From the IMG/VR virus record IMGVR_UViG_3300045988_137383, positions 1 through 61,331 of that record: a DNA stretch of 61,331 nt, one strand, 5' to 3'. The translations under genes were made by a program, and so were the position numbers. This DNA comes from a virus. Of this stretch, positions 1 through 61,331 are shown one piece after another. Each line of letters begins with the position of its first letter. Positions within the stretch are counted from its first letter, which is position 1. Below the pieces are notes generated by a model. That model saw only the letters and a program-made list of their open reading frames with translations, made no database searches and had not been told where the DNA came from.

Positions 1-75
1 CTTTTTTTTTCGCAATAACGGTCACGTTTCGATTATTTCCTTCACTCAAAGAAACCAAGTCAATATGAACAGACA
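1..75. repeat. terminal direct repeat, copy 1 (assembly overlap of a circular or terminally redundant genome)
   Basis: bases 1-75 (CTTTTTTTTTCGCAATAACGG...ATGAACAGACA) are identical to 61257-61331; unit length 61,256 bp. Confidence 0.97.
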
Positions 76-433
76 CAATGACTTACAAGCCACAACCCGA
101 AAAATCCACAGCCGAAACCACAAAACAAATTCCCATTCATTATCAATAAGTTAAAACGTTATACGTTAGTTTCGTTAGCAAAAAACAACAAATACTTTCT
201 ATAATATCTTATTCTCCCCTCTTCAACATCAAAAAAGGTAACGAAAGTAACGTAAAAGAATGTTACATCCTTGTAGCCAATAAGTTAAAAAGTGGCTCGG
301 AAAAGGATTTTTTCGCCCCGCTTTCCCTGCAAGCCTATCCTCATATCGTTTTTCGATAATTACAGCAAAAAGAAAAAAAATAAAATAAAAAAAATATAGG
401 GGGACAGGGTGGCCGCTCGTCGGCCCGGCCTTG

Positions 434-443
434 CCCCCCCCCC
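434..443. repeat. C10 homopolymer tract in a GC-rich imperfect hairpin
   Basis: ttgCCCCCCCCCCtggggg embedded in otherwise AT-rich non-coding DNA. Confidence 0.9.
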
Positions 444-487
444 TGGGGGCTTCTGGATCCGGATTTTTCCACAAGATCCGTAAAATA

Positions 488-514
488 GTAACACACCCTT
501 GTAAGGTGTGTTAC
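488..514. terminator. bidirectional intrinsic-terminator-like hairpin
   Basis: GTAACACACC-cttgtaa-GGTGTGTTAC, perfect 10-bp stem with T-rich flanks on both strands; downstream of minus-strand gene 628-1299. Confidence 0.6.
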
Positions 515-627
515 ACTTTTTGCAACTCGCTATAAATCAATATATTACAAAGAGCATATAAACTTTATGTGTTTTGTTTAATGTGCTGATAATCAGGATA
601 TTAAACTTTTGTTTATATTCCTGAATG

Positions 628-1299
628 TCAATCGCTTTCGATTTCAACTTTCGCTTTGCGGTATAATTCGCAATCTCGGCACTGCAAAGGAGTATAAAAG
701 CGTTGTATTTCGCCGTTCTTGCCGTTCTCAGCCTCTTTCATCCTCTGAAGGTCTGATAACATCTTCAGCACGTCGAGCCTCGTTTTGCCGTCCTTTATCC
801 GGTTGGCCTCGGCATTCAGGAAATTAAGAAATTGCTCCCTGTCTCTGAAATCAACCTCCAGCGGCTGCAAAAAGTCTATGCTGCCGGCCTTGCTGTTATC
901 GCTTTCGCCTGTTGCGTCCAGTGCTCCAGATCTTAGGGCGGTGCTGGTGCTTTCATTCTGGTTGTCGCTTTCATTCAGCCTTTCCCAGAGGCTGCAAATT
1001 TCATCCTTGGATTTATTACGGAGAAAATCCGCTATAGCTTTATTTTCGCGATCTCTGAAAATTTTGTCAATGCGTTCAGCTTCTTCTTGATGGTATTTTT
1101 TCACGGCGGATCTGGATTTCCAGGAAACCGATTGCGAACTTCCACGATTTTTGACTTGAATTTTTGTTGCTCCATTTCTGGAGAGCAAGAAAATTTTATC
1201 CCAGTCCTCCGCCGTTTGGTCGCGTCCGTTAAATATTGCCGCCGTTATGATCGCTTTCTCGCGTTCTGTGATCTCTCGCTCTCTGCCAAGTGCTGCCAT
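628..1299 (-). CDS. hypothetical protein, 223 aa, highly charged
   Basis: ATG-initiated ORF; TATCTTTG box about 32 nt upstream; terminator hairpin downstream. Confidence 0.7.
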   Translation of the reverse strand: MAALGREREITEREKAIITAAIFNGRDQTAEDWDKIFLLSRNGATKIQVKNRGSSQSVSWKSRSAVKKYHQEEAERIDKIFRDRENKAIADFLRNKSKDEICSLWERLNESDNQNESTSTALRSGALDATGESDNSKAGSIDFLQPLEVDFRDREQFLNFLNAEANRIKDGKTRLDVLKMLSDLQRMKEAENGKNGEIQRFYTPLQCRDCELYRKAKVEIESD

Positions 1300-1330
1300 G
1301 TTTTTGCTGTTGTTTGTTTTTTTGTAATTG

Positions 1331-1338
1331 CAAAGATA
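1331..1338 (-). promoter_or_regulatory. Bacteroidota-type -7 promoter box (TAnnTTTG) for gene 628-1299
   Basis: minus strand reads TATCTTTG, 32 nt upstream of the ATG at 1299. Confidence 0.45.
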
Positions 1339-1348
1339 CGAAAATTGT

Positions 1349-1404
1349 GGAGAACCGGAGAACTGGAGAACCGGAGAACTGGAGAACTGGAGAACTGGAG
1401 AAAA
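1349..1404. repeat. 7 tandem copies of an 8-bp unit GGAGAAC(C/T)
   Basis: GGAGAACC GGAGAACT GGAGAACC GGAGAACT GGAGAACT GGAGAACT GGAGAAAA, lying between two divergent promoter boxes. Confidence 0.95.
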
Positions 1405-1451
1405 TAGTGTAAATAATTGAAACTAATTTCGTTAGTTCTTGTTTATTCCAA

Positions 1452-1459
1452 AAAAAAGA
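1452..1459 (+). promoter_or_regulatory. Bacteroidota-type -7 promoter box for gene 1558-1914
   Basis: TATATTTG matches TAnnTTTG. Confidence 0.45.
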
Positions 1460-1557
1460 GTTATATTTGTAACTGTTAAGAGGAAGGGAGATGACAAGGG
1501 AAAGCCCCGGGCCTGCATCTCTCGACGTTAATCCGGGGCAACCAAAAATTTTGTAGT

Positions 1558-1914
1558 ATGGCAAAGGTAGTAAATAATCCAACAATCAGCAAGGCCACTA
1601 TATTCGTAGGCCTGAACGACAAAGAAAGCAAGCTCCAGGAGATCTCCACGCTTGACGCGGCGAAGTTCATCCAGCGCGAGATCGTCAAGGAGTTCGAGGG
1701 CGGCACGATAAGCGAGGCCACCGGGATTTACCGGCACCAGGACGGCACGGGCTTCGTGGTGGAGAATACTCTCAAAGTGGAAATCCTTTTCTTTGGAGCC
1801 TCCAGGGATCAAGCCCGTGAAGCTGTCATCCCGTTCATCAACCGGGTAAAGATTTTCCTGAACCAGGAAACCGTTGCCCTCCAGCTTGAGGAGATAGAGA
1901 GCGAACTGATCTAA
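1558..1914 (+). CDS. hypothetical protein, 118 aa
   Basis: ATG ORF, GC3-rich, first gene of a co-directional cluster. Confidence 0.75.
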   Translation: MAKVVNNPTISKATIFVGLNDKESKLQEISTLDAAKFIQREIVKEFEGGTISEATGIYRHQDGTGFVVENTLKVEILFFGASRDQAREAVIPFINRVKIFLNQETVALQLEEIESELI

Positions 1915-1951
1915 GTGTAACCGGGCCGCTTCCGGGCGGCCCCTCAATCAA

Positions 1952-2239
1952 ATGAACGATATGGAAAAGAAATATATAATCGGTATTTGGTGTGGTTGCG
2001 GCTACCTCCTTGACACGTTCGCGGTTTCGGCCTCCTGCGAGGAAGAAGCCCTTGAGATCCTTCTGTCGAAGTTGGAGAAAGACAATCGGACGGATTTGTA
2101 TTTGACCGATGAGGAGTTGGGCGACGACTTTGACGAGGAAACGGATGAAAGCTATATTTACATAGATCCGACAATGAGCGACCCGAACGCTTTCCCGGCT
2201 TACATCCGGGCGGAGAATCTCAAAATCGTGGCGGCCTGA
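1952..2239 (+). CDS. hypothetical acidic protein, 95 aa
   Basis: ATG ORF, co-directional and tightly spaced. Confidence 0.7.
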   Translation: MNDMEKKYIIGIWCGCGYLLDTFAVSASCEEEALEILLSKLEKDNRTDLYLTDEELGDDFDEETDESYIYIDPTMSDPNAFPAYIRAENLKIVAA

Positions 2240-2300
2240 TGAAATTCGCCGCACTCAGACAGAGCAAAGAGGGTGGCCATTAACTAAAAACCGAATAAAA

Positions 2301-2582
2301 ATGATACGAAAAAGACACATAAAGAGGCTTTCGGAGATCGAAAGCGACGAGACACGCCAATATATGATATTTGAGCGCAAGCCGGGCAACCGCCAGTATA
2401 AGTTTATAGGCGGTAACATGATGACAGGCCACGAGGCTATGAACTTTTTTTGTATTTCAGCCTACAACGTGGAACGGGCCGCGGCTGACTACCAGGACGC
2501 CGGGGTCGAATTTGACGGCGGCAAGGCCTACCAGATCAGGAAGGCGGGGCGCGGCGTTGTGGTCGAATATCGCCACAAATAA
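2301..2582 (+). CDS. hypothetical protein, 93 aa
   Basis: ATG ORF, co-directional. Confidence 0.7.
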   Translation: MIRKRHIKRLSEIESDETRQYMIFERKPGNRQYKFIGGNMMTGHEAMNFFCISAYNVERAAADYQDAGVEFDGGKAYQIRKAGRGVVVEYRHK

Positions 2583-2617
2583 AGAGACGGAACGGTAACA
2601 ACTAAACGGATAAAGAA

Positions 2618-3613
2618 ATGATACAGATGATAAACTACAGCGAAAGGGCGATAGCCCTGACGGGTGACACGAAAGAGTATAAGGCCGAATTGAAGGCCGC
2701 GGGCGGCAGCTTCAACGCGCGTTTGAGCTGCGGGGCGGGCTGGATATTCTCCAAGAGGAGGGAGGCCGAACTGGTCGCGCTTGTGGCGCGGCTGAACGGC
2801 TTGAACGGCCTGGACGGAACGGACGGCGGCAAGGCCGGAGATCAGGCCGGCAGAGCCCCGGAGGGGGCCGCGGTCTATGTCGGTACTTACGCCAAATATA
2901 ACGCCGGCAGCCTTGCCGGGAAGTGGATGAGGCTGAACGACTACAAGGACAAGGCGGATTTCATCAAGGCCTGCAACGAGTTGCACAAGGACGAGGAGGA
3001 CCCCGAATTGATGTTTCAGGACTGGGAGTACGTGCCAAGCTGGATGATCACCGATTCATCAATAGACGAAGCCGTATGGGGCTATAAGGAGCCGGAGGAG
3101 CCGAGGGCGAGGCAGACAAAGGCCGAGATCGAGGCTATATTGAAGGCTAACAATATAGATTACCCGGCGGCGAAGGACGTGGCGGCGGTGGTCGAGGCCG
3201 GGGGCCGTCTCTTCATCTTCGGGAAGCAGGAGATCAAAACAAAATTCTGCCACCCTGACGAGCCGGAGGACGAGGTGAAGGCGTGGTGGAAGGTCTGCAA
3301 GACGTGGGAGTATTTCCGCCGTGAGAATATGGAGGCGTTCGAGAACGAGTTCCGCGCGTCCGATCTGGTTGAGAATGCGGAGTCCCTCACCGTTTACCGG
3401 GCGTATGACGGCGAAAATAGATGGCGGTGGACCGACAGGCCGGAGAACCTCTGGAAAGGCACGGAGAACGCGCCTATGGACGCGGAGACCCGCCGTAAGT
3501 TGATCGAGGCCTACAAGGAGGTGCGGGCGGCCTTTGACAAGAGGCTGGCGGCCTGGTGGAAACGCTACGGGGCGGATCGCCTCCATTGCTGGACATACTG
3601 GCGGGACGCGTAG
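2618..3613 (+). CDS. ardA: ArdA-like antirestriction protein with an extra N-terminal domain
   Basis: VYVGTYAKYNAGSLAGKWMRLNDY...HKDEEDPELMFQDWEY resembles the ArdA N-terminal signature (VY..L..YN.G.L.G.W...E..I.D.E); recognised by eye only. Confidence 0.55.
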   Translation: MIQMINYSERAIALTGDTKEYKAELKAAGGSFNARLSCGAGWIFSKRREAELVALVARLNGLNGLDGTDGGKAGDQAGRAPEGAAVYVGTYAKYNAGSLAGKWMRLNDYKDKADFIKACNELHKDEEDPELMFQDWEYVPSWMITDSSIDEAVWGYKEPEEPRARQTKAEIEAILKANNIDYPAAKDVAAVVEAGGRLFIFGKQEIKTKFCHPDEPEDEVKAWWKVCKTWEYFRRENMEAFENEFRASDLVENAESLTVYRAYDGENRWRWTDRPENLWKGTENAPMDAETRRKLIEAYKEVRAAFDKRLAAWWKRYGADRLHCWTYWRDA

Positions 3614-3673
3614 GCCGCCCGCCCTTGCAGTAGATCGTAATTCATTATCAACCATAAATTAAAAATCATCATT

Positions 3674-3937
3674 ATGTTTGCAGTAAAATTTGAGAGGGAC
3701 GGGCAGAACATCAAGAGGTATTACAACCATGAGGTATTCACCGACTCAAGGCACGAGACGAGGGAGGAGGCCGAGAAGGTAGTCCGGGGCTATTACCGGG
3801 ACTTCGTGAACGACGGCCCCGACGGGCGCACACGGATAGAGGGAACGGACACCGATTTCACGGTGATTACGGACAACCCCGCCGCGAGGATAACGGGGAC
3901 GCTTCATTTTTACATCGAGGAGGAGGGGAACGACTGA
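3674..3937 (+). CDS. hypothetical protein, 87 aa
   Basis: ATG ORF. Confidence 0.7.
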   Translation: MFAVKFERDGQNIKRYYNHEVFTDSRHETREEAEKVVRGYYRDFVNDGPDGRTRIEGTDTDFTVITDNPAARITGTLHFYIEEEGND

Positions 3938-4060
3938 TCCTCCATCACAGCCCCGGCCGGAGGACGGGAACGGCGGGCGACACGCCGCCGGGGCTCCATA
4001 ATTTAAGTTTAATTTTTTTAGAACCCGGTGCCGCGCCGGGTGAACAAGGGCGGAAAGGTT

Positions 4061-4609
4061 ATGAATGCTTACGAAAAATTCGACAACTATCTTTTCGAGA
4101 CCGGCAACGGCTTCGAGATCATCGAGACAACATCCAGCCGCTCCGGCTACCCCGAGGGCCTCAAATGGGCTTTAACGGGCTTCGAGGACTGGGGCGAGGC
4201 CGCAATGGCCGCCAAGGACTTGGGCGGCGAGATCATCAGCCTCCGCCGCCGTGACGGGCAACAGCTCTGGAGCCGCGACGGCAAGGCCTTCGAGCCGTAC
4301 ACACGCACGCCGGAGAGCGATGACGAGGAAATCTGGCCGGGCGGAAAGCAGTCCGCCCGTGAGTACTGGGACAGCGAGAGCGTCGCCCTGGCAGATGCCC
4401 TCCAGCGCGGAGATCTTGACGCTGAGGGTTTGGCGGCCTGGTCCGGCAAGATCAGCAGGGCCAGCGAGGAGATAGCCGACGCGGACGAGGAGCAGGGCGT
4501 GATAACCCGCCGCGGCGAGTTCGTGGAGGTCATCGACCTCCGGCCAATGTCCTACCACGACGGCGACGTTACCGCCTACCAAATAGCCGTAATCATAGAG
4601 AGCCGTTAA
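4061..4609 (+). CDS. hypothetical acidic protein, 182 aa
   Basis: the track ORF starts at GTG 4028; the first ATG is at 4061 (MNAYEKF). Confidence 0.7.
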   Translation: MNAYEKFDNYLFETGNGFEIIETTSSRSGYPEGLKWALTGFEDWGEAAMAAKDLGGEIISLRRRDGQQLWSRDGKAFEPYTRTPESDDEEIWPGGKQSAREYWDSESVALADALQRGDLDAEGLAAWSGKISRASEEIADADEEQGVITRRGEFVEVIDLRPMSYHDGDVTAYQIAVIIESR

Positions 4610-4611
4610 CT

Positions 4612-4728
4612 ATGTGGATAGCCGACATATTGGTAGCCCTTCTGGGCCTTTACGGGGTCTTCGGCATCGCCGCCGGCATCTGGGGCATAAGGCACAGGCG
4701 CGGCGATGGCAACGGCGGGAACGCCTGA
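4612..4728 (+). CDS. small single-pass membrane peptide, 38 aa (MWIADILVALLGLYGVFGIAAGIWGIRHRR...)
   Basis: ATG 3 nt after the upstream stop; hydrophobic helix followed by a basic tail; below the track cutoff. Confidence 0.35.
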   Translation: MWIADILVALLGLYGVFGIAAGIWGIRHRRGDGNGGNA

Positions 4729-4812
4729 ACGAGTTGAACGAGGTGGCGGCGGTTGAACGACCAGACCGCCGCCGAAAAAACAGGCTGCGCCAACGGCCAC
4801 ACGGGCAATTAT

Positions 4813-5664
4813 ATGTACAATCTTTTCGAGTGTGTGCGGAGGCACGCTGGCACCAAGGCGGCGGGTACCCTCCGCTATATGGACGAGGTCCATATTTCCG
4901 ACTGGTCGGACCTGACGAGGGCGCGGCTGAACGAATTCCGGGAGGCGGCTGAACGAGATGTATGCGCGAGCACCGCGCGGGGCTACCTGACGCAGATCCG
5001 CGCAATCATAACGCGCTACCGTGACGAGGATGGCGTAAACGTCCCGATCAGTCAGGAGGCTATGAAAGAGCTGTGGAAGCGCGTCCGGCCTGACGACACG
5101 GTAAAGATAGCCCTGACGCGGAAGGAGCTGGACGCCGTGGAGGCGGTCAGGGTGCGGACGCTTGACACGGAGATAGCCCGGCGGGTCTTCATCGTCGGGG
5201 CATACACGGGGATGAGACTTTCGGACATCCTGACGGTCAGGCTGTCAAATATCAAGGGCGACGCGCTCACATACGTGTCGAAGAAGACCGGCACGGCGGC
5301 GACTGTGCCGCTGCGCCCGGCTGTCAGGGAGCACATCGAATGGCTCCAGGCGAGGGCGGAGGAGGCGCGGGGCCTCAGTCGAACGACCCTGAACCGGTCG
5401 ATCAAGGCGGTGGCGGCAAGGGCCGGGCTGAACGACCTGGTAACAGTGACGCGCGGCGGCGTGACCAAGGAGGGCGAGAAGTGGCAGTTCGTGACGATGC
5501 ACACCGCCCGCGTGACCTTCTGCACGAATATGGCGAAGCTGGGGGTATCCGTCTTCGACATAGCCAAGATGGCGGGCCACCACGGGATAAGGCAGACCCT
5601 GAAATATATCGTCGATTCGGAGCCGGAGCTGACGGCGCGGCAGCTGGCCTATTTCCGTGATTAG
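4813..5664 (+). CDS. tyrosine recombinase (short, Xer-like, no arm-binding domain)
   Basis: catalytic boxes AYTGMRLSDIL, MHTARVTF (HxxR) and GHHGIRQTLKYI (His...Tyr); the track start 4753 is TTG, the first ATG is 4813. Confidence 0.85.
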   Translation: MYNLFECVRRHAGTKAAGTLRYMDEVHISDWSDLTRARLNEFREAAERDVCASTARGYLTQIRAIITRYRDEDGVNVPISQEAMKELWKRVRPDDTVKIALTRKELDAVEAVRVRTLDTEIARRVFIVGAYTGMRLSDILTVRLSNIKGDALTYVSKKTGTAATVPLRPAVREHIEWLQARAEEARGLSRTTLNRSIKAVAARAGLNDLVTVTRGGVTKEGEKWQFVTMHTARVTFCTNMAKLGVSVFDIAKMAGHHGIRQTLKYIVDSEPELTARQLAYFRD

Positions 5665-5809
5665 GCCGAACGACCTGAACGACCCGAACGAGGTGACGGC
5701 TGGCATTCCGGCTGAACGGCCAAGGCTGGGCGAACGACCTGGCGGCGGGTCTTGTAATCTCTTGCCACTCGGCGCCAAGGATAGGGCAAAAAAACGGGGG
5801 AAAATTGAA

Positions 5810-5833
5810 TTTTCTTGCCACTTTTCTTGCCAC
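5810..5833. repeat. two tandem copies of the 12-bp unit TTTTCTTGCCAC
   Basis: same dimer recurs at 5994-6017; partial copy at 5760-5768; inverted copy at 6023-6030. Confidence 0.9.
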
Positions 5834-5993
5834 TTTTGTTTAAGTAGCTGAATGTCAAAGGGGATAAAAGCCCGGCTTTGGGCACTGTTTTATCAAAAAT
5901 CAAAGTGTTGATAATCAAGGTTTTTACTGATTATCAGACGATTGAAGAAAGAGGAAATTACTCAAATTTTCGAGTTTTTTCCTCTTTTTTGCG

Positions 5994-6017
5994 TTTTCTT
6001 GCCACTTTTCTTGCCAC
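5994..6017. repeat. two tandem copies of TTTTCTTGCCAC (second pair)
   Basis: identical to 5810-5833. Confidence 0.9.
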
Positions 6018-6044
6018 CCGGCTGGCAAGATTTCCGTTCTTTTT
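6009..6044 (+). terminator. intrinsic-terminator-like hairpin built from the last repeat copy and its inverted copy
   Basis: TCTTGCCA-cccggc-TGGCAAGA followed by tttccgttcttttt. Confidence 0.5.
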
Positions 6045-6082
6045 GCCTATATTTCGGAAGCGAAAGTAAAAGTATTTGAACC

Positions 6083-7234
6083 ATGACTGTGAATTTTAAT
6101 CTTGCGAGGCCGGCGGCGGACGTCTCCCCGATCCGGCTGGTGATAACCCACAGGGGCAAGGTGTACCGCAAATCCATAGGCCTGAGCGTCCGGACGGCGA
6201 GGTGGAACGCCCGGCGGCAGCTGTCCGGCGACCTGGCGGCGGACAGGCGGCTGAACGAGATACGTTCGGGCTTCGAGGAGAGGCTGGACGCGCTCTCCAC
6301 CGACGCGGAGGTCAGGGCGGCCATCGCCGCCGTGCTTGGTGTTCCGGAGAAGGAGGAGGGCGGCGGCGCGCCGGGAATGTGGGAGTGGCTGGAGAGGTGG
6401 AGCCGGAGGCCGTGCGCCTCCATGCGCTTCCGCAGGGTGTCGGTCGAGAAGGCGCGGCGTCTGATGGAGCGCGACGGCGGCAGGTGGGAGGACGTGGACA
6501 GGGCGTGGGCGTGGCGGCTGTCCGAGCGGCTTGACGCGGAGGGGGTGTCGGCCAATTACAAGGCGAGCGTGACGGCGAGGCTCCGGACGGGGATGAAGGC
6601 GGCCTACGACTCGGGGGAGACCTCCTGCCAGGCCTACAGGGAGCTGCATCTCAAATGGGTCACCGCCGACACCACCTACCTGACGCGTGACGAGGTGGAC
6701 ACCCTCTGGGGCGCGCCCCTTGAAGGCCGGGACGCGATGGCGAGGGATCTCTTTATTTTGGGCGTGTACACGGCGGCGAGGTTCCAGAACTACTCCGCCC
6801 TGACCGAGGACAACATCCACGACGGCCTGATCGAGTTCGTGCAGCCGAAGACGGGCGGGCGCGTGCTGCTGCCCGTGTCCCCGAGGGTGTCGGAGGTGCT
6901 GGCGAGGCACGGGGGCGCGGCCCCGAAAATGGCGCAGCAGGAGCTCAACCGGAGGATCAAGGAGATATGCCGGGGGCTTGGGATGGACGGGCGCGTGGAG
7001 GTGGTGTCCAAGAGGGGCGGGCGCACCGAGGTCACGGGGCGGATGAAGTGGGAGATGGTGTCGGCGCACACGGCGAGGCGCACCGGGGCGACCCTGCTCT
7101 ACCTGTCAGGTGTCCCGACGCGCCAGTGCATGATGCTGACCGGCCACACGACCGAGGAGAACTTCCGCAAGTACATCCGCGTCACCAAGGAGGAGAACGC
7201 CCGGATGCTTGCGGACAACCCGTTCTTCAAGTGA
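6083..7234 (+). CDS. int: phage integrase (tyrosine recombinase with N-terminal arm-type DNA-binding domain)
   Basis: SAHTARRTGATLLY (HxxR) and LTGHTTEENFRKYIRV (His...Tyr); the N-terminus VNFNLARP...IRLVITHRGKVYRKSIGL is typical of Bacteroidota integrases. Confidence 0.9.
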   Translation: MTVNFNLARPAADVSPIRLVITHRGKVYRKSIGLSVRTARWNARRQLSGDLAADRRLNEIRSGFEERLDALSTDAEVRAAIAAVLGVPEKEEGGGAPGMWEWLERWSRRPCASMRFRRVSVEKARRLMERDGGRWEDVDRAWAWRLSERLDAEGVSANYKASVTARLRTGMKAAYDSGETSCQAYRELHLKWVTADTTYLTRDEVDTLWGAPLEGRDAMARDLFILGVYTAARFQNYSALTEDNIHDGLIEFVQPKTGGRVLLPVSPRVSEVLARHGGAAPKMAQQELNRRIKEICRGLGMDGRVEVVSKRGGRTEVTGRMKWEMVSAHTARRTGATLLYLSGVPTRQCMMLTGHTTEENFRKYIRVTKEENARMLADNPFFK

Positions 7235-7243
7235 CGGGCTACA

Positions 7244-7627
7244 CTATTTCCGGCAATCAATAGTTACAGTGCCGCCATTGTTGAGGAACACATCGTTCAC
7301 CTTGCGCTCGTTCTTGTAATGGATTTCAAGCTCCGCTTGCACCTGTGAATATGTGATGTCAGAAGCCAACGCCTTCTTTTTGACAATGATCAGACGCCCT
7401 ATGGGTGTGACTGTGAACCTCCCGTCGCTGGTGTCGGTTGCCTTCTTGCCGAAGGCGTCGTACCTCTCATAGACGGTATCAAGCATGCCAATGAAATGGT
7501 CGGTCTCTGCAAAGAGTGCGGAAAATGGCTGGGGGACCGTGTCCTCCTTGCCGCACGATGCGACCGCAAGCGCAATACCACATAGCAACAATAATGTTGA
7601 TATGCAGCGTGATATATGTCTCTTCAT
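7244..7627 (-). CDS. lipoprotein, 127 aa (moron)
   Basis: signal peptide with lipobox LAVASC|G; lower G+C than its neighbours by eye. Confidence 0.75.
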   Translation of the reverse strand: MKRHISRCISTLLLLCGIALAVASCGKEDTVPQPFSALFAETDHFIGMLDTVYERYDAFGKKATDTSDGRFTVTPIGRLIIVKKKALASDITYSQVQAELEIHYKNERKVNDVFLNNGGTVTIDCRK

Positions 7628-7649
7628 CTTGTTTTTTATTTAAGGTTCG

Positions 7650-8330
7650 TCATCTGTCACTATCGTAGCGGGAGGAGACGGTGTACGGCACATAAAAGCG
7701 GTACGGGGCCGCGAACTTGCCGACCTTGACCGTCACAGGGTCCGCTCTTTTGTTGCAAGGATCCTTGACCGTCACGCTCTCACTGGTGAATGACACAGGG
7801 GCGTTGAACAGAGAGCTGAGGTAGAAGTCCCCCTGCACCGATCTGGCGAGCTCGCCGCCGTCCGTGAGCCTGACGCGCACCGAGAACACGAGCGGGCTGT
7901 CCTTCTGGTCGAAGTTCAAGTCCCCGCCCTTCCTGTAAGAGGGGTTGCGGGCGTAGCCGCATTTGCGGTAAGGCGACTCCATAAGTTCGGGACCGCGCAG
8001 AGCGCGCCTGCATCCGGCCGGCACCCAGATGAGATTGTCGGCTGACGTGGACTCCGCCCGGTAGTCCTCCGTGAACCCGTTGGCCACGAGGAACGTCCTT
8101 GACAGGTCAACGGCCACGTCCTCGCCCGTCTTGTTGTCTATCACGATGTCCGCCCTGCCGAACGAGGACCAGAAGTCGAACGACACCTCCACGCCCCCGG
8201 ACTCCACGCGGTGGATCCCGTCATCCGGTATGTCGCCGCGACTGTCGGAGACGGTCGCTATCTGTTGGAACGATGTGGCGCAGGAACACGCCAACGCGGC
8301 CAAGGCCGCGAGTGCAAGAATCTTTCTCAT
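7650..8330 (-). CDS. lipoprotein, 226 aa
   Basis: MRKILALAALAALACSC lipobox signal peptide. Confidence 0.8.
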   Translation of the reverse strand: MRKILALAALAALACSCATSFQQIATVSDSRGDIPDDGIHRVESGGVEVSFDFWSSFGRADIVIDNKTGEDVAVDLSRTFLVANGFTEDYRAESTSADNLIWVPAGCRRALRGPELMESPYRKCGYARNPSYRKGGDLNFDQKDSPLVFSVRVRLTDGGELARSVQGDFYLSSLFNAPVSFTSESVTVKDPCNKRADPVTVKVGKFAAPYRFYVPYTVSSRYDSDR

Positions 8331-8348
8331 ACGTTTATTTTGATAATG

Positions 8349-9197
8349 TTACTTGTTCTCCGCAATTTCGGCGAGTTCGGGGTGCCGCTCCAGATACGCG
8401 TCCCGGAGGCCGATGCTCATGAGCCTTATAAGAAGTCCCATGGTCAAGTCCACCTCCACCGCCTTGCCGTCATCTCCGGTCTTCCTCACGCGGCTCGGGC
8501 ACGAATACAGGTAGTTCTTTACCGGGACGAACATAGGCCTGTGGATGTTCGACACAAGCACCTCGAAGGCGCGATCCTCCACGTCATACGCGGTCTCGGG
8601 GGATTTCTTCTCCATCTCTGACAAGAGGGCAGGCAGGTTGTCCTCCAACGCCTTCCTCGCCCCCGTCTCCTCGAATATCTCCAGCCCCGCCCTGTTCATC
8701 CGTCTCGGGCTGTGCTTCGGGGCGATCGTGTCGATCGTGCTTCCGTCGAACTTCATGAGCCACTTGCATACCTCGTCGAAGCGCTCGGACATGGCCATAA
8801 AGGATCTCTCGAAAGACAGTAGCCCTCCTATGTCCTTCCCGTGCTGCTCGCACGGGAGCCTGTCTATCCTCTCGCTCATCTTCGCGTCGCGTCTGTCGAG
8901 GTCCGCCTTGTCTGCCTTCTCCGCAAGCTTGGACTCGTGCGCCGCGCACGGCAGCGACTCTATCCTCTCGTTAAGCCTTGTCTCCTGCTCGGCGCATGAC
9001 GGCTTGTCCGCCTTTCCGGCGAGGCTCGCCTCGTGTTCCTCGCAAGGAAGGGCCTTCACCTTACTGTTTATCACCTCCTGCCTGGAGTACCACCGGCAAA
9101 CCATCCAGACCGCAAAGGCGGTGGCCACGACCGCGACAAACAGCGCGGCGAGCCACGGAGCGTTCTCCAGCAGGTATGTCGTTATCGATCCTCCCAT
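8349..9197 (-). CDS. N-terminally membrane-anchored protein with three LPCxxH...KADK repeats
   Basis: TM helix WLAALFVAVVATAFAVWMV; repeats LPCEEHEASLAGKADK, LPCAAHESKLAEKADK and LPCEQHGKDIG. Confidence 0.75.
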   Translation of the reverse strand: MGGSITTYLLENAPWLAALFVAVVATAFAVWMVCRWYSRQEVINSKVKALPCEEHEASLAGKADKPSCAEQETRLNERIESLPCAAHESKLAEKADKADLDRRDAKMSERIDRLPCEQHGKDIGGLLSFERSFMAMSERFDEVCKWLMKFDGSTIDTIAPKHSPRRMNRAGLEIFEETGARKALEDNLPALLSEMEKKSPETAYDVEDRAFEVLVSNIHRPMFVPVKNYLYSCPSRVRKTGDDGKAVEVDLTMGLLIRLMSIGLRDAYLERHPELAEIAENK

Positions 9198-9330
9198 ATC
9201 ATATATCTTTTCATTCCCGTTTCCTCCGCAAGATAGCCAATCCCGCGGTCATTTCCAAGGCCCGGACTCCGGCCTTTGCTATTTTGCCGATGTCGGCAAA
9301 ATAGCGCGGAACACCGCCCGTGGCCGATTT

Positions 9331-9795
9331 TCAGTTCTTGTGTCCGCTCACGTCCCCGATGTTGGTCGTGTTCCCTCCGCCGTTTCGGGCCAGCTCCCTC
9401 ATGGCGTTGTCTATCGTCCTCTGCTGGCTCTCGGCTATGTCCGTGAGCCGCCGCACCTCCATCTGGCTCTCCGCGAGCATCCTCTGGCAGACGGTCAGCT
9501 GCTCCCTCGTCCTGTCCCTGTCCGCCTTTATCGACATGACGCGCCCCGTCATCGCCTCAAGGCTCAGGCGGCAGAGGTCGCCCTGCGCGTCCGCCGTGTG
9601 GGACGTGCGCTCCACCGCCAGACACAGGGCGGCGGCCATCTCGTTGACTCTCGCCAGCCTGTCCTCGCTGGCCTCCTGTAATTTCCGGGACGCGTCGCCC
9701 CATCTCTCCATGAACACGTTCATCATCTCCGTGAGTTTGCTCTCGTTGGCCGTCATCCCCGTAGGGCCGTCGCCGTCGTCATCATTGTTAGGCAT
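9331..9795 (-). CDS. coiled-coil protein, 154 aa
   Basis: the track ORF (to 10098) overlaps the repressor in another frame; the internal ATG at 9795 (MPNNDDDGDG) leaves a 35-nt gap after the repressor stop. Confidence 0.6.
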   Translation of the reverse strand: MPNNDDDGDGPTGMTANESKLTEMMNVFMERWGDASRKLQEASEDRLARVNEMAAALCLAVERTSHTADAQGDLCRLSLEAMTGRVMSIKADRDRTREQLTVCQRMLAESQMEVRRLTDIAESQQRTIDNAMRELARNGGGNTTNIGDVSGHKN

Positions 9796-9830
9796 GATAA
9801 TCAGTTTTAGCGTTATTTCCTCTCCCCCGG

Positions 9831-10268
9831 TCAGCCTTTGGCCGTGAGGTTCGTTATTATCCCCGTGAGGGTCTCTATTTGCTTGCACAACATCTTGTTT
9901 TGCTCCGCAAGCACTCGATTCTGTTCCTGCAAGGATGTAATCATCTTTGCCATAAAGTCGGCATCGCCCCCTCCGTGAACGGTGACAGGAGAGCCTGTCA
10001 TTCCGCTCACATTTCCTATTGTGGTCATATTGCCTCCAACTGTTGGGATATTTGCTCCTTGCGATATTAGCATATTTCCCTCGCCTGTCAGCAGCCAAAC
10101 TTTATCAACATCGGGAAATACTCTAAGAATAGCCGCAATCTTATCCTCTCCAATTCCCTTTACAATGTTGTTAATGAAGCCGTTAGACAAGCCGCACTTC
10201 CTCTCAAAAGAAGCCCTCGTGAGCCCCTTGATCTCAATTATGGCATCTATTCTATCCTTAATTGACAT
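9831..10268 (-). CDS. XRE-family HTH repressor (CI-like)
   Basis: N-terminal HTH LTRASFERKCGLSNGFINNIVKG, C-terminal coiled coil; divergent from the early operon. Confidence 0.75.
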   Translation of the reverse strand: MSIKDRIDAIIEIKGLTRASFERKCGLSNGFINNIVKGIGEDKIAAILRVFPDVDKVWLLTGEGNMLISQGANIPTVGGNMTTIGNVSGMTGSPVTVHGGGDADFMAKMITSLQEQNRVLAEQNKMLCKQIETLTGIITNLTAKG

Positions 10269-10310
10269 AATTTCAAATCTTTACGGTTTACCTACTCTAA
10301 ATTTTGATAA

Positions 10311-10343
10311 AATTCTAAGAGGAATATTGCTATTCTTAGAATT
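10311..10343. promoter_or_regulatory. operator-like inverted repeat
   Basis: AATTCTAAGA-N13-TCTTAGAATT, perfect 10-bp arms just upstream of the repressor start. Confidence 0.55.
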
Positions 10344-10349
10344 TTACTC

Positions 10350-10357
10350 TACCTTTG
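10350..10357 (+). promoter_or_regulatory. rightward -7 promoter box
   Basis: TACCTTTG matches TAnnTTTG. Confidence 0.4.
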
Positions 10358-10364
10358 TCCTCGG

Positions 10365-10900
10365 AAGTTGAAAACAAAGCCGCCTTCCCCGTAATCACTA
10401 CGGAGCGACCCTTACAAGGGGTATCAAAGCGACGCTCCAAAGATACGCAAAAGGTTTGGAACAAACAAGCAATTTCCGAGGCCGAGCCTGACGGCCTATT
10501 CTCAGGCCTCCGTGTGGGGTGGGGTGATGGAATCCGGGTTCGAGATTCCACGGAAAAGCCCCCGGACGGCGGATGAGTCCGCCAGTCTCACGTATAAACC
10601 CGGCGCGCCCTCCGTCGTATAGGGATGGATGCCTCCGAAAGGAGGCTTACGAGAGGGAAGCGGGACCTGGCCGCGCATCCGTGAAAATACCACGAATGCG
10701 AGAAGAGAATCCAGGACTGTAACACGGCCAACGGGCGTTCCAAGCCGCCGGGGAGAACGTGGAGGACAGAGACCGACCGCAGGGATGCGGCGGGGAGACG
10801 CGGGGGAGGGACTTTCTTCATAGTCATCGCAGAGAACTTGTTTTATAGAAATTCCATGAATATTTTCAAGGCACACATCACCCTCCCCGCGCGCTCCCCT
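10365..10900 (+). ncRNA. candidate long structured leader or ncRNA (strand inferred from the promoter box)
   Basis: no credible ORF; many perfect hairpins, including GCCTCC-GAAA-GGAGGC at 10631-10646 and GGCGGA-TGAG-TCCGCC at 10568-10583. Confidence 0.35.
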
Positions 10901-10929
10901 TATATCAGGAACCAAAATCAAGGAAAGAT

Positions 10930-11214
10930 ATGGAGCAAAGGAAATTCAGCGAGAGGGACTTCCCCGCACTCGTGGAGGCGAGGAGGTACACGGAACTGCT
11001 CCGGTCGATGGAGGCCGGAAGGGACGCGCTGCTGGCCTTCCCCGACGGGAGGTCGCTCGACTCGTTCAGGCAGACCGCCTACAGGGAGAACATGAGGGGC
11101 GACGGCCCCGTCTGCTACAAGCTGAAAATCAGCTGGTCGCAGAGGGTCATCAACGTCAAACCGGTCACAAGAGAGGAATATGAGCGGGAGAAGAGATCTG
11201 GCCTCGATACTTGA
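10930..11214 (+). CDS. hypothetical protein, 94 aa (first early gene)
   Basis: ATG ORF, GC3-rich. Confidence 0.7.
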   Translation: MEQRKFSERDFPALVEARRYTELLRSMEAGRDALLAFPDGRSLDSFRQTAYRENMRGDGPVCYKLKISWSQRVINVKPVTREEYEREKRSGLDT

Positions 11215-11437
11215 GGACATCGCCTCGGAGCTGAGGCGCGCCAACGACCTCGCCGAGGAGCGGATGAGGGACTCCGCGAAGGACGTCCTCTACACCCCGT
11301 CCGAGGCGGCGGAGTACATGGGCAAGACGGTCAGGACACTGGAAAACTACGTGTCCAAGGGCTTCCTCCATAAGGTGATACGCGGAGGCCGTCGGGGTTA
11401 CCTCAAGTCCGAGATGGACAGGGTGATAGGATGCTGA
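11180..11437 (+). CDS. excisionase/MerR-type HTH DNA-binding protein
   Basis: LYTPSEAAEYMGKTVRTLENYVSKGFL resembles the HTH_17 / Xis fold. Confidence 0.6.
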   Translation: MSGRRDLASILEDIASELRRANDLAEERMRDSAKDVLYTPSEAAEYMGKTVRTLENYVSKGFLHKVIRGGRRGYLKSEMDRVIGC

Positions 11438-11557
11438 CAGAGAGACAGGGCGGCGGTGACGCTCCCCTCCACGGTTCAAATACCTTACTACTTTTGCCGG
11501 GGAGGCTTTGATTACGTTTCCGCCTCCCCTTTTTTTTACTGACAATCAAAAAAACAG

Positions 11558-11908
11558 ATGGATATGAACGAGAACAAGAGGCTTTACCGCCGTAAGGACG
11601 GCGCGCTCGCGTCGATGTCCCTTGAGGGCGGCTGCTGGAGGCTCCGCACGGAGGACGGCAGGTTCACGGACTACAGGCTCGACGGCTACGACGAGATCCG
11701 CGACGAGGACGCGGCCAACGAGGAGATGGAGGTCCTCTCCTGCGACTACGCCATAATCAAGAGGCAGATATGGAACCTCGAGGGCAAGGTCAAGGGCGAG
11801 AGGGCGAGGGAGACGATGGCCAAGCGCGACGACGTGCTGGCCTCCCTGTACAAGAGGCTCGACACCGTGCTTTCAAGAATGAAGATGATCATCGAGGTCT
11901 TCTGGTAG
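11558..11908 (+). CDS. hypothetical protein, 116 aa
   Basis: ATG ORF. Confidence 0.7.
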   Translation: MDMNENKRLYRRKDGALASMSLEGGCWRLRTEDGRFTDYRLDGYDEIRDEDAANEEMEVLSCDYAIIKRQIWNLEGKVKGERARETMAKRDDVLASLYKRLDTVLSRMKMIIEVFW

Positions 11909-11929
11909 GCCTCATAAAAAAAGGAGAAT

Positions 11930-12121
11930 ATGAAGAACATGATGATAAACGCCGTTGCCGGGCTGGTCGCCCTGTGCGGCCTGGTCATGCTGGTCGGCGA
12001 CACGCCCGGAGCCAACGCCGCGACATTCGCGGCCGTGAAGATAAGCGGGGGCGCGCTGCTTTACATCGCCTACAAGGTCATGGGCCTTGCCCACCCGGAA
12101 TGGGAGGAGGAAGAGGTATGA
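11930..12121 (+). CDS. small membrane protein, 63 aa
   Basis: two hydrophobic helices. Confidence 0.6.
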   Translation: MKNMMINAVAGLVALCGLVMLVGDTPGANAATFAAVKISGGALLYIAYKVMGLAHPEWEEEEV

Positions 12122-12276
12122 GAGACCGTTTCCACCACTTCCCGGAACCGCTGGAGAGCGAGTTCGACACCGAGGAGGAGTACAACGAGGCGCACGACCT
12201 CTGGGAGAGCGCGGAGTCCGCGTGGGAGGACGAGTACGTCGAGGCGCAGATGGCCAAAAGGCACGAAAACGAATGA
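12118..12276 (+). CDS. small acidic protein, 52 aa
   Basis: ATGA start/stop overlap with the upstream gene; MRDRFHHFPEPLESEFDTEEEY... Confidence 0.45.
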   Translation: MRDRFHHFPEPLESEFDTEEEYNEAHDLWESAESAWEDEYVEAQMAKRHENE

Positions 12277-12297
12277 CAATCTGAAAAACAACTCATA

Positions 12298-13173
12298 ATG
12301 GAAAACAACAGCAACGCAACAGTGCAGGGCAACGTCCCCGCCGTCTCACCGTTGAAGAGGTTCAACCAGGTGATCGTCAACGAGAGCACGCAGAAGTACC
12401 TCACGCAGGTCCTTGGGCGCAAGAAGGACCAGTTCGTCAACAACCTCACCGCGCTGGTGGCCAACGACGCTAACCTCCAGGGCTGCTCGCCGATGTCGCT
12501 CGTCTACGCGGGCATCAAGGCGACCGCCCTCGACTTCCCGCTGGACAACAACCTCGGCTTCGCCTACGTCATCCCCTACAACAACCGCAAGAAGGTCAAC
12601 GGCGCGGACACCGTGGTCAAGGAGGCGCAGCTCCAGTGGGGCTACCGCGCCTTCGTGCAGCTCGCCATCAGGACGGGGCAGTTCAGGACCATCCACGTCA
12701 CCGACGTGAGGGAGGGCGAGATAACGGGCTCAGACCTCCTCACGGGCGAGATGACCTTCCGCATGGCCATGGACAGGCTCTCCAAGGATGTCGTGGGCTA
12801 CGTGGCCTACTTCGAGCTGACGAACGGGTTCCGCAAGTCGCTCTACATGACCGTGGACGAGCTCAGGGCCCACGCGCTCAGGTATTCCAAGACCTATTCC
12901 AGCAAGTACGAGGCCACGAGGAACAGCTCCAAGTGGAGCACGGACTTCGACGCGATGGCGAAGAAGACCGTGCTCAAGCTCCTGCTCAGCAAGTTCGCCC
13001 CGCTCTCGGTGGACATGAGGGAGGCCGTGAGGACGGATCAGGCCGTGTTCGGGGAGCAGGGCGAGCAGGACTACGCCGACGCGCCCGACGAGCAGGAGCA
13101 GGCGGAGGCCGCAGTGGAGGTCCGCAAGGAGGAGATGAGGCAGGCGGAGGCCGCGAGGCCCGAAATGCCGTAG
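12298..13173 (+). CDS. recT: RecT-family single-strand annealing recombinase
   Basis: LGFAYVIPY...QLQWGYRAFVQLAIRTGQF...VREGE is the RecT core signature. Confidence 0.85.
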   Translation: MENNSNATVQGNVPAVSPLKRFNQVIVNESTQKYLTQVLGRKKDQFVNNLTALVANDANLQGCSPMSLVYAGIKATALDFPLDNNLGFAYVIPYNNRKKVNGADTVVKEAQLQWGYRAFVQLAIRTGQFRTIHVTDVREGEITGSDLLTGEMTFRMAMDRLSKDVVGYVAYFELTNGFRKSLYMTVDELRAHALRYSKTYSSKYEATRNSSKWSTDFDAMAKKTVLKLLLSKFAPLSVDMREAVRTDQAVFGEQGEQDYADAPDEQEQAEAAVEVRKEEMRQAEAARPEMP

Positions 13174-13176
13174 CGC

Positions 13177-15195
13177 ATGAACAGGTACGCGGAACTTGAC
13201 AGCGAGGCCCTGAGGGCGCACCTGTCGGGCTATCTCGTTGACGGCTGGAGCTACTCCGGCGTGTCGGCGTTCGCGCGGAACGAGAAGGCCTTCGAGATGC
13301 AGTACGTCTACCGCGAGCGGGACCGCAGGTCGATAAGCTCCGTGGCGGGCAACGCCTACCACGAGGCCCTGAGGGACTTCTTCTCCGGCTGGAGTCCGGG
13401 GGCTGTCCCCGACCCCGTCACACTCACGTCGAGGGCCTACGAGTACCTCGACTCCGTCCCGTCCAACGACTGGAAGGTCACGGACAGGTTCCCGACCGCC
13501 GAGGCCGCGAGGGCGGAGGCCGGGAGGATGGCGAACAACCTCGTGGCCGCCTTCTGCGCGGAGTCCGGGGTGTACACCGACGGGATGGCCGAGGTCCTCT
13601 ACGTGGAGACGAGGTTCGAGGAGTGGGTGACGGTCAACGGGGTTGACATACCCCTTCCGCTCCACGCCGTGATAGACCTCGCCGCGCGGATGGAGGACGG
13701 GCGCGTCGTGCTGATCGACCACAAGTCAGTGTCGGCCTATACCCCGACCGACGAGGTGGCCCTCGTGAGGGGGCAGCAGGCCGTCGCCTACGTCGCCGCA
13801 GTGGAGACGCACGAGCCGTCCCTGAGAATCGCGGAGGCGTGGTTCGTGGAGAACAAGGTGTCCAGGAACAAGGACGGCTCGCCGCAGCTCAGGAAGCAGG
13901 TGGTCATTATGGACGAGGACTCCAGAAGGCTGCACGAGGCCCTCCTCTACGAGCCGCTCAGGCGGATGTGCCAGGCGGTCGGGGACCCCGACTACATCTA
14001 CACCGTCAACACGTCCGACAACTTCGTGGACAGGGCGGCTGTGTACGACTTCTGGGCGAGGACGATGGTGGCCGAGGTGGACGACTTCCCCGGGGTGCCT
14101 GAGGGCAAGCGCGGGCTTGTGGCCAAGAGGCTCAGGAAGATCAGGGACTCCTCCGTGGGGAGCGTGTCCCCGAAGGTTATAACCAAGTTCCGGAAGGAGG
14201 CCGCGTCCTTCATCCGGATGGACTATTCAAACAGTGACATGACAAACGAAGAGAAGATAGAGCACGTCCTCAGGACGCACAACATACAGGTGCGCGTGGC
14301 GCACCACATAGACGGGTTCAGCTGCGACACCTACCTGTGCGAGCTTGCCCAGGGGGTGAGCGTCGCATCCGTCCTTTCGCACAGGATGGACGTGGCCTAC
14401 GCCCTTGACGCGCCGACCGTCCGCATCCCGTCCGACCTCGCCGTCTACGAGGGCAGGTCCTACGTGGCCGTGGAGGTCAACAAGAAGAGGGAGAGGACGC
14501 TCCTCTGGGACGCCGGCGCGCTCAGAGGACACCGCATCCCCCTCGGAGTGGACAACTACGGCCGGACGGTCGTCTGGGACCTCGACAACCACTCTACCCC
14601 GCACCTGCTGGTGTGCGGATCCACAGGCTCCGGCAAGTCGGTCGAGCTCATCAGCATACTGGCCTACGCGAGGGAGGCCGGTGTGGAGGACATCATCATC
14701 TTCGACCCCAAGTACGAGTTCGCCTCTATCGACTGCGGAGGGGCTCAGGTCTACAGCGACGTGTCCGACATCGAGAACGTGCTTGCCGGCCTCGTTGACG
14801 TGATGAACGAGAGGGTGAGGAGCAGGACGAGGAGGCTGACCCTCGTGATCTTCGACGAGTTCGCGGACGCGGTTGACCAGTCGAGGACCCCGAAGCAGCT
14901 CGAAGAAGGAGAGAAGACCCTGATGGACAACCTCAAGATGCTGCTCCAGAAAGGCAGGTCCTGCGGCATGCGCTTCTGCGTCGCCACGCAGAGAGCGTCC
15001 ACCAAGGTCATCACGGGCGACATCAAGGTCAACATCCCGGTGCAGGTCTGCTTCCGCGTCCCGAAGGCCGTGGACAGCAAGGTCGTCCTTGACGAGGAGG
15101 GGGCGCAGTCCCTCGGTGGACAGGGGGACGGACTCATCAAGTCTCCCGAATACCAGGACAGGCTCGTGAGGTTCCAGGGTTACTTCAAATCCTGA
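13177..15195 (+). CDS. fusion of a PD-(D/E)XK nuclease (N-terminus) and an FtsK/SpoIIIE-type DNA translocase ATPase (C-terminus)
   Basis: N-terminus: AVIDLAARMEDGRVVLIDHKS (D...D-x-K). C-terminus: Walker A CGSTGSGKS, Walker B LTLVIFDEFAD, then ATQRAS...VCFRV and LGGQGDGL. Confidence 0.8.
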   Translation: MNRYAELDSEALRAHLSGYLVDGWSYSGVSAFARNEKAFEMQYVYRERDRRSISSVAGNAYHEALRDFFSGWSPGAVPDPVTLTSRAYEYLDSVPSNDWKVTDRFPTAEAARAEAGRMANNLVAAFCAESGVYTDGMAEVLYVETRFEEWVTVNGVDIPLPLHAVIDLAARMEDGRVVLIDHKSVSAYTPTDEVALVRGQQAVAYVAAVETHEPSLRIAEAWFVENKVSRNKDGSPQLRKQVVIMDEDSRRLHEALLYEPLRRMCQAVGDPDYIYTVNTSDNFVDRAAVYDFWARTMVAEVDDFPGVPEGKRGLVAKRLRKIRDSSVGSVSPKVITKFRKEAASFIRMDYSNSDMTNEEKIEHVLRTHNIQVRVAHHIDGFSCDTYLCELAQGVSVASVLSHRMDVAYALDAPTVRIPSDLAVYEGRSYVAVEVNKKRERTLLWDAGALRGHRIPLGVDNYGRTVVWDLDNHSTPHLLVCGSTGSGKSVELISILAYAREAGVEDIIIFDPKYEFASIDCGGAQVYSDVSDIENVLAGLVDVMNERVRSRTRRLTLVIFDEFADAVDQSRTPKQLEEGEKTLMDNLKMLLQKGRSCGMRFCVATQRASTKVITGDIKVNIPVQVCFRVPKAVDSKVVLDEEGAQSLGGQGDGLIKSPEYQDRLVRFQGYFKS

Positions 15196-15197
15196 CC

Positions 15198-15371
15198 ATG
15201 TACGGGATAAGCGACAGGCACAGGAAAGAGATCATGGAGATGCTCTCTTTCCTCGCGGCCCTGGCGGCGAGCGACAGGCGGCTCGCCAATCTTTGCCGAC
15301 GCGCCCGTCTCCTCATCGGTGTTCTCGGGCGTAAGAAGCCGATAACCAAAGACAACGACAACAACATCTGA
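15198..15371 (+). CDS. small hypothetical protein, 57 aa
   Basis: ATG 3 nt after the upstream stop; below the track cutoff. Confidence 0.35.
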   Translation: MYGISDRHRKEIMEMLSFLAALAASDRRLANLCRRARLLIGVLGRKKPITKDNDNNI

Positions 15372-15373
15372 AA

Positions 15374-15526
15374 ATGGATTACAACAGAAAGATAGCGGAG
15401 GAGCTCCGGGCGATAGCCCGCCTCCTCATCGTCGCGATATGCGAGAGCAGCGACAACGACTACGACCCGAAAATGCTGGAGGACTACGCCTACGGGGGTG
15501 ACGACACTTTGAAAACTGACCAATAA
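15374..15526 (+). CDS. small acidic hypothetical protein, 50 aa
   Basis: its TAA stop shares one base with the ATG of the next gene (TAATG). Confidence 0.35.
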   Translation: MDYNRKIAEELRAIARLLIVAICESSDNDYDPKMLEDYAYGGDDTLKTDQ

Positions 15527-16290
15527 TGGAAGATAAGAAACCGTTCATCGTCATCCTCGACTGGATGTATGACCTTGGACTGACATCGAGCGAAGTCCTC
15601 GCCGTTGCGATAATCAACGGCTACACGCAGGACGGGACACACACCTGCCACGTTAGCCTCTCCTACTTCGAGAGGCGATGCTGTCTTAGCAAGCAGGGGG
15701 TGATAGACCTCCTGAAAAGGCTTGAGGCGAAGGGGGTCATCAAGGCGGAGAGGCAGAGCGGGAGGGCGACGGAGTACACCCTCAATGTAAGCGAGGAGGG
15801 GGTCAAGAAACTTGACGGGTCAAGAAACTTGACGGGTCAAGAAACTACTCAAGAGGGGTCAAGTTTCTTTACCCCTCTTTCTTCCCCCCACACCCCCTAT
15901 CTTTCTTCTTATAACAAAGATAAGAAAGAGAAAATCGCGCATACGCGCGAAGGAGCCGCTGGCTCCACCTCCCCCGCCACAGAGAAAGAGGGACAGAACG
16001 AAGCGACACTCTTCGGCACCGAGAAACAGGCATCCGTCGGAGACGGTGCCCCTCAAAGCCAAGGAAAGAAAAAAAGGCAAAAGTCCTGCGCCGCGCCGTT
16101 CGTCCCGCCGACCCTCGCCGAGGTCAGGGACTACATCGAGAACGTGAGGAGGTCGCCGATAGACCCGGTGGCATTCTTCGCCCACTACGAGAACAACGAC
16201 TGGCGGCTGAGCAGCGGCAGGAGGATGAAGGACTGGAGGCTGGCCGTGGTCACATGGGAGAGGAGGGACAGGAATGGCTGGAGCAGGTGA
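15526..16290 (+). CDS. replication initiator / replisome organiser (wHTH N-terminus, DnaD-like C-terminus)
   Basis: wHTH-like LSKQGVIDLLKRLEAKGVI; sits directly upstream of and overlapping the DnaB helicase gene; contains iterons. Confidence 0.65.
   Translation: MEDKKPFIVILDWMYDLGLTSSEVLAVAIINGYTQDGTHTCHVSLSYFERRCCLSKQGVIDLLKRLEAKGVIKAERQSGRATEYTLNVSEEGVKKLDGSRNLTGQETTQEGSSFFTPLSSPHTPYLSSYNKDKKEKIAHTREGAAGSTSPATEKEGQNEATLFGTEKQASVGDGAPQSQGKKKRQKSCAAPFVPPTLAEVRDYIENVRRSPIDPVAFFAHYENNDWRLSSGRRMKDWRLAVVTWERRDRNGWSR
15800..15870. repeat. iterons (putative origin of replication) inside the initiator gene
   Basis: GGGTCAAGAAACTTGAC x2, GGGTCAAGAAACTACTC, GGGTCAAGTTTCTTT; each core GTCAAG-AAA-CTTGAC is palindromic; followed by a pyrimidine tract and an AT-rich inverted repeat up to about 15940. 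Confidence 0.7.
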
Positions 16291-17665
16291 CAGTTTCCCG
16301 AGGCTCTCCGACGAGAGGATCGAGGCCTTGCTGGTGTGGGACATCCTCGCCAGCCCAGAGGTCATAGACGAGGCCCGCAGGGTCGCCCGCCCCGACATGT
16401 TCACCAACAGGCATCTGAGGGAGGCGTTCGGGGCCGTGTGCTCAAGGTGGGACTCCGGCGAGCCGGTGGACGCCTCCGTCCTGATGTCCGTGGCGGACTC
16501 CGACGCTGTCAGGCTGCTTGCGGCCCACACGGGGAGCGGCGGCGGCATCGTGGAGACGCTGAACCACGCGAGGCTGCTGAGGCAGATTTGGGTGGCGCGG
16601 ATGGCTTGGAACTTCGGCGACCGCCTGATGCGCTCCGCCTCCGAGGTGTCGATGATGCCCGAGGGGGTGATGTCCGAGGCGAGGGCGTTCTGCGAGACGC
16701 TGGAGTCGGCGTGCGGCGCAGCCTCGGAGAGGACGATAGCCCAGGCCGCGGACGAGCTGGCGGGGTCGCTCAGGCAGACGTATGAGACGAGGGCCCGCGG
16801 AGGCCTGACCGCCGTGCCCACGTTCATCCCCACCATCGACGGGTGGTTCCTCGGCGGATGCAAGGGGGGAGACCTGATCACGCTGGCGGCGAGGCCGGGT
16901 ATAGGCAAGACATCGCTGATGCTGGCGATGCTGGCGAGGCAGACGGAGGCTGGCATCCCCGGCAAGATCTGGTCCCTGGAGATGGGGCACAGGGAGCTGG
17001 CCAAGAAGGTAATGTACGCCCTCGGGGGGCTGAGGCCGGGCGAGAGCCTGACGGGGCGCGTCGACTGGGACGGGGCGTGGAGGGAGGCGCGGGCGAGGCT
17101 CGAACACTGGGGGCTCTACATCGAGGACCGGACGTTCGGCCTTGACGAGATAGTCTCCGACATCACGGTGAGCAGGCAGCAGGGCAGATGCTCCGTGGCC
17201 TACATCGACTACCTCCAGCTCATCTCCACTCCGGACGGCAGGAACGAGACCGAGGACAGGCGGATAGGGACGATCACGAGGCGGCTGAAGCTGCTGGCCA
17301 AGTCACTGGACATCCCGATCGTGCTTCTCGCGCAGCTCAACCGCGACAACGTGAGGAACGACAGGGACCCGGAGCTGCACGACCTCCGCGGCTCAGGCTC
17401 CATCGAGCAGGACTCCGACAGGGTGGTGTTCCTCTCCCCGAAGACGTCCTACGACGGGGCGCGGCTCGTCAAGGTGATCAACGGCAAGAACCGGGACGGC
17501 GGCCACGCGGGTGAGTCCGTCCTCCTCAGGCCGAACGCCACCTACTCCGAGTTCGAGGAGGTGACGCAGGACGCGCCCGCCTCGATATTCCCCGACACCG
17601 CGAAGACAGAGGCTGAGGAGGAGGGTGAGGTGGCGCACAGGGACCCTTACTTCGACCTCGGTTGA
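16274..17665 (+). CDS. dnaB: DnaB-family replicative helicase
   Basis: Walker A ARPGIGKTS, VAYIDYLQLI, LAQLNRD...LHDLRGSGSIEQDSD. Confidence 0.9.
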   Translation: MAGAGDSFPRLSDERIEALLVWDILASPEVIDEARRVARPDMFTNRHLREAFGAVCSRWDSGEPVDASVLMSVADSDAVRLLAAHTGSGGGIVETLNHARLLRQIWVARMAWNFGDRLMRSASEVSMMPEGVMSEARAFCETLESACGAASERTIAQAADELAGSLRQTYETRARGGLTAVPTFIPTIDGWFLGGCKGGDLITLAARPGIGKTSLMLAMLARQTEAGIPGKIWSLEMGHRELAKKVMYALGGLRPGESLTGRVDWDGAWREARARLEHWGLYIEDRTFGLDEIVSDITVSRQQGRCSVAYIDYLQLISTPDGRNETEDRRIGTITRRLKLLAKSLDIPIVLLAQLNRDNVRNDRDPELHDLRGSGSIEQDSDRVVFLSPKTSYDGARLVKVINGKNRDGGHAGESVLLRPNATYSEFEEVTQDAPASIFPDTAKTEAEEEGEVAHRDPYFDLG

Positions 17666-17901
17666 TGGAGGACAGGGTTTATTCCGAGATCCTCCGCAGG
17701 ACGGAGGAGCGGAGAGGGGCGAACGTCATCCCCCGCCACACGACCCTGCTCGGCCTGAGGCGCTGGGCATATTCCGAGGGCATCCCCGAGGACACACTCC
17801 TCCGGTCGCTCTCGGAGCTCAGGAAGCGGGGGCGGATTGAGGTGGGGAGGACCCTGAATGACTGGTGGATCCGTCCGGTTGAGGAGAGCGAGGAGAAATA
17901 A
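17665..17901 (+). CDS. hypothetical wHTH-like protein, 78 aa
   Basis: its ATG overlaps the dnaB stop (TGATG); the track start 17662 is TTG. Confidence 0.6.
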   Translation: MEDRVYSEILRRTEERRGANVIPRHTTLLGLRRWAYSEGIPEDTLLRSLSELRKRGRIEVGRTLNDWWIRPVEESEEK

Positions 17902-18121
17902 GGCGATTTGGCGGCGTTTTTCGGGTTGAGGTGAGGAAAGCCTTGTTTTGCGGACGAAAGTCGGCGAGAGGGCGAGAAAACTGGCAAAGAATGGAAATTA
18001 CAGGATGAGTTTTGAATGAAAACCCGCCGCCGCGTGGGTCTTATCGCGGCGAATTAGTCATTAGTGTTATTGATTATGTGGTTACACTCCGACGGCCAGC
18101 GGCGAACGCTCGCCCGAGGGA

Positions 18122-18234
18122 CTTCCCGAAGGCCGGAATAAGGATGCTTCCGGCACGATGAGCGAGGACGCCCAAAACACACCTCGTTCAAAGCGTAGGA
18201 CGGCAGGACGGTTCGAGTCCGTCCCGGGGAGCCA
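18122..18234 (+). ncRNA. tRNA-like element 1: acceptor-like stem, two oversized arms, canonical T-arm and 3' CCA
   Basis: T-arm GACGG-TTCGAGT-CCGTC (18207-18223); CTTCCCG (18122-28) pairs with CGGGGAG (18225-31); arms at 18132-54 and 18159-90; CCA at 18232-34. Confidence 0.4.
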
Positions 18235-18332
18235 CACTCAAAGTCTTGGCAGACTTAGGAAAAGCCTCGCAAGCAGGCCAAGGTAGCCCAGGAGTTACCT
18301 TCCAACCCAAGTAGCGGCGTGAGCCGCGAAAA

Positions 18333-18436
18333 GCCCGGAGAGAAAGCGTCCACGGGGACGCGGGAATACGTAGCGATGCTAAAAACACAAATTGATGATT
18401 TTGACAAAAGGCGGTTCGACTCCGCGCTCCGGGCCA
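18333..18436 (+). ncRNA. tRNA-like element 2 (weaker)
   Basis: GCCCGGAG (18333-40) is perfectly complementary to CTCCGGGC (18427-34); T-arm-like GCGG-TTCGACT-CCGC (18411-25); CCA at 18434-36. Confidence 0.3.
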
Positions 18437-18474
18437 AGTTTATTACTGATTGTTTAACTTTTAATAATTCAAAA

Positions 18475-19041
18475 ATGATGGAAAATTACATCGGAAAAAA
18501 GTGCATCGTGAGATGCTATGGCGCCGGGGTCTTCTTCGGCGAGGTCAAAGAGGTGAGCAGTGATGCAAACGGGCTGAACGTCCGTCTTGGCAACGCCCGC
18601 AAGGTGTGGTACTGGGACGGCGCCGCCGCCGTGGAGCAGCTTTCGCAGGAAGGCTGCAACGACAGCAGCAAGATCACGGTGGCCGTGCCTGAGCTGGTAG
18701 TCGCCAACGCTGTCCAGATCATACCTTGCTCTGACAAGGCAATAGCTAACATCGAGGCGAAGAAGAACATAAACGCGCTTCTGAAAGGCCTTGAGGTGGC
18801 CTTTGACGAGACGTTCAATTACGCCATGTGCCGCGTGCCTGAGGGCATGGCGGAGCGCACGGAGGCGTTGCAGTCCTACGCCGACGACATCGTGCGTCTG
18901 CTGATACTGTGCTATTCGAGGGTTGACGGTGATCCGCAGGGCAACGACAAGCGTCAGAGGGTGCACAGGGCGATAGCGAACTTCAAGGCCGTGCCTGGGT
19001 TCGACGCGGAGGCTCTCATCAGGTTCTTCAAGATGAGGTAG
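18475..19041 (+). CDS. hypothetical protein, 188 aa
   Basis: the track ORF starts at 18319 (GTG); codons before 18475 are AT3-rich, unlike genuine genes here; ATGATG at 18475 follows an A/T-rich leader. Confidence 0.7.
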   Translation: MMENYIGKKCIVRCYGAGVFFGEVKEVSSDANGLNVRLGNARKVWYWDGAAAVEQLSQEGCNDSSKITVAVPELVVANAVQIIPCSDKAIANIEAKKNINALLKGLEVAFDETFNYAMCRVPEGMAERTEALQSYADDIVRLLILCYSRVDGDPQGNDKRQRVHRAIANFKAVPGFDAEALIRFFKMR

Positions 19042-19042
19042 T

Positions 19043-19363
19043 ATGGGCGGAGTGAAAGGATATGGAGACATGACCGGACAGAGGTTCGGGAAATGGACGG
19101 TGCTGGGGATGACGTCCAGAACATCAACGGACGGGCACAAGAGAACGGCGTGCCTTTGCCGCTGCGACTGCGGGACCGAAAGGGTTGTTTACGCCCAGAG
19201 CCTAAGGGGCGGCCTGACCAAGAGCTGCGGATGTGCCAAGCCGGTGCCGTCTGCGGGTAGGAGGCCGAAGGCGGAGAAGACCGGGGCGCAGTCGGACCCG
19301 GTCGGGGATGACTGGATGTTCGGGAAGATGGGCTCCAAGGGTTTGTTTGCAAGAAGGAGGTAG
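19043..19363 (+). CDS. Cys-rich zinc-ribbon-like protein (paralog of 25861-26211)
   Basis: GQRFGKWTVLG...CRCDCG...SCGC...DDWMFG is shared with the paralog. Confidence 0.7.
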   Translation: MGGVKGYGDMTGQRFGKWTVLGMTSRTSTDGHKRTACLCRCDCGTERVVYAQSLRGGLTKSCGCAKPVPSAGRRPKAEKTGAQSDPVGDDWMFGKMGSKGLFARRR

Positions 19364-19367
19364 GCAT

Positions 19368-20228
19368 ATGGCTGATGAGATAAAGCAACTGGATCTCTTC
19401 GGCGAGGAGGTCAGGCCGAAGGCCAAGTATGTTCAGGGGCAGGTCGGCAAGGATGATTACGGCGAGTTCACGGAGAAGTTCAGGGCGAAACTGACCACGG
19501 ACGACTGCTACACGCCCGTTGAGGTGTACGAGGCCGTCCTTGGATGGTTGAGGGAGAAGGTGGACATTGAAGGCTGTAACATCGTTCGGCCATTCTGGCC
19601 GGGCGGCGACTATGAGGCCTATGACTACAAGGAGGATGATGTCGTGGTTGACAACCCGCCGTTCAGCATCCTCGCCGGGATATTGAGATTCTATCAGGGC
19701 AGGGGGATCCGCTTCTTCCTGTTCGGGCCGCAGCTGACGCTCTTTTCTTCTTCTTCTTCTTCTTCTTCTTCTCTGACCTACATCCCTTGCGCCTGTCCGG
19801 TCGAGTATGCCAACGGGGCGAAGGTCAGCACCGGATTCATCTGCAACCTCTTCGGGGACGTGCTCGCGATGTCCGCGCCCGACCTCAGGAAAAGGATAAA
19901 GGAGGCGCAGGAGAAGGCGAAAGGCGATGGTTCGGTGTCCTTGCCGCGCTACGAGTACCCTCCAGAGGTGCTCACTTCCTCGATGCTGGGCTACCTGTCC
20001 ACGCACGGGGTGGAGTTCAAGGTTATGAGGGACGAGGTGTCGCCGGTGCCGCTGTCCGCGCTCGCGTCGCAGAAGGCCGTCGGCAAATCGATATTTGGCA
20101 AAGGATGGCTGATCTCGGAGAAGAAGGCTGCGGAGAAGAAGGCTGCGGAGAAGATCATCGTCTGGGAGCTGAGCGAAGCCGAGAGGGAAGCCGTCAGAAG
20201 GATTTCTTTGGACAAAAAAAACGTATAG
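19368..20228 (+). CDS. putative DNA methyltransferase (N6-adenine/N4-cytosine type)
   Basis: motif IV VVDNPPFS; first ATG at 19368 (MADEIKQLDLF); no cognate nuclease nearby. Confidence 0.65.
   Translation: MADEIKQLDLFGEEVRPKAKYVQGQVGKDDYGEFTEKFRAKLTTDDCYTPVEVYEAVLGWLREKVDIEGCNIVRPFWPGGDYEAYDYKEDDVVVDNPPFSILAGILRFYQGRGIRFFLFGPQLTLFSSSSSSSSSLTYIPCACPVEYANGAKVSTGFICNLFGDVLAMSAPDLRKRIKEAQEKAKGDGSVSLPRYEYPPEVLTSSMLGYLSTHGVEFKVMRDEVSPVPLSALASQKAVGKSIFGKGWLISEKKAAEKKAAEKIIVWELSEAEREAVRRISLDKKNV
19746..19772 (+). repeat. (TCT)9 microsatellite encoding Ser9 inside the methyltransferase
   Basis: nine consecutive TCT codons. Confidence 0.95.
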
Positions 20229-20232
20229 GATT

Positions 20233-20541
20233 ATGGATATAGCAGATTTAATCGGAATTATAGTTCTGATATTCACGCCGATCGTGGCCGTTGGCACGGT
20301 GCAGATGCTTGTCGATCACAGGGAGCGGAAACAGAAGGTAAAGGAGGAGCTCGACAAGATGTGGAACCGCATTGAGTGGCTCTGCAGGGATGTGGACGAC
20401 CGCCTCTCGGTTGACCGTCTGGAACTCCAGCAGAAATCCAAGCAGGTGCGCAACCTGTGGAAGCGGCTGCGCCACGTGGAGGAGGATCTCTACATCGAGC
20501 CGTCAGACGCGTTCAAGGAGAAGGAGGAGGACGGGGAATGA
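20233..20541 (+). CDS. membrane-anchored coiled-coil protein, 102 aa
   Basis: N-terminal TM helix LIGIIVLIFTPIVAVGTV. Confidence 0.65.
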   Translation: MDIADLIGIIVLIFTPIVAVGTVQMLVDHRERKQKVKEELDKMWNRIEWLCRDVDDRLSVDRLELQQKSKQVRNLWKRLRHVEEDLYIEPSDAFKEKEEDGE

Positions 20542-20921
20542 ATATGACTACGAGAAGGTTGGTTTACGACAAATATGGAGGACGCTGCGCGTACTGCGGT
20601 AAGGAGTTGAGGTTTGAGGACATGCAGGTCGATCACATTGTCCCGGTCTGGAGAGGCAGGGATCACGAGACACTTTCAAAGATGGTGGCCATCGGTGATG
20701 ATTCAGTCGAAAATCTCAATCCGTCATGCAGGGCGTGCAATTTCAGAAAGGGGACGAACTCGGTAGAGGATTTCAGAAGGATCCTCAGGGAACAGTGCCA
20801 AGGGATAATGAAGCGGTCTTTCCAGGTAAGGCAGAGCCTTGATTTCGGACTGCTTGAATGGCACGACATGGATGTGGTGTTTTTCTTTGAGAGTTATGGT
20901 CAAGGCGAGGGTCAGGTATAA
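20538..20921 (+). CDS. HNH endonuclease
   Basis: CAYCG...DHIVP...NLNPSCRACNFRKG; ATGA overlap with the upstream stop. Confidence 0.85.
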   Translation: MNMTTRRLVYDKYGGRCAYCGKELRFEDMQVDHIVPVWRGRDHETLSKMVAIGDDSVENLNPSCRACNFRKGTNSVEDFRRILREQCQGIMKRSFQVRQSLDFGLLEWHDMDVVFFFESYGQGEGQV

Positions 20922-21081
20922 GGCGAGGGTTGGCTACACGGTGGAGTGCCAGAGGGCGAAGTACAAGCACTGGCACCTGATAGGCACCCACAGGGAGACC
21001 GACATCGAGTTCAGGAGGGCGCTGGGGGACGGCTCGGTTCAGTGGCTCAGGAAGGTGTTCGAGCCGGAGTTTATGTTTTGA
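20896..21081 (+). CDS. hypothetical basic protein, 61 aa
   Basis: internal ATG of track ORF 20839-21081. Confidence 0.4.
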   Translation: MVKARVRYKARVGYTVECQRAKYKHWHLIGTHRETDIEFRRALGDGSVQWLRKVFEPEFMF

Positions 21082-21115
21082 AAGATTAAGGATTACAATT
21101 TAACTAAGTTTTAAG

Positions 21116-21751
21116 ATGAGACGTACAAACCAATCAATCAAGGTCAGAATTGTAGAAGAGGACTATTCTGTCACGGGCAATACGACTGAATGCCGTATGC
21201 GCATACGCACGCAGATAACCCCAAGTTGGTATCACGAGTATTATGCTATAGGCCGGGCTAAGTGTGACCCTAATGATATTTATGACGAATCCACGGGCAG
21301 AAAGATAGCCAAGGCCAGGGCTGTGACAAAAGCATACAAGGAGGCTTACAGATGCGCCACAAAGTATTTCAGGAGGCAGCTTATGTATATCGACTCCTAC
21401 AACCGCTTCCAGCTCAAGGTATCGGATGTGATCAACGGGAACCAAAAGTATCTGGAGAGAATGTTGAGACTTAATCAAGCAAAACAGGTTATGAAGCAAA
21501 AAGAGCATCATGATTTGAAGATCAGTCCCAAATATTACAGGGATATAGAAAGTAATGGAAAACGCTTTGAAGTACGGTTCAATGACCGAGACTTCAAGGT
21601 AGGAGATATCTTGAATCTTCGCGAGTGGGCAGGAGGAGAGTATACTGGAAGAAAAATTACTTGCGAGGTTAAGTATATCTTGGATAATCCGGACTATTGC
21701 AAGGACGGTTATGTTATTATGCAAATTGATGTCATATCTATCAGTCGGTAA
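21116..21751 (+). CDS. two-domain protein with a C-terminal ASCH/DUF3850-like domain
   Basis: HHDLKISPKYYRDIESNGKRFEVRFNDRDFKVGDILNLREW..GEYTGRKITCEVKYIL matches the DUF3850 pattern. Confidence 0.7.
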   Translation: MRRTNQSIKVRIVEEDYSVTGNTTECRMRIRTQITPSWYHEYYAIGRAKCDPNDIYDESTGRKIAKARAVTKAYKEAYRCATKYFRRQLMYIDSYNRFQLKVSDVINGNQKYLERMLRLNQAKQVMKQKEHHDLKISPKYYRDIESNGKRFEVRFNDRDFKVGDILNLREWAGGEYTGRKITCEVKYILDNPDYCKDGYVIMQIDVISISR

Positions 21752-21766
21752 TTAAAATGATTAATT

Positions 21767-21976
21767 ATGGCATGGATAGCAAGAGATTTATCAGAAGATT
21801 TATATGTCTATGATTCAAAACCTGTTAGAGACGATGAATTTTACGGGTGGATTATCCCGGATGCTTTCAGATATGAAATATTTGACTTTAATAGGGTTGA
21901 ACTTCCTTCTGACGCTGATGAAAAGCTAATTGGAAGGCATATCACTTGGGAAGACAATCCTGTAGAATTGAAATAG
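21767..21976 (+). CDS. hypothetical protein, 69 aa (AT-rich island)
   Basis: ATG ORF. Confidence 0.6.
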   Translation: MAWIARDLSEDLYVYDSKPVRDDEFYGWIIPDAFRYEIFDFNRVELPSDADEKLIGRHITWEDNPVELK

Positions 21977-21978
21977 TT

Positions 21979-22245
21979 ATGTTTATATTAATTCTATTCA
22001 TAGCCGTCTACTTCATTGCCGGCTCGATTATCATGTGCCTTTTGGAGCGATGGGAGCGTTCGGTGATGAAAATTGATGGATATAATGGCTTTGAAGGAGT
22101 TTTCATTGACAAGGAAAAGGGTAGCCGCGAATGCAAGGTAAAGTATGACAGCATCATCGGGATGATAATTGTCTGGCCTCTCGTTATATTATCTTTGATT
22201 GTTTTTCTCATTTATAAGCTAATCAGAAAATTGTGTGGAATATGA
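21979..22245 (+). CDS. membrane protein, 88 aa
   Basis: ATG at 21979 (MFILILFIAVYFIAG); two TM helices. Confidence 0.6.
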   Translation: MFILILFIAVYFIAGSIIMCLLERWERSVMKIDGYNGFEGVFIDKEKGSRECKVKYDSIIGMIIVWPLVILSLIVFLIYKLIRKLCGI

Positions 22246-22460
22246 CAAATCTCGAACAAACATTTTTGGAATCAGCGACAAGATATTTCCGTGAAGCCCA
22301 ATCAAAGGAAATCGACTGGGAGCAGCGCAGGTATGAAATAGCAAAAGATGCGCTCGCAGCCTTACTCTCAAATCCTACAATAGGAGGAGTGTATGCTTCC
22401 TATTCAAAGGTTGCAGTTGATTACGCTGATGCTCTTATTGAGGAACTTAAAAAGAAATAG
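22242..22460 (+). CDS. hypothetical protein, 72 aa
   Basis: ATGA overlap with the upstream stop. Confidence 0.6.
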   Translation: MTNLEQTFLESATRYFREAQSKEIDWEQRRYEIAKDALAALLSNPTIGGVYASYSKVAVDYADALIEELKKK

Positions 22461-22462
22461 TT

Positions 22463-22696
22463 ATGACAATTGAGGAAAAAGCAAAAAGCTATGCAGGCTA
22501 TGATGTAATGCCTACACCAGATATAGTCACTGAGGTAAGGATGGCCAACATACGCGATGCTTTCAAAGCAGGTGCTGAATGGATGCTTGAAAAAGCCTGT
22601 GAATATATAAGGAGTCAATATCCAGTTCACTACCAAGAATGGTATGAGTTAGCTGAAGAACGTGTTAAACAATTCAAGAAAGCAATGGAAGAATAA
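22463..22696 (+). CDS. hypothetical protein, 77 aa (tandem paralog A)
   Basis: MTIEEKAKSY...AFKAGAEWMLEKACEYI. Confidence 0.6.
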   Translation: MTIEEKAKSYAGYDVMPTPDIVTEVRMANIRDAFKAGAEWMLEKACEYIRSQYPVHYQEWYELAEERVKQFKKAMEE

Positions 22697-22699
22697 ATT

Positions 22700-22915
22700 A
22701 TGACAATTGAAGAAAAATCTATAGATTTTGTTAGCGGTATTATCGACCATAAAATTGCTACTTTAGAAAGAGTTAGTTTTACTTGCGGCGCACAGTGGAT
22801 GCAATCCGAATTGATAGAAAAAGCCGTCGAGTGGTTCAAGCATCAAAAGGAAGAGATAGGAATATCTTGGTTTGATGACTTTGAGATTAGATTCAGAAAA
22901 GCAATGAAGGACTAA
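22700..22915 (+). CDS. hypothetical protein, 71 aa (tandem paralog B)
   Basis: MTIEEKSIDF...CGAQWMQSELIEKAVEWF is similar to the upstream gene. Confidence 0.6.
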   Translation: MTIEEKSIDFVSGIIDHKIATLERVSFTCGAQWMQSELIEKAVEWFKHQKEEIGISWFDDFEIRFRKAMKD

Positions 22916-22929
22916 TTTAGCTCAAGAAG

Positions 22930-23256
22930 ATGATTTTCAGACACGAATTTGGTAAAGGAGAATGGAATTTACCGGAAATCCTCAACTACGAGGAATATAG
23001 GTACAATAAGTCATGTGCATGTGATAACTGTAACTACCATTTTACACATCGATCAGCATATCGAGAAGGTATTGTGGGATATTGTGTTACTGAAAATGGG
23101 TATTTTCTGTGTTTTGAATGTCCTGGTTGTGGATCAAAATACAGGTATCACTATTCGAGTAACGGAGAAAAATATGGAAATTTTGAGGAATGGAAAAAAG
23201 ATGTAGCCCGTGCACTATTTCTCGAAGGATACGAACAATTCAAAGTGCAGCAATAA
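22930..23256 (+). CDS. Cys-rich putative zinc-binding protein, 108 aa
   Basis: CACDNC...C...CFECPGC. Confidence 0.6.
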   Translation: MIFRHEFGKGEWNLPEILNYEEYRYNKSCACDNCNYHFTHRSAYREGIVGYCVTENGYFLCFECPGCGSKYRYHYSSNGEKYGNFEEWKKDVARALFLEGYEQFKVQQ

Positions 23257-23276
23257 AATAAGAAATAAAAATCATT

Positions 23277-23654
23277 ATGAACGATAAACTAAAAGAGCTA
23301 ATTCAACCTTATTGGGTTGAAGAACAACAAGGAGTATATATTCCATTGATTGACAAGGTGTTGCTCAAGGATAATGTTCCTGCAATGTCATATTACGATT
23401 ATATGAAATACGCAAAAACCAATGGAGTTCAAATCGCAACAAGAGACGAGCTATTGCAGATGTATCTCCAGAAAGATGAGATTAATAAAATATTAAAAGA
23501 ACATAATGGTGATATGCTTGATACTTGGTTTGGTTCTTCGTTGGAGTATAATTCACTTTACGTGCGGTTCGTCCACTTTAGCACCGGTAGTTGTGGCGTC
23601 GCAAGCAAGCATTATCTTTCTGTCAGCAGGGCGGTCGTAGATTTGAAAAATTAA
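23277..23654 (+). CDS. hypothetical protein, 125 aa (possibly DUF1566-like)
   Basis: IATRDELLQMY...WFGSS...V.F..G pattern; weak. Confidence 0.55.
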   Translation: MNDKLKELIQPYWVEEQQGVYIPLIDKVLLKDNVPAMSYYDYMKYAKTNGVQIATRDELLQMYLQKDEINKILKEHNGDMLDTWFGSSLEYNSLYVRFVHFSTGSCGVASKHYLSVSRAVVDLKN

Positions 23655-23667
23655 AAAAATAGATAAT

Positions 23668-23925
23668 ATGAAACAGTTCACTGTAGAAGAATATAAGAAG
23701 AATCCAAGCCGTAAAGTTATTACTCGTGACGGCAGGAGTGTGAGAATTGTCTGTACCGATGTTATGGGAGCCATTTACCCGGTTCTTGCTGTTTATAAGA
23801 AGGATCCTACTCATGAAAGTTGGAATTCTTATACGACTGATGGAAAACTTTACACAGTGGGAGACACAGATAGCGATTTATTCTTTGCTCCGGAAAACAT
23901 GAGGGTTGGATTAATCTGGCAATAG
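23668..23925 (+). CDS. hypothetical protein, 85 aa; coding signal continues in another frame to 24047
   Basis: after ...FFAPE the next frame reads KHEGWINLAIDSSGEIFVATNHPHKDEKTAKLAVSDKSNVVATCKITWEE and ends 2 nt before the next ATG. Confidence 0.55.
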   Translation: MKQFTVEEYKKNPSRKVITRDGRSVRIVCTDVMGAIYPVLAVYKKDPTHESWNSYTTDGKLYTVGDTDSDLFFAPENMRVGLIWQ

Positions 23926-24049
23926 ACTCAAGCGGAGAAATCTTTGTAGCAACAAACCATCCTCACAAGGACGAGAAAACTGCTAAATTGGCAGTATCTG
24001 ATAAATCAAATGTTGTGGCCACCTGCAAAATAACCTGGGAGGAATAATC

Positions 24050-24505
24050 ATGAAAGTTTCTGAACTACAAATCGGCGACTGGGTGAAAATATCGCGCCAT
24101 GAAAAAGTGGTGGGAATACAGAACATTTCTGTTGCCTCGCCGGATCATTATAATATAACGACCAAATTAGCGGGAGAATCCTATCACAGAAAAGAAGATG
24201 AAGTGGAGTCTATCCCTCTGACAAGAGAGATAATGGATGCGAATCTGGACGGGCCGGACGGCTGGAAGTATGACGGAATCAGGTACACCTGGGCCAACAC
24301 TTTCTCGAAAAGCGCCCACCTTCATGCTGTGTACATTGAGTTCGTCATGGATCAAGCTATACTTTGCGTCTATGAGCGGAAGTCCACGATGTCTCATTCG
24401 CAGGAACCGCGCATTTTGGGAATGAAAATATCCTATGTCCACGAGTTGCAGCGCGCCCTGCGCTTGGCCGGGCTGAACGGGCTGGCCAATAATTTTAAAG
24501 TATAA
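24050..24505 (+). CDS. hypothetical protein, 151 aa
   Basis: ATG ORF. Confidence 0.65.
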   Translation: MKVSELQIGDWVKISRHEKVVGIQNISVASPDHYNITTKLAGESYHRKEDEVESIPLTREIMDANLDGPDGWKYDGIRYTWANTFSKSAHLHAVYIEFVMDQAILCVYERKSTMSHSQEPRILGMKISYVHELQRALRLAGLNGLANNFKV

Positions 24506-24509
24506 CATT

Positions 24510-24806
24510 ATGGAAGAAAAGCTACAGAAGGCCCTTGTGGATATCGCATTAAAAGTCTGCGAGGCAAAGAAAAGTCCGTTCTGCGACAGGTACATCATAA
24601 CAAGCCTGACAGAACTGCTGAGACATTTCAAGGATAACGGCATGTTGAAAGAAGCCCTCGTGTCCGGAATCAAGAGCGTGAGTGTGCCTGACGGTGTGCT
24701 CGGGATGTTTAATAAATTCATGAAAGAAGACGTTAAATTCCCGAAGCCAACGGATGAGGAGATAGAGCGGATGGCGGACAGGTTCATCACCGATGTGTTT
24801 GAATAG
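24510..24806 (+). CDS. hypothetical protein, 98 aa
   Basis: ATG ORF. Confidence 0.65.
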   Translation: MEEKLQKALVDIALKVCEAKKSPFCDRYIITSLTELLRHFKDNGMLKEALVSGIKSVSVPDGVLGMFNKFMKEDVKFPKPTDEEIERMADRFITDVFE

Positions 24807-24812
24807 GTGTTT

Positions 24813-24968
24813 ATGAGACGTTCAAAATTAGTGGAGGTGATTCCGTTTGACGCTCCATCAGAGTGCCCATACAACTGCGTGGGTTGCGAGCATCTGAGGG
24901 GCGTCGTCTATTACGGCAACGATGATGTCGAGGTCGAGTGCGACCTGGACGAGGAGGAAGGGCAATGA
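24813..24968 (+). CDS. small Cys-containing protein, 51 aa
   Basis: MRRSKLVEVIPFDAPSECPYNCVGCEHL...; overlaps the next start (ATGA). Confidence 0.4.
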   Translation: MRRSKLVEVIPFDAPSECPYNCVGCEHLRGVVYYGNDDVEVECDLDEEEGQ

Positions 24969-25219
24969 CGGAAGATTACACTGACGTATATCACGATGAT
25001 AACGGAACCGTAATACCAGAAGAGTCTTTCGCGCCAACAACCGAAGGTAGTAAGATACTACTAAGCGGCTCTGTTGAGGATTCTCCGAGCTTTGCAAAAT
25101 TGCTTAATGGCGAAAAACAAAAGCATGCTGGGCTATCCAAATCTTTAGAGGAATTGTTAGGTGTTCCTGTTACTGTGTGGGTAAGTTTACGTACAGTTGA
25201 CGAATTAAACAAGGATTGA
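24965..25219 (+). CDS. hypothetical protein, 84 aa
   Basis: ATG at 24965 (MTEDYTDVYHDD). Confidence 0.55.
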   Translation: MTEDYTDVYHDDNGTVIPEESFAPTTEGSKILLSGSVEDSPSFAKLLNGEKQKHAGLSKSLEELLGVPVTVWVSLRTVDELNKD

Positions 25220-25221
25220 AT

Positions 25222-25389
25222 ATGACCAACGAAGAATTTAAGAAAATCCCGTTCAAATATGACGGTGACGGGAATCCGGTAACATTCGGTGAAGCCGGGA
25301 CGTTTTTCACAAGGGAAGAGCGCAGGAAAATCAAAAGGCTCATCGAAAGAGGATATTCGGTGAGCGAGGCAATGAATAAAACCATCTGA
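25222..25389 (+). CDS. small hypothetical protein, 55 aa
   Basis: MTNEEFKKIPFKYDGDGNPV...; 2-nt gaps on both sides. Confidence 0.4.
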   Translation: MTNEEFKKIPFKYDGDGNPVTFGEAGTFFTREERRKIKRLIERGYSVSEAMNKTI

Positions 25390-25391
25390 TT

Positions 25392-25691
25392 ATGAAATTT
25401 GAAATACCAGCAACATTCACGCTCGGCGGTGTGGAGCACGTTGTCGAGATTCAGCAGGTGGTAGGGTATGAACAAGATTTTGGGCAATACGATCCTGCCA
25501 GGAAGGTTATACAAATAGCCCTGACAAGCAGGGGCCGGGTCTTGCCGCAGTCATTTCAGCAGCAGACCTTCCTTCACGAGCTTGTCCATGCCATACTGAA
25601 CACGATGCGAAAGGATGACTTATATGATGACGAGTCTTTCGTCAATACTTTCGCTTCCTTTCTCAACGAGGCTATCAACACGATGGAATAG
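25392..25691 (+). CDS. small putative zinc metallopeptidase
   Basis: HELVHAI (HExxH) motif. Confidence 0.55.
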   Translation: MKFEIPATFTLGGVEHVVEIQQVVGYEQDFGQYDPARKVIQIALTSRGRVLPQSFQQQTFLHELVHAILNTMRKDDLYDDESFVNTFASFLNEAINTME

Positions 25692-25694
25692 GCT

Positions 25695-25847
25695 ATGACG
25701 GTTAAAGAACTGATAGAAGCCCTCTATCGGATGCCGCAGGATAGCGAGGTGGTGATGTTCGATGGCCAGAACAGGTACACCCCGCGCAAGGTCTATGTGG
25801 CCGACGGGGGAGGTGATGGTATCAAGTGGAGCGTTGTGATTGATTAA
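25695..25847 (+). CDS. small hypothetical protein, 50 aa
   Basis: MTVKELIEALYRMPQDSEVVMFDG... Confidence 0.4.
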   Translation: MTVKELIEALYRMPQDSEVVMFDGQNRYTPRKVYVADGGGDGIKWSVVID

Positions 25848-25860
25848 AAAGAGCGGAGCA

Positions 25861-26211
25861 ATGAATGATAGTATAAATTCTCACAAGATATTGCAGCCCG
25901 GCGACCGATTTGGCCATTGGACGGTGCTTGGGTACATAGGCCTGCGCAAGGCGAGTTCGAATACGAGGAACCGCCTCCGTATGTACCGTTGCCGTTGCGA
26001 CTGCGGAAGGGAGCGTGATGTCAGGGGAACAGACCTCACGAGAGGCGTGTCCCCGTCCTGCGGATGTCGCAGATGGGAGGGCAGGAGAGAAATCAGAGAC
26101 GAGAGATTCAAGGCAGTCACGAACCGAGTCCCGAAACCCTACGTCCCTGAGCACCCCGAGTTGTTCACCGATGACTGGATGTTCGGAGACAGACAGGCAC
26201 CGTTTGCCTAA
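25861..26211 (+). CDS. Cys-rich zinc-ribbon-like protein (paralog of 19043-19363)
   Basis: GDRFGHWTVLG...CRCDCG...SCGC...DDWMFG. Confidence 0.7.
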   Translation: MNDSINSHKILQPGDRFGHWTVLGYIGLRKASSNTRNRLRMYRCRCDCGRERDVRGTDLTRGVSPSCGCRRWEGRREIRDERFKAVTNRVPKPYVPEHPELFTDDWMFGDRQAPFA

Positions 26212-26221
26212 ATGGCTGGCG

Positions 26222-26458
26222 ATGAAACGGTGCGGACACTGCGGGCGGACACTCCCGGAGACGGAGTTCACCCGAGACAGGTCGAGGAAGGACGGTCTTG
26301 ACTGCTATTGCCGGGTTTGCCGGAAGGAGAGCAACATGAGGTACACCGAGGCCGGGCAGGAGAGGCCTGCCGAAAGGATGCGGACAGACCGGGAATACAG
26401 GGAGCGGGTTTTGAGTTATTACAGAAAGTACAATGCGAAACATAAGGAAAATGGTTGA
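26222..26458 (+). CDS. zinc-ribbon protein, 78 aa
   Basis: MKRCGHCGRTLPETEF...DCYCRVCRKE. Confidence 0.55.
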   Translation: MKRCGHCGRTLPETEFTRDRSRKDGLDCYCRVCRKESNMRYTEAGQERPAERMRTDREYRERVLSYYRKYNAKHKENG

Positions 26459-26639
26459 TGATCTGTCCTTGGACTTGGCCGAGGAAGGGGTGCCGTGCCT
26501 GTTCTTTCACGGCAAAGGCGATGATGCGGCAGTCACCGGACACTGCTCTGCGAAAGATATCGGGTTTTGGTTGGAATCGATGGCCAGGCATGACCGCAGG
26601 TTCGCAAATGTCCTCAAGAAGGTGGTTGAAAAAATATGA
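26433..26639 (+). CDS. hypothetical protein, 68 aa
   Basis: ATG ORF overlapping the upstream gene end; alternative start at 26451. Confidence 0.5.
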   Translation: MRNIRKMVDDLSLDLAEEGVPCLFFHGKGDDAAVTGHCSAKDIGFWLESMARHDRRFANVLKKVVEKI

Positions 26640-26643
26640 TTGC

Positions 26644-27156
26644 ATGGATACTGTTTACATAGCCATAGACCCCGGCTCGAAGGGGTGTATCACGATGCTC
26701 GACCCTGAGGGGAGGATGGAACACCACTTTATTGCCTACGAGGACAAGAAGGACATCCTCGATGCAATCAGAAGGGTCAAGAAGGCTTACCCCCTCTGCC
26801 GCATTGTAGCCGTGATGGAGGAGGTTCACGCTGTGTTCGGCTCCTCCGCTAAGGGAACGTTCGCCTTCGGGGAGATTTTCGGCTTCCTGAAAGGGATGAT
26901 ATTCGCATGCGGCATACCTCTGAACCTCGTCCCCCCAAAGGAGTGGCAGAAGGAGATATGGAGGCCGTGCGACAGGATATACAAGGCCACTGACGGAATA
27001 AGAAAGGCCATAGACACCAAGGCCACCTCCATAACAGCGGCCAGAAGGATATTCCCCGACCACGACCTGCGGAGGACACCCTCCTGCAAGAACCCTGACG
27101 ACAACCTGTGCGACTCCATGCTGATAGCCGAGTACGCGAGAAGAAAGAATCTTTGA
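26644..27156 (+). CDS. RuvC-like Holliday junction resolvase
   Basis: YIAIDPGSKG (Asp), VMEEVHAV (Glu), DSMLIAEYA (Asp); ATG at 26644. Confidence 0.75.
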   Translation: MDTVYIAIDPGSKGCITMLDPEGRMEHHFIAYEDKKDILDAIRRVKKAYPLCRIVAVMEEVHAVFGSSAKGTFAFGEIFGFLKGMIFACGIPLNLVPPKEWQKEIWRPCDRIYKATDGIRKAIDTKATSITAARRIFPDHDLRRTPSCKNPDDNLCDSMLIAEYARRKNL

Positions 27157-27200
27157 AAAGAGGGACGGAATCCGCATAAGATTCTGCCCCTCTTTCTTTT
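27157..27200. terminator. bidirectional terminator between convergent operons
   Basis: AAAGAGGG...CCCTCTTT compound hairpin followed by cttttt; the reverse strand is also T-rich. Confidence 0.55.
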
Positions 27201-27202
27201 TG

Positions 27203-27610
27203 TCATTCGCCGCATCGCGAGCAGAGGTACATCCTCGCCACCGGATAGGTCTTCCTCCCGATCTCACCCGCGAGGTATTGCAGCTCCTCCCCGAACGGGT
27301 CGATGCCCAGAGCCTCGGCAATGTGCATCGTGACGTGCCCCTTCTCATGGTCGTAGGTGTTCTGGAACTCGAACACCGATGTCGCCCTGCCTATCACGCA
27401 GACGGAAGACCTGGACCTGTAGGACGAGGCCGTGAGGCCGGAGTCCGGTCTGATGCCGGAAAGGATCCGCTCTGCGGCCCCGATTTTTTCAAGAGAGATC
27501 CCGGCCTCGTCCATAAGGTCAAGGATGGCGTCCGTGTCTCCGGCGACGGCATCATAGCAGAACACCACGTCCCACCGCCAACCGTCCAGGGACACGCGCT
27601 GCGCCGTCAC
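27203..27610 (-). CDS. hypothetical protein with an HExxH motif, 135 aa
   Basis: DHEKGHVTMH; GTG start overlapping the upstream stop (GTGA). Confidence 0.6.
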   Translation of the reverse strand: MTAQRVSLDGWRWDVVFCYDAVAGDTDAILDLMDEAGISLEKIGAAERILSGIRPDSGLTASSYRSRSSVCVIGRATSVFEFQNTYDHEKGHVTMHIAEALGIDPFGEELQYLAGEIGRKTYPVARMYLCSRCGE

Positions 27611-28029
27611 AGGATGCCCTCCCAGTCAACGGGGATACCCGAACGCACCGTGTCGGCATACCAACGGTTGAAGATGAACCCGTCCGCCTGGTCGGGGTCG
27701 TCCACGACATCCCTGACGTACAAGGCGAGGTGCGCCTCGTCAGCGATGCTCGATCCGAGAAAGTCGGCCTTGGCCATATTGGCGACGAACACATAGTCCT
27801 GCCCCACGGCGTTCTCCAGCATCACCCCGTTACGTTTCAGCATGTCATCTACCTGGTCCTTGCTCCACGGGTCGATGCGCTCGTTCTTCCCAGTTGCGGG
27901 GTTCCTCTTGCGCATGAGGGAGGCCGCGAAGGCCTGCGCCTTGCCGTTGAAGTGCATCCCGTTGTGCCTGAGGTACGCCACCATCTCGGACGGCCTCTCG
28001 TCATATATGTCAAGCGGTTCCCTGTACAT
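27607..28029 (-). CDS. conserved-looking phage protein of unknown function, 140 aa
   Basis: ATG ORF; ...VFVANMAKADFLGSSIADEAHLALYV... Confidence 0.7.
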   Translation of the reverse strand: MYREPLDIYDERPSEMVAYLRHNGMHFNGKAQAFAASLMRKRNPATGKNERIDPWSKDQVDDMLKRNGVMLENAVGQDYVFVANMAKADFLGSSIADEAHLALYVRDVVDDPDQADGFIFNRWYADTVRSGIPVDWEGIL

Positions 28030-28044
28030 GTCGAGTCCTCCCGT

Positions 28045-28317
28045 CTAATAGCGGTACCGGCCACGACGCTCACCGAATCCGTCACCGTCATAATCGTCAC
28101 GCCAGCGTTCGTCACGCGTCCGCATCGGTTCCGACCCGGCCCTGCGCCTCATAGGTGGCATCGACCTATAGTCGGAGTCGCCCCTGCGCTCACCGAATCC
28201 GCCCTCGTCAGACAGCTCGCTTATGCAGCTCATCAGTCTGCCGCCAGCCGACAGCATCTCCTCGGCAAGTTCGGACATCCTGTCCACCTTGCTCTCTGTT
28301 ATCTCTATTATTCTCAT
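28045..28317 (-). CDS. hypothetical R/D/G-rich protein, 90 aa
   Basis: internal repeat GGFGERRGDSDY / DGFGERRGRYRY. Confidence 0.6.
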   Translation of the reverse strand: MRIIEITESKVDRMSELAEEMLSAGGRLMSCISELSDEGGFGERRGDSDYRSMPPMRRRAGSEPMRTRDERWRDDYDGDGFGERRGRYRY

Positions 28318-28324
28318 GATTTTT

Positions 28325-28831
28325 TTAGGATTTGGAGGATTTCAGCGCTTTGGACAGCATCTCGGTCATATTCTCCAAGGATGCCTCGATTCCGCCTATC
28401 TTCCGCTCAAGGGTCTCAATCTTCACCTTCTGCTCCTTTTCCTCCGCAAGCCTCGGATTGAGGGAGCACATGATGGACTCGCAGGCCTCCAGTGCGTTCC
28501 TGTGATAGTCCACGCTCTCAAGGACTTCCTTGCTTGTCCGTATCATGTTCTCGACCTCCGCCACCATGGCGTCACGGCTCTCGGAAACCACCATGTTCCC
28601 CGATGACGCGATCACCGACGCGGACGGGAGCTGCTTGAAAGTCAGCAGCTCGTCCCCGACCTTCACGGTCAGGTCTATCACCGTGTCCTGCTGGAACTGT
28701 CCCGGCATCAGCTGCGTGCCGAACTTCGTGACCGGAGAGGATACCGATTGAACCACACCCGTCTTCAGGGCCGGGGTGTCACCCTTTGTCAGGATATAGA
28801 CCGTGCCTGACTGTCTCAATGCGCTGAACAT
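28325..28831 (-). CDS. hypothetical protein, 168 aa (beta-rich N-terminus, coiled-coil C-terminus)
   Basis: ATG ORF. Confidence 0.7.
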   Translation of the reverse strand: MFSALRQSGTVYILTKGDTPALKTGVVQSVSSPVTKFGTQLMPGQFQQDTVIDLTVKVGDELLTFKQLPSASVIASSGNMVVSESRDAMVAEVENMIRTSKEVLESVDYHRNALEACESIMCSLNPRLAEEKEQKVKIETLERKIGGIEASLENMTEMLSKALKSSKS

Positions 28832-28852
28832 ACCTCGATTGTTTTTGTCTTG

Positions 28853-29194
28853 TTATGCAAGTCCGGTAAGGAGTTGCAGTGTTCCTGTTGAAGCCTCATA
28901 GTAGGCAAGATAGATGCCCGTGCCGCCGATGTCGTCCACCGTCACGGCCGTGCCGTCAAGAGTGGTAACGGGCTGTACGCCGGAAGCCACCGAAGAGAAT
29001 ACAACCGGGAGTGTTCCCGTTGTTCCTGACGGAATAGCCTGCGCAAGCCATACCGCGACAAATCCGCTGAAGTTCCTTGCGAACCGCGCGTCACTGGTGA
29101 AGTTGAACCTCACCTCCGTGGCTGTCACTGTCACGCTTTCGGACTTGACCCTCGGTATCCCGCCTCTGTTGGCCATAAAGTAGAACGGTATCAT
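28853..29194 (-). CDS. hypothetical beta-rich protein, 113 aa
   Basis: ATG ORF. Confidence 0.7.
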   Translation of the reverse strand: MIPFYFMANRGGIPRVKSESVTVTATEVRFNFTSDARFARNFSGFVAVWLAQAIPSGTTGTLPVVFSSVASGVQPVTTLDGTAVTVDDIGGTGIYLAYYEASTGTLQLLTGLA

Positions 29195-29238
29195 GATGTC
29201 TTGGGTTTATGGGCCGCCTTTCGACGGCCCCGTTGAAC

Positions 29239-30162
29239 TTACAGCCAAGGGCCGTTTCCGATGACACCGGAGCCCGCACCAAGTCCGTTGAGACCGAGAA
29301 GGGTGGCCTGGCAAGGCGACAGGTAAACGCCGTTCTGCGCCGGGACAACCTGCGTCTGCGGGAGCTTGCACTTGATGCCGTCAACCTCCGACTTCAACGC
29401 GGCCACCGCCGCGTTGACCGGATTGACCGCCTGCGCGATGTACTGCCCGATCTGCGCGGTTTGGTTCGCCTGTGAGATCTGGCCGAGAAGGTTGGACCTT
29501 TCCTCCCGGAGCGCGTCGATCTTGTTCTGAAGCTCACGCTGCTCCAGCTGGCAGAACTTGTCGTTGATGAGAACGCTTTGCTGGTCAATCTTCGAGCCAA
29601 GCACGTTGGTCTGCTCTGAGATGGCGATCCTGCTCTCATAGCCCTGCTGAGTGGCGAGAAGACGGTTGTCGCAGCAGCATTGCGCAAGCTGTCTCTCTAT
29701 CGAGCAGTTGCCGCTCTGGATGGCGTTGATGATAGCCTGTCCGGACATGCCTACCTGGCTGCCGAGGGACTGGAGCTGTGTCATCACACCGTTGATGCTC
29801 TGCTGAATCTGGCCGACCGAGCAGTTGAGCGTAGATGCAAGCTGGCTGATTGCGGCGCCGTTGCCGTTGATTGCCTGCATAAGCAAATCCCTGCCGTTGT
29901 CCCCGTTGATAAGGGACGCAAGGTCCGCGGTTCCTTGACCGTTGCGTCCGAAGCCGCCCCAGCCGTTGCCGCCCCAAAGGAGGATGATGAAGAAGAACCA
30001 TATCCAGTTCCCCATGCCGTTGCCCCAGCCTCCGTTGTTGTTCATCATCGCGAGGACATTCGGGTCAACGCCCCTGTTCTGCGCGAGGTTGGCGAGCCAT
30101 CCCCACATCCCGCTGTTGCCGGAACCGGAGCCGTCGCCGAATACATAAGTTTTTGTCTCCAT
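29239..30162 (-). CDS. membrane protein with a G/N/W-rich N-terminus and a Cys/Gln-rich coiled coil, 307 aa
   Basis: ATG at 30162 (METKTYVFGDG); GGWGNGMGNWIWFFFIILLWGGNGWGGFG; the track start 30252 lies in the intergenic gap. Confidence 0.7.
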   Translation of the reverse strand: METKTYVFGDGSGSGNSGMWGWLANLAQNRGVDPNVLAMMNNNGGWGNGMGNWIWFFFIILLWGGNGWGGFGRNGQGTADLASLINGDNGRDLLMQAINGNGAAISQLASTLNCSVGQIQQSINGVMTQLQSLGSQVGMSGQAIINAIQSGNCSIERQLAQCCCDNRLLATQQGYESRIAISEQTNVLGSKIDQQSVLINDKFCQLEQRELQNKIDALREERSNLLGQISQANQTAQIGQYIAQAVNPVNAAVAALKSEVDGIKCKLPQTQVVPAQNGVYLSPCQATLLGLNGLGAGSGVIGNGPWL

Positions 30163-30252
30163 AACAAAAAAAGATTGTTGAGTTTCGACCGTTATCGGTC
30201 TTGCCGCAAACTTACCCATTCGGCTGCCCGTAATTAAGCGATTCGTTCCCAA

Positions 30253-30573
30253 TCAGTTCTCTAAATTATCCGCATTCGTTCCGTTTCCGTTCCGCCTCGC
30301 CTCTACGCGCCTCAGGCACATCTCCAGCCCCGGCGAGTTGTCCGCCCTCGACCGGAACGAGCCTATCATCTTGCGGACCGCGCGCCCGCTGATGTGCAGC
30401 CTCTCGGCTATCATCCCCGGATAGTAGCCGCTCCTCCTGAGCGTCACCACGAGCAGGTGCCTCGCGTCCACGATCTCCTCGCTCTTTGACTTCGACATTA
30501 TGTCGTGTCCTGAAATCCCCGTGACCTCGCACACGTCACGCAGGACGCTGGCGAATATCTCTGACTTTATCAT
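30253..30573 (-). CDS. DnaA-C-terminal-domain-like HTH protein (putative regulator)
   Basis: SKSKSEEIVDARHLLVVTLRRSGYYPGMIAERLHISGRAV resembles the DnaA domain IV pattern. Confidence 0.55.
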   Translation of the reverse strand: MIKSEIFASVLRDVCEVTGISGHDIMSKSKSEEIVDARHLLVVTLRRSGYYPGMIAERLHISGRAVRKMIGSFRSRADNSPGLEMCLRRVEARRNGNGTNADNLEN

Positions 30574-30677
30574 ATCTTAAAAGGTTTTAATTTTAACAGT
30601 ACGTGTAAATACGGGCGGATGGGCATCCGACCCGATGAAACGGCCGCACACGCAAAAGAAAATCGGCGATGCCAATA

Positions 30678-30703
30678 TTTCAAAGAGCGTGCGGAGGAGA
30701 ATG
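30678..30703 (-). terminator. hairpin downstream of gene 30712-31266
   Basis: GCGTGC-N14-GCACGC, T-rich after it on the minus strand. Confidence 0.4.
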
Positions 30704-30711
30704 CACGCCCG

Positions 30712-31266
30712 CTAAAGCCGGAGATAGAGCCCTCCGGTCACGCCAAGTCCGACGTTGACTTTGCCGGAAGGCGCGACGAGCACGGACGGCCCGACAGCCA
30801 CTCCGAAGCCCCACCTTTTCGGCTCGATGGAATATCCCTTCGTTACGATCTTGGTCTGCGGATATACTTTGACATACTCCAGCTCCGTCCGGAACCCGCT
30901 TACGCCGATGTCGTAGTTGTCGCCACGGTAACGGCTGAACACTATCGGCACCTCGACCTCGACGGTGTCGCGGATTTGCAGGAAAACCGTGTCGCCTACC
31001 GATGTGGTATCGTCGGCGAACCTCGCGAAAGCCAGTCCGGACAACGGGAGTCGGACGGTCTCCACCCTCAGAGGGGTGACGGAGAGCGGAGCCGGCCTGT
31101 AGTCAACGAACGTGTCGCGGATGACCAGAGTGTCCACCCGCTCCAACAATGATTGCGTTACGCTCCGCCTTCCGCCGAGGAAGCCGAGTCCCAGGGCGAG
31201 CAGCAGGAGTGCCGCGAACACCGCGGTCGTTTTCGGTCGTTTTCGGTCGTTTTCGGTCGTTGCCAT
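30712..31266 (-). CDS. membrane-anchored protein, 184 aa
   Basis: TM helix AVFAALLLLALGLGFLGG; lies in the lysis-proximal region. Confidence 0.7.
   Translation of the reverse strand: MATTENDRKRPKTTAVFAALLLLALGLGFLGGRRSVTQSLLERVDTLVIRDTFVDYRPAPLSVTPLRVETVRLPLSGLAFARFADDTTSVGDTVFLQIRDTVEVEVPIVFSRYRGDNYDIGVSGFRTELEYVKVYPQTKIVTKGYSIEPKRWGFGVAVGPSVLVAPSGKVNVGLGVTGGLYLRL
31225..31261. repeat. 3.7 tandem copies of a 10-bp unit (GGTCGTTTTC; coding strand ACGACCGAAA) at codons 3-14 of gene 30712-31266
   Basis: ggtcgttttc ggtcgttttc ggtcgttttc ggtcgtt. Confidence 0.95.
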
Positions 31267-31381
31267 AAATTTCTATCAAAGAGTCCCCCGCGCCTCCCGG
31301 CGGGGAGGACTGAATGAACAAAAAAATTAAAACCAAGAGTAACAACCGCCCCGATTATGGCCGGGGCGCGGCCATGATCCG

Positions 31382-31671
31382 TCAGTCAAGGATCTCCCAG
31401 TCCTCCAGAAGGATATCCGACTGCGACGCAAGCCATCCTGTCAGCACAGCCTTCCTTCCTGTCGAATCATGGGTGAACATGCAGATGTGCCAAGCGCGGG
31501 AATCTCGCCTCCGTTGCCTTCGGCAAGGCTTTTAAGGAGAGGATCCTTGCACCACTCCGCCTTGACGACAGCCTCTGGTTTAAGCCATAAAAACATTCCT
31601 TTTCCGTTCCAGCCCTTTCGGGCAACTCTCTTGCCCTGCTTCAGGGCCTCGATAGCTTTTCCAAAATCCAT
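31382..31671 (-). pseudogene. DUF2829 (Tad2-like) gene split by a 1-nt frameshift
   Basis: frame A reads MDFGKAIEALKQGKRVARKGWNGKGMFLWL...GGEIPALGT; the next frame reads (W)HICMFTHDSTGRKAVLTGWLASQSDILLEDWEILD*; the two join near 31490. Confidence 0.6.
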
Positions 31672-31779
31672 AATAAAATAAATAAAAATGTGTTGATTAA
31701 CGTCTTCGCTTTTTGATCATTTTCGCGACACCACGAAAATGATCATAATCCGGCTATAAATCGGCTATGCCTCATATCC

Positions 31780-32199
31780 TCACCGCCTCACGCCTCCGAG
31801 CCTGTCAGCCCACCGCTCCGTCCAGAACGAGTAGTAGTCCACCGTCCGCAGCCTCCTGAACGCGGAGTGCGCCCACGCCCAAAGGAGCGACGGAAGCCCG
31901 ATCACGACAAGGTAGAGCCATCCGAGATAAAGCGACTGCCTTGTATGTCCCCACTCGTGCATGTGGCTCATCTCTATGTACGATCCCTTGCTGTAATCCC
32001 CGCGGTAACGCCACGGGAGGATGATGAACCGCCCGAGGCTTATGCCGCCTTTCATCCTCTCCGAGTAGAGGATGCGGACATCGCCGTAGGTAACCTCCAT
32101 ACACATGCAGTCCAGACTGTAGACCTGGAAGAGGATGAACCCCAGGAGGTTCTGCGGAAGCTCCCACAGGAGCCTCAGGAAATTGATAATCTCTTTCAT
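31780..32199 (-). CDS. membrane protein with an HExxH motif, 139 aa
   Basis: HEWGHTRQS plus hydrophobic helices. Confidence 0.65.
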   Translation of the reverse strand: MKEIINFLRLLWELPQNLLGFILFQVYSLDCMCMEVTYGDVRILYSERMKGGISLGRFIILPWRYRGDYSKGSYIEMSHMHEWGHTRQSLYLGWLYLVVIGLPSLLWAWAHSAFRRLRTVDYYSFWTERWADRLGGVRR

Positions 32200-32245
32200 A
32201 ACACGTCAATATATTTGCGTCAAACAATTTTCATATTTTGACAAC

Positions 32246-32656
32246 TCACAAGGCCTTGTATTCGCTTGTCGCGTCGAAGCACGGGCACGCCTTCCTGGCG
32301 AAGTCCCTGTGGCCTCTTATCTCCGCGTTCGGATACCTCGCCTTCAGATCCTTCAGAAGCTTCGTGAGAGCCTCCCTCTGCGCGAGCGTCCTCGTGTCCT
32401 TGGCCTTTCCGGACTTGTCGAGACCTCCCACATAGCACACGCCTATGCTGTCCGCGTTGCGCCCCTGACAGTGCGCCCCGACCTCGTTCTCCGGCCTCCC
32501 GGCGTGCACCGTGCCGTCAAGGTAGACGACATAATGGTAGCCGATGGTGCGGAACCCGCGTGCCTTGTGCCACCTCGTTATCTCCTCGTTCGTCACCCAC
32601 CTGCCCTCCGGTGTGGCGGTGCAGTGCACTATGATGTAGTTAATCTTCCTTGCCAT
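32246..32656 (-). CDS. N-acetylmuramoyl-L-alanine amidase (Amidase_2 / PGRP endolysin)
   Basis: IIVHCTAT, GYHYVVYLDG, NADSIGVCYVGG, GHRDF..KACPCF. Confidence 0.9.
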   Translation of the reverse strand: MARKINYIIVHCTATPEGRWVTNEEITRWHKARGFRTIGYHYVVYLDGTVHAGRPENEVGAHCQGRNADSIGVCYVGGLDKSGKAKDTRTLAQREALTKLLKDLKARYPNAEIRGHRDFARKACPCFDATSEYKAL

Positions 32657-33179
32657 CGATCTTGACCACCTCTTTGTTTTCGGATTCCTCCGCTTTTTTT
32701 ATCGTTATCGCCCCCTCGATGTTCGCCCCGGTCTTGGCCTCGACCACGGCCTCGATGACCTTCGCCGCGTCAACCTTCACCTTCGCCTTGTGGCCGAACT
32801 TCCAGAAGTACCAGTTCTGGGCGATGGAGATCAGCTCCACGCCGATGACCACGAGCATCAACCCCGTCTCGATGATGGTGTAGCCCGTGGCCACGGCCAG
32901 CGAGGAGGCCAGCACCGCCCAGCAGAAGTACTCCACCGCCTTCCCTATCGTGCGGCGTATCGCCCTGCTTATCCTGATACGGTCGCCCTTGCGCCGGGCG
33001 GCCCTGATGCCGAACACGAGGTCGATCAGGATGACCACGGCGGCGATGACGAGGTAAGGTAGCATCCTCTCGAACGACTGCTGGAAAAACAACAACAATG
33101 TGGCCGATATGCCCGTGCCGACCACGACACTCCCCGCGGAAGCCTCGTCCGAGAGGATGTGGGCGTTGAAACCTTCCAT
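32640..33179 (-). CDS. holin
   Basis: 3-4 TM helices, VIGVELISIAQNW motif, overlaps the amidase start; ATG at 33179. Confidence 0.65.
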   Translation of the reverse strand: MEGFNAHILSDEASAGSVVVGTGISATLLLFFQQSFERMLPYLVIAAVVILIDLVFGIRAARRKGDRIRISRAIRRTIGKAVEYFCWAVLASSLAVATGYTIIETGLMLVVIGVELISIAQNWYFWKFGHKAKVKVDAAKVIEAVVEAKTGANIEGAITIKKAEESENKEVVKIDGKED

Positions 33180-33183
33180 CACG

Positions 33184-33786
33184 CTAAGTCTGTTTTTTTA
33201 TTTCAATAACGAGCGGCAGGTGGTCGGACATCATGAACCCGTCGTTGACCACTCCGCACGACACCACGGAAAGGCCGAAGGCGGCGCAGTGGTCCAGGCT
33301 CCCGGGCGACCCCGTGAAGTTGTGCCTGAACGTGACGTCGCCGATGTCCTCGACCTCCTTGCCGAGCCTCACCGCTACCTCCTCCGGGGAATGGTTGAAG
33401 TCCCCTACCATCAGGCATGGCCGCTTCTCCGCCTCCCTCCGGAGCCTCTCCCACACCTTCCCCATGCACTTCCGCCACGTGCCGTGGACGTTGATGACGC
33501 GCACGCCTTCCACCTCCGCCGCGTTGTGGTGTACCGCGAACCACAGCGGACGCGCCTTGATACCTCTGCGGACGTAGATGTGGTGGGACGCGGAAAGGCC
33601 GACGCGGCGGTAGCCTTTCGGGATCCAGAGGTTGGCCGGGAACGACAGCTCCTGAAGGCAGAGGACATCCGGGGCCTCGTCGGTTATGAACCTCCTTATC
33701 CTCTCCATCCGCCTGCGCCACCAGCGCGGCGACTTCCTGTCCGTGTCCCTTGTCCAGACGCGGCAGTTGAGCGATACTATCCTCAT
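33184..33786 (-). CDS. endonuclease/exonuclease/phosphatase (EEP) family protein
   Basis: VLCLQE, VINVHG, MVGDFN, MSDHLP. Confidence 0.8.
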   Translation of the reverse strand: MRIVSLNCRVWTRDTDRKSPRWWRRRMERIRRFITDEAPDVLCLQELSFPANLWIPKGYRRVGLSASHHIYVRRGIKARPLWFAVHHNAAEVEGVRVINVHGTWRKCMGKVWERLRREAEKRPCLMVGDFNHSPEEVAVRLGKEVEDIGDVTFRHNFTGSPGSLDHCAAFGLSVVSCGVVNDGFMMSDHLPLVIEIKKQT

Positions 33787-34049
33787 GGCCGTCCCTCCGT
33801 CGCTTCAGCCGAAACCGCGTCCTCGTCCTCCGGGACCTCCGCGTCAAGCGCGGCCACCCCGGCCTCGGCCTCGTTGATATCTCCTCGCCACGTCCTCCTC
33901 TGCGAGAGGACGGCGGCGTACTCCTCCTTCGTGGCTGCCCCCTCGGCGATCTTGGCCGCTACGTAGTCCGTCTCCTTCAGCTTCGCCTCCCTGTCCCTGA
34001 CGAGGGAGTGCAGGACATTCCTTCTGTCCTCGATTTCCTGTCTTGTCAT
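33783..34049 (-). CDS. hypothetical coiled-coil protein, 88 aa
   Basis: ATG ORF; ATGA coupling to the EEP gene; overlapped by the tail of the RT ORF in another frame. Confidence 0.6.
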   Translation of the reverse strand: MTRQEIEDRRNVLHSLVRDREAKLKETDYVAAKIAEGAATKEEYAAVLSQRRTWRGDINEAEAGVAALDAEVPEDEDAVSAEATEGRP

Positions 34050-35253
34050 TTTGCTTCCTTTTGTCTTTATTGAACTTGAAATGATATTTCCTCTTCAGTA
34101 TGTCATTGTGCTTATACCCCTCGGTCGCTTCGAAGCATCTGCTGTCATCGTTATAATGGCAGTATTTCTCCCACTTCGGACTGACCTCATCGACAAGGTC
34201 TCTGATGATGCCATAGGCGTTCTTGTGCTTGAAGTTCCCCAGATAGCTGTTGATGCTGTCCAGGAAGTGGCCGAGCATTGACGGATACACAAGCCTGTTC
34301 CATTTCCGGATGGCCATCTTGCAGTTCCTTACGGCCCTGTCGCTTGCATAGATTCTGTCGAACTTGATTTTCGCACCCAGAAAAGTGACGCCCTTGCTGT
34401 AGTGCTGCTGATACCTCTTGCGCGGGTGCATCTGATAGCCGAACTCCTCCATCAGCATCTTTTCGCTGGTGGCTACGTGGGCAAGCCCGGCCTGCAGGTT
34501 CTCCACTACCCAGACCATATCATCCACAAATCTTGTGTAATGAAGTCCGCAGGTGTCCACCTGAAACCTGTCAAACTCCGCCAGCGCGTAGTTCTTCTCC
34601 ACCTGCCAGAACTGGTTGCCGAGGCAGGCTCCGTGTTTCGGGTCGTTATTGAAGATGACGCTTTTCCCGGCGGCTATGATGTCGTCCCATCTGAATCGCG
34701 GAGACCTCAGACGCGCATGCTCCTGAGGATAGGCATAATTGACTCTTTGAAGGATATACAACAAGTCGTCCTTCTCGTCTTTGTCCTCGACACACTCTTC
34801 TATGAGGGCACGATAGCTCTCGTAGGAGCGGTCCAGATCCGTTGACGGAAAGTACGACTTGATGTCTCTCTTTATTATATAGCAATCCCTTGTGTAGTTC
34901 TTCGAGACCTTCCGGATGTCGTCACGGACCTTCAGTATCGCCCTGTCGCATCCGAAGCCTATGCGGTTGTTGAACGTGCTGTCGGTCAGTCTTTCCTCGA
35001 CGAGCGGACGCACGTGCAAATCGAAGTGATACTGGAGCGTCTTCATCTCCATCAGGCACGCTATGACCTCTCTGTCTCGGGGGTTGGGATTGATGAATCC
35101 ATATAAAAAAGGAACAAGGGAGCGGTCCTCGAAATCCCTAAGCAGCCGCATCAGGTCTCTCTCCCAATGCAGCGAAAAATGAATGCTGTCAAGGCTTCGC
35201 TTCTTGTTCGAGCGACAGCCGTAGTAGTCATCTTTTAGAGTCTCGAGTTCCAT
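33844..35253 (-). CDS. DGR reverse transcriptase
   Basis: ATG at 35253 (MELETLKDDYYG); YFPSTD, LGNQFWQVEKNYALAEFD (IGNxxSQ-like) and RFVDDMVWV (YxDD box); the TR lies 17 nt upstream; the 3' end is uncertain. Confidence 0.85.
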   Translation of the reverse strand: MELETLKDDYYGCRSNKKRSLDSIHFSLHWERDLMRLLRDFEDRSLVPFLYGFINPNPRDREVIACLMEMKTLQYHFDLHVRPLVEERLTDSTFNNRIGFGCDRAILKVRDDIRKVSKNYTRDCYIIKRDIKSYFPSTDLDRSYESYRALIEECVEDKDEKDDLLYILQRVNYAYPQEHARLRSPRFRWDDIIAAGKSVIFNNDPKHGACLGNQFWQVEKNYALAEFDRFQVDTCGLHYTRFVDDMVWVVENLQAGLAHVATSEKMLMEEFGYQMHPRKRYQQHYSKGVTFLGAKIKFDRIYASDRAVRNCKMAIRKWNRLVYPSMLGHFLDSINSYLGNFKHKNAYGIIRDLVDEVSPKWEKYCHYNDDSRCFEATEGYKHNDILKRKYHFKFNKDKRKQNDKTGNRGQKECPALPRQGQGGEAEGDGLRSGQDRRGGSHEGGVRRRPLAEEDVARRYQRGRGRGGRA

Positions 35254-35270
35254 TTCATACAACCATAATT

Positions 35271-35390
35271 CACGAGCGGAACAGCCAGGCTCGAGTTGTA
35301 CAAGTAGTTGCTGCCGGCAAAACCGTTGTTGCCATTCGCAACCCAACCGTTGTTCTCGCCATACCGGGAACAAGACCAAACGTTGCTGTT
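35271..35390 (-). repeat. DGR template repeat (TR)
   Basis: 120 nt, 112/120 identical to 36008-36127; holds the A (plus-strand T) at all 8 mismatches. Confidence 0.9.
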
Positions 35391-35465
35391 CGAGGCCCAT
35401 ACCTTGCTCTTACCTGCCGCTACGCGGGAGGAGGGCCTCCTTTATGATTTTTCGGGACTGCCGGT

Positions 35466-35915
35466 TCATTGCTTTGCAATGCCGGACGTGCCCTTGTTCC
35501 TTGATTTAATAATTGAATTCTTCCATCGGGTTACGCCTTCGTCAAGCTTACCGATATGCTCTATCAACTGCAATTTAATAGAGTCTGGGGTTGCCGTATC
35601 AAGAGGATTTTTGATACGAATAACGTTCCGCTCGCCGATTTTCCTCATAGTCAGAAGGAAGACTGCCACGTTAGCACACATCCTCTTCAAATGAATCTCC
35701 CTATCCTCCTCAAAGTCGTAGGCAAGGGTAAATTCCTTGATAACATCAAGAATCTGGTCGATAGCTCTATTGTTATATCTGATTTTATCGACTTTAGTCA
35801 TCATTGTATCCGCCTGAAGCAGCAATCCATAAATTTCGTCTGCGTCGTCTTTTATCTGAGGGTGCGGCTTTTCTCCGGGCAACTTTTTCGGTTCGTAGTA
35901 TTCTGACCTTGGCAT
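35466..35915 (-). CDS. avd: DGR accessory variability determinant (Avd-like helical bundle)
   Basis: 149-aa basic helical protein positioned between the target gene and the TR. Confidence 0.7.
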   Translation of the reverse strand: MPRSEYYEPKKLPGEKPHPQIKDDADEIYGLLLQADTMMTKVDKIRYNNRAIDQILDVIKEFTLAYDFEEDREIHLKRMCANVAVFLLTMRKIGERNVIRIKNPLDTATPDSIKLQLIEHIGKLDEGVTRWKNSIIKSRNKGTSGIAKQ

Positions 35916-35935
35916 AACTCACTTGTAATTTGCAG

Positions 35936-35962
35936 GGGCGGGAGCGGGGACGCTCCTCGCCC
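35936..35962 (-). promoter_or_regulatory. GC-rich hairpin with a 4-nt loop just 3' of the VR and target stop
   Basis: plus strand GGGCGGGAGCG-ggga-CGCTCCTCGCCC (one bulge). Confidence 0.6.
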
Positions 35963-35974
35963 GAAAGATTAAGA

Positions 35975-37366
35975 CTAAGCCACGCTTGAAGCGGTAACTT
36001 TCAAAAGCACGAGCGGAACAGCCAGGCTCGAGCCGTACAAGTAGTCGCAGCCGGCAAAACCGGTGCTGCCATTCGCAACCCAACCGTAGCTCTCGCCATA
36101 CCGGGAACAAGACCAAACGTTGCTGTTATTACCGAGGGCAGGTGCGCCTATTGCCGCGAGGGCTGCATTTACCTTGTCCGCGAATTTGTCCGATGTCGTC
36201 GGATAACGCAACCGGCCTACGATGCTGAGTATGCGCGACATCTTGCCGATTACCCATTCACCGCGCTTGAGCAGTTCGTGGCCGAAACCGCGCTCCGCCG
36301 CCAATCTCGCAGCCGGGCTGACATACTTTTCTACGCCGTCTTGTCCGACATACTTGAGACTGGCCAGATAGTAGGTGTTCCGCTTCTCCGTGCCGTATGT
36401 GCTGTCGTCAAATATCCCATACTCCGACGGAAGCACAGGAAGAAAGCTCCGCATAAACTTGAGCCAGCCTTCCTCGCCCTCTCCGTAGATTTCTCTCAAG
36501 TATGCGCAGTGGTCGCTTTGATATTTAGATGTCCCGAGATAGCCCGGGAGACAAATCGGGTATGCTCTCTTAATTGAAGTGACGTCTGCATTCGGGTTAT
36601 AAGCCGTAGAAGAATTGTCCTTCCTGAAGTATGCCAATGCTCGCGGCATATTCGTGATGGTTCCCTCGCCATTTCTTTGGCCATTCATCCTGAATATTCT
36701 TGACGTGGACTTCCACTGTGGAGCAATCGCTGATACGACAGAGAAACCGGACTTGGCCGTGTTATACGCAGCCTGCTGCCCGGTCGTGTACTTGAAATGC
36801 AGAAGAACATCGCCATTGGTGTCAGCTATCGCAACCCAGTCTTGCGCGACGAACGGCTCGTTTGCCTTGAAATAAGCATTGAGCTGCGATACCAGGGCAA
36901 CTACATTGTCCGCCTTGTACGTAATCGTGTAGTCCTGATTGGCCGCCCAGTTGTCTAACGAACTCCTGATGCTCAAGACTCCAGTATGCTCTGCCCCGTC
37001 AAGCGTATAACCAGACAGCTTGAAGTAGTATCTGGTGAACAACGGAGCACCAGTGAACTGGTGGCTCATTACAGCCACTTCGCCCCTGAAGTCCGGATGA
37101 TCCACACCGATGGCCACCACACCGATGACCTCGCCTCCCTCGGGGAGTCCTTCGGCCCTGAACGTCCCGGGCGCGGCGAAGTGGAGCGCGCGCGAGCCGT
37201 CAAGGTAGGCCACGCTCCCCGTCCTCGCCGACCTCAGCCCCACGACCACGTTCCTGCCGTCGTACCTGCATATGTTGCCCGCCTTTATGAGGGAGACCTG
37301 GCTCTCGTCCGCGCCCTTCCCCGTGTCGGCCTTGTAGGCCGCCTCTGTGTCGTAATACTTTATCAT
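35975..37366 (-). CDS. DGR target protein; putative receptor-binding tail fibre tip with a C-type-lectin-like variable C-terminus
   Basis: C-terminus ...NNSNVWSCSRYGESYGWVANGSTGFAGCDYLYGSSLAVPLV holds the VR; directly downstream of the tail fibre gene. Confidence 0.85.
   Translation of the reverse strand: MIKYYDTEAAYKADTGKGADESQVSLIKAGNICRYDGRNVVVGLRSARTGSVAYLDGSRALHFAAPGTFRAEGLPEGGEVIGVVAIGVDHPDFRGEVAVMSHQFTGAPLFTRYYFKLSGYTLDGAEHTGVLSIRSSLDNWAANQDYTITYKADNVVALVSQLNAYFKANEPFVAQDWVAIADTNGDVLLHFKYTTGQQAAYNTAKSGFSVVSAIAPQWKSTSRIFRMNGQRNGEGTITNMPRALAYFRKDNSSTAYNPNADVTSIKRAYPICLPGYLGTSKYQSDHCAYLREIYGEGEEGWLKFMRSFLPVLPSEYGIFDDSTYGTEKRNTYYLASLKYVGQDGVEKYVSPAARLAAERGFGHELLKRGEWVIGKMSRILSIVGRLRYPTTSDKFADKVNAALAAIGAPALGNNSNVWSCSRYGESYGWVANGSTGFAGCDYLYGSSLAVPLVLLKVTASSVA
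36008..36127 (-). repeat. DGR variable repeat (VR)
   Basis: see TR; the substitutions fall in the first two positions of TR AAC codons. Confidence 0.9.
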
Positions 37367-37386
37367 GATGTATCCTCCTTTCTTTT

Positions 37387-39279
37387 TTAAGCCTGTTTCC
37401 AGTCCGCAACGGAATCAACGCCGGCGGCGTAGTACAGCCCGCCAGACGCCGCGTCAAGGTTGATGTACTGCTGCCCCGCAAAGGCAGGCACACCGTCCCA
37501 CGGGAGTCCGTCCGGGAGGTTGACCGGCACGTTCGCCTCGGCCGGGACGCCGTGTCCGAGCATCACGAGGGGATAGCGGCACCTCGTCAGCCCCCTCACA
37601 TCGACCGTCCCGGCGGTCGCGTCGCCGAGGAGGCCGCGGCTCCCCTCCAGCGCGTCCAGACGGGCGGCGAGGCTCACTATGGCCTCAGCCACGACACGGT
37701 GGTCGAGACTCGCCTCCGTCTTTTGGTAATAGCCATCGAGGCTTTGGTGCTTCGTCAGGTAGCCCGTGTCGTTCTCCAGCTCCGAGACCTTTGTCGGGGC
37801 CGGTGTCTTGATGTCCCCGGCTCCGAGAACCGGCACGCCGTTGATGGTCTTGATGTTGGCTCCGGAAACCAGCCGCTGCTGAAAATCCCAGTAAGAGATA
37901 TTCGCTTCCATATAATGACCCTCATCAACCATATCCAGGTCAGATATGACGCAACGGAGTCCTCCCGAAGAATAGGTGTACATCAAAAGGACTATTTCTG
38001 AATAGTCGTCAGAGGTGTTGTCCATCATGCCGATGACCGAGGAGGTGTGTTGCTTATAAGCGATGACGTATAACGGTCGTCCGCTTCTTATAGCTGTATA
38101 CAATTCGATGACTTGATCCCTTGTGACCTCCGCGCCGTTGGCCAGTCGGAAAGCCCACATGCAGTCATAAGGCTCGACGTCCGCCTTGTCCGCCTTGACC
38201 TTCCCCAAATCCTCAATGGACTTCGTATGCCCTGCCGCGAGCGTGTTCAGCGCGGCCACTCCGGCTTTGTTCTCGGCCACCCCGGATGCGTTCCCCGCTA
38301 TGTCTGACGTGTGTCCCTCCGTAAGCCTCTGGAGTTGGGATATGGCCGCGGCCATCTGCGCCGCCCCCGTCTTGTCGGAGGCGATGTAGTCCGCTATCTC
38401 CTTCAGGGTGTCGAGGTCCTCCGGCGCGCCCGCCACCACCCTGGCTATGGCGTTGGCCACGGTCTTCTTCACGGAGCCGTCCACGTTGGAGTCGGAGTTC
38501 AGGATGTCGATGAGCGACTTGAGCGCGGCCACGGCTACCTTGCGGTCTGTCTCCTCCTTGGATATGGCTGCGTTCGCCCTGTCGATGTCGCCCTGCTCCT
38601 TGGCCTTCTGCGCGGCGAGGTCGGTGGCCACGTTTGCCACGTCCGACTGGCGGGCGATGACCTGAGGGTCCACGGACACCGTGTTGTCATCCTCGACTGA
38701 CACGCCGTAGCCCTGCCTCACCGGTCGGGAGTATGTCCCGGCGCCGTTCAGGTACTCGTTGGCGCGGCCGTCCATCTTCAGCTTGTCAACCTTACCCGCC
38801 CTCTCGTCCGTGAGGTCGTTCGCGGAGAGGCCCTTGCCTGGCTCCTTGTCCACCTTGCCGTCCAGCATCCCCTGGACGCGCTTGTCGGCCTCCGCGGCGG
38901 ACTCCTTGGTCTGGAACGTATCCGCTGCGTGGGATTTGGTCTCGAACTTCCCGTCCGCCTCCTCCTTCGAGTACATCCCCAGCTCCTCCGGGGTCTTGTC
39001 CCCCTTCAACACCACCCCGTTAACAGACGGCAAATTCTCAAGCACCTCGTAATCATATCCTAACCCGTTATCTTCAAGCAAGCCGGCAGCCAGCAATGCC
39101 CATCCCGGAGCGAGGGTATACGTACCGTCGCTGTCTTGCTTGAAATAAGGTTTGTTCCCGACCTGTTCCGCCAGGGAAGCGTATACCGACCCATCGCAGT
39201 ACACCCTATCCTGCGGATAGTATTTTCTTGTGTCGATATATTTTCCTGCCGACCACGGCAGCTTCTTTATGCAGTTCAT
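37387..39279 (-). CDS. tail fibre protein, 630 aa
   Basis: long coiled-coil centre, position between the large tail protein and the DGR target. Confidence 0.65.
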   Translation of the reverse strand: MNCIKKLPWSAGKYIDTRKYYPQDRVYCDGSVYASLAEQVGNKPYFKQDSDGTYTLAPGWALLAAGLLEDNGLGYDYEVLENLPSVNGVVLKGDKTPEELGMYSKEEADGKFETKSHAADTFQTKESAAEADKRVQGMLDGKVDKEPGKGLSANDLTDERAGKVDKLKMDGRANEYLNGAGTYSRPVRQGYGVSVEDDNTVSVDPQVIARQSDVANVATDLAAQKAKEQGDIDRANAAISKEETDRKVAVAALKSLIDILNSDSNVDGSVKKTVANAIARVVAGAPEDLDTLKEIADYIASDKTGAAQMAAAISQLQRLTEGHTSDIAGNASGVAENKAGVAALNTLAAGHTKSIEDLGKVKADKADVEPYDCMWAFRLANGAEVTRDQVIELYTAIRSGRPLYVIAYKQHTSSVIGMMDNTSDDYSEIVLLMYTYSSGGLRCVISDLDMVDEGHYMEANISYWDFQQRLVSGANIKTINGVPVLGAGDIKTPAPTKVSELENDTGYLTKHQSLDGYYQKTEASLDHRVVAEAIVSLAARLDALEGSRGLLGDATAGTVDVRGLTRCRYPLVMLGHGVPAEANVPVNLPDGLPWDGVPAFAGQQYINLDAASGGLYYAAGVDSVADWKQA

Positions 39280-39311
39280 ATATCAAAAAAAATTATATTA
39301 TCTTTGTCTTG

Positions 39312-39392
39312 GTAACGCGCACCACAGGGTGCTACCCTCCCGTAACGCGCCCACAGGGTGCTCTCGTCCGGCTAACGCGTCCACAGGATGCT
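39312..39392. repeat. three tandem ~30-bp repeats, each able to form a small hairpin
   Basis: GTAACGCGCACCACAGGGTGCT / GTAACGCGCCCACAGGGTGCT / GCTAACGCGTCCACAGGATGCT separated by 8-nt spacers. Confidence 0.85.
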
Positions 39393-39407
39393 CCGCCGGA
39401 TTTCTTT

Positions 39408-42400
39408 TTATTCCGCCACGCCGAAACACATCTTCGACCGTTTCATCATCAGGCCGGTAGACGGATCTTTCTTCTCCTGCAGATCGACGGTCAGCGGCGC
39501 GACGTCCGAGTAGATGTAGCGCTGCACCTTTTCACCGGAGGCGTTGGTCAATTCCATGGTCGTCGGCGACAGCGGCTTGGCCGGATCGACCAGCGCGGTG
39601 AACGACGGGTTGACCCACCTCACCGCTATGCCGAACGTCTTCCTGGCGTCGTGGGCGGAGCCGAAACCCCTCGATATGTTGCTCTCAGCCGCCCACTGAG
39701 TATAGTTCCTTGCCCACAGCTCCGCCTTCGTGTGGGCGTTGTCCGTCATGAACCTTTTGACGATGAAGTCGCGGAGCTCAGAAAGACCCATGGCCACCCC
39801 TTCCGCGCCGCTGAAACCGGCGACGGTGAAGGCGGCGTGATCCGTGATTTTCTTGTCGCCGAGCGCCGCGAACCATCCTTTCCTGGAGAGCCTCACCGGC
39901 TTGGTGCTCGTGCCGTCGTAAAAATAACGCCTCCGCTTGTTCATCCGCCGGTAAACCATCAGCACCGCCTCGTACTTGTCCGACGACAGGGCCGGATGCC
40001 TGACGGACAGGACCTGTCTTTCGATATCTTCCGGCGTGTATCCCCTGACCACCCTGAGGACGGGCCGGACGCGGAGCCTGGCGTTTGTGTCGATGACCTC
40101 CGATGCCTTCGGGATGCCGAATCGAAACGCGAACTTCTTTGCCGTGTCCGGTCCCGACGCCGTGACCTCCGCGGTAGGGTCGCCCCCGGCGATGAAGAAG
40201 GATTCCGCGGTCGGAGTGGCGAACCCCGCGGCTGCCCCGGAAGACCCGTCCTTACCCGGCCGGCCCTGGGCCTTGACGCCCGTGTCAACACTGCCTATCC
40301 ACCAATTGCCATTAGATCCGATGTAAGGCGTGTCACCATCCTTTCCGGAAGACCCCTTGCTTCCGTTGCGGACCTTGAACTGGCTGGACGACCCGTCCGT
40401 TAACTTCACGGTAACCACATTCTCCCCGCTGTCCGCCGTTGAGGTGGTGGTCTGGGTGACAGACTTGATCCCCACTCCGTCATCGCCTTTTTCCCCTTTG
40501 TCTCCCTTGGCGGCTGATGAGGAAGATCCGGAGCCTGACGAATCACCGGACTCCACATCCTCCGTGTTTGACGCGGAGCTGTCGCTCGGCAGCTTGAAGG
40601 ACTTCCTCGGCCTCTCCCTCAACGTCAGCGAATATGTCGGTATGTTCGCCTCGTTCTCGTTGATGGTGAGCGTGTCTATCAGGTCTGAATAATAGCCCAA
40701 GGCCATATACCCCTGCGACAGCAGGGAGGCCTCGAAACTGAGGAATTGTCCCTCTATGAAGCTGCGGGCGTTCTCCTTTATGAACTTAGCGTCCATCGAA
40801 GGCGTCAGCACCGCGATCGGATGTGACAGCTCGTCAAGCACTTCCTTCGCCCTGCTGAGTAGCCTCTGTGACGCATACTCGATATATTCGTCAGGCATCT
40901 TGATGTCGGTGAGGACGAACCTGTCCCCGGCGGCTATCGGATATGTGGAGTTCGGGAATGTCATGTTCACCGATCTGTCCACGACACGCCTTATTTTCAG
41001 ATTCCACCCATCCGCTGAGCTGTCATAGGAGCACTTGTCGATTCTGAAGCTCCTTCCGGCGCATGCCCCTGTCTTCATCTCAAGCGTCCCTACCTTGCCG
41101 TTGGAGGACAGTCTCTGCAAGTTCGGGTCGAAGCCTATCTGCTTGAGTGTCACGTATGCGCTGGTGGGATGCCCGTCCCGCAGGCTTATTGAAATCGGCG
41201 TGCTGTTGTTCTGGTCAACAGTGACGCTGGATGACTGCAAATATTTCGACGCGCTCGCGGTCACAGTCAGGTGGAGCTCGAAGATAAAAGTGTTCCCATA
41301 GTTCGTGTCACTTACCTTGAAGAAGTCATCGTGAAGCAGTACACAATCATCCGGGATAGACAGCCGCGTCTTGCCTGTGGTGGAATCATAGTTTCTCAGC
41401 AAATCGACCTTTGCCTCGTTGCCCATGTGGGTGACAGTCAGGAACGCCTCGTCCAAAGACACCCCGTTATCCATTTCAACGTATATATCCGCCTGCCCGT
41501 CCGCCAGAATGATGTCAGACCACAGTCCCATCCTAAGGGATGCAAATCCTATGTTCTTGGTGAGTGTGACGCTCCCGTTCACACCAACGGATCCCGTCAT
41601 GCTCGCGTCACATACCGGATCGACTGTCTGCGTGATCTCTTTGACACCGCTTGTGCCGTCATCAAGGTTGGCGGTCTTCGACGATTTGACCTCGTCCGCC
41701 CTCTCGGAGTCTGTGTATATGCTTGTCGAGGGATAGTATTCGTCCGTGGTCTCCATAGACTCCCGCACGTCCCCTATCGTCACCCCCTCTATGGACGGGT
41801 ATATCTCCCCGTATTCCTCGTCATCGAAGTAGAGCACCTTCGGGCGCACGCCCAGAAGCCTCTCGTCCCTGACAGAGGCCACCCTTATGAAAGCCTTCTT
41901 CGGGTCCGGCAGCGAGTCCGTCTTGCCCCACGAGGACACAGGAATCATTAGGTTCGGGATGTCCACGCTCTCCGCGTCCTTTATGTTCAGCGAGTTGTAG
42001 TATCTCGCCCTCATATTGCGGCTCGACCCGAACGGGTACAGCCTCGTGCAGACATCATCCATCTTGGAGAACGTGACCTTCACCGAGGTCAGCCCCTGCC
42101 CCTTGCCTATGGACCCCCCGGCCACTGTGTTGCCCGCTCTCTTCGTGTTCGCCCCGCCAATGGTGAGGATGTGCTTCCCGGTGGTGGAGTTGTATGAATA
42201 TGTCCATCCCACGTTCTCCCACACCGAATATATCTGGTCAAGAGCGTCCAGCACGCTGCTCCCGCTCTCGATGGAGAACTCCCTCGCCTCCGACACGGAG
42301 GTCACGCTCGTCTTCAGGTCCGCGTCCAGAATCACGCTCCACTCTCCCGGATAGCCGCTGTCCAGGCAGGCCTGTATCCTCGCGGCCAAGCCGTCCACGT

Positions 42401-42767
42401 CCTCGAACGTGGAGATCGTCTTCCTTGACGAGAAATGTATAGTGTTGTCGGCTGTCACGATGTCCCTGAAAAGGCATCTCTCGAAGTCTTTCGTCCTCGC
42501 GTAGAAGCGCACGTTGGAATAGACGTACTTCTCGGCCACGCCCGCTTTCTCCGAGTTCTGAGCCATCTCCGGCAGGTCATAGAGCGTGTACCTGAGCCCT
42601 GTCCTCGGATAGTCCACGTAGTCCCCGACCGCCCACGCTATCGGCGTGTCGGACGCTATCTCCCTGAACTCCAGATAGGACGGTTTCAGGTACGTCCCAT
42701 GGTAGACGGGGCATCCCTTGAACCTGACAGAGCCGCCGCCGGCGGCCATTATGCTGAACCTCGCCAT
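39408..42767 (-). CDS. large tail/baseplate protein (Tal-like) with collagen-like segments, 1119 aa
   Basis: G-x-y runs GDKGEKGDDG, GSKGSSGKDGD and GRPGKDGSSG; follows the TMP and Dit positions. Confidence 0.75.
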   Translation of the reverse strand: MARFSIMAAGGGSVRFKGCPVYHGTYLKPSYLEFREIASDTPIAWAVGDYVDYPRTGLRYTLYDLPEMAQNSEKAGVAEKYVYSNVRFYARTKDFERCLFRDIVTADNTIHFSSRKTISTFEDVDGLAARIQACLDSGYPGEWSVILDADLKTSVTSVSEAREFSIESGSSVLDALDQIYSVWENVGWTYSYNSTTGKHILTIGGANTKRAGNTVAGGSIGKGQGLTSVKVTFSKMDDVCTRLYPFGSSRNMRARYYNSLNIKDAESVDIPNLMIPVSSWGKTDSLPDPKKAFIRVASVRDERLLGVRPKVLYFDDEEYGEIYPSIEGVTIGDVRESMETTDEYYPSTSIYTDSERADEVKSSKTANLDDGTSGVKEITQTVDPVCDASMTGSVGVNGSVTLTKNIGFASLRMGLWSDIILADGQADIYVEMDNGVSLDEAFLTVTHMGNEAKVDLLRNYDSTTGKTRLSIPDDCVLLHDDFFKVSDTNYGNTFIFELHLTVTASASKYLQSSSVTVDQNNSTPISISLRDGHPTSAYVTLKQIGFDPNLQRLSSNGKVGTLEMKTGACAGRSFRIDKCSYDSSADGWNLKIRRVVDRSVNMTFPNSTYPIAAGDRFVLTDIKMPDEYIEYASQRLLSRAKEVLDELSHPIAVLTPSMDAKFIKENARSFIEGQFLSFEASLLSQGYMALGYYSDLIDTLTINENEANIPTYSLTLRERPRKSFKLPSDSSASNTEDVESGDSSGSGSSSSAAKGDKGEKGDDGVGIKSVTQTTTSTADSGENVVTVKLTDGSSSQFKVRNGSKGSSGKDGDTPYIGSNGNWWIGSVDTGVKAQGRPGKDGSSGAAAGFATPTAESFFIAGGDPTAEVTASGPDTAKKFAFRFGIPKASEVIDTNARLRVRPVLRVVRGYTPEDIERQVLSVRHPALSSDKYEAVLMVYRRMNKRRRYFYDGTSTKPVRLSRKGWFAALGDKKITDHAAFTVAGFSGAEGVAMGLSELRDFIVKRFMTDNAHTKAELWARNYTQWAAESNISRGFGSAHDARKTFGIAVRWVNPSFTALVDPAKPLSPTTMELTNASGEKVQRYIYSDVAPLTVDLQEKKDPSTGLMMKRSKMCFGVAE

Positions 42768-42770
42768 ATC

Positions 42771-43274
42771 CTACGCGTCTATGATTGACCCACTTGAATA
42801 TTTCGTCCTCGCCGTGGGACTGTTCACCTTGAACGTGACCGTGAATATGGCCCTTGTCCAAGCCCCCCTGCGGAGGAAAGACTCCTCCTTGTACCCCGCG
42901 TACCTCACGGCCTTGTAGCCGACCCCGGTGTATGAATCATAAGTCTTGAACTCGCCGTCCCTCACCTTGGCGAAGAACGAGTCCACCTGCGACCGCAGCA
43001 CCGCCTCGGACGACACAGAGCCGGAAGAGTACGCCTTGACGTAGAACGACACGTCGAACTCGAACGCCTTGTAGTACATCTTGGCCGTGTACTCGTCATC
43101 GCCGTCCTCGTCCTTCCATTCGTTCGTGTACACGTCCTTCGGCTCGGGCAGCAGCGGGTACGGGTTCGACTTCGCCACCATCCCGAAGGAAGATGCCGTG
43201 TCAATGGCCGCCGTGTCCGAATCCGTCTGGATGTAGAACGGCTTGTAGTCCTTTATGTCTGGAACGTATGGCAT
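42771..43274 (-). CDS. distal tail protein (by position), 167 aa
   Basis: first ATG at 43274 (MPYVPDIKDY); the track TTG start would overlap hairpin 43309-43337. Confidence 0.5.
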   Translation of the reverse strand: MPYVPDIKDYKPFYIQTDSDTAAIDTASSFGMVAKSNPYPLLPEPKDVYTNEWKDEDGDDEYTAKMYYKAFEFDVSFYVKAYSSGSVSSEAVLRSQVDSFFAKVRDGEFKTYDSYTGVGYKAVRYAGYKEESFLRRGAWTRAIFTVTFKVNSPTARTKYSSGSIIDA

Positions 43275-43308
43275 AACAAATCTCCGCGGTTTCGCTGCCC
43301 AAAGATTC

Positions 43309-43337
43309 AATAATAGCCGCTAAAAGCGGCTATTATT
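43309..43337 (-). other. perfect 12-bp intra-operon hairpin
   Basis: AATAATAGCCGC-taaaa-GCGGCTATTATT between the TMP and the next tail gene. Confidence 0.8.
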
Positions 43338-43350
43338 ATAACACTTTATA

Positions 43351-46300
43351 TCACTCCGTGACGACCTTCACCCCGTTGCCGCCCTCCGAATGCGGAGCGA
43401 GAACCCCTCTGAACTCGGCCAGCATCTCCTGCGTGGCCACCGCCGTGTTGTACGTGTTCGCCTGGATCTGGGCGAGATGCTCCGCGAGCGTCGGGGAGGA
43501 CGGGAAGGCCGACCGCAGTATCTCCAGCACCCGCTCCCTCTGCGTCTTCGCGAACGACACGTCCGCCCTTATGGCGTTGATGTAGCTCGCCAGAAGGCTC
43601 GCCGTGTCCTCGGTCACCGCCTTGATGCCGTCAGAAAGCGTCCCCGATGTCTGGTTCGCCTCCTTGGTCAGGAGGTTCACGTTGTCGAAGGAGCCGATTA
43701 TCGCGTTGATGATGTCCGCCGCGTCCTCTGTCTTCTTCCTGATGTCATCCGCGAGGCTCGCCGTCCTGTCCGCCACGTCCTCCGCGCTTATGCTCCCCTC
43801 GGAGTACTGCTTGAACATATCCTTCACCTTGGGCCCGAACTGGTCAAGTATCTCGTCTATGACATAGGACTGGAGCATCGACTTCAATATGGTCTCGCCG
43901 AGGTTCTGGAACGCCGAGTCGAGGTCGTCAACAGCGTCGCCCACCCGCTTGAAGTTGTCAAGGAAGGAATCCACCATATCACCTGCCAGAGAGCCGACAA
44001 GGGTATTGACCATATTGTCGAGGGCGTCCTGTATCTCGTCATACTTCTCTTTCAGGTCTATAAGATGCTGGATTTGAGATTTGAGAGAGTCATCAATGTC
44101 ATAGTTGGCATCAAGGTAAGCCTTGGCCTTCTCCGCATTGAACGCACCGTCCTCTTCCCACACGCTCACCCCCATCTCCCGCAGTTTGGCCGAATATTTC
44201 TCAAAGCCCTTTATCTCAGGTATCAGCGGGGTAAGCGCACCATTATTCAAGAATGCGGAAAAAGGGCCGATTCCTCCCAAATCAGACATTTCGTCTTTGA
44301 AGTCAGAAAGAGCCGTGTTGTATGCTTTAAGCGCCTCCTTGCTTTTAGCGAAGTACTCACCCATTTTCCCGAAAGTGTTCTCCCCGAAGACCGATGAATA
44401 CGCAGTCTCGTCTATCTGGAGTTTCAGCAGGGCGAGGGAGTTGGTGTATTCCAACGTGGCCTGTTTCGCCCTCTCCTTCGCCTCTTTCTCCGCTTTGAGC
44501 TTGCTGATCATCACGGTGGCCACACCCACGAGCAGACCGGCAATTGCGCCCCAGGCTCCTCCCGCCTTGGCGCCGGCCTCAGTATTGTCCGACACCTTCT
44601 CAGCCGCGTCACCGACCTTGTCCATTGAGGATGCCAGCTGCATCCCCGCCTTGGCACCCTTGATCATGTTGTCGGCGATGGTGGAGAACGCGCGCAGGCC
44701 GTCCGTGATGCCGGAGAAATCCACATTGTCGAACGCCTCCCCGAGCTCATCGAAGGCATCCGCGGCACCGCTCAGCTTCGACGGCAACTTCTCGAATGAT
44801 GAGATCAGTTTCTCCTTCAGCTCATCATTCAACCTTTCAAGGTCTCCTCCAAGCAACGCCTTCACCGCCTCCTTGAAGTCATCCAAAGTCAACTTTGCAT
44901 CGCCAAGGTTCTTTATGGTCTCATCCGACAAGCCGAGGTCACTAAGGTCAAGATCCTTCATTGCCTCCTTGATCTTCGCGATGAGGTCGGCTATCTGGCG
45001 GAGCGACTTCTGGCTCAGGTCCGTCAGGTCAATTCCCTTCCCCTTGCCTATGTTCTCCGACACGTACCTCTTGGCGAGGTCATTGACTCTCTCCTGCGCC
45101 TTCTTCCTGTTGTACTCCTTCTCCTTATTTGCGAGTTCCGTCAACGCCTTGTCACCGCCCTCGATATACTTCTGCCAGAACTCCTCGCCGTACTTCACGC
45201 GCAGAGCTTTCATCGCAAGCTCGTTCGTCTTGGCCGCCTCGAACTCCTCGCGGATGCCCTCGATGTTGAGGTCAACCTTGTTGTTCTTCGACCTGAGGTC
45301 GGTCACTATCTTGCTGATGTCGAAAGCCACTCCCTTGCCGTCTATGGCGAAATCCTTTGACGTGAGACTCTTTATCTCCTCCACGAATTTCTCCGCCGCC
45401 TCGAATGCGTCCGTCATCGCCTTGGTGGCGTCCTTGCCCATATTGGCGATGATCTTGTCAGCGTTGTCGGCCTCTCCCGGTATGAGCCGCAGCTGGTCGG
45501 CCAGCCCCCTCAGCTGCTCGTCATAGTCGAAGTTGTCGCGCAGCGAAGAGGATATGTCCGGGAACAGCGCCTTCATCGCCTCGCCGAGCATCGACCCCGG
45601 TATTGCCGCCTTCAGCTGCTCATAAGCGTCCTTCAGCTTGTTCACCACCTGCACCGTGGCCTGAATCTCAGCGCGCTGCGCCTTCTGCCGCTCGGTGAGC
45701 TTGTCAGGCTTGTCGGTAGTCAGATCCTTGAAAGTAGCCTTGTTCAGGTCAATCTTCAACAGCTTGGCGACGGCCTCCACGCCCTCGAGGTCTTTCTTCC
45801 ACTGCTCTATCTCGTTCTTCTGATAGTTGGGGGAAGCGTTGGCGACGCTCTCCGTCAGCGTCTTGTAGGACTTGCGCAGCTTGTCGATGTAGTCGGTCAG
45901 ATCCTGCGAGCTGCTCTTGATCATGTTCCCCGACTTTTTAGCGGCCTCGCCCTCAGCCTTCTCCAGGGCCGCGTTCACCTCCTTCTGCCAGTCTTGCAGA
46001 TTAGCTGCTGCCTCCGCGGTCTCCTTCGCCCGTATCTTGTCAGCCACATTCCCCACAGCCATGGCGGTCTTGTCGGCAGAAATCCCCAAATCCTCATACT
46101 TCTCACGGAGCAACTCTAACTCCGCCAATGTATATTTGATTACGTTGCTGTCCTTGCCATTCTGGGCTATTATGCGACGAGCCCATTTCACATAGGACTG
46201 CGCTTCCTTTGAAAGGTCCTTAAAGCCCAATATACCGCTGACGTAAGAAGATAATTCAGCCTTTGCTTCATCCGAGGTGATATGCGCACGGTCAAAAACC

Positions 46301-48144
46301 TTGTTCAGTTTCTCGGCTATATCTTTGAATGCCTCCTTGGTCTTCTCGCTTAAACTTTCGAGAACTGTATCAAGGAACCTCTCTTTGGCGGCGTTCTGTA
46401 TGGACACTGACAGCCTGTCATACACCCCAACCAACTCGCCGATAGCTATGTTCTCCTTGTCCACGGCGGAAAGATACGACCCATAGTTGTTCAGTATCGC
46501 CGCCTTCGCCTTGTTGTATTGCTCCGTGCCTTTTTCTGCACGCTCCAGAGAACGCCATAGTACATTGAGCTTTGTGGTCTCCTGTGCCACGTACCCATTG
46601 AACTGCGTGATGGCATTATTGGCCGCGTCCTGCACTTGCTTCTGCTCCTTCAGCCTTTTAATCACTTCGTATATAGCGAAACCTGCCGCCAAAGCAGTCG
46701 AAGCGAGCAAGGCATAAGGGTTCATCTTCCTGAGTGCGATGACCCTCATAATCCTGTAAGTCCTCTCTATGGACTTCACAAGCGTTCCGTTCGCGACGGC
46801 GGCGACAAGGGCACCGGTCTTGTACACGCCGAACACAACGACTATCTCCTTCAGGACGCGCCCCAGATCCTCGTAGTTGCGCACCGCCGACAGGGCGGTG
46901 TCCACGATCCCGTGGAAGAAGCCCCTGTTACCCTCCCCGATGGAGAACAACATCTGCTCGTAGGCGTCCTTCAGCTTCATCACCTTGCCCTTAAGGGTCT
47001 CGGACAGCACCGACTGCATGTCGAAGAACTTGCCGCCCTCGCTCGTGAGGTCCTTCAGGACCTTGGCCACCATCTCGAACGGGACCTCACGCTTGCTTAT
47101 CTTGTCGAACACCTCTCCAACGCTCACGACCCTGCCCTCAAGCTCGGTGAACTGATTGGCGAGTTCCTGCAGCAGCGGCACTCCGGCCTCGGTGAACTGC
47201 CTCACCTCCTGCCCCCTGAGGAAGGAGGCGGACCTCACCTGCCCGTAGGCGAGGATCATGCGGTTCATGTCCACGCCGAGACCCGCCGAGACATCTGCCA
47301 GCATCTTCGTGGTGTCGTACAGCTCGTCGAGGGGCACGGAGAACGCCGAGAGCTGCTTGGCGTAGGACGTGACCTCGGAGAAGGTGTACGGCGACTGCAC
47401 GGCCAACTTCTGGAGCTTGCCGAACAGGGCGTCCGCCCCCCGCACGTCCTGGACTATGTTGCGCAGGGCCATCCTCTGCATCTCGAACTCGCCCGTCACC
47501 CTGATTATCGAGCCGAGGAAGCGCGTCACGCCCTGCACGGAGAAATAGGCGGCCGCCATAGTGGTCAGCTGCTTGAGAAGGCGCGACTGTTTGCTCATAG
47601 AATCTTGGGCCCTCTGCGCGGCCGCCGCCGTCTGCTGCTGAGCCTGTTTCAGCCTCTCGGCGGCTATGGCCGATTTGGTCTGCTCCGTCTGGAGTCTCAC
47701 CTGAGCGGCCGCCGTGCGCTCCGCGGCAGTGCGGACACGCTCCGCCGCCTCCGCCGACCGGTTCGCCTCCGTGGTCGTACTCTGTTGCGCGAGACGTGTC
47801 CTCTCCTGGGCCTCGGCGGCTCTCTGGTATGCCTCCGCGGCCTTGTTCTGCGCGGCGGATGCCTTGCTCTGCGCCACGGCCGTCTGCTGCACGGCCTGCT
47901 TCACCTTTTCCTGCGCCGCGGCCGCCACGGCCGCCGCCTGGGCGCGCTTCGCCTCTATGTCAAGGGCGCGCTTCGCGCTGGCGGCATCGGAGGCCGATAT
48001 GGAGTTCAGCCTCTGCTTCACGGTGAGCAGAGCGGACAACTGCACGTTCGCAGCCTTCGCCGCCTCGATGTCCTTCTTTATCTTCGTGTTGAAGTCAACG
48101 TCATCCAGTATGACCTTGAAGTTGAGATTGTCTATGTTAGCCAT
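43351..48144 (-). CDS. tail tape measure protein, 1597 aa
   Basis: size, A/E/K/Q-rich coiled coils, central hydrophobic segments, position. Confidence 0.92.
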   Translation of the reverse strand: MANIDNLNFKVILDDVDFNTKIKKDIEAAKAANVQLSALLTVKQRLNSISASDAASAKRALDIEAKRAQAAAVAAAAQEKVKQAVQQTAVAQSKASAAQNKAAEAYQRAAEAQERTRLAQQSTTTEANRSAEAAERVRTAAERTAAAQVRLQTEQTKSAIAAERLKQAQQQTAAAAQRAQDSMSKQSRLLKQLTTMAAAYFSVQGVTRFLGSIIRVTGEFEMQRMALRNIVQDVRGADALFGKLQKLAVQSPYTFSEVTSYAKQLSAFSVPLDELYDTTKMLADVSAGLGVDMNRMILAYGQVRSASFLRGQEVRQFTEAGVPLLQELANQFTELEGRVVSVGEVFDKISKREVPFEMVAKVLKDLTSEGGKFFDMQSVLSETLKGKVMKLKDAYEQMLFSIGEGNRGFFHGIVDTALSAVRNYEDLGRVLKEIVVVFGVYKTGALVAAVANGTLVKSIERTYRIMRVIALRKMNPYALLASTALAAGFAIYEVIKRLKEQKQVQDAANNAITQFNGYVAQETTKLNVLWRSLERAEKGTEQYNKAKAAILNNYGSYLSAVDKENIAIGELVGVYDRLSVSIQNAAKERFLDTVLESLSEKTKEAFKDIAEKLNKVFDRAHITSDEAKAELSSYVSGILGFKDLSKEAQSYVKWARRIIAQNGKDSNVIKYTLAELELLREKYEDLGISADKTAMAVGNVADKIRAKETAEAAANLQDWQKEVNAALEKAEGEAAKKSGNMIKSSSQDLTDYIDKLRKSYKTLTESVANASPNYQKNEIEQWKKDLEGVEAVAKLLKIDLNKATFKDLTTDKPDKLTERQKAQRAEIQATVQVVNKLKDAYEQLKAAIPGSMLGEAMKALFPDISSSLRDNFDYDEQLRGLADQLRLIPGEADNADKIIANMGKDATKAMTDAFEAAEKFVEEIKSLTSKDFAIDGKGVAFDISKIVTDLRSKNNKVDLNIEGIREEFEAAKTNELAMKALRVKYGEEFWQKYIEGGDKALTELANKEKEYNRKKAQERVNDLAKRYVSENIGKGKGIDLTDLSQKSLRQIADLIAKIKEAMKDLDLSDLGLSDETIKNLGDAKLTLDDFKEAVKALLGGDLERLNDELKEKLISSFEKLPSKLSGAADAFDELGEAFDNVDFSGITDGLRAFSTIADNMIKGAKAGMQLASSMDKVGDAAEKVSDNTEAGAKAGGAWGAIAGLLVGVATVMISKLKAEKEAKERAKQATLEYTNSLALLKLQIDETAYSSVFGENTFGKMGEYFAKSKEALKAYNTALSDFKDEMSDLGGIGPFSAFLNNGALTPLIPEIKGFEKYSAKLREMGVSVWEEDGAFNAEKAKAYLDANYDIDDSLKSQIQHLIDLKEKYDEIQDALDNMVNTLVGSLAGDMVDSFLDNFKRVGDAVDDLDSAFQNLGETILKSMLQSYVIDEILDQFGPKVKDMFKQYSEGSISAEDVADRTASLADDIRKKTEDAADIINAIIGSFDNVNLLTKEANQTSGTLSDGIKAVTEDTASLLASYINAIRADVSFAKTQRERVLEILRSAFPSSPTLAEHLAQIQANTYNTAVATQEMLAEFRGVLAPHSEGGNGVKVVTE

Positions 48145-48155
48145 AAGATATTCGC

Positions 48156-48350
48156 CTATTCATCCTCGTCCGCCCCGTTGAAAACGTCCTCCACCGTCAT
48201 CCCCTTCGCGGCTATCCTCGCGCGGAGCTTCCGCAGGGACTCCTCGTTGAGCCTCACCGACTCGTCCTCGCCGGACCGGGGCGATCCGTCCGCCGAGCCT
48301 TTCCCGGACCCTTTCCGCCTCCATACGGTGTGCGGAAGGTCGCTCATCAT
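48156..48350 (-). CDS. small acidic protein, 64 aa (tail-assembly-chaperone position)
   Basis: immediately upstream of the TMP. Confidence 0.5.
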   Translation of the reverse strand: MMSDLPHTVWRRKGSGKGSADGSPRSGEDESVRLNEESLRKLRARIAAKGMTVEDVFNGADEDE

Positions 48351-48370
48351 CACGTCTATCTGCGGAAGCG

Positions 48371-48958
48371 TCAGCTCGCAGTTATAGACCCAGTTCCTGA
48401 CCCTGACGAGCCCGAAGAGGAACCGTCTTGTCCCTCCGGCGAAGGGGTATTCCTTGATGAAAGCTGACTCGCGGCCGAAAGAAGTTCGGCTCGGTACCGC
48501 TCGGCTTCCTTCCTCGTCATCGTCATCCAGTCCGTCCTCATATCCACCGAGAACGCCATATTCGTCCAGTGTGCCGTAAGCGGAACTTTTTTTTTACCCG
48601 CCGCTATTATCGGGGTGTACTGCGATTCCGTCCAGCCGCGCCACAGCGCCCACCAGCGCCACAGGAAAGGCCAGAACAGCCTTATCCTCCAGTAGCCGTT
48701 AAGGACTATCAGGGCGGCCTCCTTGGCCGCGAAGTACGGCTCGCGGCAGAGGCTGCGCGTCGTCTCGGAGGAATCCTCCTTGGCGGCCTCCATATCGTCC
48801 CTCTCCAGCCATAGCCTCGTCAGTCTCTGCATCGTGTACGGCTTCATCCCCGTGACCCTCACGGTCTTTTTGGTGCCGGGGATCCTCACCTTCTCCGGGA
48901 TGTCCTCGACCACGTTGTCGAAGTACTCCCTCCTCGCCTTTGTTTCTGGTTGTTCCAT
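48371..48958 (-). CDS. hypothetical protein, 195 aa (tail-assembly-chaperone position; Trp-rich segment)
   Basis: ATG at 48958 (MEQPETKARREYF). Confidence 0.55.
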   Translation of the reverse strand: MEQPETKARREYFDNVVEDIPEKVRIPGTKKTVRVTGMKPYTMQRLTRLWLERDDMEAAKEDSSETTRSLCREPYFAAKEAALIVLNGYWRIRLFWPFLWRWWALWRGWTESQYTPIIAAGKKKVPLTAHWTNMAFSVDMRTDWMTMTRKEAERYRAELLSAASQLSSRNTPSPEGQDGSSSGSSGSGTGSITAS

Positions 48959-49029
48959 GTCTTGACAAAATAAAAGCGGGTGGGGCGGAAGACCCCACCC
49001 GCAGGGTGTGTGAATCCTCAGGGGACTTT

Positions 49030-49599
49030 TTAAGCCGACTTCTTGAGCACTGCGAAGTCGCCCTCGCCGCTCTTGAGGTTGCCGAGCACGGTACCCGCGA
49101 ACCTCACGCACAGAGGGTTCGAGGTGCTGTCCTGCGTGAGCGAGGCCACGAGCTTCACCCTCGCGAAGACGACCGCGGTCTTCTTGGACGCGCTCACGAC
49201 AAGCACGGACGCCATGACCTCTTTAGGGGTCTTGAAGAATCCGGCTCCCGTGTAGGTCTCGCCTGTGCTCGCGGTGACGGACGCGGCGGACTGTCCGGCG
49301 GCGAAGAAGTAGGCCAGAAGCGCGGAGGCCACGGAAGGGATGTCGCCCTGGAGCTTCATCTCGCCGCTGGTTACATCGGTGTCGATGGTCTCGTCGTTCT
49401 GGTCGATCTTGATCTCGTCCGTGGACGGGTCGTCCTGGGTTATCTGGAAGGTGTCCTTCAAGGTGAAGATCTCGTCCGCAGTGGCGAACGTGAGTGTCTT
49501 GAAGTCCACGGAGCCGCCCGAAGGGACGGCGAGCAGCTTGATGGACGCGCACCCTCTGTGCAGGTCCTCCAGCATTGCGTGTGTAAGTGTTGCTGCCAT
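49030..49599 (-). CDS. major tail tube protein
   Basis: 189-aa beta-rich protein between the neck genes and the chaperone/TMP genes. Confidence 0.7.
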   Translation of the reverse strand: MAATLTHAMLEDLHRGCASIKLLAVPSGGSVDFKTLTFATADEIFTLKDTFQITQDDPSTDEIKIDQNDETIDTDVTSGEMKLQGDIPSVASALLAYFFAAGQSAASVTASTGETYTGAGFFKTPKEVMASVLVVSASKKTAVVFARVKLVASLTQDSTSNPLCVRFAGTVLGNLKSGEGDFAVLKKSA

Positions 49600-49602
49600 A
49601 TC

Positions 49603-49995
49603 CTAAATGACTTTTATTGTTGTCTTTATGCTTACTATCCTGCAATTGAAACCAAAGTCGTCCTCGGTGTCCCCGATGACGTTCGGATGATTGTCGAACT
49701 CGTAGCGTCCGGTGTAGGACGGAAGCCCCTCCATGAGGGTCTTGTACATCACCGAGAGCCGCCTCCCGTTCTTGGAGCTGTTGGCGTTCTTGGCGAAAAG
49801 CTCGAACACCACGCGGCACTCGCCGTATGTACCCATGTCCTCCACGCCGCCGGAGACCCTGGCCACCACGTAGTCGGGTTTCTGCGGGGCTGATTTCGGA
49901 CGTGAGGAGTACACGGCGCCGCTGACCTTCAGGTCATCCCTGACGATGCGCACCAGCGCGTCCTCCAGCTCCGTTATGTCGAAGACGTTCATCAT
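49603..49995 (-). CDS. tail terminator / neck protein (by position)
   Basis: 130 aa; ATGA coupling with the upstream gene. Confidence 0.5.
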   Translation of the reverse strand: MMNVFDITELEDALVRIVRDDLKVSGAVYSSRPKSAPQKPDYVVARVSGGVEDMGTYGECRVVFELFAKNANSSKNGRRLSVMYKTLMEGLPSYTGRYEFDNHPNVIGDTEDDFGFNCRIVSIKTTIKVI

Positions 49996-50414
49996 CCAAC
50001 GGGTTTGAATTTTTCGGCGAAGGTCCTCGCTGTCATGTCCACGGTGTCGTGCATCACGTCAAGCTCGTAGTCGAGCGAGAAGAAGGACGGGGGATTGATC
50101 CCTGCCATCACGACGCCGACCCATCCGGTACGCCTGACCCTTCCCTCCATCCGGAGGAGCCGGGCCGTGACATCGCCTATGGCCTCGCCCGCGGAGGTGA
50201 CCTCCATCTGCACGGAGGCACCGTTGTGAACCACGAGCCACCCGTAGGTGTCACCAGACGTGAGGTGCCTCTGGTGCTTCGCGTCGTGGATGTCCAGCGC
50301 GTAGCGCACGGCATCCCTCATGACTCGTACAAGCCCCTCCCTCACCGTCCTCTCCTCGGAGGCGGCGAGACGGGCGAAAGCCGCCTCTATGACATTCTCG
50401 TTGCTCCTTGCCAT
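49992..50414 (-). CDS. head-tail joining protein (HK97 gp10-like position)
   Basis: ATG at 50414 (MARSNENVIEAAF); 1-nt overlap with the upstream stop. Confidence 0.5.
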   Translation of the reverse strand: MARSNENVIEAAFARLAASEERTVREGLVRVMRDAVRYALDIHDAKHQRHLTSGDTYGWLVVHNGASVQMEVTSAGEAIGDVTARLLRMEGRVRRTGWVGVVMAGINPPSFFSLDYELDVMHDTVDMTARTFAEKFKPVG

Positions 50415-50821
50415 CAGTTCTTGACTTCCTTGACCCAGACGTTGGTGCCGAGGTTGAACGTGGTCTGCTTGACCACCTCGCACCTGTAAACCCTCGTGTA
50501 ATCCTCCATCACAAGTATGTCGCCCGGATCGAGGGGCGTGAGGAACATCGGACAGGCGAGCCGGTAGTCCGACTCCTGCACGTCCCCCGCCGCCCTCGTG
50601 TTCTCGGACGATGTCCTGTACCCGAAGGACATCTCACTGACCCACTCCGTCAGGAAGGAGCCGTCGGGATTCCTGACGGGCTCCCAGTCGGACATCACGC
50701 AGGCCTCCAGAAGCACGGGCTCGTAGACCGGATCCCCCCTGTCATCGACTCCGGGATCTCCGTTCTCGTCCAGCCTCGCCCTGAACGCCTTGAATGTGAA
50801 TGGGAAACGTGGGTTGTACAT
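50414..50821 (-). CDS. head closure / head-tail adaptor protein (by position)
   Basis: 135-aa ORF in the connector cluster. Confidence 0.5.
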   Translation of the reverse strand: MYNPRFPFTFKAFRARLDENGDPGVDDRGDPVYEPVLLEACVMSDWEPVRNPDGSFLTEWVSEMSFGYRTSSENTRAAGDVQESDYRLACPMFLTPLDPGDILVMEDYTRVYRCEVVKQTTFNLGTNVWVKEVKN

Positions 50822-50836
50822 CTGGTGTATCGGTTT

Positions 50837-51196
50837 CTAATACAGGTCTCTCATAGTGAATCCTCCGGCGGTGGCCTCCTCGGCCTTGTCAGACTCCCAC
50901 TTGGCGTAGAGCCTCTGGGCCATCTGGCGCAACCCCGCCCGGTCGACGACATTCTTCGCCGCCTTCTGGTGCTGCCACCCGCCGTCGGACACATACTCCC
51001 CGGTCGAGGACGACGAGGAGGACGCGAGCCACATATAGAGGTCGGCGAGGCAGAGGTCCCGCTCCCTCTGGCCGACCTCCGGCACTGGAGCGCCGGAGGC
51101 CACGCCGTTGTTGAACAGGATCGCCCTCACGGTGCCGTCGGGGACGTTGTAGTCAACCATCCCCGGAAGCCACTGGTCTATCGTGTAGTCCGCCAT
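50837..51196 (-). CDS. head-tail connector protein (by position)
   Basis: 119-aa ORF directly after the capsid gene. Confidence 0.5.
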   Translation of the reverse strand: MADYTIDQWLPGMVDYNVPDGTVRAILFNNGVASGAPVPEVGQRERDLCLADLYMWLASSSSSSTGEYVSDGGWQHQKAAKNVVDRAGLRQMAQRLYAKWESDKAEEATAGGFTMRDLY

Positions 51197-51212
51197 GCCT
51201 CCCCTCCGTCAG

Positions 51213-52385
51213 TTAGGCCGAGTAAGGATGGAAGTAGTAGAAGTGCTGAGGCACCGAAGGCACGACAAGCGATGTCATCTCGGTGTTGAAGCTCTGGCAC
51301 TTCTTCACGTAGTCGGCGCCCACGGTGAGCAGGAGCCTTCCCCCGTAGTAGGTCGCGTAGTCGCCGCCGCCGATGGCGATAGGCTCCACGGTCTTCACGG
51401 TGCCTATGGTTCCGTCAGGCACGAGCACGAGGACGTTGCCCTCGAACGCGCGGAACGACTTCCTTGAGAGCGTCTTCGAGTCGTTGTCCCACTTCTCCAC
51501 GGCCACGATCGAGTCGATGACCTTGACGGGCACGCCCACGATCCTCTCGAAGACGGCCTTCTTCACGTCGTCCCCCTGCACGGAGGCCGATGAGGCCTGC
51601 ACGCCCGCGTCCGCGGTAGGGAAAAGGTTCGCCCCGATGGCGGCGAGCACCTTCGAGTGACCGAGGACGACATCAAAGAAGTCGCTGTCCACCTCGATGT
51701 GCATCGACACGCCTGTCTTCCTCTTGGCGGCCTTGATCCAGTCCTTGAGGTCCTTGATCGGGTTGGCCGAGGTGCCCTCGGTGTCGTATGTGCTGTCCGT
51801 CCACCATCTCTTGGCACCCGTGAGGGTGGTGATGTTGGCTGAAGGCACGTGGGCGGCGAAGGTCTGGTTGACGATGCCGTTAGGGTTGTTGGTGTCGGTC
51901 AGCTCGAACTTGCCCCTCGACACGACCTGATGCCTCTGGTAGGTCAGCGAGTTGGTGTGCCCCCCGATGAGGGTGTCGATGGTGACGAATAGGTTGTTCC
52001 GGGCGGCGTCAACGACCCTGCTGGAAGTGGCCCCGAACCGCTGCTCAAGGATGTACTGCTTGCGCAGCTTGTCCTCGTTGAAGTACTCGACCATCTTCAT
52101 TCTCGGGATCTTGCCCGTGGTGAGCTGCACAGGCTCCCTGCTCACAGGCTTGGCCGGTGAGTCGAGGTCCACGTAGGTCGCCATCACGTTCAGGCCGACC
52201 TCGCCCTGAAGCTGCTCGTAGGTGAAGTCGAGCTGCATGTCCGGGTCAAGCTCGAAGCCGTCCAGCTGGAGGCTGTTGTACTTGTTGGGCATCACCTCGT
52301 CGATGTAGCCCTGGAGCCTCGCCGGGTCGCTGCCTCCCAGAGCCCTGGAAAGCAGGTCGTAAAATTCCAAAGTGTATGTCTCCAT
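51213..52385 (-). CDS. major capsid protein
   Basis: 390 aa, between the scaffold/decoration genes and the connector genes. Confidence 0.75.
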   Translation of the reverse strand: METYTLEFYDLLSRALGGSDPARLQGYIDEVMPNKYNSLQLDGFELDPDMQLDFTYEQLQGEVGLNVMATYVDLDSPAKPVSREPVQLTTGKIPRMKMVEYFNEDKLRKQYILEQRFGATSSRVVDAARNNLFVTIDTLIGGHTNSLTYQRHQVVSRGKFELTDTNNPNGIVNQTFAAHVPSANITTLTGAKRWWTDSTYDTEGTSANPIKDLKDWIKAAKRKTGVSMHIEVDSDFFDVVLGHSKVLAAIGANLFPTADAGVQASSASVQGDDVKKAVFERIVGVPVKVIDSIVAVEKWDNDSKTLSRKSFRAFEGNVLVLVPDGTIGTVKTVEPIAIGGGDYATYYGGRLLLTVGADYVKKCQSFNTEMTSLVVPSVPQHFYYFHPYSA

Positions 52386-52408
52386 ATCTCTTTCTGTTTT
52401 TTTAGGGT

Positions 52409-53035
52409 TTAGCCGTTCACCTGGATCACGCCCGGCACTGCGGCCTTCATCGCGGCGGCGATGTCAGCGGACGGCGTGCGGTCGATCAGGATTCCCTCGG
52501 CGTGTGACATCACCGCGGCTCCGGACGCGCCCGCGCCCTCGTCATCCGCGTCGATGTCTCCGAGGTAGATGTCGTTGTACAGGTAGGCGTTCGGGGTCAC
52601 GTTGGCCTCCGCGCTGATGATGACCTTGCTGCCGGCCTTGGCCGAGGCCACGGTGGCGGTGAGGTCAAGCTGCGACGGCGTGGCCGCGTTGGCCGAGGCG
52701 TCCGTAACCTTCACCCCGTCGCCCGCCGGGAAAGTGTCCCCAACGAGCCTGACGTACATGTCCTTGCCCGGTGTGAATCCCGGATGCTCGGACGGGTCGA
52801 TGGTCAGCACACCGGAGGCGTAAGCCTTGACGGTGTAGACCAGCGCCGGCGTGATCACCCTGTCCTTTAGCTGGATGGGCGTGCCGGCCGGAAGGAGAAG
52901 TCCCGCCTTGACGTATGCCTTGGCGAGAGAGCCTCCCACAGGATAAGGGGTCACTGTTCCGAGCCAGACCGGTATGTGCCGTCCGCCGAAACCTTCCCTC
53001 TTCTGCCCGAAGGCGTTGAATGAGCTCTGCTTCAT
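52409..53035 (-). CDS. head decoration or capsid-associated protein
   Basis: 208-aa Ala/Gly/Val-rich beta protein between the scaffold and the MCP. Confidence 0.45.
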   Translation of the reverse strand: MKQSSFNAFGQKREGFGGRHIPVWLGTVTPYPVGGSLAKAYVKAGLLLPAGTPIQLKDRVITPALVYTVKAYASGVLTIDPSEHPGFTPGKDMYVRLVGDTFPAGDGVKVTDASANAATPSQLDLTATVASAKAGSKVIISAEANVTPNAYLYNDIYLGDIDADDEGAGASGAAVMSHAEGILIDRTPSADIAAAMKAAVPGVIQVNG

Positions 53036-53060
53036 TTCTCTAATCGGTTTTGGTTGAACT

Positions 53061-53714
53061 TTACTTCTGCTGCGGGAGCTTGCCCTCGGACCTCAGCCTC
53101 TCGACCTCGCCTGAGAAGTCGCCCCTCTTGTAGCCCTCCGGCTGGCGGCTGCCGCTCCTCGGAGCCGGGCCGTCCCCGTAGAACCTCTTGTAGGCCTCGT
53201 CGTAGGAGGCCACGCACCTGTCAACAAGCGTGTCGGCTGTGTCGGTCTCCGCGATCTGGAGATCCTTCAGGATAAGGTCGAGAACCGGCTCGCAGTCCGA
53301 ACCCTTGTCTTTCAGCCTCTTCCTGAGTTCCGCGGTTATCCCGCCATTGCGTTCCCTCGCCATCACCTTCGTGTAGTTCTCCTCCAGCTTGTCGAAGCGC
53401 TCCTTGAGTTCCTTGAGCGCGGCGTCATTTTTCTCGGAGCCCTCCCCAGGTTTCGGGTCGGTCTTTCCGGATCCCGCCTCCCTCAGTTCGTCAAGGCTCC
53501 TCTGGAGCTCCGTGTTCCTCGCGCGGAGACTGTCCTGATCGCCCTGTATCGCCCTGACGAGCGCGGCCACATCGTCGCCCGCAACGGCGGCTTCGATGTC
53601 CTCCTCCTTGGTGACGGTTTTTTCCAGGAACGCGGCAACCCCGTCGAAAGCCTTCTCCCCCAACCCGATGTTCTTGTACCTCGTTTTGAGGGCTGCGATG
53701 ATCTTCTGTTTCAT
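53061..53714 (-). CDS. scaffolding protein
   Basis: ATG at 53714 (MKQKIIAALKTRY); helical, E/K/D-rich; first gene of the head operon. Confidence 0.65.
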   Translation of the reverse strand: MKQKIIAALKTRYKNIGLGEKAFDGVAAFLEKTVTKEEDIEAAVAGDDVAALVRAIQGDQDSLRARNTELQRSLDELREAGSGKTDPKPGEGSEKNDAALKELKERFDKLEENYTKVMARERNGGITAELRKRLKDKGSDCEPVLDLILKDLQIAETDTADTLVDRCVASYDEAYKRFYGDGPAPRSGSRQPEGYKRGDFSGEVERLRSEGKLPQQK

Positions 53715-53748
53715 ATTGACCCAAAATGATTTAACCTGCCGCAAAGGT

Positions 53749-53806
53749 GGGGCTCCGCCTGATATAAAGTGTGATAATTATTACACTTTATAACACGGCT
53801 GTCCGC
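53749..53806. promoter_or_regulatory. nested palindrome in the divergent late control region
   Basis: CCGCAAAGGTG...ATAAAGTGT-gataattatt-ACACTTTAT...CACCTTTGCGG. Confidence 0.6.
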
Positions 53807-53819
53807 ACCTTTGCGGACG

Positions 53820-56549
53820 ATGAGAGAGGAGACCATAGACACAGAGAAGTACCTTGACCCCGTGTTCCTGAGACACGGCCAGAGGGTGTACACCTACGAC
53901 CTCGTGGAACGCATCCGGGAGGACAACCTCAGCCGCAAGAAGGACGGCAGGAGGATATTCAACATGTGCCCCCAGGCCGGCTTCCAGGAGAAGGTGCTAA
54001 CCACACAGGCGGACATCAAGATAGTGGGTGGAAAGAGAGGCGGGGGGAAAATGCAGCCTTTAGATTGTAAAATCGTAACTCCCTTTGGATTAAGGCGTTT
54101 GGGTGATATTAAAATAGGAAATATCATCTCCAATCCTGTTTCGGGGGGAATGGAAAGAGTTATCCAAATATTTGAACATAAGGGTAAAGACGTGTATCGC
54201 TTGATATTCTCAGACGGGACATCAACAGAATGCGGACTTGAACATTTATGGCTGGTACACAGGACTAATTTCGTCTATAAAAGCAGACTGATAAACGGCA
54301 CTGGGAAAGAAGACGCTTGGAGGGTATGGACATTTGCGCAAATAAAAGATTTTCTGGACAAGCAAAAAACTGGAGAGTTTAAAGCAAAACAAAAAAACAA
54401 TTTGATTGTGCCACTATGCGAGCCGGTAAAATTCACAAAAGGCGCATCCAGAACCAAAATAGCGACAAATCCGTATTTGATAGGGGCGTTGATTGGTGAC
54501 GGACATCTCGGCAAGGAGATAAGGCTAACCTCAGCGGATGAAGAGATTGTAAACGAGTTCGTGAAGCGCGGCGTTGATATGTCGCACTTTACAACAGCAC
54601 CCGAAAATAAGGCAAGGGATTATAAAATCCACGATCGTACCATAAGAACCGATATTGATACATTACGCCTCCGTTATACGCTTAGCGGTGAAAAGTTCAT
54701 CCCAACGAGATTTCTCTACGGCACCGTGGACGAACGATTCTCACTAATTCAGGGCCTTATGGATACCGATGGATATGTCAGTGCCGACGGGAAGTGCTAC
54801 TACACTACAATAAGCAAGAGGCTGGCGGAAGATTTCAGATTTGTGATAGAATCCCTTGGCGGCACTGCAACCATAACGCAAAAGAAGGCTGGATACAAAA
54901 AAGACGGGGAATATATACAATGTAATGACGCATACGAGATATACATCCGCATACGTGACGCGCATAGGTTGTTCAGACTTTCGCGCAAGAAGGAGAGATG
55001 TCACCCTAATAACGGTGGAGCATCTGTGCCGGGCAGAAGGATAGTCGGATATGAATATGTCGGGAAAAAGGACTGTCGTTGCCTTACGGTGGATTCAAGG
55101 GATTGTCTTTATATGACAGACGATTTCATAGTCACCCACAACACCTATGTCGGCCTCTACGAGTTCCTTCCGTACATCTTCAACCCCGACGTGAACGGCT
55201 ACGGATTCCGAAAGTATGAGGACGACATAGCCCGAGGCATCTGGAAGTCCTCGAAGCAGGTTTACCGATGGCTCGGAAGCCCCGCAGACACCAGCTTCGA
55301 GTGGAAGTTCCTGAACGGGCGCGGGGCCACGATGAAGATGGAGCACCTCCAGGACCCGAAGAAGATAGCCGACCGGTTCAGGGGCGTGGAGATGGCGTTC
55401 GTGCTGATAGAGGAGCTGGCCGAGCACACAAGGGACGACCTTGACGTTATATTCGACCTTCTCGCCTCGAACCGAACCACGTCCGGCGTCAGGCCCAAGT
55501 TCATCTGCACCTGCAACCCGGTCGGCAAGTCCAACAAGCTAAGGCTTCTCCTCGACTGGTGGATAGACCCCGACACCAACAGGGCGATTCCGGAGAGGGA
55601 CGGGAAGGTCAGGTACTTCTACCGCTACGGCAAGGACGTGAGCGAGATGGTCTGGGGCGACACCCCAGAGGAGGTCTACAACAACGCCACCGTCCACTCC
55701 AAGATAGACAATCTCTGCATAAGCACCGGCTCGTCCTACAAGGACTTCATCACCTCCATCACGTTCATCAACGGAGAGTTCAAGGACAACAAGATACTCC
55801 AGATAAGCGACCCGAAGTATATGTCCCGAATATCCGCCAAAGGAGGCGAGGGAGTGGTCAACGACATCGAGGGCATCTGGCAGGACATGGACTCGGGCAC
55901 CTCGATGCTGTCAGCCGAGGACATGTCCCTCCTCTTCGACAACACCGAGCGCAGGGACGGATTCATGCGCGCCTCCGCCGACGTGGCGCTCACGGGCGAC
56001 TTCTTCGTCATCTTCGCGTTCGACGGCCACCACATCGCCGACATGGAGGCGTGGAGGGGCGTGCCCACGGACGCGGTGGAGACGTTCGTCAGCAAGTTCC
56101 TCGAAAGGAACGGCGTCAGGCAGGAGAACTTCACCTACGACTCCAACGGACTCGGCCTGTGGCTCAAGGACGCGTTCCCCGCAGCCGTGCCGTTCAACAA
56201 CAAGTCCCAGTCGAGCAACTCCCTCCTGTGGAACAACCTCAAGAGCGAGTGCGCCGAGAAGTTCGTCAAGGACGTGAAGTCGGGGCTCTTCTCGATAGAC
56301 TCCCGCATACTTCAAAGACGGTTCACGGACTCGAAGGGCAGGTCGTTCACGGTCGCGGACAGGCTCGTGGAGGAGAGGCGCGCCATAAGGCGCAAAGACA
56401 GCGACGGAGGGCGCTTCGAGATAATATCCAAGCCCCAGATGAAGGCGGAGATAGGACACTCCCCGGACTTCATCGAGGCGCTGTTCATGGTCGAGCACCT
56501 GTACGCCATCAAGAGGAGGTGCGTGCGCACGGGGTTCGAGAACTGGTAG
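53820..56549 (+). CDS. terL: terminase large subunit interrupted by an intein
   Basis: first ATG at 53820 (the track start 53811 is TTG); exteins give Walker A GKRGGGK|T; C-terminal nuclease-half region follows; portal gene is next. Confidence 0.88.
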   Translation: MREETIDTEKYLDPVFLRHGQRVYTYDLVERIREDNLSRKKDGRRIFNMCPQAGFQEKVLTTQADIKIVGGKRGGGKMQPLDCKIVTPFGLRRLGDIKIGNIISNPVSGGMERVIQIFEHKGKDVYRLIFSDGTSTECGLEHLWLVHRTNFVYKSRLINGTGKEDAWRVWTFAQIKDFLDKQKTGEFKAKQKNNLIVPLCEPVKFTKGASRTKIATNPYLIGALIGDGHLGKEIRLTSADEEIVNEFVKRGVDMSHFTTAPENKARDYKIHDRTIRTDIDTLRLRYTLSGEKFIPTRFLYGTVDERFSLIQGLMDTDGYVSADGKCYYTTISKRLAEDFRFVIESLGGTATITQKKAGYKKDGEYIQCNDAYEIYIRIRDAHRLFRLSRKKERCHPNNGGASVPGRRIVGYEYVGKKDCRCLTVDSRDCLYMTDDFIVTHNTYVGLYEFLPYIFNPDVNGYGFRKYEDDIARGIWKSSKQVYRWLGSPADTSFEWKFLNGRGATMKMEHLQDPKKIADRFRGVEMAFVLIEELAEHTRDDLDVIFDLLASNRTTSGVRPKFICTCNPVGKSNKLRLLLDWWIDPDTNRAIPERDGKVRYFYRYGKDVSEMVWGDTPEEVYNNATVHSKIDNLCISTGSSYKDFITSITFINGEFKDNKILQISDPKYMSRISAKGGEGVVNDIEGIWQDMDSGTSMLSAEDMSLLFDNTERRDGFMRASADVALTGDFFVIFAFDGHHIADMEAWRGVPTDAVETFVSKFLERNGVRQENFTYDSNGLGLWLKDAFPAAVPFNNKSQSSNSLLWNNLKSECAEKFVKDVKSGLFSIDSRILQRRFTDSKGRSFTVADRLVEERRAIRRKDSDGGRFEIISKPQMKAEIGHSPDFIEALFMVEHLYAIKRRCVRTGFENW
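54051..55142 (+). mobile_element. intein (364 aa) with a double-motif LAGLIDADG homing endonuclease, inserted in the TerL P-loop
   Basis: LIGALIGDGHL and LIQGLMDTDGYV; C-terminal IVTHN|T; clearly AT-richer than the flanks; the N-terminal boundary is inferred from restoring GKT. Confidence 0.8.
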
Positions 56550-56571
56550 TCAAACCTAACAATCAAAGAAT

Positions 56572-58080
56572 ATGAAGATTCCGAGAATAGAAACGATGAG
56601 GCCGGAGGATATCCTCGTCAAGGAGGCTTTCAAGAGGACGCTCCCTTCGGACAGGCTCACGCCCGGAGGCGGCACCTACCGCACGGGGAACGGCGGCGCA
56701 ATCGACTCGCCGTCTACCGACTCGCTCAGGTTCGAGCTGCTCACGCAGTCCGACTTCCTCAGGGAGTACGACGTGAACTCCCACAGGATAAACTCCATGA
56801 AGTACTACCCGAACCCGTTCTCCAAGGACGAGAGCGGGCGGTACAGGCAGAAGATCAAGACGAGGATAGCGATAGCCTTCCAGGAGCGCATCTTCACCAA
56901 GAGGCTCACCACGCTCATAGGCAACAGCGTGAACTTCCGCATCGCCAACTCCGAGGCCTCCCCGTCCGACCAGAGGACGCTGGCCGCCTTCCGCGAGGGA
57001 TGGCAGATGAGGAATATGGAGAACGCCCTCTACGAGGCCATAGCCGCGGACGGCAAGACGGGGGACTGCGCCCTCGCCTTCTGGCTGAGCGGAGGCAGGA
57101 TGGGCTGGAGGTCGTTCTCGTTCGAGAAGGGCGACACGCTCTATCCGCACTACGACCCGCTGACAGGGCGGCTCGCCCTCTTCGGGAGGAGGTACAGGGC
57201 GCAGGGTGATGGCGGTGTCGGTATGACCGAGTACCTCGACGTGTGGGACGACACCCGATACTGCCGCTACCGGATCCACGCGGACGGGAGGAAGGCCGCC
57301 TCGTGGATCATCGACCAGGAGCCGATACCGCACAACTACGGGCGCGTCCCGATAGCCTACGACCGCTACGGGGCCCCGTTCTGGGCGAACTCCCAGAGCC
57401 TCATAGAGGCCTACGAGACCGCCATAAGCCAGCTCGCGGAGAACAACGCAGCCTACGCCCTCCGCATCCTCTACTCGTTCGGAGAGTCGATGAATATGCA
57501 GGCCACGCTCGACGGAACCCCGACAAGGATAGACTCCCCGAGCGCGGACGCCAAAATCGGCTATCTGGAGCCGGCTGACGCGTCAAGCTCGTTCACCCTC
57601 CAGCTCACCGCTCTGGAGAAGAACATAATGAAGTCCTCGTTCGCGGTGGAGACACCGGAGATAAAGTCCGGCTCCGATATGTCCTCCCTCACCGTCAAGA
57701 TGCTCTTCGCGGACTCCTACCAGAAGGCGTTACTGGACGCGCAGCACTTCCAGCCGTTCCTCGACGACGTGGTGGAGCTCTTCCAGCACGGCTACGGCGT
57801 GGACTCGGGCAGGGTCAGCGAGTTCTCGGCGTTCAGGGTGAAGGCCGAGATATTCCCGTACATCTTCATGTCGGAAACAGAGCAGGTCAGCAACATCCTC
57901 CAGCTGAGGTCAGCGGGCGCGCTGTCAAGGCAGACCGCCTCCGAGCTCGGCTATGAGCTGGGCTTCGGCGTGAACTCGGAGTACCAGAGGGTACTCAACG
58001 AGGAGCATGACGCGCTCACGGGCGCCGCTTCCGTGTCCGGCAACACTGTCAACGACTTCCGCAACAGACAGGCAGAATGA
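56572..58080 (+). CDS. portal protein
   Basis: 502 aa, immediately after TerL and before the MuF-like gene. Confidence 0.8.
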   Translation: MKIPRIETMRPEDILVKEAFKRTLPSDRLTPGGGTYRTGNGGAIDSPSTDSLRFELLTQSDFLREYDVNSHRINSMKYYPNPFSKDESGRYRQKIKTRIAIAFQERIFTKRLTTLIGNSVNFRIANSEASPSDQRTLAAFREGWQMRNMENALYEAIAADGKTGDCALAFWLSGGRMGWRSFSFEKGDTLYPHYDPLTGRLALFGRRYRAQGDGGVGMTEYLDVWDDTRYCRYRIHADGRKAASWIIDQEPIPHNYGRVPIAYDRYGAPFWANSQSLIEAYETAISQLAENNAAYALRILYSFGESMNMQATLDGTPTRIDSPSADAKIGYLEPADASSSFTLQLTALEKNIMKSSFAVETPEIKSGSDMSSLTVKMLFADSYQKALLDAQHFQPFLDDVVELFQHGYGVDSGRVSEFSAFRVKAEIFPYIFMSETEQVSNILQLRSAGALSRQTASELGYELGFGVNSEYQRVLNEEHDALTGAASVSGNTVNDFRNRQAE

Positions 58081-58820
58081 CAAGGGAGAGTTCGGCGAAA
58101 GAGATGGAGAAGGTCCGGGGAGACGTCGAGCGGCGCGTCTGGGACGCTTCCAAGGCCATACTCGCCCTCGCCGAGGCTTACAGATACCTCGGAAAAACGT
58201 TCACGTTCTCGTTCAACGACGACCTCGACACGCAGGTCAACAGGATCCTCCTCGAACTGTCAGACGACCTTATGGCCGACAACAACGCGAGGGTGATGCA
58301 GACCGTATCCGACGCGGAGTCCGACCTCGGCGAGGTGGAGGAATACGTGGACAGGGAGCAGGGAGGCAGGGACAGGACGGAGCGCTACGACTGGTGGTGC
58401 TCGCGGCTGAAAGACTCACTGGAGTTGTGGGCTAAGGCCGGCTTCGCGTGCGGCCTCGCAGCCACCGCCATACTCTCCCAGATGAGGGCGCACTCGGCCA
58501 ACCCGTCAGGGTCCGGTCTCTGGAGCCGTTCCGGAGTCCAGCCGCCGCAAGGGTTCGGACAGGGATATTCAGCCGACATCATAGGCGGACTCACGCTCAC
58601 GGGGCAGAACTCCGTCAACGAGGCGTTCCAGTACGCCGCGCTGCTTGAGCTGAGGGGGATGGGCGACGTCACGGGCTACAGGGTCGTGCGCGGCTCGTCC
58701 TTCGACTGCGGGCACTGCGACGACCTCTGCGTAGGGGTCCATCCCCTCACCGAGATATGCCTCCCGGCTCATCCGAGGTGTATGTGCCGCATCGTCCCCG
58801 TGAGAAAGGGCGAGGGATAG
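58077..58820 (+). CDS. minor head protein (Mu F / SPP1 gp7-like)
   Basis: C-terminus FDCGHCDDLC...LPAHPRCMCRIVPV; ATGA overlap with the portal stop. Confidence 0.75.
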   Translation: MTRESSAKEMEKVRGDVERRVWDASKAILALAEAYRYLGKTFTFSFNDDLDTQVNRILLELSDDLMADNNARVMQTVSDAESDLGEVEEYVDREQGGRDRTERYDWWCSRLKDSLELWAKAGFACGLAATAILSQMRAHSANPSGSGLWSRSGVQPPQGFGQGYSADIIGGLTLTGQNSVNEAFQYAALLELRGMGDVTGYRVVRGSSFDCGHCDDLCVGVHPLTEICLPAHPRCMCRIVPVRKGEG

Positions 58821-58930
58821 AAATCAAGTCCTCTGGCGCACAGATGCAAGGCAATGCGAACAAGTGCCCCTCCGAAAGGAGAAACCCCGCCACAGCCCAA
58901 GGAAACAGCCAATGGCGGCAAAAGAAAAAA

Positions 58931-58962
58931 GCCCCGTCCGCGCGTCACCGCGAAGACGGGGC
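58931..58962 (-). terminator. intrinsic terminator between convergent units
   Basis: GCCCCGTC-N16-GACGGGGC; the minus strand is followed by a T-run. Confidence 0.6.
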
Positions 58963-59009
58963 TCAAACGTACTTATGAGTTTATAATAGATGGAATGAAA
59001 AGAACCTTC

Positions 59010-59132
59010 CTACCAGTCAACGGAGACCGTCCAGAAGAGCCACCCGAACGCCACGCAGCGGCCGGGAAACAGTATGTCTATGTAGGGGAGGAGGCTCACC
59101 GTCCCCGGCATCCTGCCAAGACTCACCCTCAT
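59010..59132 (-). CDS. small hydrophobic peptide, 40 aa
   Basis: ATGA coupling to the upstream stop; MRVSLGRMPGTVSLLPYIDILFPGRCVAFGWLFWTVSVDW. Confidence 0.3.
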   Translation of the reverse strand: MRVSLGRMPGTVSLLPYIDILFPGRCVAFGWLFWTVSVDW

Positions 59133-59542
59133 AGCCCTCCCTCCGTTTTCTCCGCCGCCTTGGCGAACTCCCCGCGGGCCGCCTCGTCAAGCATCGCCTC
59201 CGCGAGCTCCTTGTCCTGATCCGCGTCCTTCATTACGCCGTACATCTCCGGATGCCTCTCCGCGCACTCCTTGCAGAGCCTGTTGACACCGCTCAGGAAC
59301 TCCATGTCAGGTACGACACTCAGGAAGTTCCACGTCACGGCTATGATGCCCCTCAGGCCTTCCTGATTCTCTTTGGCCATATACTCCAGCATCATCCCCT
59401 TCGGGAGCGACTTCGACACGGAGAAGAACACGCTCCCCGCCATGTCCCTCACCTGCATCATGCCGCCCTTGTCCGCGAGGACGAAATTGCCTACCCTCGT
59501 CTCCCCGGCCTGGAGCCGGATCTTGCCTCTACTTATCTTCAT
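59129..59542 (-). CDS. hypothetical protein, 137 aa
   Basis: ATG at 59542 (MKISRGKIRLQAG). Confidence 0.65.
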   Translation of the reverse strand: MKISRGKIRLQAGETRVGNFVLADKGGMMQVRDMAGSVFFSVSKSLPKGMMLEYMAKENQEGLRGIIAVTWNFLSVVPDMEFLSGVNRLCKECAERHPEMYGVMKDADQDKELAEAMLDEAARGEFAKAAEKTEGGL

Positions 59543-60887
59543 CGCTATCGTTTTTGTAAAGAATATACACAACCTCGGCGCCCCTCAGCCTGCACACCCC
59601 GAGCGAGGCCATCTCCCTCGTGATGTCCGTCTTGGTCACCGCGCCCCTCAGCTCGCTGTATATGTGGCTCTGCGCCACCCTCAGCGGATGCTGCCCCGAG
59701 TGCCTCGGCTCCGGATAGAGGCCGTTCCTCTCCAGCCACCTGCTCACCGGACTGGCAGCGGCACGCGCCTTGCGCTTTATTACCTCGAGGTCCTTGTCCA
59801 TAATATCGCACGGGGTGAACGCGCCGCCGTTCGCAGAGAGCCGCCTCGCGCCCTCGTGGATCCACCGGAACACCCCCGGAAGCTCGTTCGCGGCTATCCT
59901 CGCCGCAAGCTCCCTGTCCTGCCTGTCCGGCGGTATCGTCACCCCGAAGCGGAACACCAGCAGCCTCCGGAAGAACGCGTCCGTCACGTCCCTGAAGGCC
60001 GGCATCTCGTTCAGCGCGAACACCAGCGGGGGACACTTGACGACCACGTTGCCCTCGTACAATTTCCACCCCTGCACCTCCTGCGAGGAGGCGAGAGCCT
60101 TCAGCGCGGAGTCGAAGGACGCGCCCTTGCGCACGTCGGGGGCGAAGTTCACCACCTTACCCCTCAGCGTCACCGCCTGCTTCGGGTCCGCCAGCTGGTC
60201 CGGGGAGAGGAAGCCCACCTTGTCGAGCCCCATCACCGCCTTCACCACGTCAAACACCACGCTCTTCCCGTTGGCCCCGCCACCCACGAATATCGCCATC
60301 TTCTCCACGCTCACCGACCGCCTGTCTATCAGGCACAGCCCGAAGAACTCCTGCAAACACGCCCGCTCAGCCTCATCCGGAACCACCTCCGAGAGGAACG
60401 CCTCCCACTCCGGGGCCTCCGGCCTCCCCTCCCCGTAGGCGTAACCCATCCGCCACGTCACAGGCAGGGACGGGGAGTGCGGCGACCTCCTCCCCGTCCG
60501 CAGGTTCAGCACGCAGTCGTCGAAACGCACCAGCATCGGGTCCGACTCCACGGACATGTCCCACAGCACCGACAGCGGAAGGTCCGCCATCCTCCTGACA
60601 TCCGAGGCCCCGACACCCAGCGAGTACAGGACATTGGCCAGCGTCATCATCAGCGCGTCCCTGCGTATCGGGGCGTAGCACCCGTCCTCGTAGTGCGACA
60701 GCTCCCCGTCCACATACCTCAGGCCGGAGTCGGACACGCACCCGCGCACCTCCGCGCACAGCGCGTCCACCCTCTGAGAGGCGGACTGCACGTGGCCAAG
60801 CGTGTCGAAGGCGGCCTTCCTCCTCCCAAGAAGGGAAGATAGCTCAGCCCTCAGCGCAGGGCACACCGGCGACACCTTACTCCCCAT
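59529..60887 (-). CDS. SF3 (D5 / P4-primase C-terminal type) helicase
   Basis: Walker A FVGGGANGKS; D5_N-like region upstream; ATG at 60887. Confidence 0.8.
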   Translation of the reverse strand: MGSKVSPVCPALRAELSSLLGRRKAAFDTLGHVQSASQRVDALCAEVRGCVSDSGLRYVDGELSHYEDGCYAPIRRDALMMTLANVLYSLGVGASDVRRMADLPLSVLWDMSVESDPMLVRFDDCVLNLRTGRRSPHSPSLPVTWRMGYAYGEGRPEAPEWEAFLSEVVPDEAERACLQEFFGLCLIDRRSVSVEKMAIFVGGGANGKSVVFDVVKAVMGLDKVGFLSPDQLADPKQAVTLRGKVVNFAPDVRKGASFDSALKALASSQEVQGWKLYEGNVVVKCPPLVFALNEMPAFRDVTDAFFRRLLVFRFGVTIPPDRQDRELAARIAANELPGVFRWIHEGARRLSANGGAFTPCDIMDKDLEVIKRKARAAASPVSRWLERNGLYPEPRHSGQHPLRVAQSHIYSELRGAVTKTDITREMASLGVCRLRGAEVVYILYKNDSDEDK

Positions 60888-61242
60888 CACACACCTCCTC
60901 CCCCGATGTCTCCACGTACCACACGAACCTCCTGTCCGCCCGGTCGAACGCCGAGCACTTCACGCAGTCGCAGTTCCTGTACCTGCGGGAGAAGTCGCAG
61001 CCCGAGCAGCAGTCGCGGTGGTCAACACCATCCGGAACCGCCACGCACACGTACTCCACACCGCACACGGTCACCCGCTCCCCGACACCGCACTCCACAC
61101 TCGGATACCTCCGCTTCGGGGACGGGGAGGAACCGAGCGAACGGGCCGCGGACAGCACGTCCGACACACCACGCAGCTCCTCCTCCGTGAAGGAGTCCCT
61201 CTCAGGGTGCAGCCTCGACAATATCCTATGCTCGATACTCAT
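60877..61242 (-). CDS. Cys-rich hypothetical protein, 121 aa
   Basis: ATG at 61242 (MSIEHRILSRL); CCSGCDFSRRYRNCDCVKC. Confidence 0.6.
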   Translation of the reverse strand: MSIEHRILSRLHPERDSFTEEELRGVSDVLSAARSLGSSPSPKRRYPSVECGVGERVTVCGVEYVCVAVPDGVDHRDCCSGCDFSRRYRNCDCVKCSAFDRADRRFVWYVETSGEEVCDGE

Positions 61243-61256
61243 ACTCCGCAAATATC

Positions 61257-61331
61257 CTTTTTTTTTCGCAATAACGGTCACGTTTCGATTATTTCCTTCA
61301 CTCAAAGAAACCAAGTCAATATGAACAGACA
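61257..61331. repeat. terminal direct repeat, copy 2
   Basis: identical to bases 1-75. Confidence 0.97.

What the first reader, a model, noticed from the sequence alone, without database searches (positions are those of the whole stretch)
17902..18474. ORF-free, hairpin-dense 573-nt region with two tandem tRNA-like modules
The gap lies between the replication operon and the next credible start at 18475. Upstream in-frame codons are AT3-rich, unlike real genes here. The stretch is a chain of perfect hairpins: 18028-18051 (7 bp), 18132-18154 (7 bp), 18159-18190 (9 bp with one G-U, 14-nt loop), 18241-18256, 18280-18301, 18314-18327 (GTGA tetraloop) and 18346-18361. It contains two T-arm motifs. 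The first is GACGG-TTCGAGT-CCGTC followed by CCGGGGAG-CCA. The second is GCGG-TTCGACT-CCGC followed by CTCCGGG-CCA. Each 3' strand has an upstream partner: CTTCCCG at 18122-28 (one G-U) and GCCCGGAG at 18333-40 (perfect 8 bp). Element 1 folds on paper as a 113-nt cloverleaf-like four-way junction with oversized D-like and anticodon-like arms. It is therefore not a decodable tRNA. Possible roles are all speculative: an RNase P/Z processing signal separating early transcripts, a decoy for host tRNA-targeting nucleases, part of a large ornate phage RNA (GOLLD/ROOL-type RNAs associate with tRNAs), or attP cores that copy host tRNA 3' ends.
Basis: partly seen in the sequence, partly recalled or inferred. 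Interest (0 to 1): 0.7.

Follow-up and report, generated by a model that had tools for sequence, protein, structure and literature searches.

The report
Anticodon-less tRNA-like modules in phage operon
The gap holds two real, evolutionarily conserved RNA modules that copy the top half of a tRNA but have no anticodon. They sit just upstream of the next gene in gut Bacteroidales phages and most likely act as cutting signals for the host's tRNA-processing enzymes, a role known from plant mitochondria but, as far as I could find, not described in phages.

Summary
Every hairpin and both T-arm motifs lie at the stated coordinates. Related phage contigs keep the stems through many compensatory changes: module A has 15 of 28 pairs with changes on both sides and module C has 10 of 22, with 98% of cells paired against 34-58% when partners are slid. 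ARAGORN and Rfam find no tRNA, tmRNA, GOLLD or ROOL.

The region is not one unit. The RNA proper spans about 18090-18435 and consists of two self-contained modules, A (18122-18231) and C (18333-18434). A third type, B, lies between them in other phages. Each module has an acceptor-like stem, a D-like hairpin or loop that nearly always carries GG, a GGTTCGAnTCC T arm and no anticodon loop.

The 'CCA' tails are not conserved. In module C the first C of the 'CCA' is part of a covarying base pair.

Modules occur as A-C, A-B-C, C alone, or A alone in an unrelated Mu-like phage. They always lie on the coding strand, 19-43 nt before the next start codon, whichever gene follows.

Best reading (inferred, not shown): they are signals for host RNase P and RNase Z, like plant-mitochondrial t-elements or mascRNA, and they release stable tRNA mimics. 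The attP, coding, tmRNA and single-giant-RNA readings are rejected.

The parts
17902..18022 (+). Conserved non-coding leader. It is not part of the tRNA-like RNA.
   Evidence: It aligns to relatives. In L026 the same segment (query 1-97) is followed by an SSB gene, and the tRNA-like unit starts only after that gene.
18023..18051 (+). GC-rich hairpin(s) closing the upstream operon. ACCCGC/GCGGGT overlaps CGCCGCG/CGCGGCG (18028-18051).
   Evidence: Seen. In L007 the same stem is followed by TTTTAT and aligns with the terminator hairpin of the Rfam rsmX model. In the window the T run is broken (TCTTAT).
18052..18089 (+). AT-rich stretch conserved in sequence, without structure (…TTAGTGTTATTGATTATGTGGTTA…). 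It may be a promoter or a protein-binding site.
   Evidence: It is conserved without pairing. The sigma-70 scan finds nothing, but the host is Bacteroidales and that scan does not cover its promoter type. The stretch is absent before the stand-alone unit C of L017.
18094..18114 (+). P0 hairpin (GGC…GCC around AGCG-GCGAA-CGCT), 7 nt before module A. Most relatives have a GNRA loop here.
   Evidence: RNAalifold predicts it. The outer pair changes GGC/GCC to GAG/CTC to GAC/GTC. The inner stem changes GGCT-GCGA-AGTC to GGCA-GCGA-TGTC in the Mu-like phage.
18122..18232 (+). Module A, a 110-nt four-way tRNA-like fold. Acceptor 18122-28/18225-31. D-like arm 18132-38/18148-54 with a GG-containing loop. 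Optional long arm 18159-67/18182-90 with a 14-nt loop (ACGCCCAAAACACA). Conserved GGACGGCAG. T arm 18206-11/18219-24 with loop TTCGAGT. An invariant unpaired C at 18232.
   Evidence: In 27 distinct sequences 98.3% of cells are paired and 15 of 28 pairs change on both sides. Slid controls give 36-58% paired. The acceptor stem changes CG to AU in L049 and L074. The MFE fold gives the four-way junction with z = -3.3. The long arm is replaced by a 5-bp hairpin or is absent in other phages.
18241..18256 (+). Hairpin AAGTCT-TGGC-AGACTT after module A. The window lacks module B and its flank, which follow this hairpin in A-B-C phages.
   Evidence: Seen. The sequence after the hairpin (AGGAAAAGCC) matches the 3' flank of module B in L007 and L010, so the window looks like a deletion of B.
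18264..18301 (+). H1 (GCCT/AGGC, weak) and H2 (AAGGTA-GCCCAGGAGT-TACCTT, conserved in sequence).
   Evidence: H1 is deleted or altered in L001 and L025, so it is not required. H2 is nearly invariant, with one G-U variant, so covariation cannot test it.
18314..18327 (+). H3 hairpin GCGGC-GUGA-GCCGC, 5 nt before module C. It has a GNRA loop (GUGA or GCGA) in all but one relative, where the loop is UUGA.
   Evidence: Two of 5 pairs change on both sides (GC, CG, UA, AU). Seven sequences have G-U on the + strand.
18333..18435 (+). Module C, a 102-nt tRNA-like fold. Acceptor 8 bp, 18333-40/18427-34. D-like hairpin 18346-61 with loop ACGG. Conserved GGGAAUACGU at 18362-71. Variable, unpaired, CA-rich 38 nt (18372-18409) where the anticodon arm would be. 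T arm 18411-14/18422-25 with loop TTCGACT. An invariant G·G next to it. An invariant unpaired C at 18435.
   Evidence: In 16 distinct sequences 98% of cells are paired and 10 of 22 pairs change on both sides, 5 of them in the acceptor stem (GCCCGGAG to GCCCGGGG, AUGCCGGG or AUGCUGAG, each with a matching 3' strand). Slid controls give 34-50%. RNAalifold finds the same structure unaided. z = -2.7.
18436..18474 (+). AT-rich spacer to the start codon of the next gene (ATG at 18475, DUF6948 protein).
   Evidence: Across distinct relatives the last module ends 20-43 nt before the start of the next ORF. At least five different genes follow.

Best explanation
The + strand of about 18090-18435 encodes a non-coding RNA made of two independently folding tRNA mimics, modules A and C. 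Each keeps the top half of a tRNA: an acceptor-like stem stacked on a canonical T arm, and a D-like element, nearly always carrying GG, that could dock on the T loop. Each lacks an anticodon loop, so neither can decode.

The modules are intercistronic elements of the phage early/middle operon. The most likely mechanism is that the folded modules are recognised by the host's tRNA end-processing enzymes. RNase P would cut at the 5' side of each acceptor stem, before 18122 and 18333. RNase Z would cut after the unpaired C that follows each stem, at 18232 and 18435.

This would cut the long transcript. It would leave the upstream pieces ending in a stable hairpin, usually GNRA-capped (P0, H3). It would define the 5' end of the downstream mRNA about 40 nt before its start codon. 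It would also release stable tRNA-like small RNAs.

This is how plant-mitochondrial t-elements and the mammalian mascRNA element work.

Shown here: the structures, their conservation by covariation, the strand, the tRNA-like features, the lack of decoding features, the modular and mobile distribution, and the fixed position before the next gene.

Inferred: transcription, cleavage by RNase P and RNase Z, and any further activity of the released RNAs.
For: Structure and strand:
- Covariation counts for A, B and C all far exceed the shuffled and slid controls.
- RNAalifold agrees unaided for module C.
- G-U pairs lie on the + strand.
- The T-loop order (U at loop position 1, A at position 5) fits only the + strand.

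tRNA-like but not tRNA:
- GGTTCGAnTCC is invariant in 27/27 A, 8/8 B and 15/16 C sequences.
- GG is present in the D-like loop in most sequences.
- ARAGORN genes in the window and in 22 relatives.
- Rfam has no hit for A or C at E<=10.
- Module B gives full-length but sub-threshold hits to mascRNA-menRNA (30.9 bits, gathering score 42.5) and tRNA-Sec (30.2 bits, gathering score 47).

Modularity:
- Among 35 distinct units the architectures are A-C (about 20), A-B-C (about 10) and C only (5, though two of these, L018 and L064, carry a degenerate A).
- Unit C stands alone directly after an ORF's stop codon in L017.
- P0 plus module A stands alone in the early operon of a Mu-like transposable phage, 19 nt before its transposase gene. 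That phage shares almost no protein with the window: one weak 29% hit. The similarity to the window is confined to P0 and module A and stops exactly at the module's 3' boundary.

Position:
- The last module always ends 20-43 nt before the next start codon, whichever of at least 5 genes follows.

Generality:
- An unrelated 96-kb phage contig has 10 T-arm elements in 6.3 kb, all on the coding strand. Those checked against the ORF list each fill one intergenic gap.
- Each folds as closing stem, hairpin(s) and T arm, and is followed by GGAGG and a start codon. ARAGORN calls none of them as tRNA.
- In a sample of 121 phage sites with a T loop followed by an SD and ATG, 46 are not called tRNAs. Of the 41 that could be tested, 73% have an abutting closing stem, against 22% after shuffling.

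Precedent:
- t-elements with the conserved GGTTCRANYCC arm direct RNase P and RNase Z cleavage and so form mRNA ends (PMC1920247).
Against: - No transcript or end-mapping data were available, so cleavage is wholly inferred.
- The modules are more elaborate than a cutting signal needs, and they are conserved in unpaired parts: GGACGGCAG, GGGAAUACGU and the AAACACA-containing loops. This holds even between phages that share almost no proteins. It hints at an additional specific partner.
- Two or three different modules in tandem are more than punctuation requires.
- The acceptor/T stack has 13 layers (7+6, 8+5, 8+G·G+4), not the 12 of ordinary tRNAs. Natural 8-bp-acceptor tRNAs (His, Sec) are still processed normally (established knowledge).
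- Some copies of module A are visibly decayed (L018, L064), so A at least is dispensable.
- An AT-rich promoter-like stretch before the unit may mean it is also transcribed on its own.
Confidence: 0.45

Rival explanations
1. The modules are trans-acting tRNA mimics. Whether or not they are excised by RNase P/Z, their real job is to bind a host factor that recognises the tRNA elbow and acceptor stem. That factor could be a tRNA-modifying or tRNA-targeting defence enzyme, or a ribosome or elongation-factor site. The modules could also display the CA-rich single-stranded segments on a nuclease-resistant tRNA scaffold.
For: - Unpaired segments (GGACGGCAG, GGGAAUACGU, loop …AAAACACA…) are conserved far beyond what folding needs.
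- Module A is about 80% identical between the window phage and a Mu-like phage that shares almost no proteins with it. This points to a common host partner.
- Three distinct module types are each conserved as a type.
Against: - No partner was identified.
- No Ro60/TROVE, RtcB, CCA-adding or other tRNA-related gene was found among about 47 window ORFs scanned.
- The AAACACA loop is replaced in L050 and L051 and deleted in L070, and the whole arm is optional.
- Decayed copies exist.
- This reading does not by itself explain the fixed position 20-43 nt before the next gene.
Confidence: 0.2
2. The modules form a cis-acting structured leader without cleavage. They stay attached to the downstream mRNA and control its stability or translation, for example as a 5' protective fold or as a ribosome-recruiting tRNA mimic in a host that lacks Shine-Dalgarno pairing.
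For: - They are always on the coding strand, 19-43 nt upstream of the next start codon, followed by an A/U-rich spacer and no terminator.
- The same placement is seen in L094.
Against: - The downstream gene is interchangeable, so there is no gene-specific regulation.
- Distant DUF6948 homologues have no such leader.
- A canonical T arm plus acceptor stem is exactly what RNase P and RNase Z recognise, so escaping cleavage would need a special explanation (established knowledge).
Confidence: 0.2
3. The whole intergenic region is one large multi-domain 'ornate' RNA of the GOLLD/ROOL type that works as a single unit.
For: - The region is a dense chain of hairpins, several with GNRA loops (P0, H3), plus T loops. 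Both are typical tertiary-contact motifs.
- The whole 573 nt folds slightly better than shuffles (z = -1.9).
Against: - No Rfam hit to GOLLD, ROOL or any large RNA at E<=10.
- Domains occur alone and in different combinations.
- H1 is dispensable.
- Genes are inserted between parts.
Confidence: 0.05
4. The feature acts at the DNA level. The T-arm/acceptor segments would be attP-like cores or recombination hot spots copied from host tRNA 3' ends.
For: - Mosaic breakpoints coincide with module ends, for example the junction right after module C in L003/L011 and the apparent deletion of B in the window.
- The phage is temperate and has two tyrosine integrases.
Against: - The 5' strands, D-like hairpins and extra arm covary with compensatory changes. 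A DNA core site does not need this.
- The integrases lie 11-13 kb away.
- The 3' strands differ between close relatives.
Confidence: 0.03
5. The modules are decaying tRNA pseudogenes with no function, or an unannotated protein-coding stretch.
For: - Phage tRNA clusters often sit at this genomic position (general knowledge).
- Two decayed copies of A exist.
- A public gene call extends the DUF6948 ORF by 33 codons into module C.
Against: - 98% pairing is maintained through many double changes over 70-95% sequence identity.
- Frame-breaking indels are present, and the ATG at 18376 is not conserved.
Confidence: 0.02

Closest known systems
Plant-mitochondrial t-elements (tRNA-like elements at mRNA ends; PMC1920247)
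   Same: Both are non-canonical tRNA-like folds with a perfectly conserved GGTTCRANYCC T arm and an acceptor-like stem. Both lie next to protein genes on the same strand and have no decoding function. t-elements direct RNase P and RNase Z cleavage and thereby form mRNA 5' and 3' ends, which is the mechanism proposed here.
   Different: t-elements are found in organelles, not phages. Cleavage was shown for t-elements and only inferred here. The window's modules A and C are larger (about 100-110 nt). They carry extra conserved unpaired motifs and come in tandem arrays of distinct types.
mascRNA / menRNA tRNA-like elements of MALAT1 and NEAT1 (Rfam RF01684)
   Same: Both are small tRNA-like folds without a functional anticodon, embedded in a longer transcript. 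In mascRNA, RNase P cleavage forms the 3' end of the upstream RNA and RNase Z plus CCA addition release the small RNA (established knowledge). Module B aligns over the full model.
   Different: The score is below the Rfam threshold (30.9 against 42.5 bits). Only module B hits, and B is absent from this window. The known family is from vertebrate nuclei, so the resemblance is convergent, not homology.
tmRNA tRNA-like domain
   Same: Both have an acceptor stem and T arm with a reduced D element and no anticodon arm. Both are bacterial or phage-borne.
   Different: There is no conserved tag reading frame, resume codon or pseudoknots. There is no G3·U70, and CCA is not conserved. ARAGORN reports no tmRNA, and there is no full-length tmRNA match in Rfam. 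The only matches are two 15-17-nt T-arm fragments of a 331-position model in L007, at 7.6-10.2 bits.
Bacterial/phage Y RNA-like YrlA (PMC4201824)
   Same: Both are non-coding RNAs with a tRNA-like module (T arm, D arm, acceptor-like stem). Some YrlA RNAs are phage-encoded, and M. smegmatis YrlA is cut by RNase P and receives CCA.
   Different: YrlA is permuted: its acceptor stem is closed by a loop and the ends form the Ro-binding stem. It is encoded next to a Ro60/TROVE gene. Here the topology is that of a normal tRNA, and no Ro60 gene was found in the ORFs scanned.
tRNA punctuation of animal mitochondrial transcripts and RNase P cleavage of bacterial operon mRNAs (established knowledge)
   Same: In both, tRNA-shaped elements between cistrons serve as cutting sites for RNase P and RNase Z.
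   Different: Those punctuation marks are functional tRNAs. In E. coli operons they are loosely tRNA-like structures. Here the elements are dedicated and conserved, and they cannot decode.
tRNA-Sec / tRNA-His geometry (8-bp acceptor, 13-bp acceptor/T helix)
   Same: All three modules stack 13 layers (A 7+6, B 8+5, C 8+G·G+4). Module B gives a sub-threshold hit to the tRNA-Sec model.
   Different: They have no anticodon arm, no long variable arm and no encoded CCA. The score of 30.2 bits is below the gathering score of 47.

Membership tests
Canonical tRNA | Cloverleaf with a 5-bp anticodon stem and 7-nt anticodon loop, detectable by tRNA finders | tested here: not met
   ARAGORN reports 0 genes in the window and in 22 related loci. 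There is no Rfam tRNA-clan hit at E<=10 on 17800-18600. The arm in the anticodon position is 8-9 bp with a 14-nt loop in A, and is replaced by a 5-bp/5-nt hairpin or absent in relatives. In C it is an unpaired stretch of about 40 nt.
Canonical tRNA | T arm with loop consensus UUCRANY closed by G53-C61, next to the 3' acceptor strand | tested here: met
   GGTTCGAnTCC is invariant in A (27/27), B (8/8) and C (15/16), and it directly abuts the 3' acceptor strand.
Canonical tRNA | 7-bp acceptor plus 5-bp T stem (12-bp helix), then discriminator and CCA (encoded or added) | tested here: not met
   The stacks have 13 layers. The CCA seen in the window is not conserved, and in C its first C is a covarying base pair. 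An unpaired C follows each stem in every sequence examined.
tmRNA (one-piece or permuted) | tRNA-like domain plus a conserved tag reading frame ending in stop codon(s), pseudoknots, G3·U70 and CCA | tested here: not met
   ARAGORN reports no tmRNA, and Rfam has no full-length tmRNA match. The only matches are two 15-17-nt T-arm fragments of beta_tmRNA in L007, at 10.2 and 7.6 bits against a gathering score of 84. Candidate frames in the variable region of C are broken by 1-nt and 5-nt indels, and one relative lacks 13 nt of it. Position 3 of the A acceptor is U·G or C-G, not G·U.
Plant-mitochondrial-type t-element (functional class) | Non-canonical tRNA-like fold with a conserved GGTTCRANYCC arm and an acceptor-like stem | tested here: met
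   compared with the definition in PMC1920247.
Plant-mitochondrial-type t-element (functional class) | Located at the borders of mRNAs, next to protein genes on the same strand | tested here: met
   The modules end 19-43 nt before the next start codon, in front of at least 5 different genes in the window lineage and the transposase gene in the Mu-like lineage. Real transcript ends are unknown.
Plant-mitochondrial-type t-element (functional class) | Cleaved by RNase P (5') and RNase Z (3'), with non-templated C/CA on the excised element | not testable with these tools
   This needs end mapping or in-vitro cleavage assays.
mascRNA-menRNA (Rfam RF01684) | Score at or above the family's gathering threshold | tested here: not met
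   Module B of L007 scores 30.9 bits against 42.5. Modules A and C in the window give no hit.
YrlA / bacterial Y RNA | Encoded next to a Ro60 (TROVE) gene, with a permuted tRNA-like module and a Ro-binding stem | tested here: not met
   No TROVE domain was found in about 47 window ORFs scanned with Pfam or PHROGs. Not every small ORF was scanned. The topology is not permuted, and Rfam has no hit.
GOLLD / ROOL large ornate RNAs | Match to the Rfam covariance models, and one large conserved multi-domain fold | tested here: not met
   There is no hit at the gathering threshold on the whole window or at E<=10 on the region. The domains occur independently.
attP core copying a host tRNA 3' end | Exact identity to the 3' part of a host tRNA gene | not tested
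attP core copying a host tRNA 3' end | Adjacent to the integrase gene, with no need for a complementary 5' strand | tested here: not met
   The integrases are at 4753-5664 and 6083-7234. The 5' strands covary with the 3' strands.
Type III toxin-antitoxin RNA array | Tandem near-identical short repeats followed by a toxin gene | tested here: not met
   Modules A, B and C differ in sequence and size. The downstream gene is interchangeable, and distant DUF6948 homologues lack the RNA.

The most novel reading that the evidence does not exclude
Phages widely carry dedicated, anticodon-less tRNA mimics ('phage t-elements') between their genes. These would hijack the host's RNase P and RNase Z to punctuate operon transcripts. 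The elaborate Bacteroidales modules A, B and C would be specialised members whose released RNAs also bind a host tRNA-recognising factor, for example as decoys for a tRNA-targeting defence. This would be a new layer of phage gene-expression control and host interaction.
Probability: 0.3. Interest if true: 0.85.

Novelty: new variant of a known kind. Interest (0 to 1): 0.72.

Why it matters
If the mechanism holds, temperate phages of a dominant group of human-gut bacteria use purpose-built tRNA look-alikes to have the host's own tRNA-processing enzymes cut their operon transcripts. That mode of punctuation is so far documented for organelles and a few eukaryotic long non-coding RNAs, not for phages.

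It would also explain a class of 'ORF-free' gaps that annotation pipelines currently fill with spurious N-terminal extensions, as happened to the gene downstream of this gap.

The side survey suggests such elements are common in phages and invisible to tRNA finders. About a quarter of sampled sites with a T loop followed by an SD and ATG, and ten elements in 6 kb of one phage, fit this description.

The strong sequence conservation of module A across unrelated phages further suggests a specific host partner worth identifying. That partner may be relevant to anti-phage defences that target tRNAs.

In practice, these compact self-excising modules could serve as processing parts for multi-gene constructs in Bacteroides.

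Tried and rejected
**Known RNA classes**
- tRNA and tmRNA: ARAGORN found none in the window or in 22 related loci.
- Rfam, whole window at gathering scores: nothing.
- Rfam, the region at E<=10: only junk, a minus-strand mir-485 hit and a lncRNA hit.
- tmRNA-like tag ORF in module C: candidate frames (for example GCU AAA AAC ACA AAU UGA UGA) are not kept in relatives.
- Ro60/Y-RNA idea: no TROVE gene found.
- Literature: six full-text searches found no description of these phage elements or of DUF6948. The supplements of the large phage structured-RNA catalogue (PMC10690425) are not held, so overlap with its unnamed candidates cannot be excluded.

**Sequence searches**
- GenBank phages, blastn with the 573 nt and with the Mu-like locus: no match.

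**Protein partner**
- DUF6948 protein as an obligate partner: distant homologues have 15-56-nt upstream gaps and no RNA.
- PHROGs and Pfam give DUF6948 no function. Structure prediction was therefore not run.

**Signals and targets**
- Sigma-70 promoter and intrinsic terminator scan: nothing on the + strand. The scan does not cover Bacteroidales promoters.
- Target search for the CA-rich motif (complement TTGTGTTTT) in the window: 16 matches with up to one mismatch against 7.5 expected. Two of them are the motif itself, and none suggested a target.

**Structure**
- Long-range pairing between the AT-rich stretch and the AAACACA loops: no covariation (inspection).
- H1 as a required helix: it is deleted or altered in relatives.

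**Other readings**
- Coding potential: rejected because of indels and the non-conserved ATG.
Full report
**1. The observation**

It also shows both T-arm motifs, with loops at 18212-18218 and 18415-18421, and both acceptor-like pairings: 18122-28 with 18225-31, and 18333-40 with 18427-34.

GGTTCRANTCC occurs only twice in the 61-kb window, both times here on the + strand. Shuffles give 0.38 on average.

Single-sequence folding is only modestly better than shuffles. The z-score is -1.9 for the whole gap, -3.3 for module A and -2.7 for module C. The window alone would therefore not be convincing.

**2. What it is not**

- ARAGORN finds no tRNA or tmRNA in the window or in 22 related loci.
- Rfam 15 gives nothing at gathering scores for the window and nothing relevant at E<=10 for the region.
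- GenBank phages hold no similar DNA.

**3. Context**

The window is a temperate phage. Its genes include:

- ArdA and two tyrosine integrases (4753-7234);
- RecT, a PD-(D/E)XK/FtsK-like protein, a replication initiator and a DnaB helicase (16274-17665);
- a 79-aa ORF, then the gap;
- a DUF6948 protein (ATG at 18475), HNH and DUF3850;
- further away, a reverse transcriptase with a TR/VR pair, a holin, an intein-containing terminase and an SPP1-type portal.

All neighbouring genes are on the + strand. The only genome hit for the RNA is a Bacteroidales MAG. An identical copy of the locus lies in the NCBI MAG GCA_900771835.1. At least one of the matching metagenome contigs is labelled as a human gut metagenome assembly.

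**4. Comparative evidence**

Protein-anchored and pattern searches brought in about 60 related loci. The gap is homologous at 70-95% identity and is mosaic.

Three module types emerge. Each has an acceptor-like stem, a D-like hairpin or GG-containing loop, and a T arm with GGTTCGAnTCC. None has an anticodon loop.

| Module | Sequences | Cells paired | Pairs changed on both sides | Slid controls |
|---|---|---|---|---|
| A | 27 | 98.3% | 15 of 28 | 36-58% |
| C | 16 | 98% | 10 of 22 | 34-50% |
| B (absent from the window) | 8 | 99.3% | 5 of 18 | 45-65% |

- In module A the changes include CG to AU in the acceptor stem (CTCCACG/CGTGGAG in L049 and L074).
- In module C five of the changed pairs are in the 8-bp acceptor stem. 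RNAalifold finds the same structure unaided.
- In none of the three alignments did any of 500 shuffles reach the observed percentage paired or covariation score.
- G-U pairs lie on the + strand, and the T-loop polarity fits only that strand.

The 'CCA' is not conserved. Module A is followed by CCA, CGA, CGG, CCG or CAA. In module C the first C pairs with the 5' G and changes to U when that G changes to A. What is invariant is one unpaired C after each stem.

All three modules stack 13 layers in the acceptor/T helix: 7+6, 8+5 and 8+G·G+4. In A this count includes an invariant G-C pair that covariation cannot verify.

Module B gives full-length but sub-threshold Rfam hits to mascRNA-menRNA and tRNA-Sec.

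The region is not coding. Homologues differ by 1-, 5- and about 30-nt indels. The ATG at 18376, used in a public gene call, is not conserved.

**5. Anatomy of the gap**

- 17902-~18000 is a separate leader. In L026 an SSB gene sits between it and the RNA.
- 18023-18051 is a terminator-like hairpin. In L007 it is a proper stem followed by a T run.
- 18052-18089 is a sequence-conserved AT-rich stretch.
- Then follow P0 (18094-18114), module A (18122-18232), a hairpin (18241-56), H1, H2 and H3, module C (18333-18435), and a 39-nt AT-rich spacer to the ATG.
- The window looks like an A-B-C array that has lost B.

**6. Modularity and position**

Among 35 distinct units the architectures are A-C (about 20), A-B-C (about 10) and C only (5). 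Two of the C-only units, L018 and L064, still carry a degenerate copy of A.

Unit C (H1-H3 plus C) stands alone right after an ORF's stop codon in L017, without the AT-rich stretch.

A relaxed search found P0 plus module A alone in a different phage lineage. That lineage is Mu-like, with an S24 repressor, an rve transposase and a MuB-like ATPase. The module sits inside the early operon, 19 nt before the transposase start. That lineage shares almost no protein with the window: one weak 29% hit. The similarity covers only P0 and module A and ends exactly at the module's 3' boundary.

In the window lineage the last module ends 20-43 nt before the next start codon, whichever of at least five genes follows. 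Distant DUF6948 homologues have no room for the RNA, so the RNA is not that protein's partner.

**7. A wider phenomenon (seen in passing)**

A covariance model of module B weakly hit an unrelated 96-kb phage contig. Its first 6.3 kb hold ten T-arm elements, all on the coding strand. The eight that could be checked against the ORF list each lie in one intergenic gap. Each folds as closing stem, one or two hairpins and an abutting T arm. Each is followed by GGAGG and a start codon. ARAGORN calls none of them and Rfam has no hit.

A capped IMG/VR scan for 'T loop, 10-30 nt, AGGAGG, ATG' gave 121 sites, and 46 are not called as tRNA. Of the 41 that could be tested, 73% have an abutting closing stem, against 22% after shuffling.

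**8. Mechanism**

The combination of features matches plant-mitochondrial t-elements. These are cut by RNase P and RNase Z and so form mRNA ends (PMC1920247). It also matches the mascRNA element. The features are:

- a canonical T arm;
- an acceptor stem;
- an elbow-forming GG in most copies;
- no anticodon;
- coding-strand, intercistronic placement just before the next gene;
- independence from the identity of that gene.

I therefore commit to host RNase P and RNase Z processing as the most likely mechanism (0.45). The predicted cuts lie before 18122 and 18333 and after 18232 and 18435. Upstream fragments would end in a hairpin, usually GNRA-capped (P0, H3). This step is inferred, not shown.

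Unpaired motifs are conserved beyond what folding needs, even across unrelated phages, and distinct module types come in tandem. This leaves room for an additional trans-acting role of the released tRNA mimics (0.2) or for an uncleaved leader function (0.2).

The single-giant-RNA, attP, pseudogene and coding readings are rejected on the evidence above.

**9. Novelty**

I found no description of these elements in six literature searches. They are absent from Rfam 15. They may be among the unnamed candidates of a large phage structured-RNA catalogue whose data I could not read.

tRNA-like processing elements are a known kind. Dedicated, conserved, tandem ones in phages appear to be a new variant.

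Noticed in passing
L094 1-6400 (= IMGVR_UViG_3300017963_000220, first 13.6 kb; L091 is a sub-stretch): There are ten T-arm elements (46-89 nt), all on the coding strand, at about 170, 597, 1104, 1535, 1863, 3025, 3677, 4297, 4807 and 6283. Each has a closing stem, one or two hairpins and an abutting T arm. The eight inside the ORF list of L091 each lie in one intergenic gap. Each is followed by GGAGG and a start codon. ARAGORN calls none of them as tRNA, and Rfam has no hit over the first 4.4 kb (L091), which holds eight of the ten. Two of them share the GG[GT]CGGCAG signature of module A.
   Followed up: partly
L088 2150-2262 (also L086, L089, L092): A solitary P0 plus module A lies inside the early operon of a Mu-like transposable phage, 19 nt upstream of the rve-type transposase gene (2268-4346). 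A MuB/TniB-like AAA_22 ATPase follows the transposase, and an S24 repressor is divergently transcribed upstream. Apart from one weak 29% hit, no protein is shared with the window phage.
   Followed up: partly
L095-L214 (IMG/VR sample): Many T-loop sites just upstream of an SD and ATG are not called tRNAs yet have acceptor-like closing stems. Three examples stand out. A recurrent 62-nt element (AGATCG…GGTCGGTTCGATTCCGGCGATCT) occurs in at least 9 contigs. A 57-nt element has an acceptor, a canonical D arm and a T arm but no anticodon arm (L152, L165). Minihelices of 39-51 nt occur in L104, L114 and L182. A few, such as L168 and L213, look like tRNAs with insertions.
   Followed up: partly
window 33844-37366 (- strand): This is a diversity-generating retroelement. 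It has a reverse-transcriptase gene (33844-35400) and a 120-nt template/variable repeat pair, 35271-35390 and 36008-36127, at 93% identity. The variable copy lies at the 3' end of the 463-aa gene at 35975-37366.
   Followed up: partly
window 18376-18474: A public gene call (P0001, 221 aa, in NCBI MAG GCA_900771835.1) starts the DUF6948 gene at the ATG at 18376, inside module C. That ATG is not conserved in relatives, so the 33-codon extension is probably an annotation artefact.
   Followed up: yes
window 53811-56549: The large terminase gene carries a LAGLIDADG/Hom_end homing-endonuclease domain (residues about 303-387), which suggests an intein.
   Followed up: no
window 17902-18000: This is a conserved non-coding leader directly after the 79-aa ORF. 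In L026 it precedes an SSB gene that the window lacks. It may be an orphaned leader or promoter region.
   Followed up: partly
window 18075-18085: TGTGGTTAC (TGTGGTTAA in relatives) lies in the AT-rich conserved stretch. By my own comparison it matches the reverse complement of the DnaA-box consensus TGTGGATAA at 7-8 of 9 positions. It lies next to the replication genes and could be chance.
   Followed up: no
window 21000-26000: This is a low-GC island (37-47% GC against about 58-66% elsewhere) of small + strand ORFs. The ones scanned have no Pfam hits. It is possibly a recently acquired accessory or moron region.
   Followed up: no
L011 3130-3975; L026 1318-1644 and 2087-2633: Different genes are inserted around the RNA unit in close relatives. 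In L011 a PP-loop (SGGKDS) PAPS-reductase-like gene lies between module C and the DUF6948 gene. In L026 an SSB gene lies before the unit and an unrelated gene (about 180 aa from the ATG 43 nt after module C) lies after it. The unit borders therefore coincide with mosaic breakpoints.
   Followed up: partly
L087 2960-3050: A 105-kb phage contig carries another anticodon-less tRNA-like element (TGCTGAT…ATCAGCA-G-CCA, with an encoded CCA). It lies next to a gene that ARAGORN calls 'tRNA-???'.
   Followed up: no

What the first reader, a model, noticed from the sequence alone, without database searches (positions are those of the whole stretch)
33844..37366. Complete diversity-generating retroelement aimed at a tail-fibre tip protein
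There is a 120-nt repeat pair. One copy (35271-35390) lies 17 nt upstream of the reverse transcriptase. The other (36008-36127) forms the 3' end of the 463-aa ORF directly downstream of the tail fibre gene. The copies are 112/120 identical. All 8 mismatches sit where the RT-proximal copy has T on the plus strand, which is A on the coding strand: 35296, 35297, 35309, 35312, 35326, 35329, 35351 and 35353 become C, C, C, A, G, C, A and C. On the coding strand they hit the first two positions of AAC codons. The TR encodes GENNGWVANGNNGFAGSNYLYNSS and the VR encodes GESYGWVANGSTGFAGCDYLYGSS. The gene order target/VR - avd - TR - RT and a GC hairpin with a 4-nt loop just 3' of the VR (35936-35962) match the BPP-1 paradigm. 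The mechanism is known. The element and its target in this phage lineage may not be described.
Basis: partly seen in the sequence, partly recalled or inferred. Interest (0 to 1): 0.8.

Follow-up and report, generated by a model that had tools for sequence, protein, structure and literature searches.

The report
Phage retroelement that hypermutates a tail protein
This is a complete diversity-generating retroelement in an uncultured gut Bacteroidales phage that rewrites the tip of a tail protein; it is a well-known kind of system, here in an undescribed lineage with a few unusual details.

Summary
A 120-nt direct repeat (TR 35271-35390, VR 36008-36127, minus strand) is 112/120 identical. All 8 mismatches sit at template adenines (chance about 1.3e-6).

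The cassette order is target/VR, GC hairpin, Avd-like gene, TR, reverse transcriptase.

- **RT:** the family profile matches Bordetella phage BPP-1 Brt best among solved structures (E 7e-16).
- **Avd:** the 149-aa protein has no Pfam hit, but its profile matches the bAvd of Bacteroides phage Bacuni_F1 (hhalign 96%).
- **Target:** the C-terminal domain has no Pfam hit. A deep profile matches the DUF1566/Lcl_C target of Bacuni_F1 (97%). A confident model (pLDDT 95) resembles DUF1566 phage proteins only weakly.
- **Relatives:** in 39 loci, this window included, 604 of 619 TR/VR mismatches fall at TR adenines. Four loci share one TR but carry different VRs.

Two further features emerged. A covarying 7-bp RNA helix brackets the TR, with a stem-loop upstream of it, and the RT starts only 17 nt after the TR. 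The VR hairpin is conserved with covarying stems, but its loop is TCCN, not the published GRNA.

Verdict: a new member of a known kind, of moderate-to-low interest. Current activity in this phage is inferred, not shown.

The parts
37387..39279 (-). Tail-fibre-like gene (630 aa) directly upstream of the target; genomic context, not part of the retroelement
   Evidence: Weak PHROG matches to tail fibre families, E 9e-6 to 3e-4. It lies after the tape-measure gene and a 1119-aa tail gene. Its position upstream of the target is conserved in relatives.
35978..37366 (-). DGR target gene (463 aa; stop codon 35975-35977). The C-terminal domain (residues about 225-463) is a divergent DUF1566/Lcl_C-like domain that carries the VR.
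   Evidence: No Pfam, PHROG or PDB sequence hit. More than 832 homologues, hypervariable at residues 423-448. Deep profile against the Bacuni_F1 Lcl_C target: hhalign 96.9%, E 1.8e-10. AlphaFold model pLDDT 95.3. Foldseek top hits are DUF1566 phage proteins and the Legionella Lcl C-terminal domain, none with E at or below 0.001.
36008..36127 (-). Variable repeat (VR), codons 414-453 of the target
   Evidence: 112/120 identical to the TR, with all 8 differences at TR adenines.
35936..35962 (.). GC-rich hairpin or cruciform (11 bp, one bulge, loop TCCC on the coding strand), 46 nt after the VR and between the target stop codon and the avd start
   Evidence: DNA fold -13.4 kcal/mol, z = -4.6. A GC-rich hairpin is also the best fold within 100 nt after the VR in the relatives (25 distinct sequences), 22 of them starting 27-46 nt after it, and 19 distinct 5-prime arms among the 24 tabulated keep pairing. 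No T tail, so it is not terminator-like in the scan.
35469..35915 (-). Avd-like accessory gene (149 aa; stop codon 35466-35468)
   Evidence: No Pfam, PHROG, NCBIfam or PDB sequence hit. The family profile matches Bacuni_F1 bAvd at hhalign 96.2%, E 2.3e-9, over 114 columns. That protein matches Pfam bAvd PF22296 at 4.7e-36. Position between VR and TR is conserved.
35442..35448 (-). 5-prime strand (AUCAUAA) of an RNA helix that brackets the TR
   Evidence: Pairs with 35262-35268. All 7 pairs show compensatory changes across 25 sequences and 94.7% of cells are paired.
35436..35441 (-). AGGAGG box between the bracket helix and the upstream stem-loop; its core is near-invariant and its role is unknown
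   Evidence: The three core columns are identical in all 25 aligned loci, and 21 of them carry AGGAG (GGGGG, AGGAA or AGGGG in the other four).
35413..35431 (-). Stem-loop in the avd-TR spacer, upstream of the TR
   Evidence: The four pairs tested all show compensatory changes. Distant relatives have a 4-bp stem with a UCAUUUA-like heptaloop.
35271..35390 (-). Template repeat (TR), non-coding copy with 25 adenines
   Evidence: Replacing A by any base at the adenine-containing codons allows 6.3e14 protein variants and no stop codon.
35262..35268 (-). 3-prime strand (UUAUGGU) of the TR-bracketing helix. It starts 2 nt after the TR and ends 8 nt before the RT start codon.
33847..35253 (-). DGR reverse transcriptase (469 aa; stop codon 33844-33846)
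   Evidence: Pfam RVT_1 at 30.8 bits, just over the cut-off. PHROG 1423 reverse transcriptase at 1.4e-27. The family profile's best PDB match is 8ub7_A at E 7.2e-16 over the N-terminal, palm and thumb regions. 8ub7_A is BPP-1 Brt. D130, FVDD 242-245 and the LGNQFWQ motif (G212, Q217) are invariant in the family.

Best explanation
This is a diversity-generating retroelement (DGR) of a roughly 61-kb circular, siphovirus-like phage of gut Bacteroidales.

Proposed mechanism:
1. An RNA that includes the avd-TR spacer, the 120-nt TR and the first nucleotides before the RT gene is transcribed.
2. That RNA folds so that a 7-bp helix joins the sequences just upstream and just downstream of the TR, with a stem-loop upstream of the TR.
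3. The RT, together with the Avd-like protein, copies the TR into cDNA and misincorporates opposite template adenines.
4. The cDNA replaces the homologous VR at the 3-prime end of the 463-aa gene. The VR-specific flank and the GC hairpin downstream of it mark that site as the recipient.
5. This recodes up to 16 codons (about 6e14 proteins, never a stop) in the last beta-strands of a DUF1566/Lcl_C-like lectin-type domain. The protein is probably the distal receptor-binding protein of the tail, so receptor specificity can shift.

Shown here: the repeat pair and its adenine specificity; homology of the RT, Avd and target domain; conservation and covariation of the DNA hairpin and the RNA helix; hypervariability confined to the VR across the family.

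Inferred from the BPP-1 paradigm: the roles of RNA, RT and Avd in cDNA synthesis; the role of the hairpin in homing; the receptor-binding function; and that this copy is still active.
For: **Repeat pair**
- 112/120 identical, with 8 of 8 mismatches at TR adenines, p about 1.3e-6.
- With neutral scoring in 39 loci (this window and 38 relatives), 604 of 619 TR/VR mismatches are at TR adenines, which make up 27% of TR bases. Geometry is constant: in 36 of the 39 loci the TR ends 12-44 nt before the RT start, and the VR lies 675-793 nt upstream of the TR.
- When C, G or T is treated as the permissive base instead of A, the best score halves.
- L003, L004, L005 and L006 carry an identical TR but four different VRs. 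These differ almost only at TR adenines.

**Proteins**
- RT: best PDB match of the family profile is BPP-1 Brt, E 7e-16, and the catalytic residues are invariant.
- Avd-like protein: hhalign 96.2% to a Pfam-confirmed bAvd.
- Target domain: hhalign 96.9% to an Lcl_C DGR target. The model has pLDDT 95. DUF1566 proteins lead the BFVD hits and the Lcl C-terminal domain leads the PDB hits.

**Variability**
- Nine of the ten most variable columns among the 120 best homologues plus the query lie in residues 424-447.
- In a 90%-identity cluster of 1049 sequences, all ten columns with four or more residue types lie in residues 416-447.

**Nucleic-acid elements**
- TR-flanking RNA structure: 92% of cells paired against 68% in shuffles (0 of 500 reach it). 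All 11 pairs have compensatory changes. Slid controls give 27-54%.
- The hairpin after the VR is conserved with varying stems.

**Context**
- Gene order is identical to BPP-1 and Bacuni_F1.
- The VR agrees with the present, adenine-depleted TR at the positions where this TR differs from relatives. Homing therefore occurred after the TR changed.
Against: - No read-level data were available, so ongoing diversification in this phage population is not shown.
- Three independent assemblies carry the same VR. One differs by a single base in 7.2 kb (36026), which is in the VR but at a TR cytosine, not an adenine.
- This TR has 25 adenines against 33 in its closest relatives, so its diversifying capacity is reduced.
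- Structure searches for the target domain give no match with E at or below 0.001.
- Neither the Avd-like protein nor the target shows direct similarity to BPP-1 Avd or Mtd.
- The hairpin loop (TCCC on the coding strand) does not fit the 5-prime GRNA consensus reported as sequence-critical in BPP-1. Its 46-nt distance is outside the reported 4-34 bp (PMC3240598).
- There is no roughly 140-nt non-coding spacer after the TR like the one essential in BPP-1.
Confidence: 0.95

Rival explanations
1. The cassette is a structurally intact DGR that is now silent or nearly silent in this lineage. It diversified the VR in the past but no longer homes.
For: - Three assemblies have an identical VR or differ by one non-adenine base.
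- Compared with the closest relatives' TR, this TR differs at 7 positions, and 6 of those are adenines in the relatives. It has 25 A against 33.
- The RT carries a C-terminal tail that overlaps a conserved small ORF.
Against: - All RT catalytic and family-invariant residues are intact, and all parts are conserved in place.
- The VR follows the present TR at the eroded positions and differs only at remaining adenines. At least one homing event therefore followed the TR change.
- A cluster member (P0428) differs from this protein only at S426N, a TR-adenine codon.
Confidence: 0.15
2. The conserved GC hairpin after the VR is mainly a transcriptional or RNA-stability element between the target gene and avd. 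It is not a DGR target-recognition cruciform.
For: - It lies in the intergenic gap after the stop codon.
- Some relatives have T-rich tails after it, for example L012 and L015.
- Its loop does not fit the GRNA consensus, and it lies further from the VR than published cases (PMC3240598).
Against: - In this window there is no T tail, and the terminator scan does not pick it up.
- Position and GC-rich stem are kept across loci whose RTs are only 37-40% identical, and a TCC-containing loop is kept in 16 of the 25 distinct hairpins. This matches the behaviour described for DGR hairpins, where stem sequence is free and the loop is constrained (PMC3240598).
- The two roles do not exclude each other.
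Confidence: 0.25
3. The repeat is an ordinary duplication of the gene's 3-prime end beside an unrelated reverse transcriptase (retron, group II intron or defence RT). The adenine pattern is coincidence or selection.
For: The single-sequence RT match to Pfam RVT_1 is only just above threshold, with weak sub-threshold NCBIfam matches to group II, retron and Drt models.
Against: - p about 1e-6 in this window, and 604 of 619 mismatches at adenines across 39 loci.
- The RT profile matches BPP-1 Brt far better than group II or retron RTs: 7e-16 against 5e-4 or worse.
- No Rfam family, including group II intron RNAs, reaches threshold in the window.
Confidence: 0.01

Closest known systems
Bordetella phage BPP-1 DGR (mtd / avd / TR / brt), the experimental prototype
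   Same: - Same gene order, with the VR at the 3-prime end of a tail gene followed by a GC hairpin, then avd, TR and RT.
- The RT family profile matches Brt at E 7e-16.
- Adenine-specific TR-to-VR differences.
- An upstream:downstream RNA duplex flanks the TR, analogous to the avd:Sp 'cPRT Stop' duplex (bioRxiv 10.1101/2023.10.23.563531).
   Different: - The RT is 469 aa against 328 aa. It has an insertion of about 50 aa between the N-terminal and palm regions, and WQ in place of SQ in the LGxxxSQ-type motif.
- Avd and the target show no direct sequence similarity to BPP-1 Avd or Mtd.
- The TR is 17 nt from the RT start, against 144 nt in BPP-1. There is thus no non-coding spacer, and the stem-loop lies upstream rather than downstream of the TR.
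- The duplex strand starts 2 nt after the TR.
- The hairpin loop is TCCC rather than GAAA/GRNA and lies 46 nt from the VR (PMC3240598).
- The VR ends 30 nt before the stop codon, against 5 nt in BPP-1.
DGR of Bacteroides uniformis phages Bacuni_F1, F2 and F4 (Hedzet et al. 2021, PMC8143477), the closest cultured relatives
   Same: - Best tblastn hits for the RT among GenBank phages.
- Same order: target, bAvd, TR abutting the RT, with the lysis amidase nearby.
- Avd and the VR-bearing domain are detectably homologous by profile comparison, at 96% and 97%.
- Bacteroidales hosts.
   Different: - The RT is only 28-30% identical.
- The Bacuni_F1 target is a 253-aa protein recognised by Pfam Lcl_C, and its Avd is recognised by Pfam bAvd. 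Neither the target nor the Avd here is recognised by any Pfam model.
- The phage backbones are unrelated at the DNA level.
DUF1566 / Lcl C-terminal domain (Pfam PF07603; Legionella Lcl, PDB 8q4e), a C-type-lectin-like scaffold common in Bacteroidota and phage DGR targets
   Same: - The family consensus has the W-x-L-P...E and WS...AW...G pattern.
- Profile match to an Lcl_C DGR target.
- One distant family member has a sub-threshold Lcl_C hit, E 0.007.
- Top Foldseek hits are Lcl C-terminal and DUF1566 proteins.
   Different: - No member reaches the Pfam threshold. This protein has WVIG in place of WxLP.
- Structural matches are partial: about 84-130 of 239 residues, TM 0.2-0.35, E above 0.001.
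- The domain has an extra helical N-terminal half.
- The family is small, with 165 representatives at 50% identity among 1.84 billion proteins.

Membership tests
Diversity-generating retroelement (DGR) | A template repeat and a variable repeat whose differences are confined to template adenines | tested here: met
   8 of 8 mismatches at TR adenines, p about 1.3e-6. 604 of 619 in 39 loci, this window included, under neutral scoring.
Diversity-generating retroelement (DGR) | A reverse transcriptase of the DGR clade with intact catalytic motifs, next to the TR | tested here: met
   The profile's best PDB match is BPP-1 Brt at E 7.2e-16, against 5e-4 or worse for retron and group II RTs. D130, FVDD and LGNQFWQ are invariant in the family. 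The motif has W where DGR RTs usually have S; that comparison rests on the Brt alignment only.
Diversity-generating retroelement (DGR) | The VR lies at the 3-prime end of a protein-coding target gene, and adenine changes cannot create stop codons | tested here: met
   The VR covers codons 414-453 of 463. The adenine-bearing codons are AAC, AAT, AGC, TAC, TAT and GAG, and none can become a stop.
Diversity-generating retroelement (DGR) | An accessory variability determinant (Avd) between VR and TR. Common but not universal. | tested here: met
   hhalign 96.2%, E 2.3e-9, to Bacuni_F1 bAvd, which itself matches Pfam PF22296 at 4.7e-36. No direct Pfam or PDB hit, and no match to BPP-1 Avd. The four-helix-bundle pentamer structure was not modelled.
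Diversity-generating retroelement (DGR) | The VR is displayed on a C-type-lectin-like (or Ig-like) scaffold | tested here: inconclusive
   Profile match of 96.9% to an Lcl_C-type DGR target. The high-confidence model has DUF1566 proteins and Lcl C-terminal domain as its top structural neighbours, but with E from 0.004 to 0.18 and TM of 0.35 or less. No match to Mtd.
Diversity-generating retroelement (DGR) | A GC-rich hairpin/cruciform downstream of the VR with a 4-nt GRNA loop, 4-34 bp from the VR (Guo et al. 2011, PMC3240598) | tested here: inconclusive
   A conserved GC hairpin with covarying stems is present. The loop is TCCC/TCCN on the coding strand and the distance is 46 nt here (27-46 nt in 22 of the 25 distinct hairpins), so the loop-consensus and distance criteria are not met.
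Diversity-generating retroelement (DGR) | Structured RNA flanking the TR, with pairing between sequences upstream and downstream of it (BPP-1 avd:Sp duplex; bioRxiv 10.1101/2023.10.23.563531) | tested here: met
   A 7-bp bracket helix and an upstream stem-loop. All 11 pairs have compensatory changes, and 92% of cells are paired against 68% in shuffles and 27-54% in slid controls. The arrangement differs from BPP-1: there is no 140-nt spacer and the stem-loop is upstream.
Diversity-generating retroelement (DGR) | Ongoing mutagenic homing, seen as VR polymorphism at TR-adenine sites within a population | not testable with these tools
   No reads were available. Proxies: four loci with an identical TR and different VRs; within-cluster variability confined to the VR; but three assemblies of this phage have essentially the same VR.

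The most novel reading that the evidence does not exclude
This Bacteroidales-phage DGR family may use a compact, rearranged DGR RNA. The stem-loop and the near-invariant AGGAG box lie upstream of the TR. The upstream:downstream duplex closes directly on the TR 3-prime end, and there is no non-coding spacer before the RT gene. Together with a TCCN (not GRNA) target hairpin loop, this could mean that cDNA priming and target recognition differ mechanistically from BPP-1. For example, the priming site could lie inside the RT coding region or in the 8-nt gap, or priming could be target-primed rather than by the self-priming seen in BPP-1.
Probability: 0.2. Interest if true: 0.55.

Novelty: new member of a known kind. 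Interest (0 to 1): 0.3.

Why it matters
DGRs are the main known route to targeted protein hypervariation in phages, and they are common in gut Bacteroidales phages. Finding one more is not surprising.

The value here is practical:
- It gives a cleanly delimited, complete cassette in a complete circular genome of an uncultured lineage.
- It shows that two of its proteins, the Avd-like protein and the target, escape current Pfam models. Domain-based DGR annotation would therefore call this element incomplete or its target 'unknown'.
- It defines a small target family (about 165 clusters at 50% identity) that links to DUF1566 only through deep profiles.
- It provides covariation-supported nucleic-acid elements (a TR-bracketing RNA helix, an upstream stem-loop and a VR hairpin with a TCCN loop). 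These could be used to test how general the BPP-1 RNA mechanism is.

Tried and rejected
**Searches that found nothing**
- Megablast of the 7-kb region, and tblastn of the target, against GenBank phages: no match.
- A TR/VR pattern with N at the adenines, scanned in IMG/VR and in JGI metagenome contigs: no exact match. This exact TR backbone is not in those collections.
- Rfam scan of the whole window: nothing at gathering thresholds.
- P0428 could not be located on a contig.

**Structure and profile attempts that failed or were superseded**
- AlphaFold on the full-length target with a shallow alignment (all sequences at least 69% identical) gave pLDDT 45 and was unusable for the VR domain. It was replaced by the C-terminal domain with a deep alignment.
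- Pfam and PDB sequence searches of the target and the Avd-like family found nothing, even at E up to 10.
- hhalign against single BPP-1 Avd and Mtd sequences gave no signal.
- RNAalifold on a MAFFT alignment of the VR hairpins failed because the alignment is not structure-aware. I used per-sequence folding and stem tabulation instead.

**Hypotheses rejected**
- The MFE fold of the 391-nt TR region suggested a long helix between the TR 5-prime half and the RT coding region. The alignment fold did not support it, so I dropped it.
- I considered the EEP-family nuclease just downstream of the RT as a possible DGR nicking enzyme. It is present only in the closest sub-lineage and absent from most relatives with the same DGR.
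- My first TR/VR scan used scoring that favoured adenine mismatches. I redid it with neutral scoring and base-swap controls.

Full report
**1. Observation**

The window carries a 120-nt direct repeat, 35271-35390 and 36008-36127, that is 112/120 identical. All genes in the region read on the minus strand.

On that strand, every one of the eight mismatches has A in the RT-proximal copy (the TR). The distal copy (the VR) has G, T, G, C, T, G, G and G at those positions. The TR has 25 adenines in 120 nt, so eight of eight by chance has probability 1.3e-6.

A pattern with N at each TR adenine matches only these two places in the window, against zero expected. There is therefore one VR.

The VR covers codons 414-453 of a 463-aa ORF (35978-37366). 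Seven codons differ, six AAC and one AGC.

Replacing A by any base at the adenine-bearing TR codons allows 6.3e14 proteins and never a stop codon.

**2. The proteins**

*Reverse transcriptase (33847-35253, 469 aa).*
- It passes Pfam RVT_1 only narrowly, at 30.8 bits against a cut-off of 29.6. It matches PHROG 1423 'reverse transcriptase' at 1.4e-27.
- A profile of 33 family members finds PDB 8ub7_A as by far the best solved structure, at E 7.2e-16. The match covers the N-terminal extension and fingers (3-151) and the palm and thumb (204-337). Retron and group II RTs follow at 5e-4 or worse.
- 8ub7_A is 100% identical to the Brt of Bordetella phage BPP-1.
- The catalytic D130 and the FVDD box are invariant in the family. 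So are G212 and Q217 of LGNQFWQ, which aligns with IGSLTSQ of Brt.

*Avd-like protein (35469-35915, 149 aa).*
- It has no hit in Pfam, PHROGs, NCBIfam or the PDB.
- A profile of 27 homologues matches the annotated bAvd of Bacteroides phage Bacuni_F1 at hhalign probability 96.2%, E 2.3e-9, over 114 columns. That protein is a strong member of Pfam bAvd (PF22296, 4.7e-36).
- Gene callers use a 112-aa version. The extra 37 N-terminal residues are conserved, so the longer ORF is more likely.

*Target protein.*
- It has more than 832 homologues and no Pfam or PDB match.
- A first AlphaFold run on the whole protein with a shallow alignment failed, at pLDDT 45.
- An exhaustive profile search with the C-terminal 239 residues found only 165 representatives at 50% identity among 1.84 billion proteins, always with the domain at the C-terminus.
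- With those sequences the family consensus shows G-W-x-L-P...E...N..L..IGG...WS..R....AW...G..G.
- The profile then matches the Lcl_C (DUF1566) domain of the Bacuni_F1 DGR target at 96.9%, E 1.8e-10.
- The C-terminal domain model has pLDDT 95.3 and pTM 0.90.
- Foldseek gives the Legionella Lcl C-terminal domain as the top PDB hit (E 0.18, probability 0.85). Among viral models it gives several DUF1566 phage proteins and a tail fibre protein (E 0.004-0.06, probability 0.94-1.0). No hit has E at or below 0.001.
- I therefore rate the lectin-type fold as likely but not proven.

**3. Context**

The window is a complete genome with a 75-bp terminal direct repeat. It comes from ENA assembly ERZ28620637.

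The order on the minus strand is: major head protein, tape measure (1597 aa), a 179-aa and a 1119-aa tail protein, a 630-aa protein with weak tail-fibre matches, the target, avd, TR, RT, an EEP-family nuclease, holin, amidase. The target is thus the last gene of the tail module. This supports, but does not prove, a receptor-binding role.

No GenBank phage matches at the DNA level. The capsid protein is at most 32% identical to any, with LoVEphage nearest. The best RT matches are Bacteroides phages F2, Bacuni_F1 and F4 at 28-30%.

Bacuni_F1 and BPP-1 have the same cassette order. Related RTs occur in MAGs of Bacteroidales, Cryptobacteroides and Prevotellaceae.

**4. Relatives as a substitute for read pile-ups**

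I fetched 92 related loci and analysed 38 of them, plus this window, with neutral match/mismatch scoring.
- All 39 have a best-scoring repeat pair at the same site, 115-129 nt long in 35 of them. In 36 the TR ends 12-44 nt before the RT start, and the VR lies 675-793 nt upstream of the TR.
- 604 of 619 mismatches are at TR adenines, which make up 27% of TR bases. The spectrum is A-to-G 344, A-to-T 209 and A-to-C 51.
- Making C, G or T the 'free' base instead of A halves the best score.
- L003, L004, L005 and L006 share an identical TR and have four different VRs.

At the protein level, nine of the ten most variable columns among the 120 best homologues plus the query are residues 424-447. One 90%-identity cluster holds 1049 distinct sequences. 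In the members read, all ten columns with four or more residue types lie in 416-447.

For this phage itself the evidence is thinner.
- Two other assemblies carry the same cassette. One is identical over the compared region from 38753 down to about 31796, which spans the whole cassette.
- The other differs at one base in 7.2 kb, at 36026. That base is inside the VR but at a TR cytosine.
- A cluster member (P0428) differs only by S426N, at a TR-adenine codon.

**5. Nucleic-acid elements**

*DNA hairpin after the VR.*
- The hairpin at 35936-35962 is significant: DNA fold -13.4 kcal/mol, z = -4.6.
- In the relatives the best hairpin within 100 nt after the VR is likewise GC-rich, with 8-14 bp; there are 25 distinct such hairpins, and 22 of them start 27-46 nt after the VR. 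Among the 24 tabulated there are 19 different 5-prime arms, and pairing is kept in all.
- Most loops contain TCC (TCCC, TCCG, TCCT, CTCCGT).
- Guo et al. (PMC3240598) found that in BPP-1 the stem sequence is free and the loop is critical. They reported a GRNA consensus on the sense strand and distances of 4-34 bp. The element here behaves the same way but has a different loop and a longer distance.
- It has no T tail and is not terminator-like in the scan.

*RNA structure around the TR.*
- An alignment fold of the avd-to-RT region in 25 loci predicted a helix that brackets the TR.
- In this window AUCAUAA (35448-35442) pairs with UUAUGGU (35268-35262), which starts 2 nt after the TR.
- A stem-loop lies at 35431-35413.
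- On the named structure, 92.2% of cells pair against 67.7% in column shuffles (0 of 500 reach it). All 11 pairs have compensatory changes. Sliding the partner by 1-3 columns gives 27-54%.
- An AGGAGG box follows the 5-prime strand. Its three core columns are identical in all 25 loci, and 21 of them carry AGGAG.
- This corresponds to the pairing between sequences upstream and downstream of the TR (the avd:Sp 'cPRT Stop' duplex) seen in the BPP-1 ribonucleoprotein and predicted in 207 of 278 other DGRs (bioRxiv 10.1101/2023.10.23.563531).
- The layout differs from BPP-1. BPP-1 has a 144-nt gap between TR and brt. Here the RT starts 17 nt after the TR, and the stem-loop is upstream of the TR.

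**6. Mechanism and rivals**

The best explanation is a canonical DGR. An RNA containing the TR and its flanks is copied by the RT with the Avd-like protein, with errors at adenines. The cDNA replaces the VR, whose specific flank and hairpin mark it as the recipient.

The VR matches the present TR at the positions where this TR differs from its relatives. At least one homing event therefore followed that change.

Whether the element is active now is open. I give a silent-relic reading about 0.15. A non-DGR origin of the repeat is excluded for practical purposes.

**7. Novelty**

DGRs in gut Bacteroidales phages are well documented (PMC6199706, PMC8008677, PMC8143477). This is a new member of a known kind.

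Its distinguishing points are:
- an Avd and a target that current Pfam models miss;
- a small target family linked to DUF1566 only by deep profiles;
- a compact TR-flanking RNA;
- a non-GRNA hairpin loop.

Noticed in passing
window 35271-35390, compared with L003:5864-5987 and L020:5864-5987: This TR has 25 adenines and the closest relatives' TRs have 33. Of the 7 differences from the L020 TR, 6 are at positions where the relative has A (five A-to-G and one A-to-T). The template itself looks adenine-mutagenised, perhaps through occasional homing or gene conversion into the TR.
   Followed up: partly
window 33783-34049 (minus strand): An 88-aa ORF overlaps the last roughly 68 codons of the RT in another frame. 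Its stop overlaps the start of the next gene (ATGA). It is conserved at 41-55% identity even in loci whose RT is only 26-30% identical, and there it follows a shorter RT of about 400 aa. It is probably a real gene that callers miss. The RT tail here may be an unconserved read-through.
   Followed up: partly
window 33184-33786 (minus strand): An endonuclease/exonuclease/phosphatase-family gene (Pfam PF03372, 6.8e-11) sits directly after the RT, which recalls the APE-plus-RT pairing of LINE elements. It is present only in the closest sub-lineage (L007-L011, L023, L097) and absent from other relatives with the same DGR. It is therefore not a conserved DGR part.
   Followed up: yes
window 32246-39279, compared with L003-L011: The locus is mosaic. 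The RT and target are closest to the L003-L006/L020 group (RT 92-94%, target 84-88%). The tail-fibre gene, nuclease, holin and amidase are closest to the L007-L011 group (76-98%), and that group's target is only 66-73% identical. The DGR cassette appears to have been exchanged between phage backbones.
   Followed up: partly
window 36026: The only difference in 7.2 kb between this contig and ERZ1749067 NODE_229 is a G/C change inside the VR (AGC to AGG, S447R). It lies at a TR cytosine, not an adenine. It could be a non-adenine RT error, an ordinary mutation under selection, or an assembly consensus drawn from a mixed population.
   Followed up: partly
window 1-75 and 61257-61331: A 75-bp terminal direct repeat means the window is a circularly closed, complete genome of about 61.26 kb.
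   Followed up: yes
window about 31796 and below, compared with L097: A contig with an identical DGR and lysis region (ERZ1749280 NODE_94, 67.5 kb) diverges from the window just past the amidase. There it carries a DUF6808 gene and a tyrosine integrase. Close relatives therefore differ in a lysogeny-related module.
   Followed up: no
window 20000-26000: GC content drops to 38-47% against about 58% for the rest of the genome. The RT/avd region is also lower, at 49.5%. This may be horizontally acquired DNA.
   Followed up: no
window 39408-42767 (minus strand): The 1119-aa tail protein contains a short collagen-like Gly-X-Y stretch (KGDKGEKGDDGVG and later GSKGSSGKDG, GRPGKDGSSG), seen in the translation.
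   Followed up: no

What the first reader, a model, noticed from the sequence alone, without database searches (positions are those of the whole stretch)
54051..55142. Intein in the TerL P-loop with class-3 (WCT) hallmarks and no N-terminal Cys
An in-frame, visibly AT-rich insert splits the terminase Walker A: ...GGKRGGGK | MQPLDCKIVTPFG ... DDFIVTHN | TYVGLYEF. Only excision from Met-81 to Asn-444 restores GKRGGGKT. The first intein residue would then not be Cys, Ser or Thr. The insert also shows the non-contiguous class-3 triplet. Trp sits two residues after the block B His (GLEHLW). Cys replaces the usual block F Asp (DCRCLTVD aligned to vYDLtVe). Thr precedes the terminal HN (IVTHN). Two LAGLIDADG motifs (LIGALIGDGHL and LIQGLMDTDGYV) mark a homing endonuclease. 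Class 3 inteins are rare, and one sitting in a packaging ATPase P-loop makes virion assembly depend on splicing.
Basis: partly seen in the sequence, partly recalled or inferred. Interest (0 to 1): 0.65.

Follow-up and report, generated by a model that had tools for sequence, protein, structure and literature searches.

The report
Class 3 intein splitting phage terminase P-loop
The packaging ATPase (large terminase) gene of this roughly 61-kb gut-type phage is interrupted, between the Lys and Thr of its ATP-binding loop, by a 364-residue self-splicing intein with a homing endonuclease; the intein has every sequence hallmark of the known "class 3" splicing type, so this is a correct call on an ordinary member of a large, already described family.

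Summary
Window 54051-55142 is an in-frame, 364-codon, low-GC insert (GC3 0.46, against 0.82 and 0.89 in the flanks) in the TerL gene (53820-56549). Five intein-free TerL alleles are 95-97% identical to the exteins and have exactly the spliced length (545 aa). They read GGKRGGGK|T/S, so MQPLD is intein sequence and the canonical Cys1 reading is refuted.

The insert has Met1, His65/Trp67 (block B:10/12), Cys344 (F:4), Thr362-His363-Asn364 (G:5-7) and Thr+1. These residues align one-to-one with the founding, biochemically characterised class 3 intein of mycobacteriophage Bethlehem, and with the class 3 crystal structures 6BS8 and 6RIX. W, C, T, H and N are invariant in 46 relatives, while residue 1 varies (A, V, E, M, L, C in the 29 TerL-family inteins). 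A confident AlphaFold model matches PI-SceI-type inteins.

The kind is already known. Class 3 inteins were described in phage terminases and ATPase P-loops in 2009-2016. A search of 1.84 billion representatives gave 10,610 related clusters at E<=1e-10. Among the best 136 full-length domains, 122 show all hallmarks and 11 start with Met.

One local point is worth noting: nearly identical phage genomes carry no intein, this intein, or a 51%-identical one at the same site.

Verdict: supported; new member of a known kind; low to moderate interest.

The parts
53820..56549 (+). TerL (large terminase) precursor gene: 909 codons plus stop. The ATG at 53820 is the probable start; the mechanical ORF begins at the TTG at 53811.
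   Evidence: ORF list. Homologues start MREETID/MKEETID. The spliced product passes the Pfam Terminase_6N gathering score (30.9 vs 22 bits) and matches PHROG 979 terminase large subunit at E 5e-48. The SPP1-type portal gene follows at 56572-58080.
53820..54050 (+). N-extein, 77 aa, ending in the first part of Walker A (GGKRGGGK). Lys is the -1 residue.
   Evidence: Junction fixed by intein-free alleles P0001, P0002, P0004, P0006 and P0007. GC3 is 0.82.
54051..55142 (+). Intein, 364 aa, Met1 to Asn364: HINT splicing domain interrupted by a double-motif LAGLIDADG homing endonuclease.
   Evidence: Absent from 95-97% identical alleles. GC3 is 0.456. Pfam LAGLIDADG_3 and Hom_end match. AlphaFold2 model has pLDDT 92.1 and pTM 0.90. 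Foldseek best hits are PI-SceI (E 2e-15), TliVMA and PI-PfuI inteins.
54051..54089 (+). Block A (MQPLDCKIVTPFG). Residue 1 is Met, so there is no N-terminal nucleophile.
   Evidence: T10, P11 and G13 are invariant and residue 1 is variable (A12, V11, M2, E2, C1, L1) in the 29 TerL-family inteins. Met1 aligns with residue 1 of the class 3 intein 6BS8 and of the Bethlehem intein.
54216..54257 (+). Block B (GTSTECGLEHLWLV): His65 (B:10) at 54243-54245 and Trp67 (B:12, the W of the WCT triplet) at 54249-54251. Also the near-invariant Cys61.
   Evidence: H65, L66 and W67 are invariant in 29 sequences, and H65 and W67 in 46 sequences. The residue numbers are the same as His65/Trp67 of the Bethlehem and Msm DnaBi1 class 3 inteins (PMC2807308; PMC6195587).
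54477..54503 (+). LAGLIDADG motif 1 (LIGALIGDG), with Asp150.
   Evidence: G145 is invariant, and G149, D150 and G151 are conserved in at least 90% of sequences.
54744..54773 (+). LAGLIDADG motif 2 (LIQGLMDTDG), with Asp240.
   Evidence: G235 and G241 are invariant, and D238, T239 and D240 are conserved in at least 90%. Pfam LAGLIDADG_3 covers residues 229-307.
55071..55115 (+). Block F (DCRCLTVDSRDCLYM): Cys344 (F:4, the C of WCT and the predicted initiating nucleophile) at 55080-55082, and the conserved aromatic Tyr354.
   Evidence: C344 is invariant in 46 relatives. It aligns with Cys320 of the Bethlehem intein, and Tyr354 aligns with Phe330. It also aligns with the block F Cys of 6BS8.
55122..55145 (+). 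Block G (DFIVTHN|T): Thr362 (G:5, the T of WCT), His363, Asn364, and Thr+1 (55143-55145), which is also the Walker A Thr.
   Evidence: T362, H363 and N364 are invariant. The +1 residue is Thr in all 29 intein-bearing TerL alleles.
55143..56549 (+). C-extein, 468 aa plus stop: the rest of the ATPase domain and the nuclease domain of TerL.
   Evidence: Collinear with intein-free TerL homologues. GC3 is 0.887.

Best explanation
This is a mobile class 3 intein that carries a LAGLIDADG homing endonuclease. It sits between the Walker A Lys and Thr of the large terminase of a circular phage genome of about 61.3 kb, probably one that infects Bacteroidales.

TerL is translated as a 909-aa precursor in which 364 residues separate GGKRGGGK from T, so the ATP-binding loop is broken.

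The mechanism below is inferred from the class 3 pathway established for the Bethlehem intein:
(1) The thiol of Cys344 (block F:4), helped by His65 and Trp67 of block B, attacks the Lys(-1)-Met1 peptide bond. This makes a thioester branched intermediate on block F.
(2) The N-extein is passed by transesterification to the hydroxyl of Thr+1.
(3) Asn364 cyclises, assisted by His363, and releases the intein.
(4) An O-to-N acyl shift forms the native Lys-Thr bond. This restores GKRGGGKT and an active 545-aa terminase.

The released intein is a site-specific endonuclease. It should cut intein-free TerL alleles at this site during co-infection and copy itself in by repair (homing).

Shown here: the exact junctions, the insertion polymorphism, the conservation of all catalytic residues, the fold, and the foreign base composition. 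Inferred: that splicing occurs, that Cys344 is the nucleophile, and that the endonuclease is active.
For: Junctions: intein-free alleles of 545 aa at 95-97% identity read GGKRGGGK|TYVGLYEF or |SFIALYEF.

Class 3 hallmarks: Met1, H65, W67, C344, T362-H363-N364 and T+1. These are invariant in 46 relatives whose host proteins include TerL and PhoH, while residue 1 varies.

Alignment to characterised inteins: I extracted the 341-aa Bethlehem intein from AY500153. It reproduces the published positions (Pro1, Ser62, His65, Trp67, Cys320, Thr339, His340, Asn341, Gln-1, Thr+1), and all of them align with the window's residues (PMC2807308). PDB sequence hits include 6BS8 and 6RIX/6RIY (class 3) and 6RIZ (gp41-1 engineered with WCT) (PMC6195587; PMC7664689).

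Fold: the model has pLDDT 92 and matches PI-SceI at E 2e-15. Its N-terminal 70 residues superpose on 6BS8 at 1.2 A rmsd.

Mobility: GC3 is 0.456 against 0.82-0.89 in the exteins. The closest foreign intein (61% identity, P0118) lives in a low-GC phage (GC3 about 0.40). Against L008, DNA identity is 96-100% in the flanks, falls to 53% exactly inside the intein, and returns to 100% at the C junction. The inteins of the window and of Parabacteroides phage PF672P1 are 36.6% identical, but their exteins only 26%.

Endonuclease: both LAGLIDADG Asp residues and the KFIP Lys are conserved.

Dependence on splicing: the unspliced protein falls below the Pfam terminase threshold (19.7 bits), and the spliced one passes (30.9 bits).
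Against: No biochemical evidence exists for this protein; the class is assigned from sequence signature and homology only. PMC7664689 shows that grafting WCT onto a class 1 intein does not make it splice, so the triplet alone is not sufficient proof of mechanism.

Block B:7 here is Gly. It is Ser in the Bethlehem intein, and Asp in the DxxH motif of Msm DnaBi1 (PMC6195587), so the active-site details may differ.

One relative (P0078) has Cys at position 1 together with WCT. This shows that the family tolerates an N-terminal nucleophile.

The cluster of synonymous differences just upstream of the site (7 in 25 nt against intein-free L007) is not a clean co-conversion signature, because another intein-free allele (L011) shares the intein-type tract.
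Confidence: 0.88

Rival explanations
1. It is a canonical class 1 intein that begins at the Cys at 54066 (CKIVTPFG...), with MQPLD belonging to the N-extein.
For: A Cys lies five residues into the insert.
Against: All 83 intein-free homologues that could be parsed go straight from GK to T or S, with no MQPLD-like segment. Position 6 is S, T, A or C in relatives. With Met as residue 1, T10, P11 and G13 fall in register with block A of the Bethlehem intein, 6BS8 and gp41-1. The GC3 drop starts at the Met codon.
Confidence: 0.01
2. It is an intein that splices by another non-canonical route: class 2-like direct attack of Thr+1 on the N-terminal junction, or use of a different Cys (Cys342, Cys61 or Cys6) as the first nucleophile.
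For: There is no N-terminal nucleophile. Several extra cysteines lie near the active-site blocks (C61 near-invariant; C342 present in 16 of 46). No biochemistry exists for this subfamily.
Against: The class 2 examples named in PMC2807308 are the KlbA inteins, in which Cys+1 makes the attack and which lack the WCT triplet. Here WCT is invariant and +1 is Thr or Ser. C342 and C6 are not conserved, whereas C344 is invariant. In the Bethlehem intein the aligned Cys320 is absolutely required (PMC2807308).
Confidence: 0.05
3. It is a decayed or non-splicing insertion. The terminase would then be a dead gene in a defective phage, or the insert would be tolerated as a domain.
For: The sequence comes from an uncultured source and viability is unknown. 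Arth_1007 is a published example of a class 3-like intein that is a pseudogene (title and abstract of PMC3196547, seen).
Against: The frame is intact over 909 codons. Every catalytic residue of both the splicing and the endonuclease domains is conserved. A 99.7% identical intein occurs in P0003, a 90%-identity cluster of 83 member sequences. The genome assembles as a circle with a full structural module. A 364-aa insert between the Walker A Lys and Thr is incompatible with ATP binding, so selection would remove a non-splicing copy (inference; the same argument is made in PMC5050341).
Confidence: 0.04

Closest known systems
Mycobacteriophage Bethlehem 'DnaB' intein (MP-Be DnaB; called TerL1-c, gp10 in PMC5050341; gp11 in GenBank AY500153). 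This is the founding class 3 intein.
   Same: It is a full-length intein with a LAGLIDADG endonuclease in a phage large-terminase gene. There is no N-terminal nucleophile (Pro1 there, Met1 here). His65 and Trp67 have the same numbers; Cys320 aligns with Cys344, Phe330 with Tyr354, and Thr339-His340-Asn341 with Thr362-His363-Asn364; both have Thr+1. Splicing, the obligate block F Cys and endonuclease activity were shown experimentally for it (PMC2807308, PMC5050341).
   Different: Identity is only about 25%. It is inserted in a poorly conserved helix (site c), not in the P-loop (PMC5050341). Block B:7 is Ser there and Gly here, and it lacks the Cys at B:6. The host is an actinobacteriophage.
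P-loop (Walker A Lys|Thr) inteins of phage terminases and other NTPases, e.g. mycobacteriophage TerL1-a and the PhoH and DnaB P-loop inteins.
   Same: The insertion point is identical, between the invariant Lys and the nucleophilic Thr/Ser; PMC5050341 calls this the 'classic' P-loop site. [quoted passage not shown] The annotated terminases of Rhodobacter phage RcTiptonus, Methanosarcina virus MetMV, Aphanizomenon phage CL131 and Klebsiella phage YC1 all show GK|x...HxW...C...THN|T/S.
   Different: The extein family differs (a Terminase_6N-type TerL of Bacteroidales-type phages). I could not establish from the text which class TerL1-a belongs to.
Parabacteroides phage PF672P1 gp65 (OP172819.1, annotated 'hypothetical protein').
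   Same: This is a cultured phage of similar genome size (59.4 kb) with the same local gene order. Its TerL carries a homologous intein at the same GK|T site, with EDHLW, ECRCIKVS and VVTHN|T. The inteins are 36.6% identical.
   Different: The exteins are only 26% identical. The genome is low-GC, and its intein matches the host composition (GC3 0.40 against 0.41-0.43). Its residue 1 is Ala.
Msm DnaBi1 (PDB 6BS8) and MchDnaB1 (6RIX/6RIY) class 3 mini-inteins.
   Same: The class 3 active-site residues align (His65, Trp67, block F Cys, Thr-His-Asn). The N-terminal 70 residues of the model superpose at 1.2 A rmsd with 30% identity.
   Different: They are bacterial mini-inteins with no endonuclease. 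The redox partner Cys48 of DnaBi1 aligns with Val48 here (PMC6195587).
PI-SceI (VMA1 intein) and PI-PfuI.
   Same: The overall two-domain architecture is the same, HINT plus double LAGLIDADG. These are the best structural matches (E 2e-15 to 2e-10, TM 0.60-0.69).
   Different: PI-SceI is the textbook canonical intein that starts with Cys1 (my own knowledge). Sequence identity is 14-17%.

Membership tests
Intein (HINT protein-splicing element) | In-frame insertion that is precisely absent from otherwise collinear homologues of the host protein | tested here: met
   P0001 and P0002 (97% identity) and P0004, P0006 and P0007 (95-96%) are 545 aa, exactly the precursor minus 364 aa, and read GGKRGGGK|T/S.
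Intein (HINT protein-splicing element) | Splicing blocks A, B, F and G, with the block B His, a C-terminal His-Asn, and a Ser/Thr/Cys at +1 | tested here: met
   H65, H363, N364 and T+1 are present. G13, H65, H363 and N364 are invariant in 46 relatives. They align to solved inteins.
Intein (HINT protein-splicing element) | HINT fold | tested here: met
   AlphaFold2 model with pLDDT 92.1 and pTM 0.90. Foldseek hits PI-SceI, TliVMA, PI-PfuI and 6BS8.
Intein (HINT protein-splicing element) | Autocatalytic excision with ligation of the exteins | not testable with these tools
   Needs expression plus SDS-PAGE and mass spectrometry.
Class 3 inteins (Tori et al. 2010, PMC2807308) | No Cys/Ser/Thr at intein position 1 | tested here: met
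   Residue 1 is Met. It is variable in relatives (A, V, E, M, L, C). Among the 136 full-length domains from the best representatives it is A52, G24, L13, P12, M11.
Class 3 inteins (Tori et al. 2010, PMC2807308) | Trp at block B position 12, two residues after the block B His | tested here: met
   H65-L66-W67, invariant. It aligns with Trp67 of the Bethlehem intein and of 6BS8.
Class 3 inteins (Tori et al. 2010, PMC2807308) | Cys at block F position 4 | tested here: met
   C344, invariant in 46 sequences. It aligns with Cys320 of the Bethlehem intein.
Class 3 inteins (Tori et al. 2010, PMC2807308) | Thr at block G position 5 | tested here: met
   T362, invariant. It aligns with Thr339.
Class 3 inteins (Tori et al. 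2010, PMC2807308) | Ser or Thr (rarely Cys) at +1 | tested here: met
   Thr+1 in all 29 intein-bearing TerL alleles. Among the 136 representatives it is S69, T65, C2.
Class 3 inteins (Tori et al. 2010, PMC2807308) | Block F Cys is the obligate first nucleophile, giving a thiol-labile block F branched intermediate | not testable with these tools
   This is a mechanistic criterion. It needs C344A/S, T+1A and N364A mutants and thiol-sensitivity assays.
LAGLIDADG homing endonuclease (double-motif, intein-borne) | Two LAGLIDADG motifs with conserved acidic residues in one chain | tested here: met
   LIGALIGDG (D150) and LIQGLMDTDG (D240). Pfam LAGLIDADG_3 E 3.5e-12 and Hom_end E 3.9e-6, both above their cut-offs. 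Conservation shown.
LAGLIDADG homing endonuclease (double-motif, intein-borne) | Endonuclease fold | tested here: met
   Foldseek matches I-DmoI and I-Tsp061I (E about 1e-6 to 1e-5) and the endonuclease-bearing inteins.
LAGLIDADG homing endonuclease (double-motif, intein-borne) | Site-specific cleavage of the intein-free allele | not testable with these tools
   Only indirect support: presence/absence polymorphism in genomes that are about 95% identical at the DNA level, and foreign base composition.
Phage terminase large subunit (Terminase_6N type) | Match to the terminase ATPase profile with an intact Walker A, in a packaging-gene context | tested here: met
   The spliced protein scores 30.9 bits on PF03237 (cut-off 22) and matches PHROG 979 at E 5e-48. 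Walker A GKRGGGKT is restored. The SPP1-type portal gene lies immediately downstream and the major capsid gene is nearby.

The most novel reading that the evidence does not exclude
The cysteines clustered around the catalytic Cys344 are Cys61 at block B:6 (present in at least 90% of 46 relatives, often followed by a second Cys at B:7) and Cys342 at F:2 (16 of 46). They could form a redox- or metal-sensitive switch, like the Cys48-Cys118 disulfide that reversibly blocks splicing of the class 3 DnaBi1 intein. Terminase maturation, and therefore DNA packaging, in this presumed anaerobe-infecting phage would then depend on reducing conditions. That would make the intein a post-translational checkpoint rather than a purely selfish element.
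Probability: 0.1. Interest if true: 0.55.

Novelty: new member of a known kind. Interest (0 to 1): 0.27.

Why it matters
For annotation: this gene and its relatives, including the TerL of the cultured Parabacteroides phage PF672P1, are deposited as 'hypothetical protein', and the unspliced protein falls below the Pfam terminase threshold. Recognising the intein recovers the terminase.

For biology: it adds a Bacteroidales-type gut-phage lineage to the known hosts of class 3 P-loop inteins. It also offers a natural three-state population: an empty site, this intein, and a 51%-identical intein at the same site, in genomes whose flanking DNA is about 95-96% identical to the window's. Intein homing, replacement and possible target-site immunity could be studied there.

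It does not reveal a new mechanism or a new kind of element.

Tried and rejected
(1) Megablast of window 40000-61331 against 50,697 phage records found no match. The phage is therefore not close at the DNA level to any deposited genome; only protein-level relatives exist.

(2) Co-conversion tract. There are 7 synonymous differences in the 25 nt upstream of the site against intein-free L007, and the same tract is shared with intein-bearing L008. This looked like a homing footprint. However, intein-free L011 carries the same upstream tract, so I do not claim it.

(3) Cys6/Cys342 covariation as a possible disulfide. This is rejected: C342 is common without C6 (16 against 3 of 46).

(4) A search for a second intein in the window, using an HMM of 29 inteins against all six-frame ORFs, found only the TerL hit. 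The DnaB helicase at 16274-17665 matched only DnaB-family helicase Pfam profiles, with no intein or endonuclease domain.

(5) I tried to learn from PMC5050341 whether the mycobacteriophage TerL1-a (Lys|Thr) inteins are class 1 or class 3. The main text does not say, and I did not open the supplements.

(6) The word-indexed protein search with the intein alone oddly did not return the TerL-family inteins found. The exhaustive search was used for the family size instead.

(7) In alignment A1, 'M1' is listed as nearly invariant. This is an artefact: the query's Met aligned to the start Met of the full-length proteins. It was ignored.
Full report
**Observation.**
The longest ORF in the region runs 53811(TTG)/53820(ATG)..56549 on the + strand. 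Its translation reads ...IVGGKRGGGK MQPLDCKIVTPFG ... DDFIVTHN TYVGLYEF.... The segment 54051-55142 is 1092 nt (364 codons), in frame and free of stops. Its composition differs sharply from its surroundings. GC is 0.437 against 0.576 for the N-extein and 0.593 for the C-extein. Third-position GC is 0.456 against 0.818 and 0.887 (profile). Only the residue numbers are affected by the start codon: counted from the TTG they are 81 and 444, but homologues begin at the ATG three codons later, which gives 78 and 441.

**Fixing the junctions.**
I searched about 5.8 billion proteins with the conceptually spliced 545-aa protein. This returned 780 relatives. The closest intein-free ones are P0001 and P0002 (97% identity) and P0004, P0006 and P0007 (95-96%). 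All are exactly 545 aa and read IVGGKRGGGK|TYVGLYEF or |SFIALYEF. Among the 120 best hits, 83 intein-free proteins that could be parsed have GK followed directly by T (69) or S (14). Twenty-nine alleles, including the window's own, carry a 364-381-aa insert at this point, always followed by Thr. MQPLD is therefore intein sequence, not extein. The alternative of a canonical intein starting at the Cys at 54066 is excluded. No other excision frame reproduces the intein-free sequence.

**What the insert is.**
- Pfam finds LAGLIDADG_3 (E 3.5e-12) and Hom_end (E 3.9e-6) inside the insert.
- A sequence search of the PDB returns inteins: gp41-1 (6RIZ, 6QAZ), the M. smegmatis DnaB intein 6BS8, the M. 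chimaera DnaB intein 6RIX/6RIY, PI-PfuI and PI-SceI.
- According to the papers, 6BS8 and 6RIX/6RIY are class 3 inteins, and 6RIZ is gp41-1 engineered to carry the WCT triplet (PMC6195587, PMC7664689).
- An AlphaFold2 model built on a 46-sequence alignment is confident (mean pLDDT 92.1, pTM 0.90).
- Its best structural matches are the endonuclease-bearing inteins PI-SceI (E 2e-15, TM 0.69), TliVMA and PI-PfuI. Next come free LAGLIDADG enzymes (I-DmoI, I-Tsp061I). Its N-terminal 70 residues superpose on 6BS8 at 1.2 A rmsd.

**Class 3 test.**
PMC2807308 defines class 3 by four features: no N-terminal nucleophile, Trp at block B:12, Cys at F:4 and Thr at G:5. The +1 residue is Ser or Thr in almost all of them. 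The window's intein has Met1, His65/Trp67, Cys344, Thr362-His363-Asn364 and Thr+1.

For a direct comparison I retrieved phage Bethlehem (AY500153) and extracted the 341-aa insert from the gene just upstream of the portal gene. It reproduces every residue number given in the paper (Gln-1, Pro1, Ser62, His65, Trp67, Lys319, Cys320, Ile321, Asp324, His328, Phe330, Thr339, His340, Asn341, Thr+1). It is therefore the 'MP-Be DnaB' intein, which PMC5050341 calls TerL1-c. In a global alignment, all catalytic positions pair with the window's H65, W67, C344, D348, Y354, T362, H363 and N364, at 25% overall identity.

- In 29 TerL-family inteins (33-61% identical to the window's, apart from one 99.7% copy), 48 positions are invariant. 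These include H65, L66, W67, C344, T362, H363 and N364. Residue 1 is A12, V11, M2, E2, C1, L1.
- In a wider set of 46 sequences, with host proteins that include TerL and PhoH, the invariant positions are G13, H65, W67, G145, P218, G235, G241, G270, C344, T362, H363 and N364.

Every sequence-level criterion is met. The mechanistic criterion, an obligate block F nucleophile, cannot be tested here.

**How common it is.**
An exhaustive HMMER search of 1.84 billion 50%-identity representatives gave 16,262 hits at E<=1e-3, 10,610 at E<=1e-10 and 3,184 at E<=1e-30. These counts probably include endonuclease-only matches and inteins of other classes. In the best 150 proteins I found 136 full-length intein domains:
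- 122 show all class 3 hallmarks.
- 99 follow a 'GK'.
- 133 end in THN.
- The +1 residue is S69, T65, C2.
- Residue 1 is A52, G24, L13, P12, M11 and others.

Met1 is therefore unremarkable. In the phage record collection, 846 records match the intein, 299 of them mycobacteriophages. The annotated terminases of Rhodobacter phage RcTiptonus, Methanosarcina virus MetMV, Aphanizomenon phage CL131 and Klebsiella phage YC1 have the same GK|x...HxW...C...THN|T/S architecture.

The literature already states two relevant points. Inteins without an N-terminal nucleophile occur in DnaB, RecG, SNF2 and phage terminase large subunits, mostly in ATPase P-loops (PMC2807308). TerL is the commonest intein host in mycobacteriophages, and the Lys|Thr Walker A site is a 'classic' insertion point (PMC5050341). 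The finding is thus a new member of a known kind.

**Host gene and genome.**
- The spliced protein passes the Pfam Terminase_6N threshold (30.9 bits against 22), whereas the precursor does not (19.7 bits). It matches PHROG 979, terminase large subunit, at E 5e-48.
- Neighbouring genes are an SPP1-type portal (56572-58080), a major capsid protein E (51213-52385, minus strand) and a tape measure protein (43351-48144, minus strand).
- The window's first 75 nt repeat exactly at its end, so it is a circularly assembled genome of 61,256 bp. Relatives sit on contigs of 58-60 kb.
- The closest genome-collection hits are Bacteroidales MAGs.
- The closest cultured relative is Parabacteroides phage PF672P1. 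Its TerL, annotated as hypothetical, carries a homologous intein at the same site.

**Mobility.**
- The intein's GC3 (0.456) is far from that of its host gene. The closest foreign intein (P0118, 61% identity) lies in a phage whose whole TerL has GC3 of about 0.40. This points to recent acquisition from a lower-GC relative.
- Contig L008 (P0005) is 96-100% identical to the window in DNA on both sides. Identity falls to 53% exactly within the intein and returns to 100% at the C junction. The two inteins are 51% identical in protein. Two intein lineages therefore occupy the same site in one phage population.
- Intein-free L007 is 94.7% identical to the window's flanks.
- The inteins of the window and of PF672P1 are more alike (36.6%) than their exteins (26%).
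- The LAGLIDADG Asp residues and the conserved KFIP Lys are retained.

All of this fits active homing. Cleavage itself was not tested.

**Mechanism.**
This is inferred from the Bethlehem, DnaBi1 and MchDnaB1 work. Cys344 attacks the Lys-Met1 peptide bond. The N-extein then moves to Thr+1. Asn364 cyclises, and an O-N shift restores GKRGGGKT. Because 364 residues separate the Walker A Lys from its Thr, ATPase activity, and hence packaging, should require splicing. This is an inference, argued in the same way in PMC5050341.

**Verdict.**
The novelty is low, since this is a new member of a known kind. The local three-state intein polymorphism and the conserved extra cysteines are the only points that go slightly beyond routine.

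Noticed in passing
window 1-75 and 61257-61331: The first 75 nt are repeated exactly at the end of the window. The window is therefore a circularly assembled, complete genome of 61,256 bp.
   Followed up: yes
L008/L009/L010 (contigs encoding P0005) against window 50820-59549: These are nearly identical phage genomes (96-100% DNA identity in the flanks) that carry a different intein (51% aa, 53% nt identity, starting EMPLYTRIV) at exactly the same site. The identity break falls precisely at both junctions.
   Followed up: yes
L011:1501-3138 (P0007) and P0004/P0006, against window 55143-55157: Intein-free alleles at 95-96% identity have SFIAL instead of TYVGL immediately after the insertion site (TCGTTTATCGCTCTG against ACCTATGTCGGCCTC). 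This could be a target-site variant that resists the homing endonuclease.
   Followed up: partly
window 54231-54236 (Cys61, Gly62) and 55074-55076 (Cys342): Cys61 (block B:6) is invariant in the 29 TerL-family inteins and present in at least 90% of 46 relatives, often followed by a second Cys. Cys342 (F:2) gives a CxC with the catalytic Cys344 in 16 of 46. Neither the Bethlehem intein (Ala61) nor, by my reading of the alignment, Msm DnaBi1 has a Cys at B:6. The role is unknown; a redox or metal function is possible.
   Followed up: partly
window 53739-53816: A 78-nt imperfect palindrome (39-nt arms, 77% complementary, no spacer) fills the divergent intergenic region between the minus-strand 227-aa gene and the TerL start. 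It is a possible shared regulatory site.
   Followed up: no
window about 21100-25500: A low-GC island (0.35-0.47, against 0.57 for the whole window) holds a run of small plus-strand ORFs that I did not search. Its composition resembles that of the intein, which suggests further recently acquired DNA.
   Followed up: no
window 20457-20921 (+): This ORF has, by eye, an HNH-type motif (CAYCGKEL...DHIVP...N...CRACN). It is a possible free-standing HNH endonuclease just upstream of the low-GC island. It was not profile-tested.
   Followed up: no
window 13177-15195 (+): A 672-aa protein combines an N-terminal PD-(D/E)XK nuclease domain with FtsK/HerA-type ATPase domains. The DnaB-type helicase at 16274-17665 matched only DnaB-family helicase profiles in the same Pfam scan.
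   Followed up: no
L006:2264-5104 (OP172819.1, Parabacteroides phage PF672P1 gp65); L013:7260-9971 (AY500153 gp11): Public records annotate these intein-containing large terminases as 'hypothetical protein'. The historical 'MP-Be DnaB intein' in fact lies in the gene immediately upstream of the portal gene, i.e. the terminase.
   Followed up: yes
L003:about 2974-3010 (CAVJRU010000033.1, a metagenome bin): A related TerL in a metagenome-assembled bin also carries an intein at this site (...AQDFVVTHN|TFIALYKAL). The tblastn match starts at extein residue 78.
   Followed up: partly
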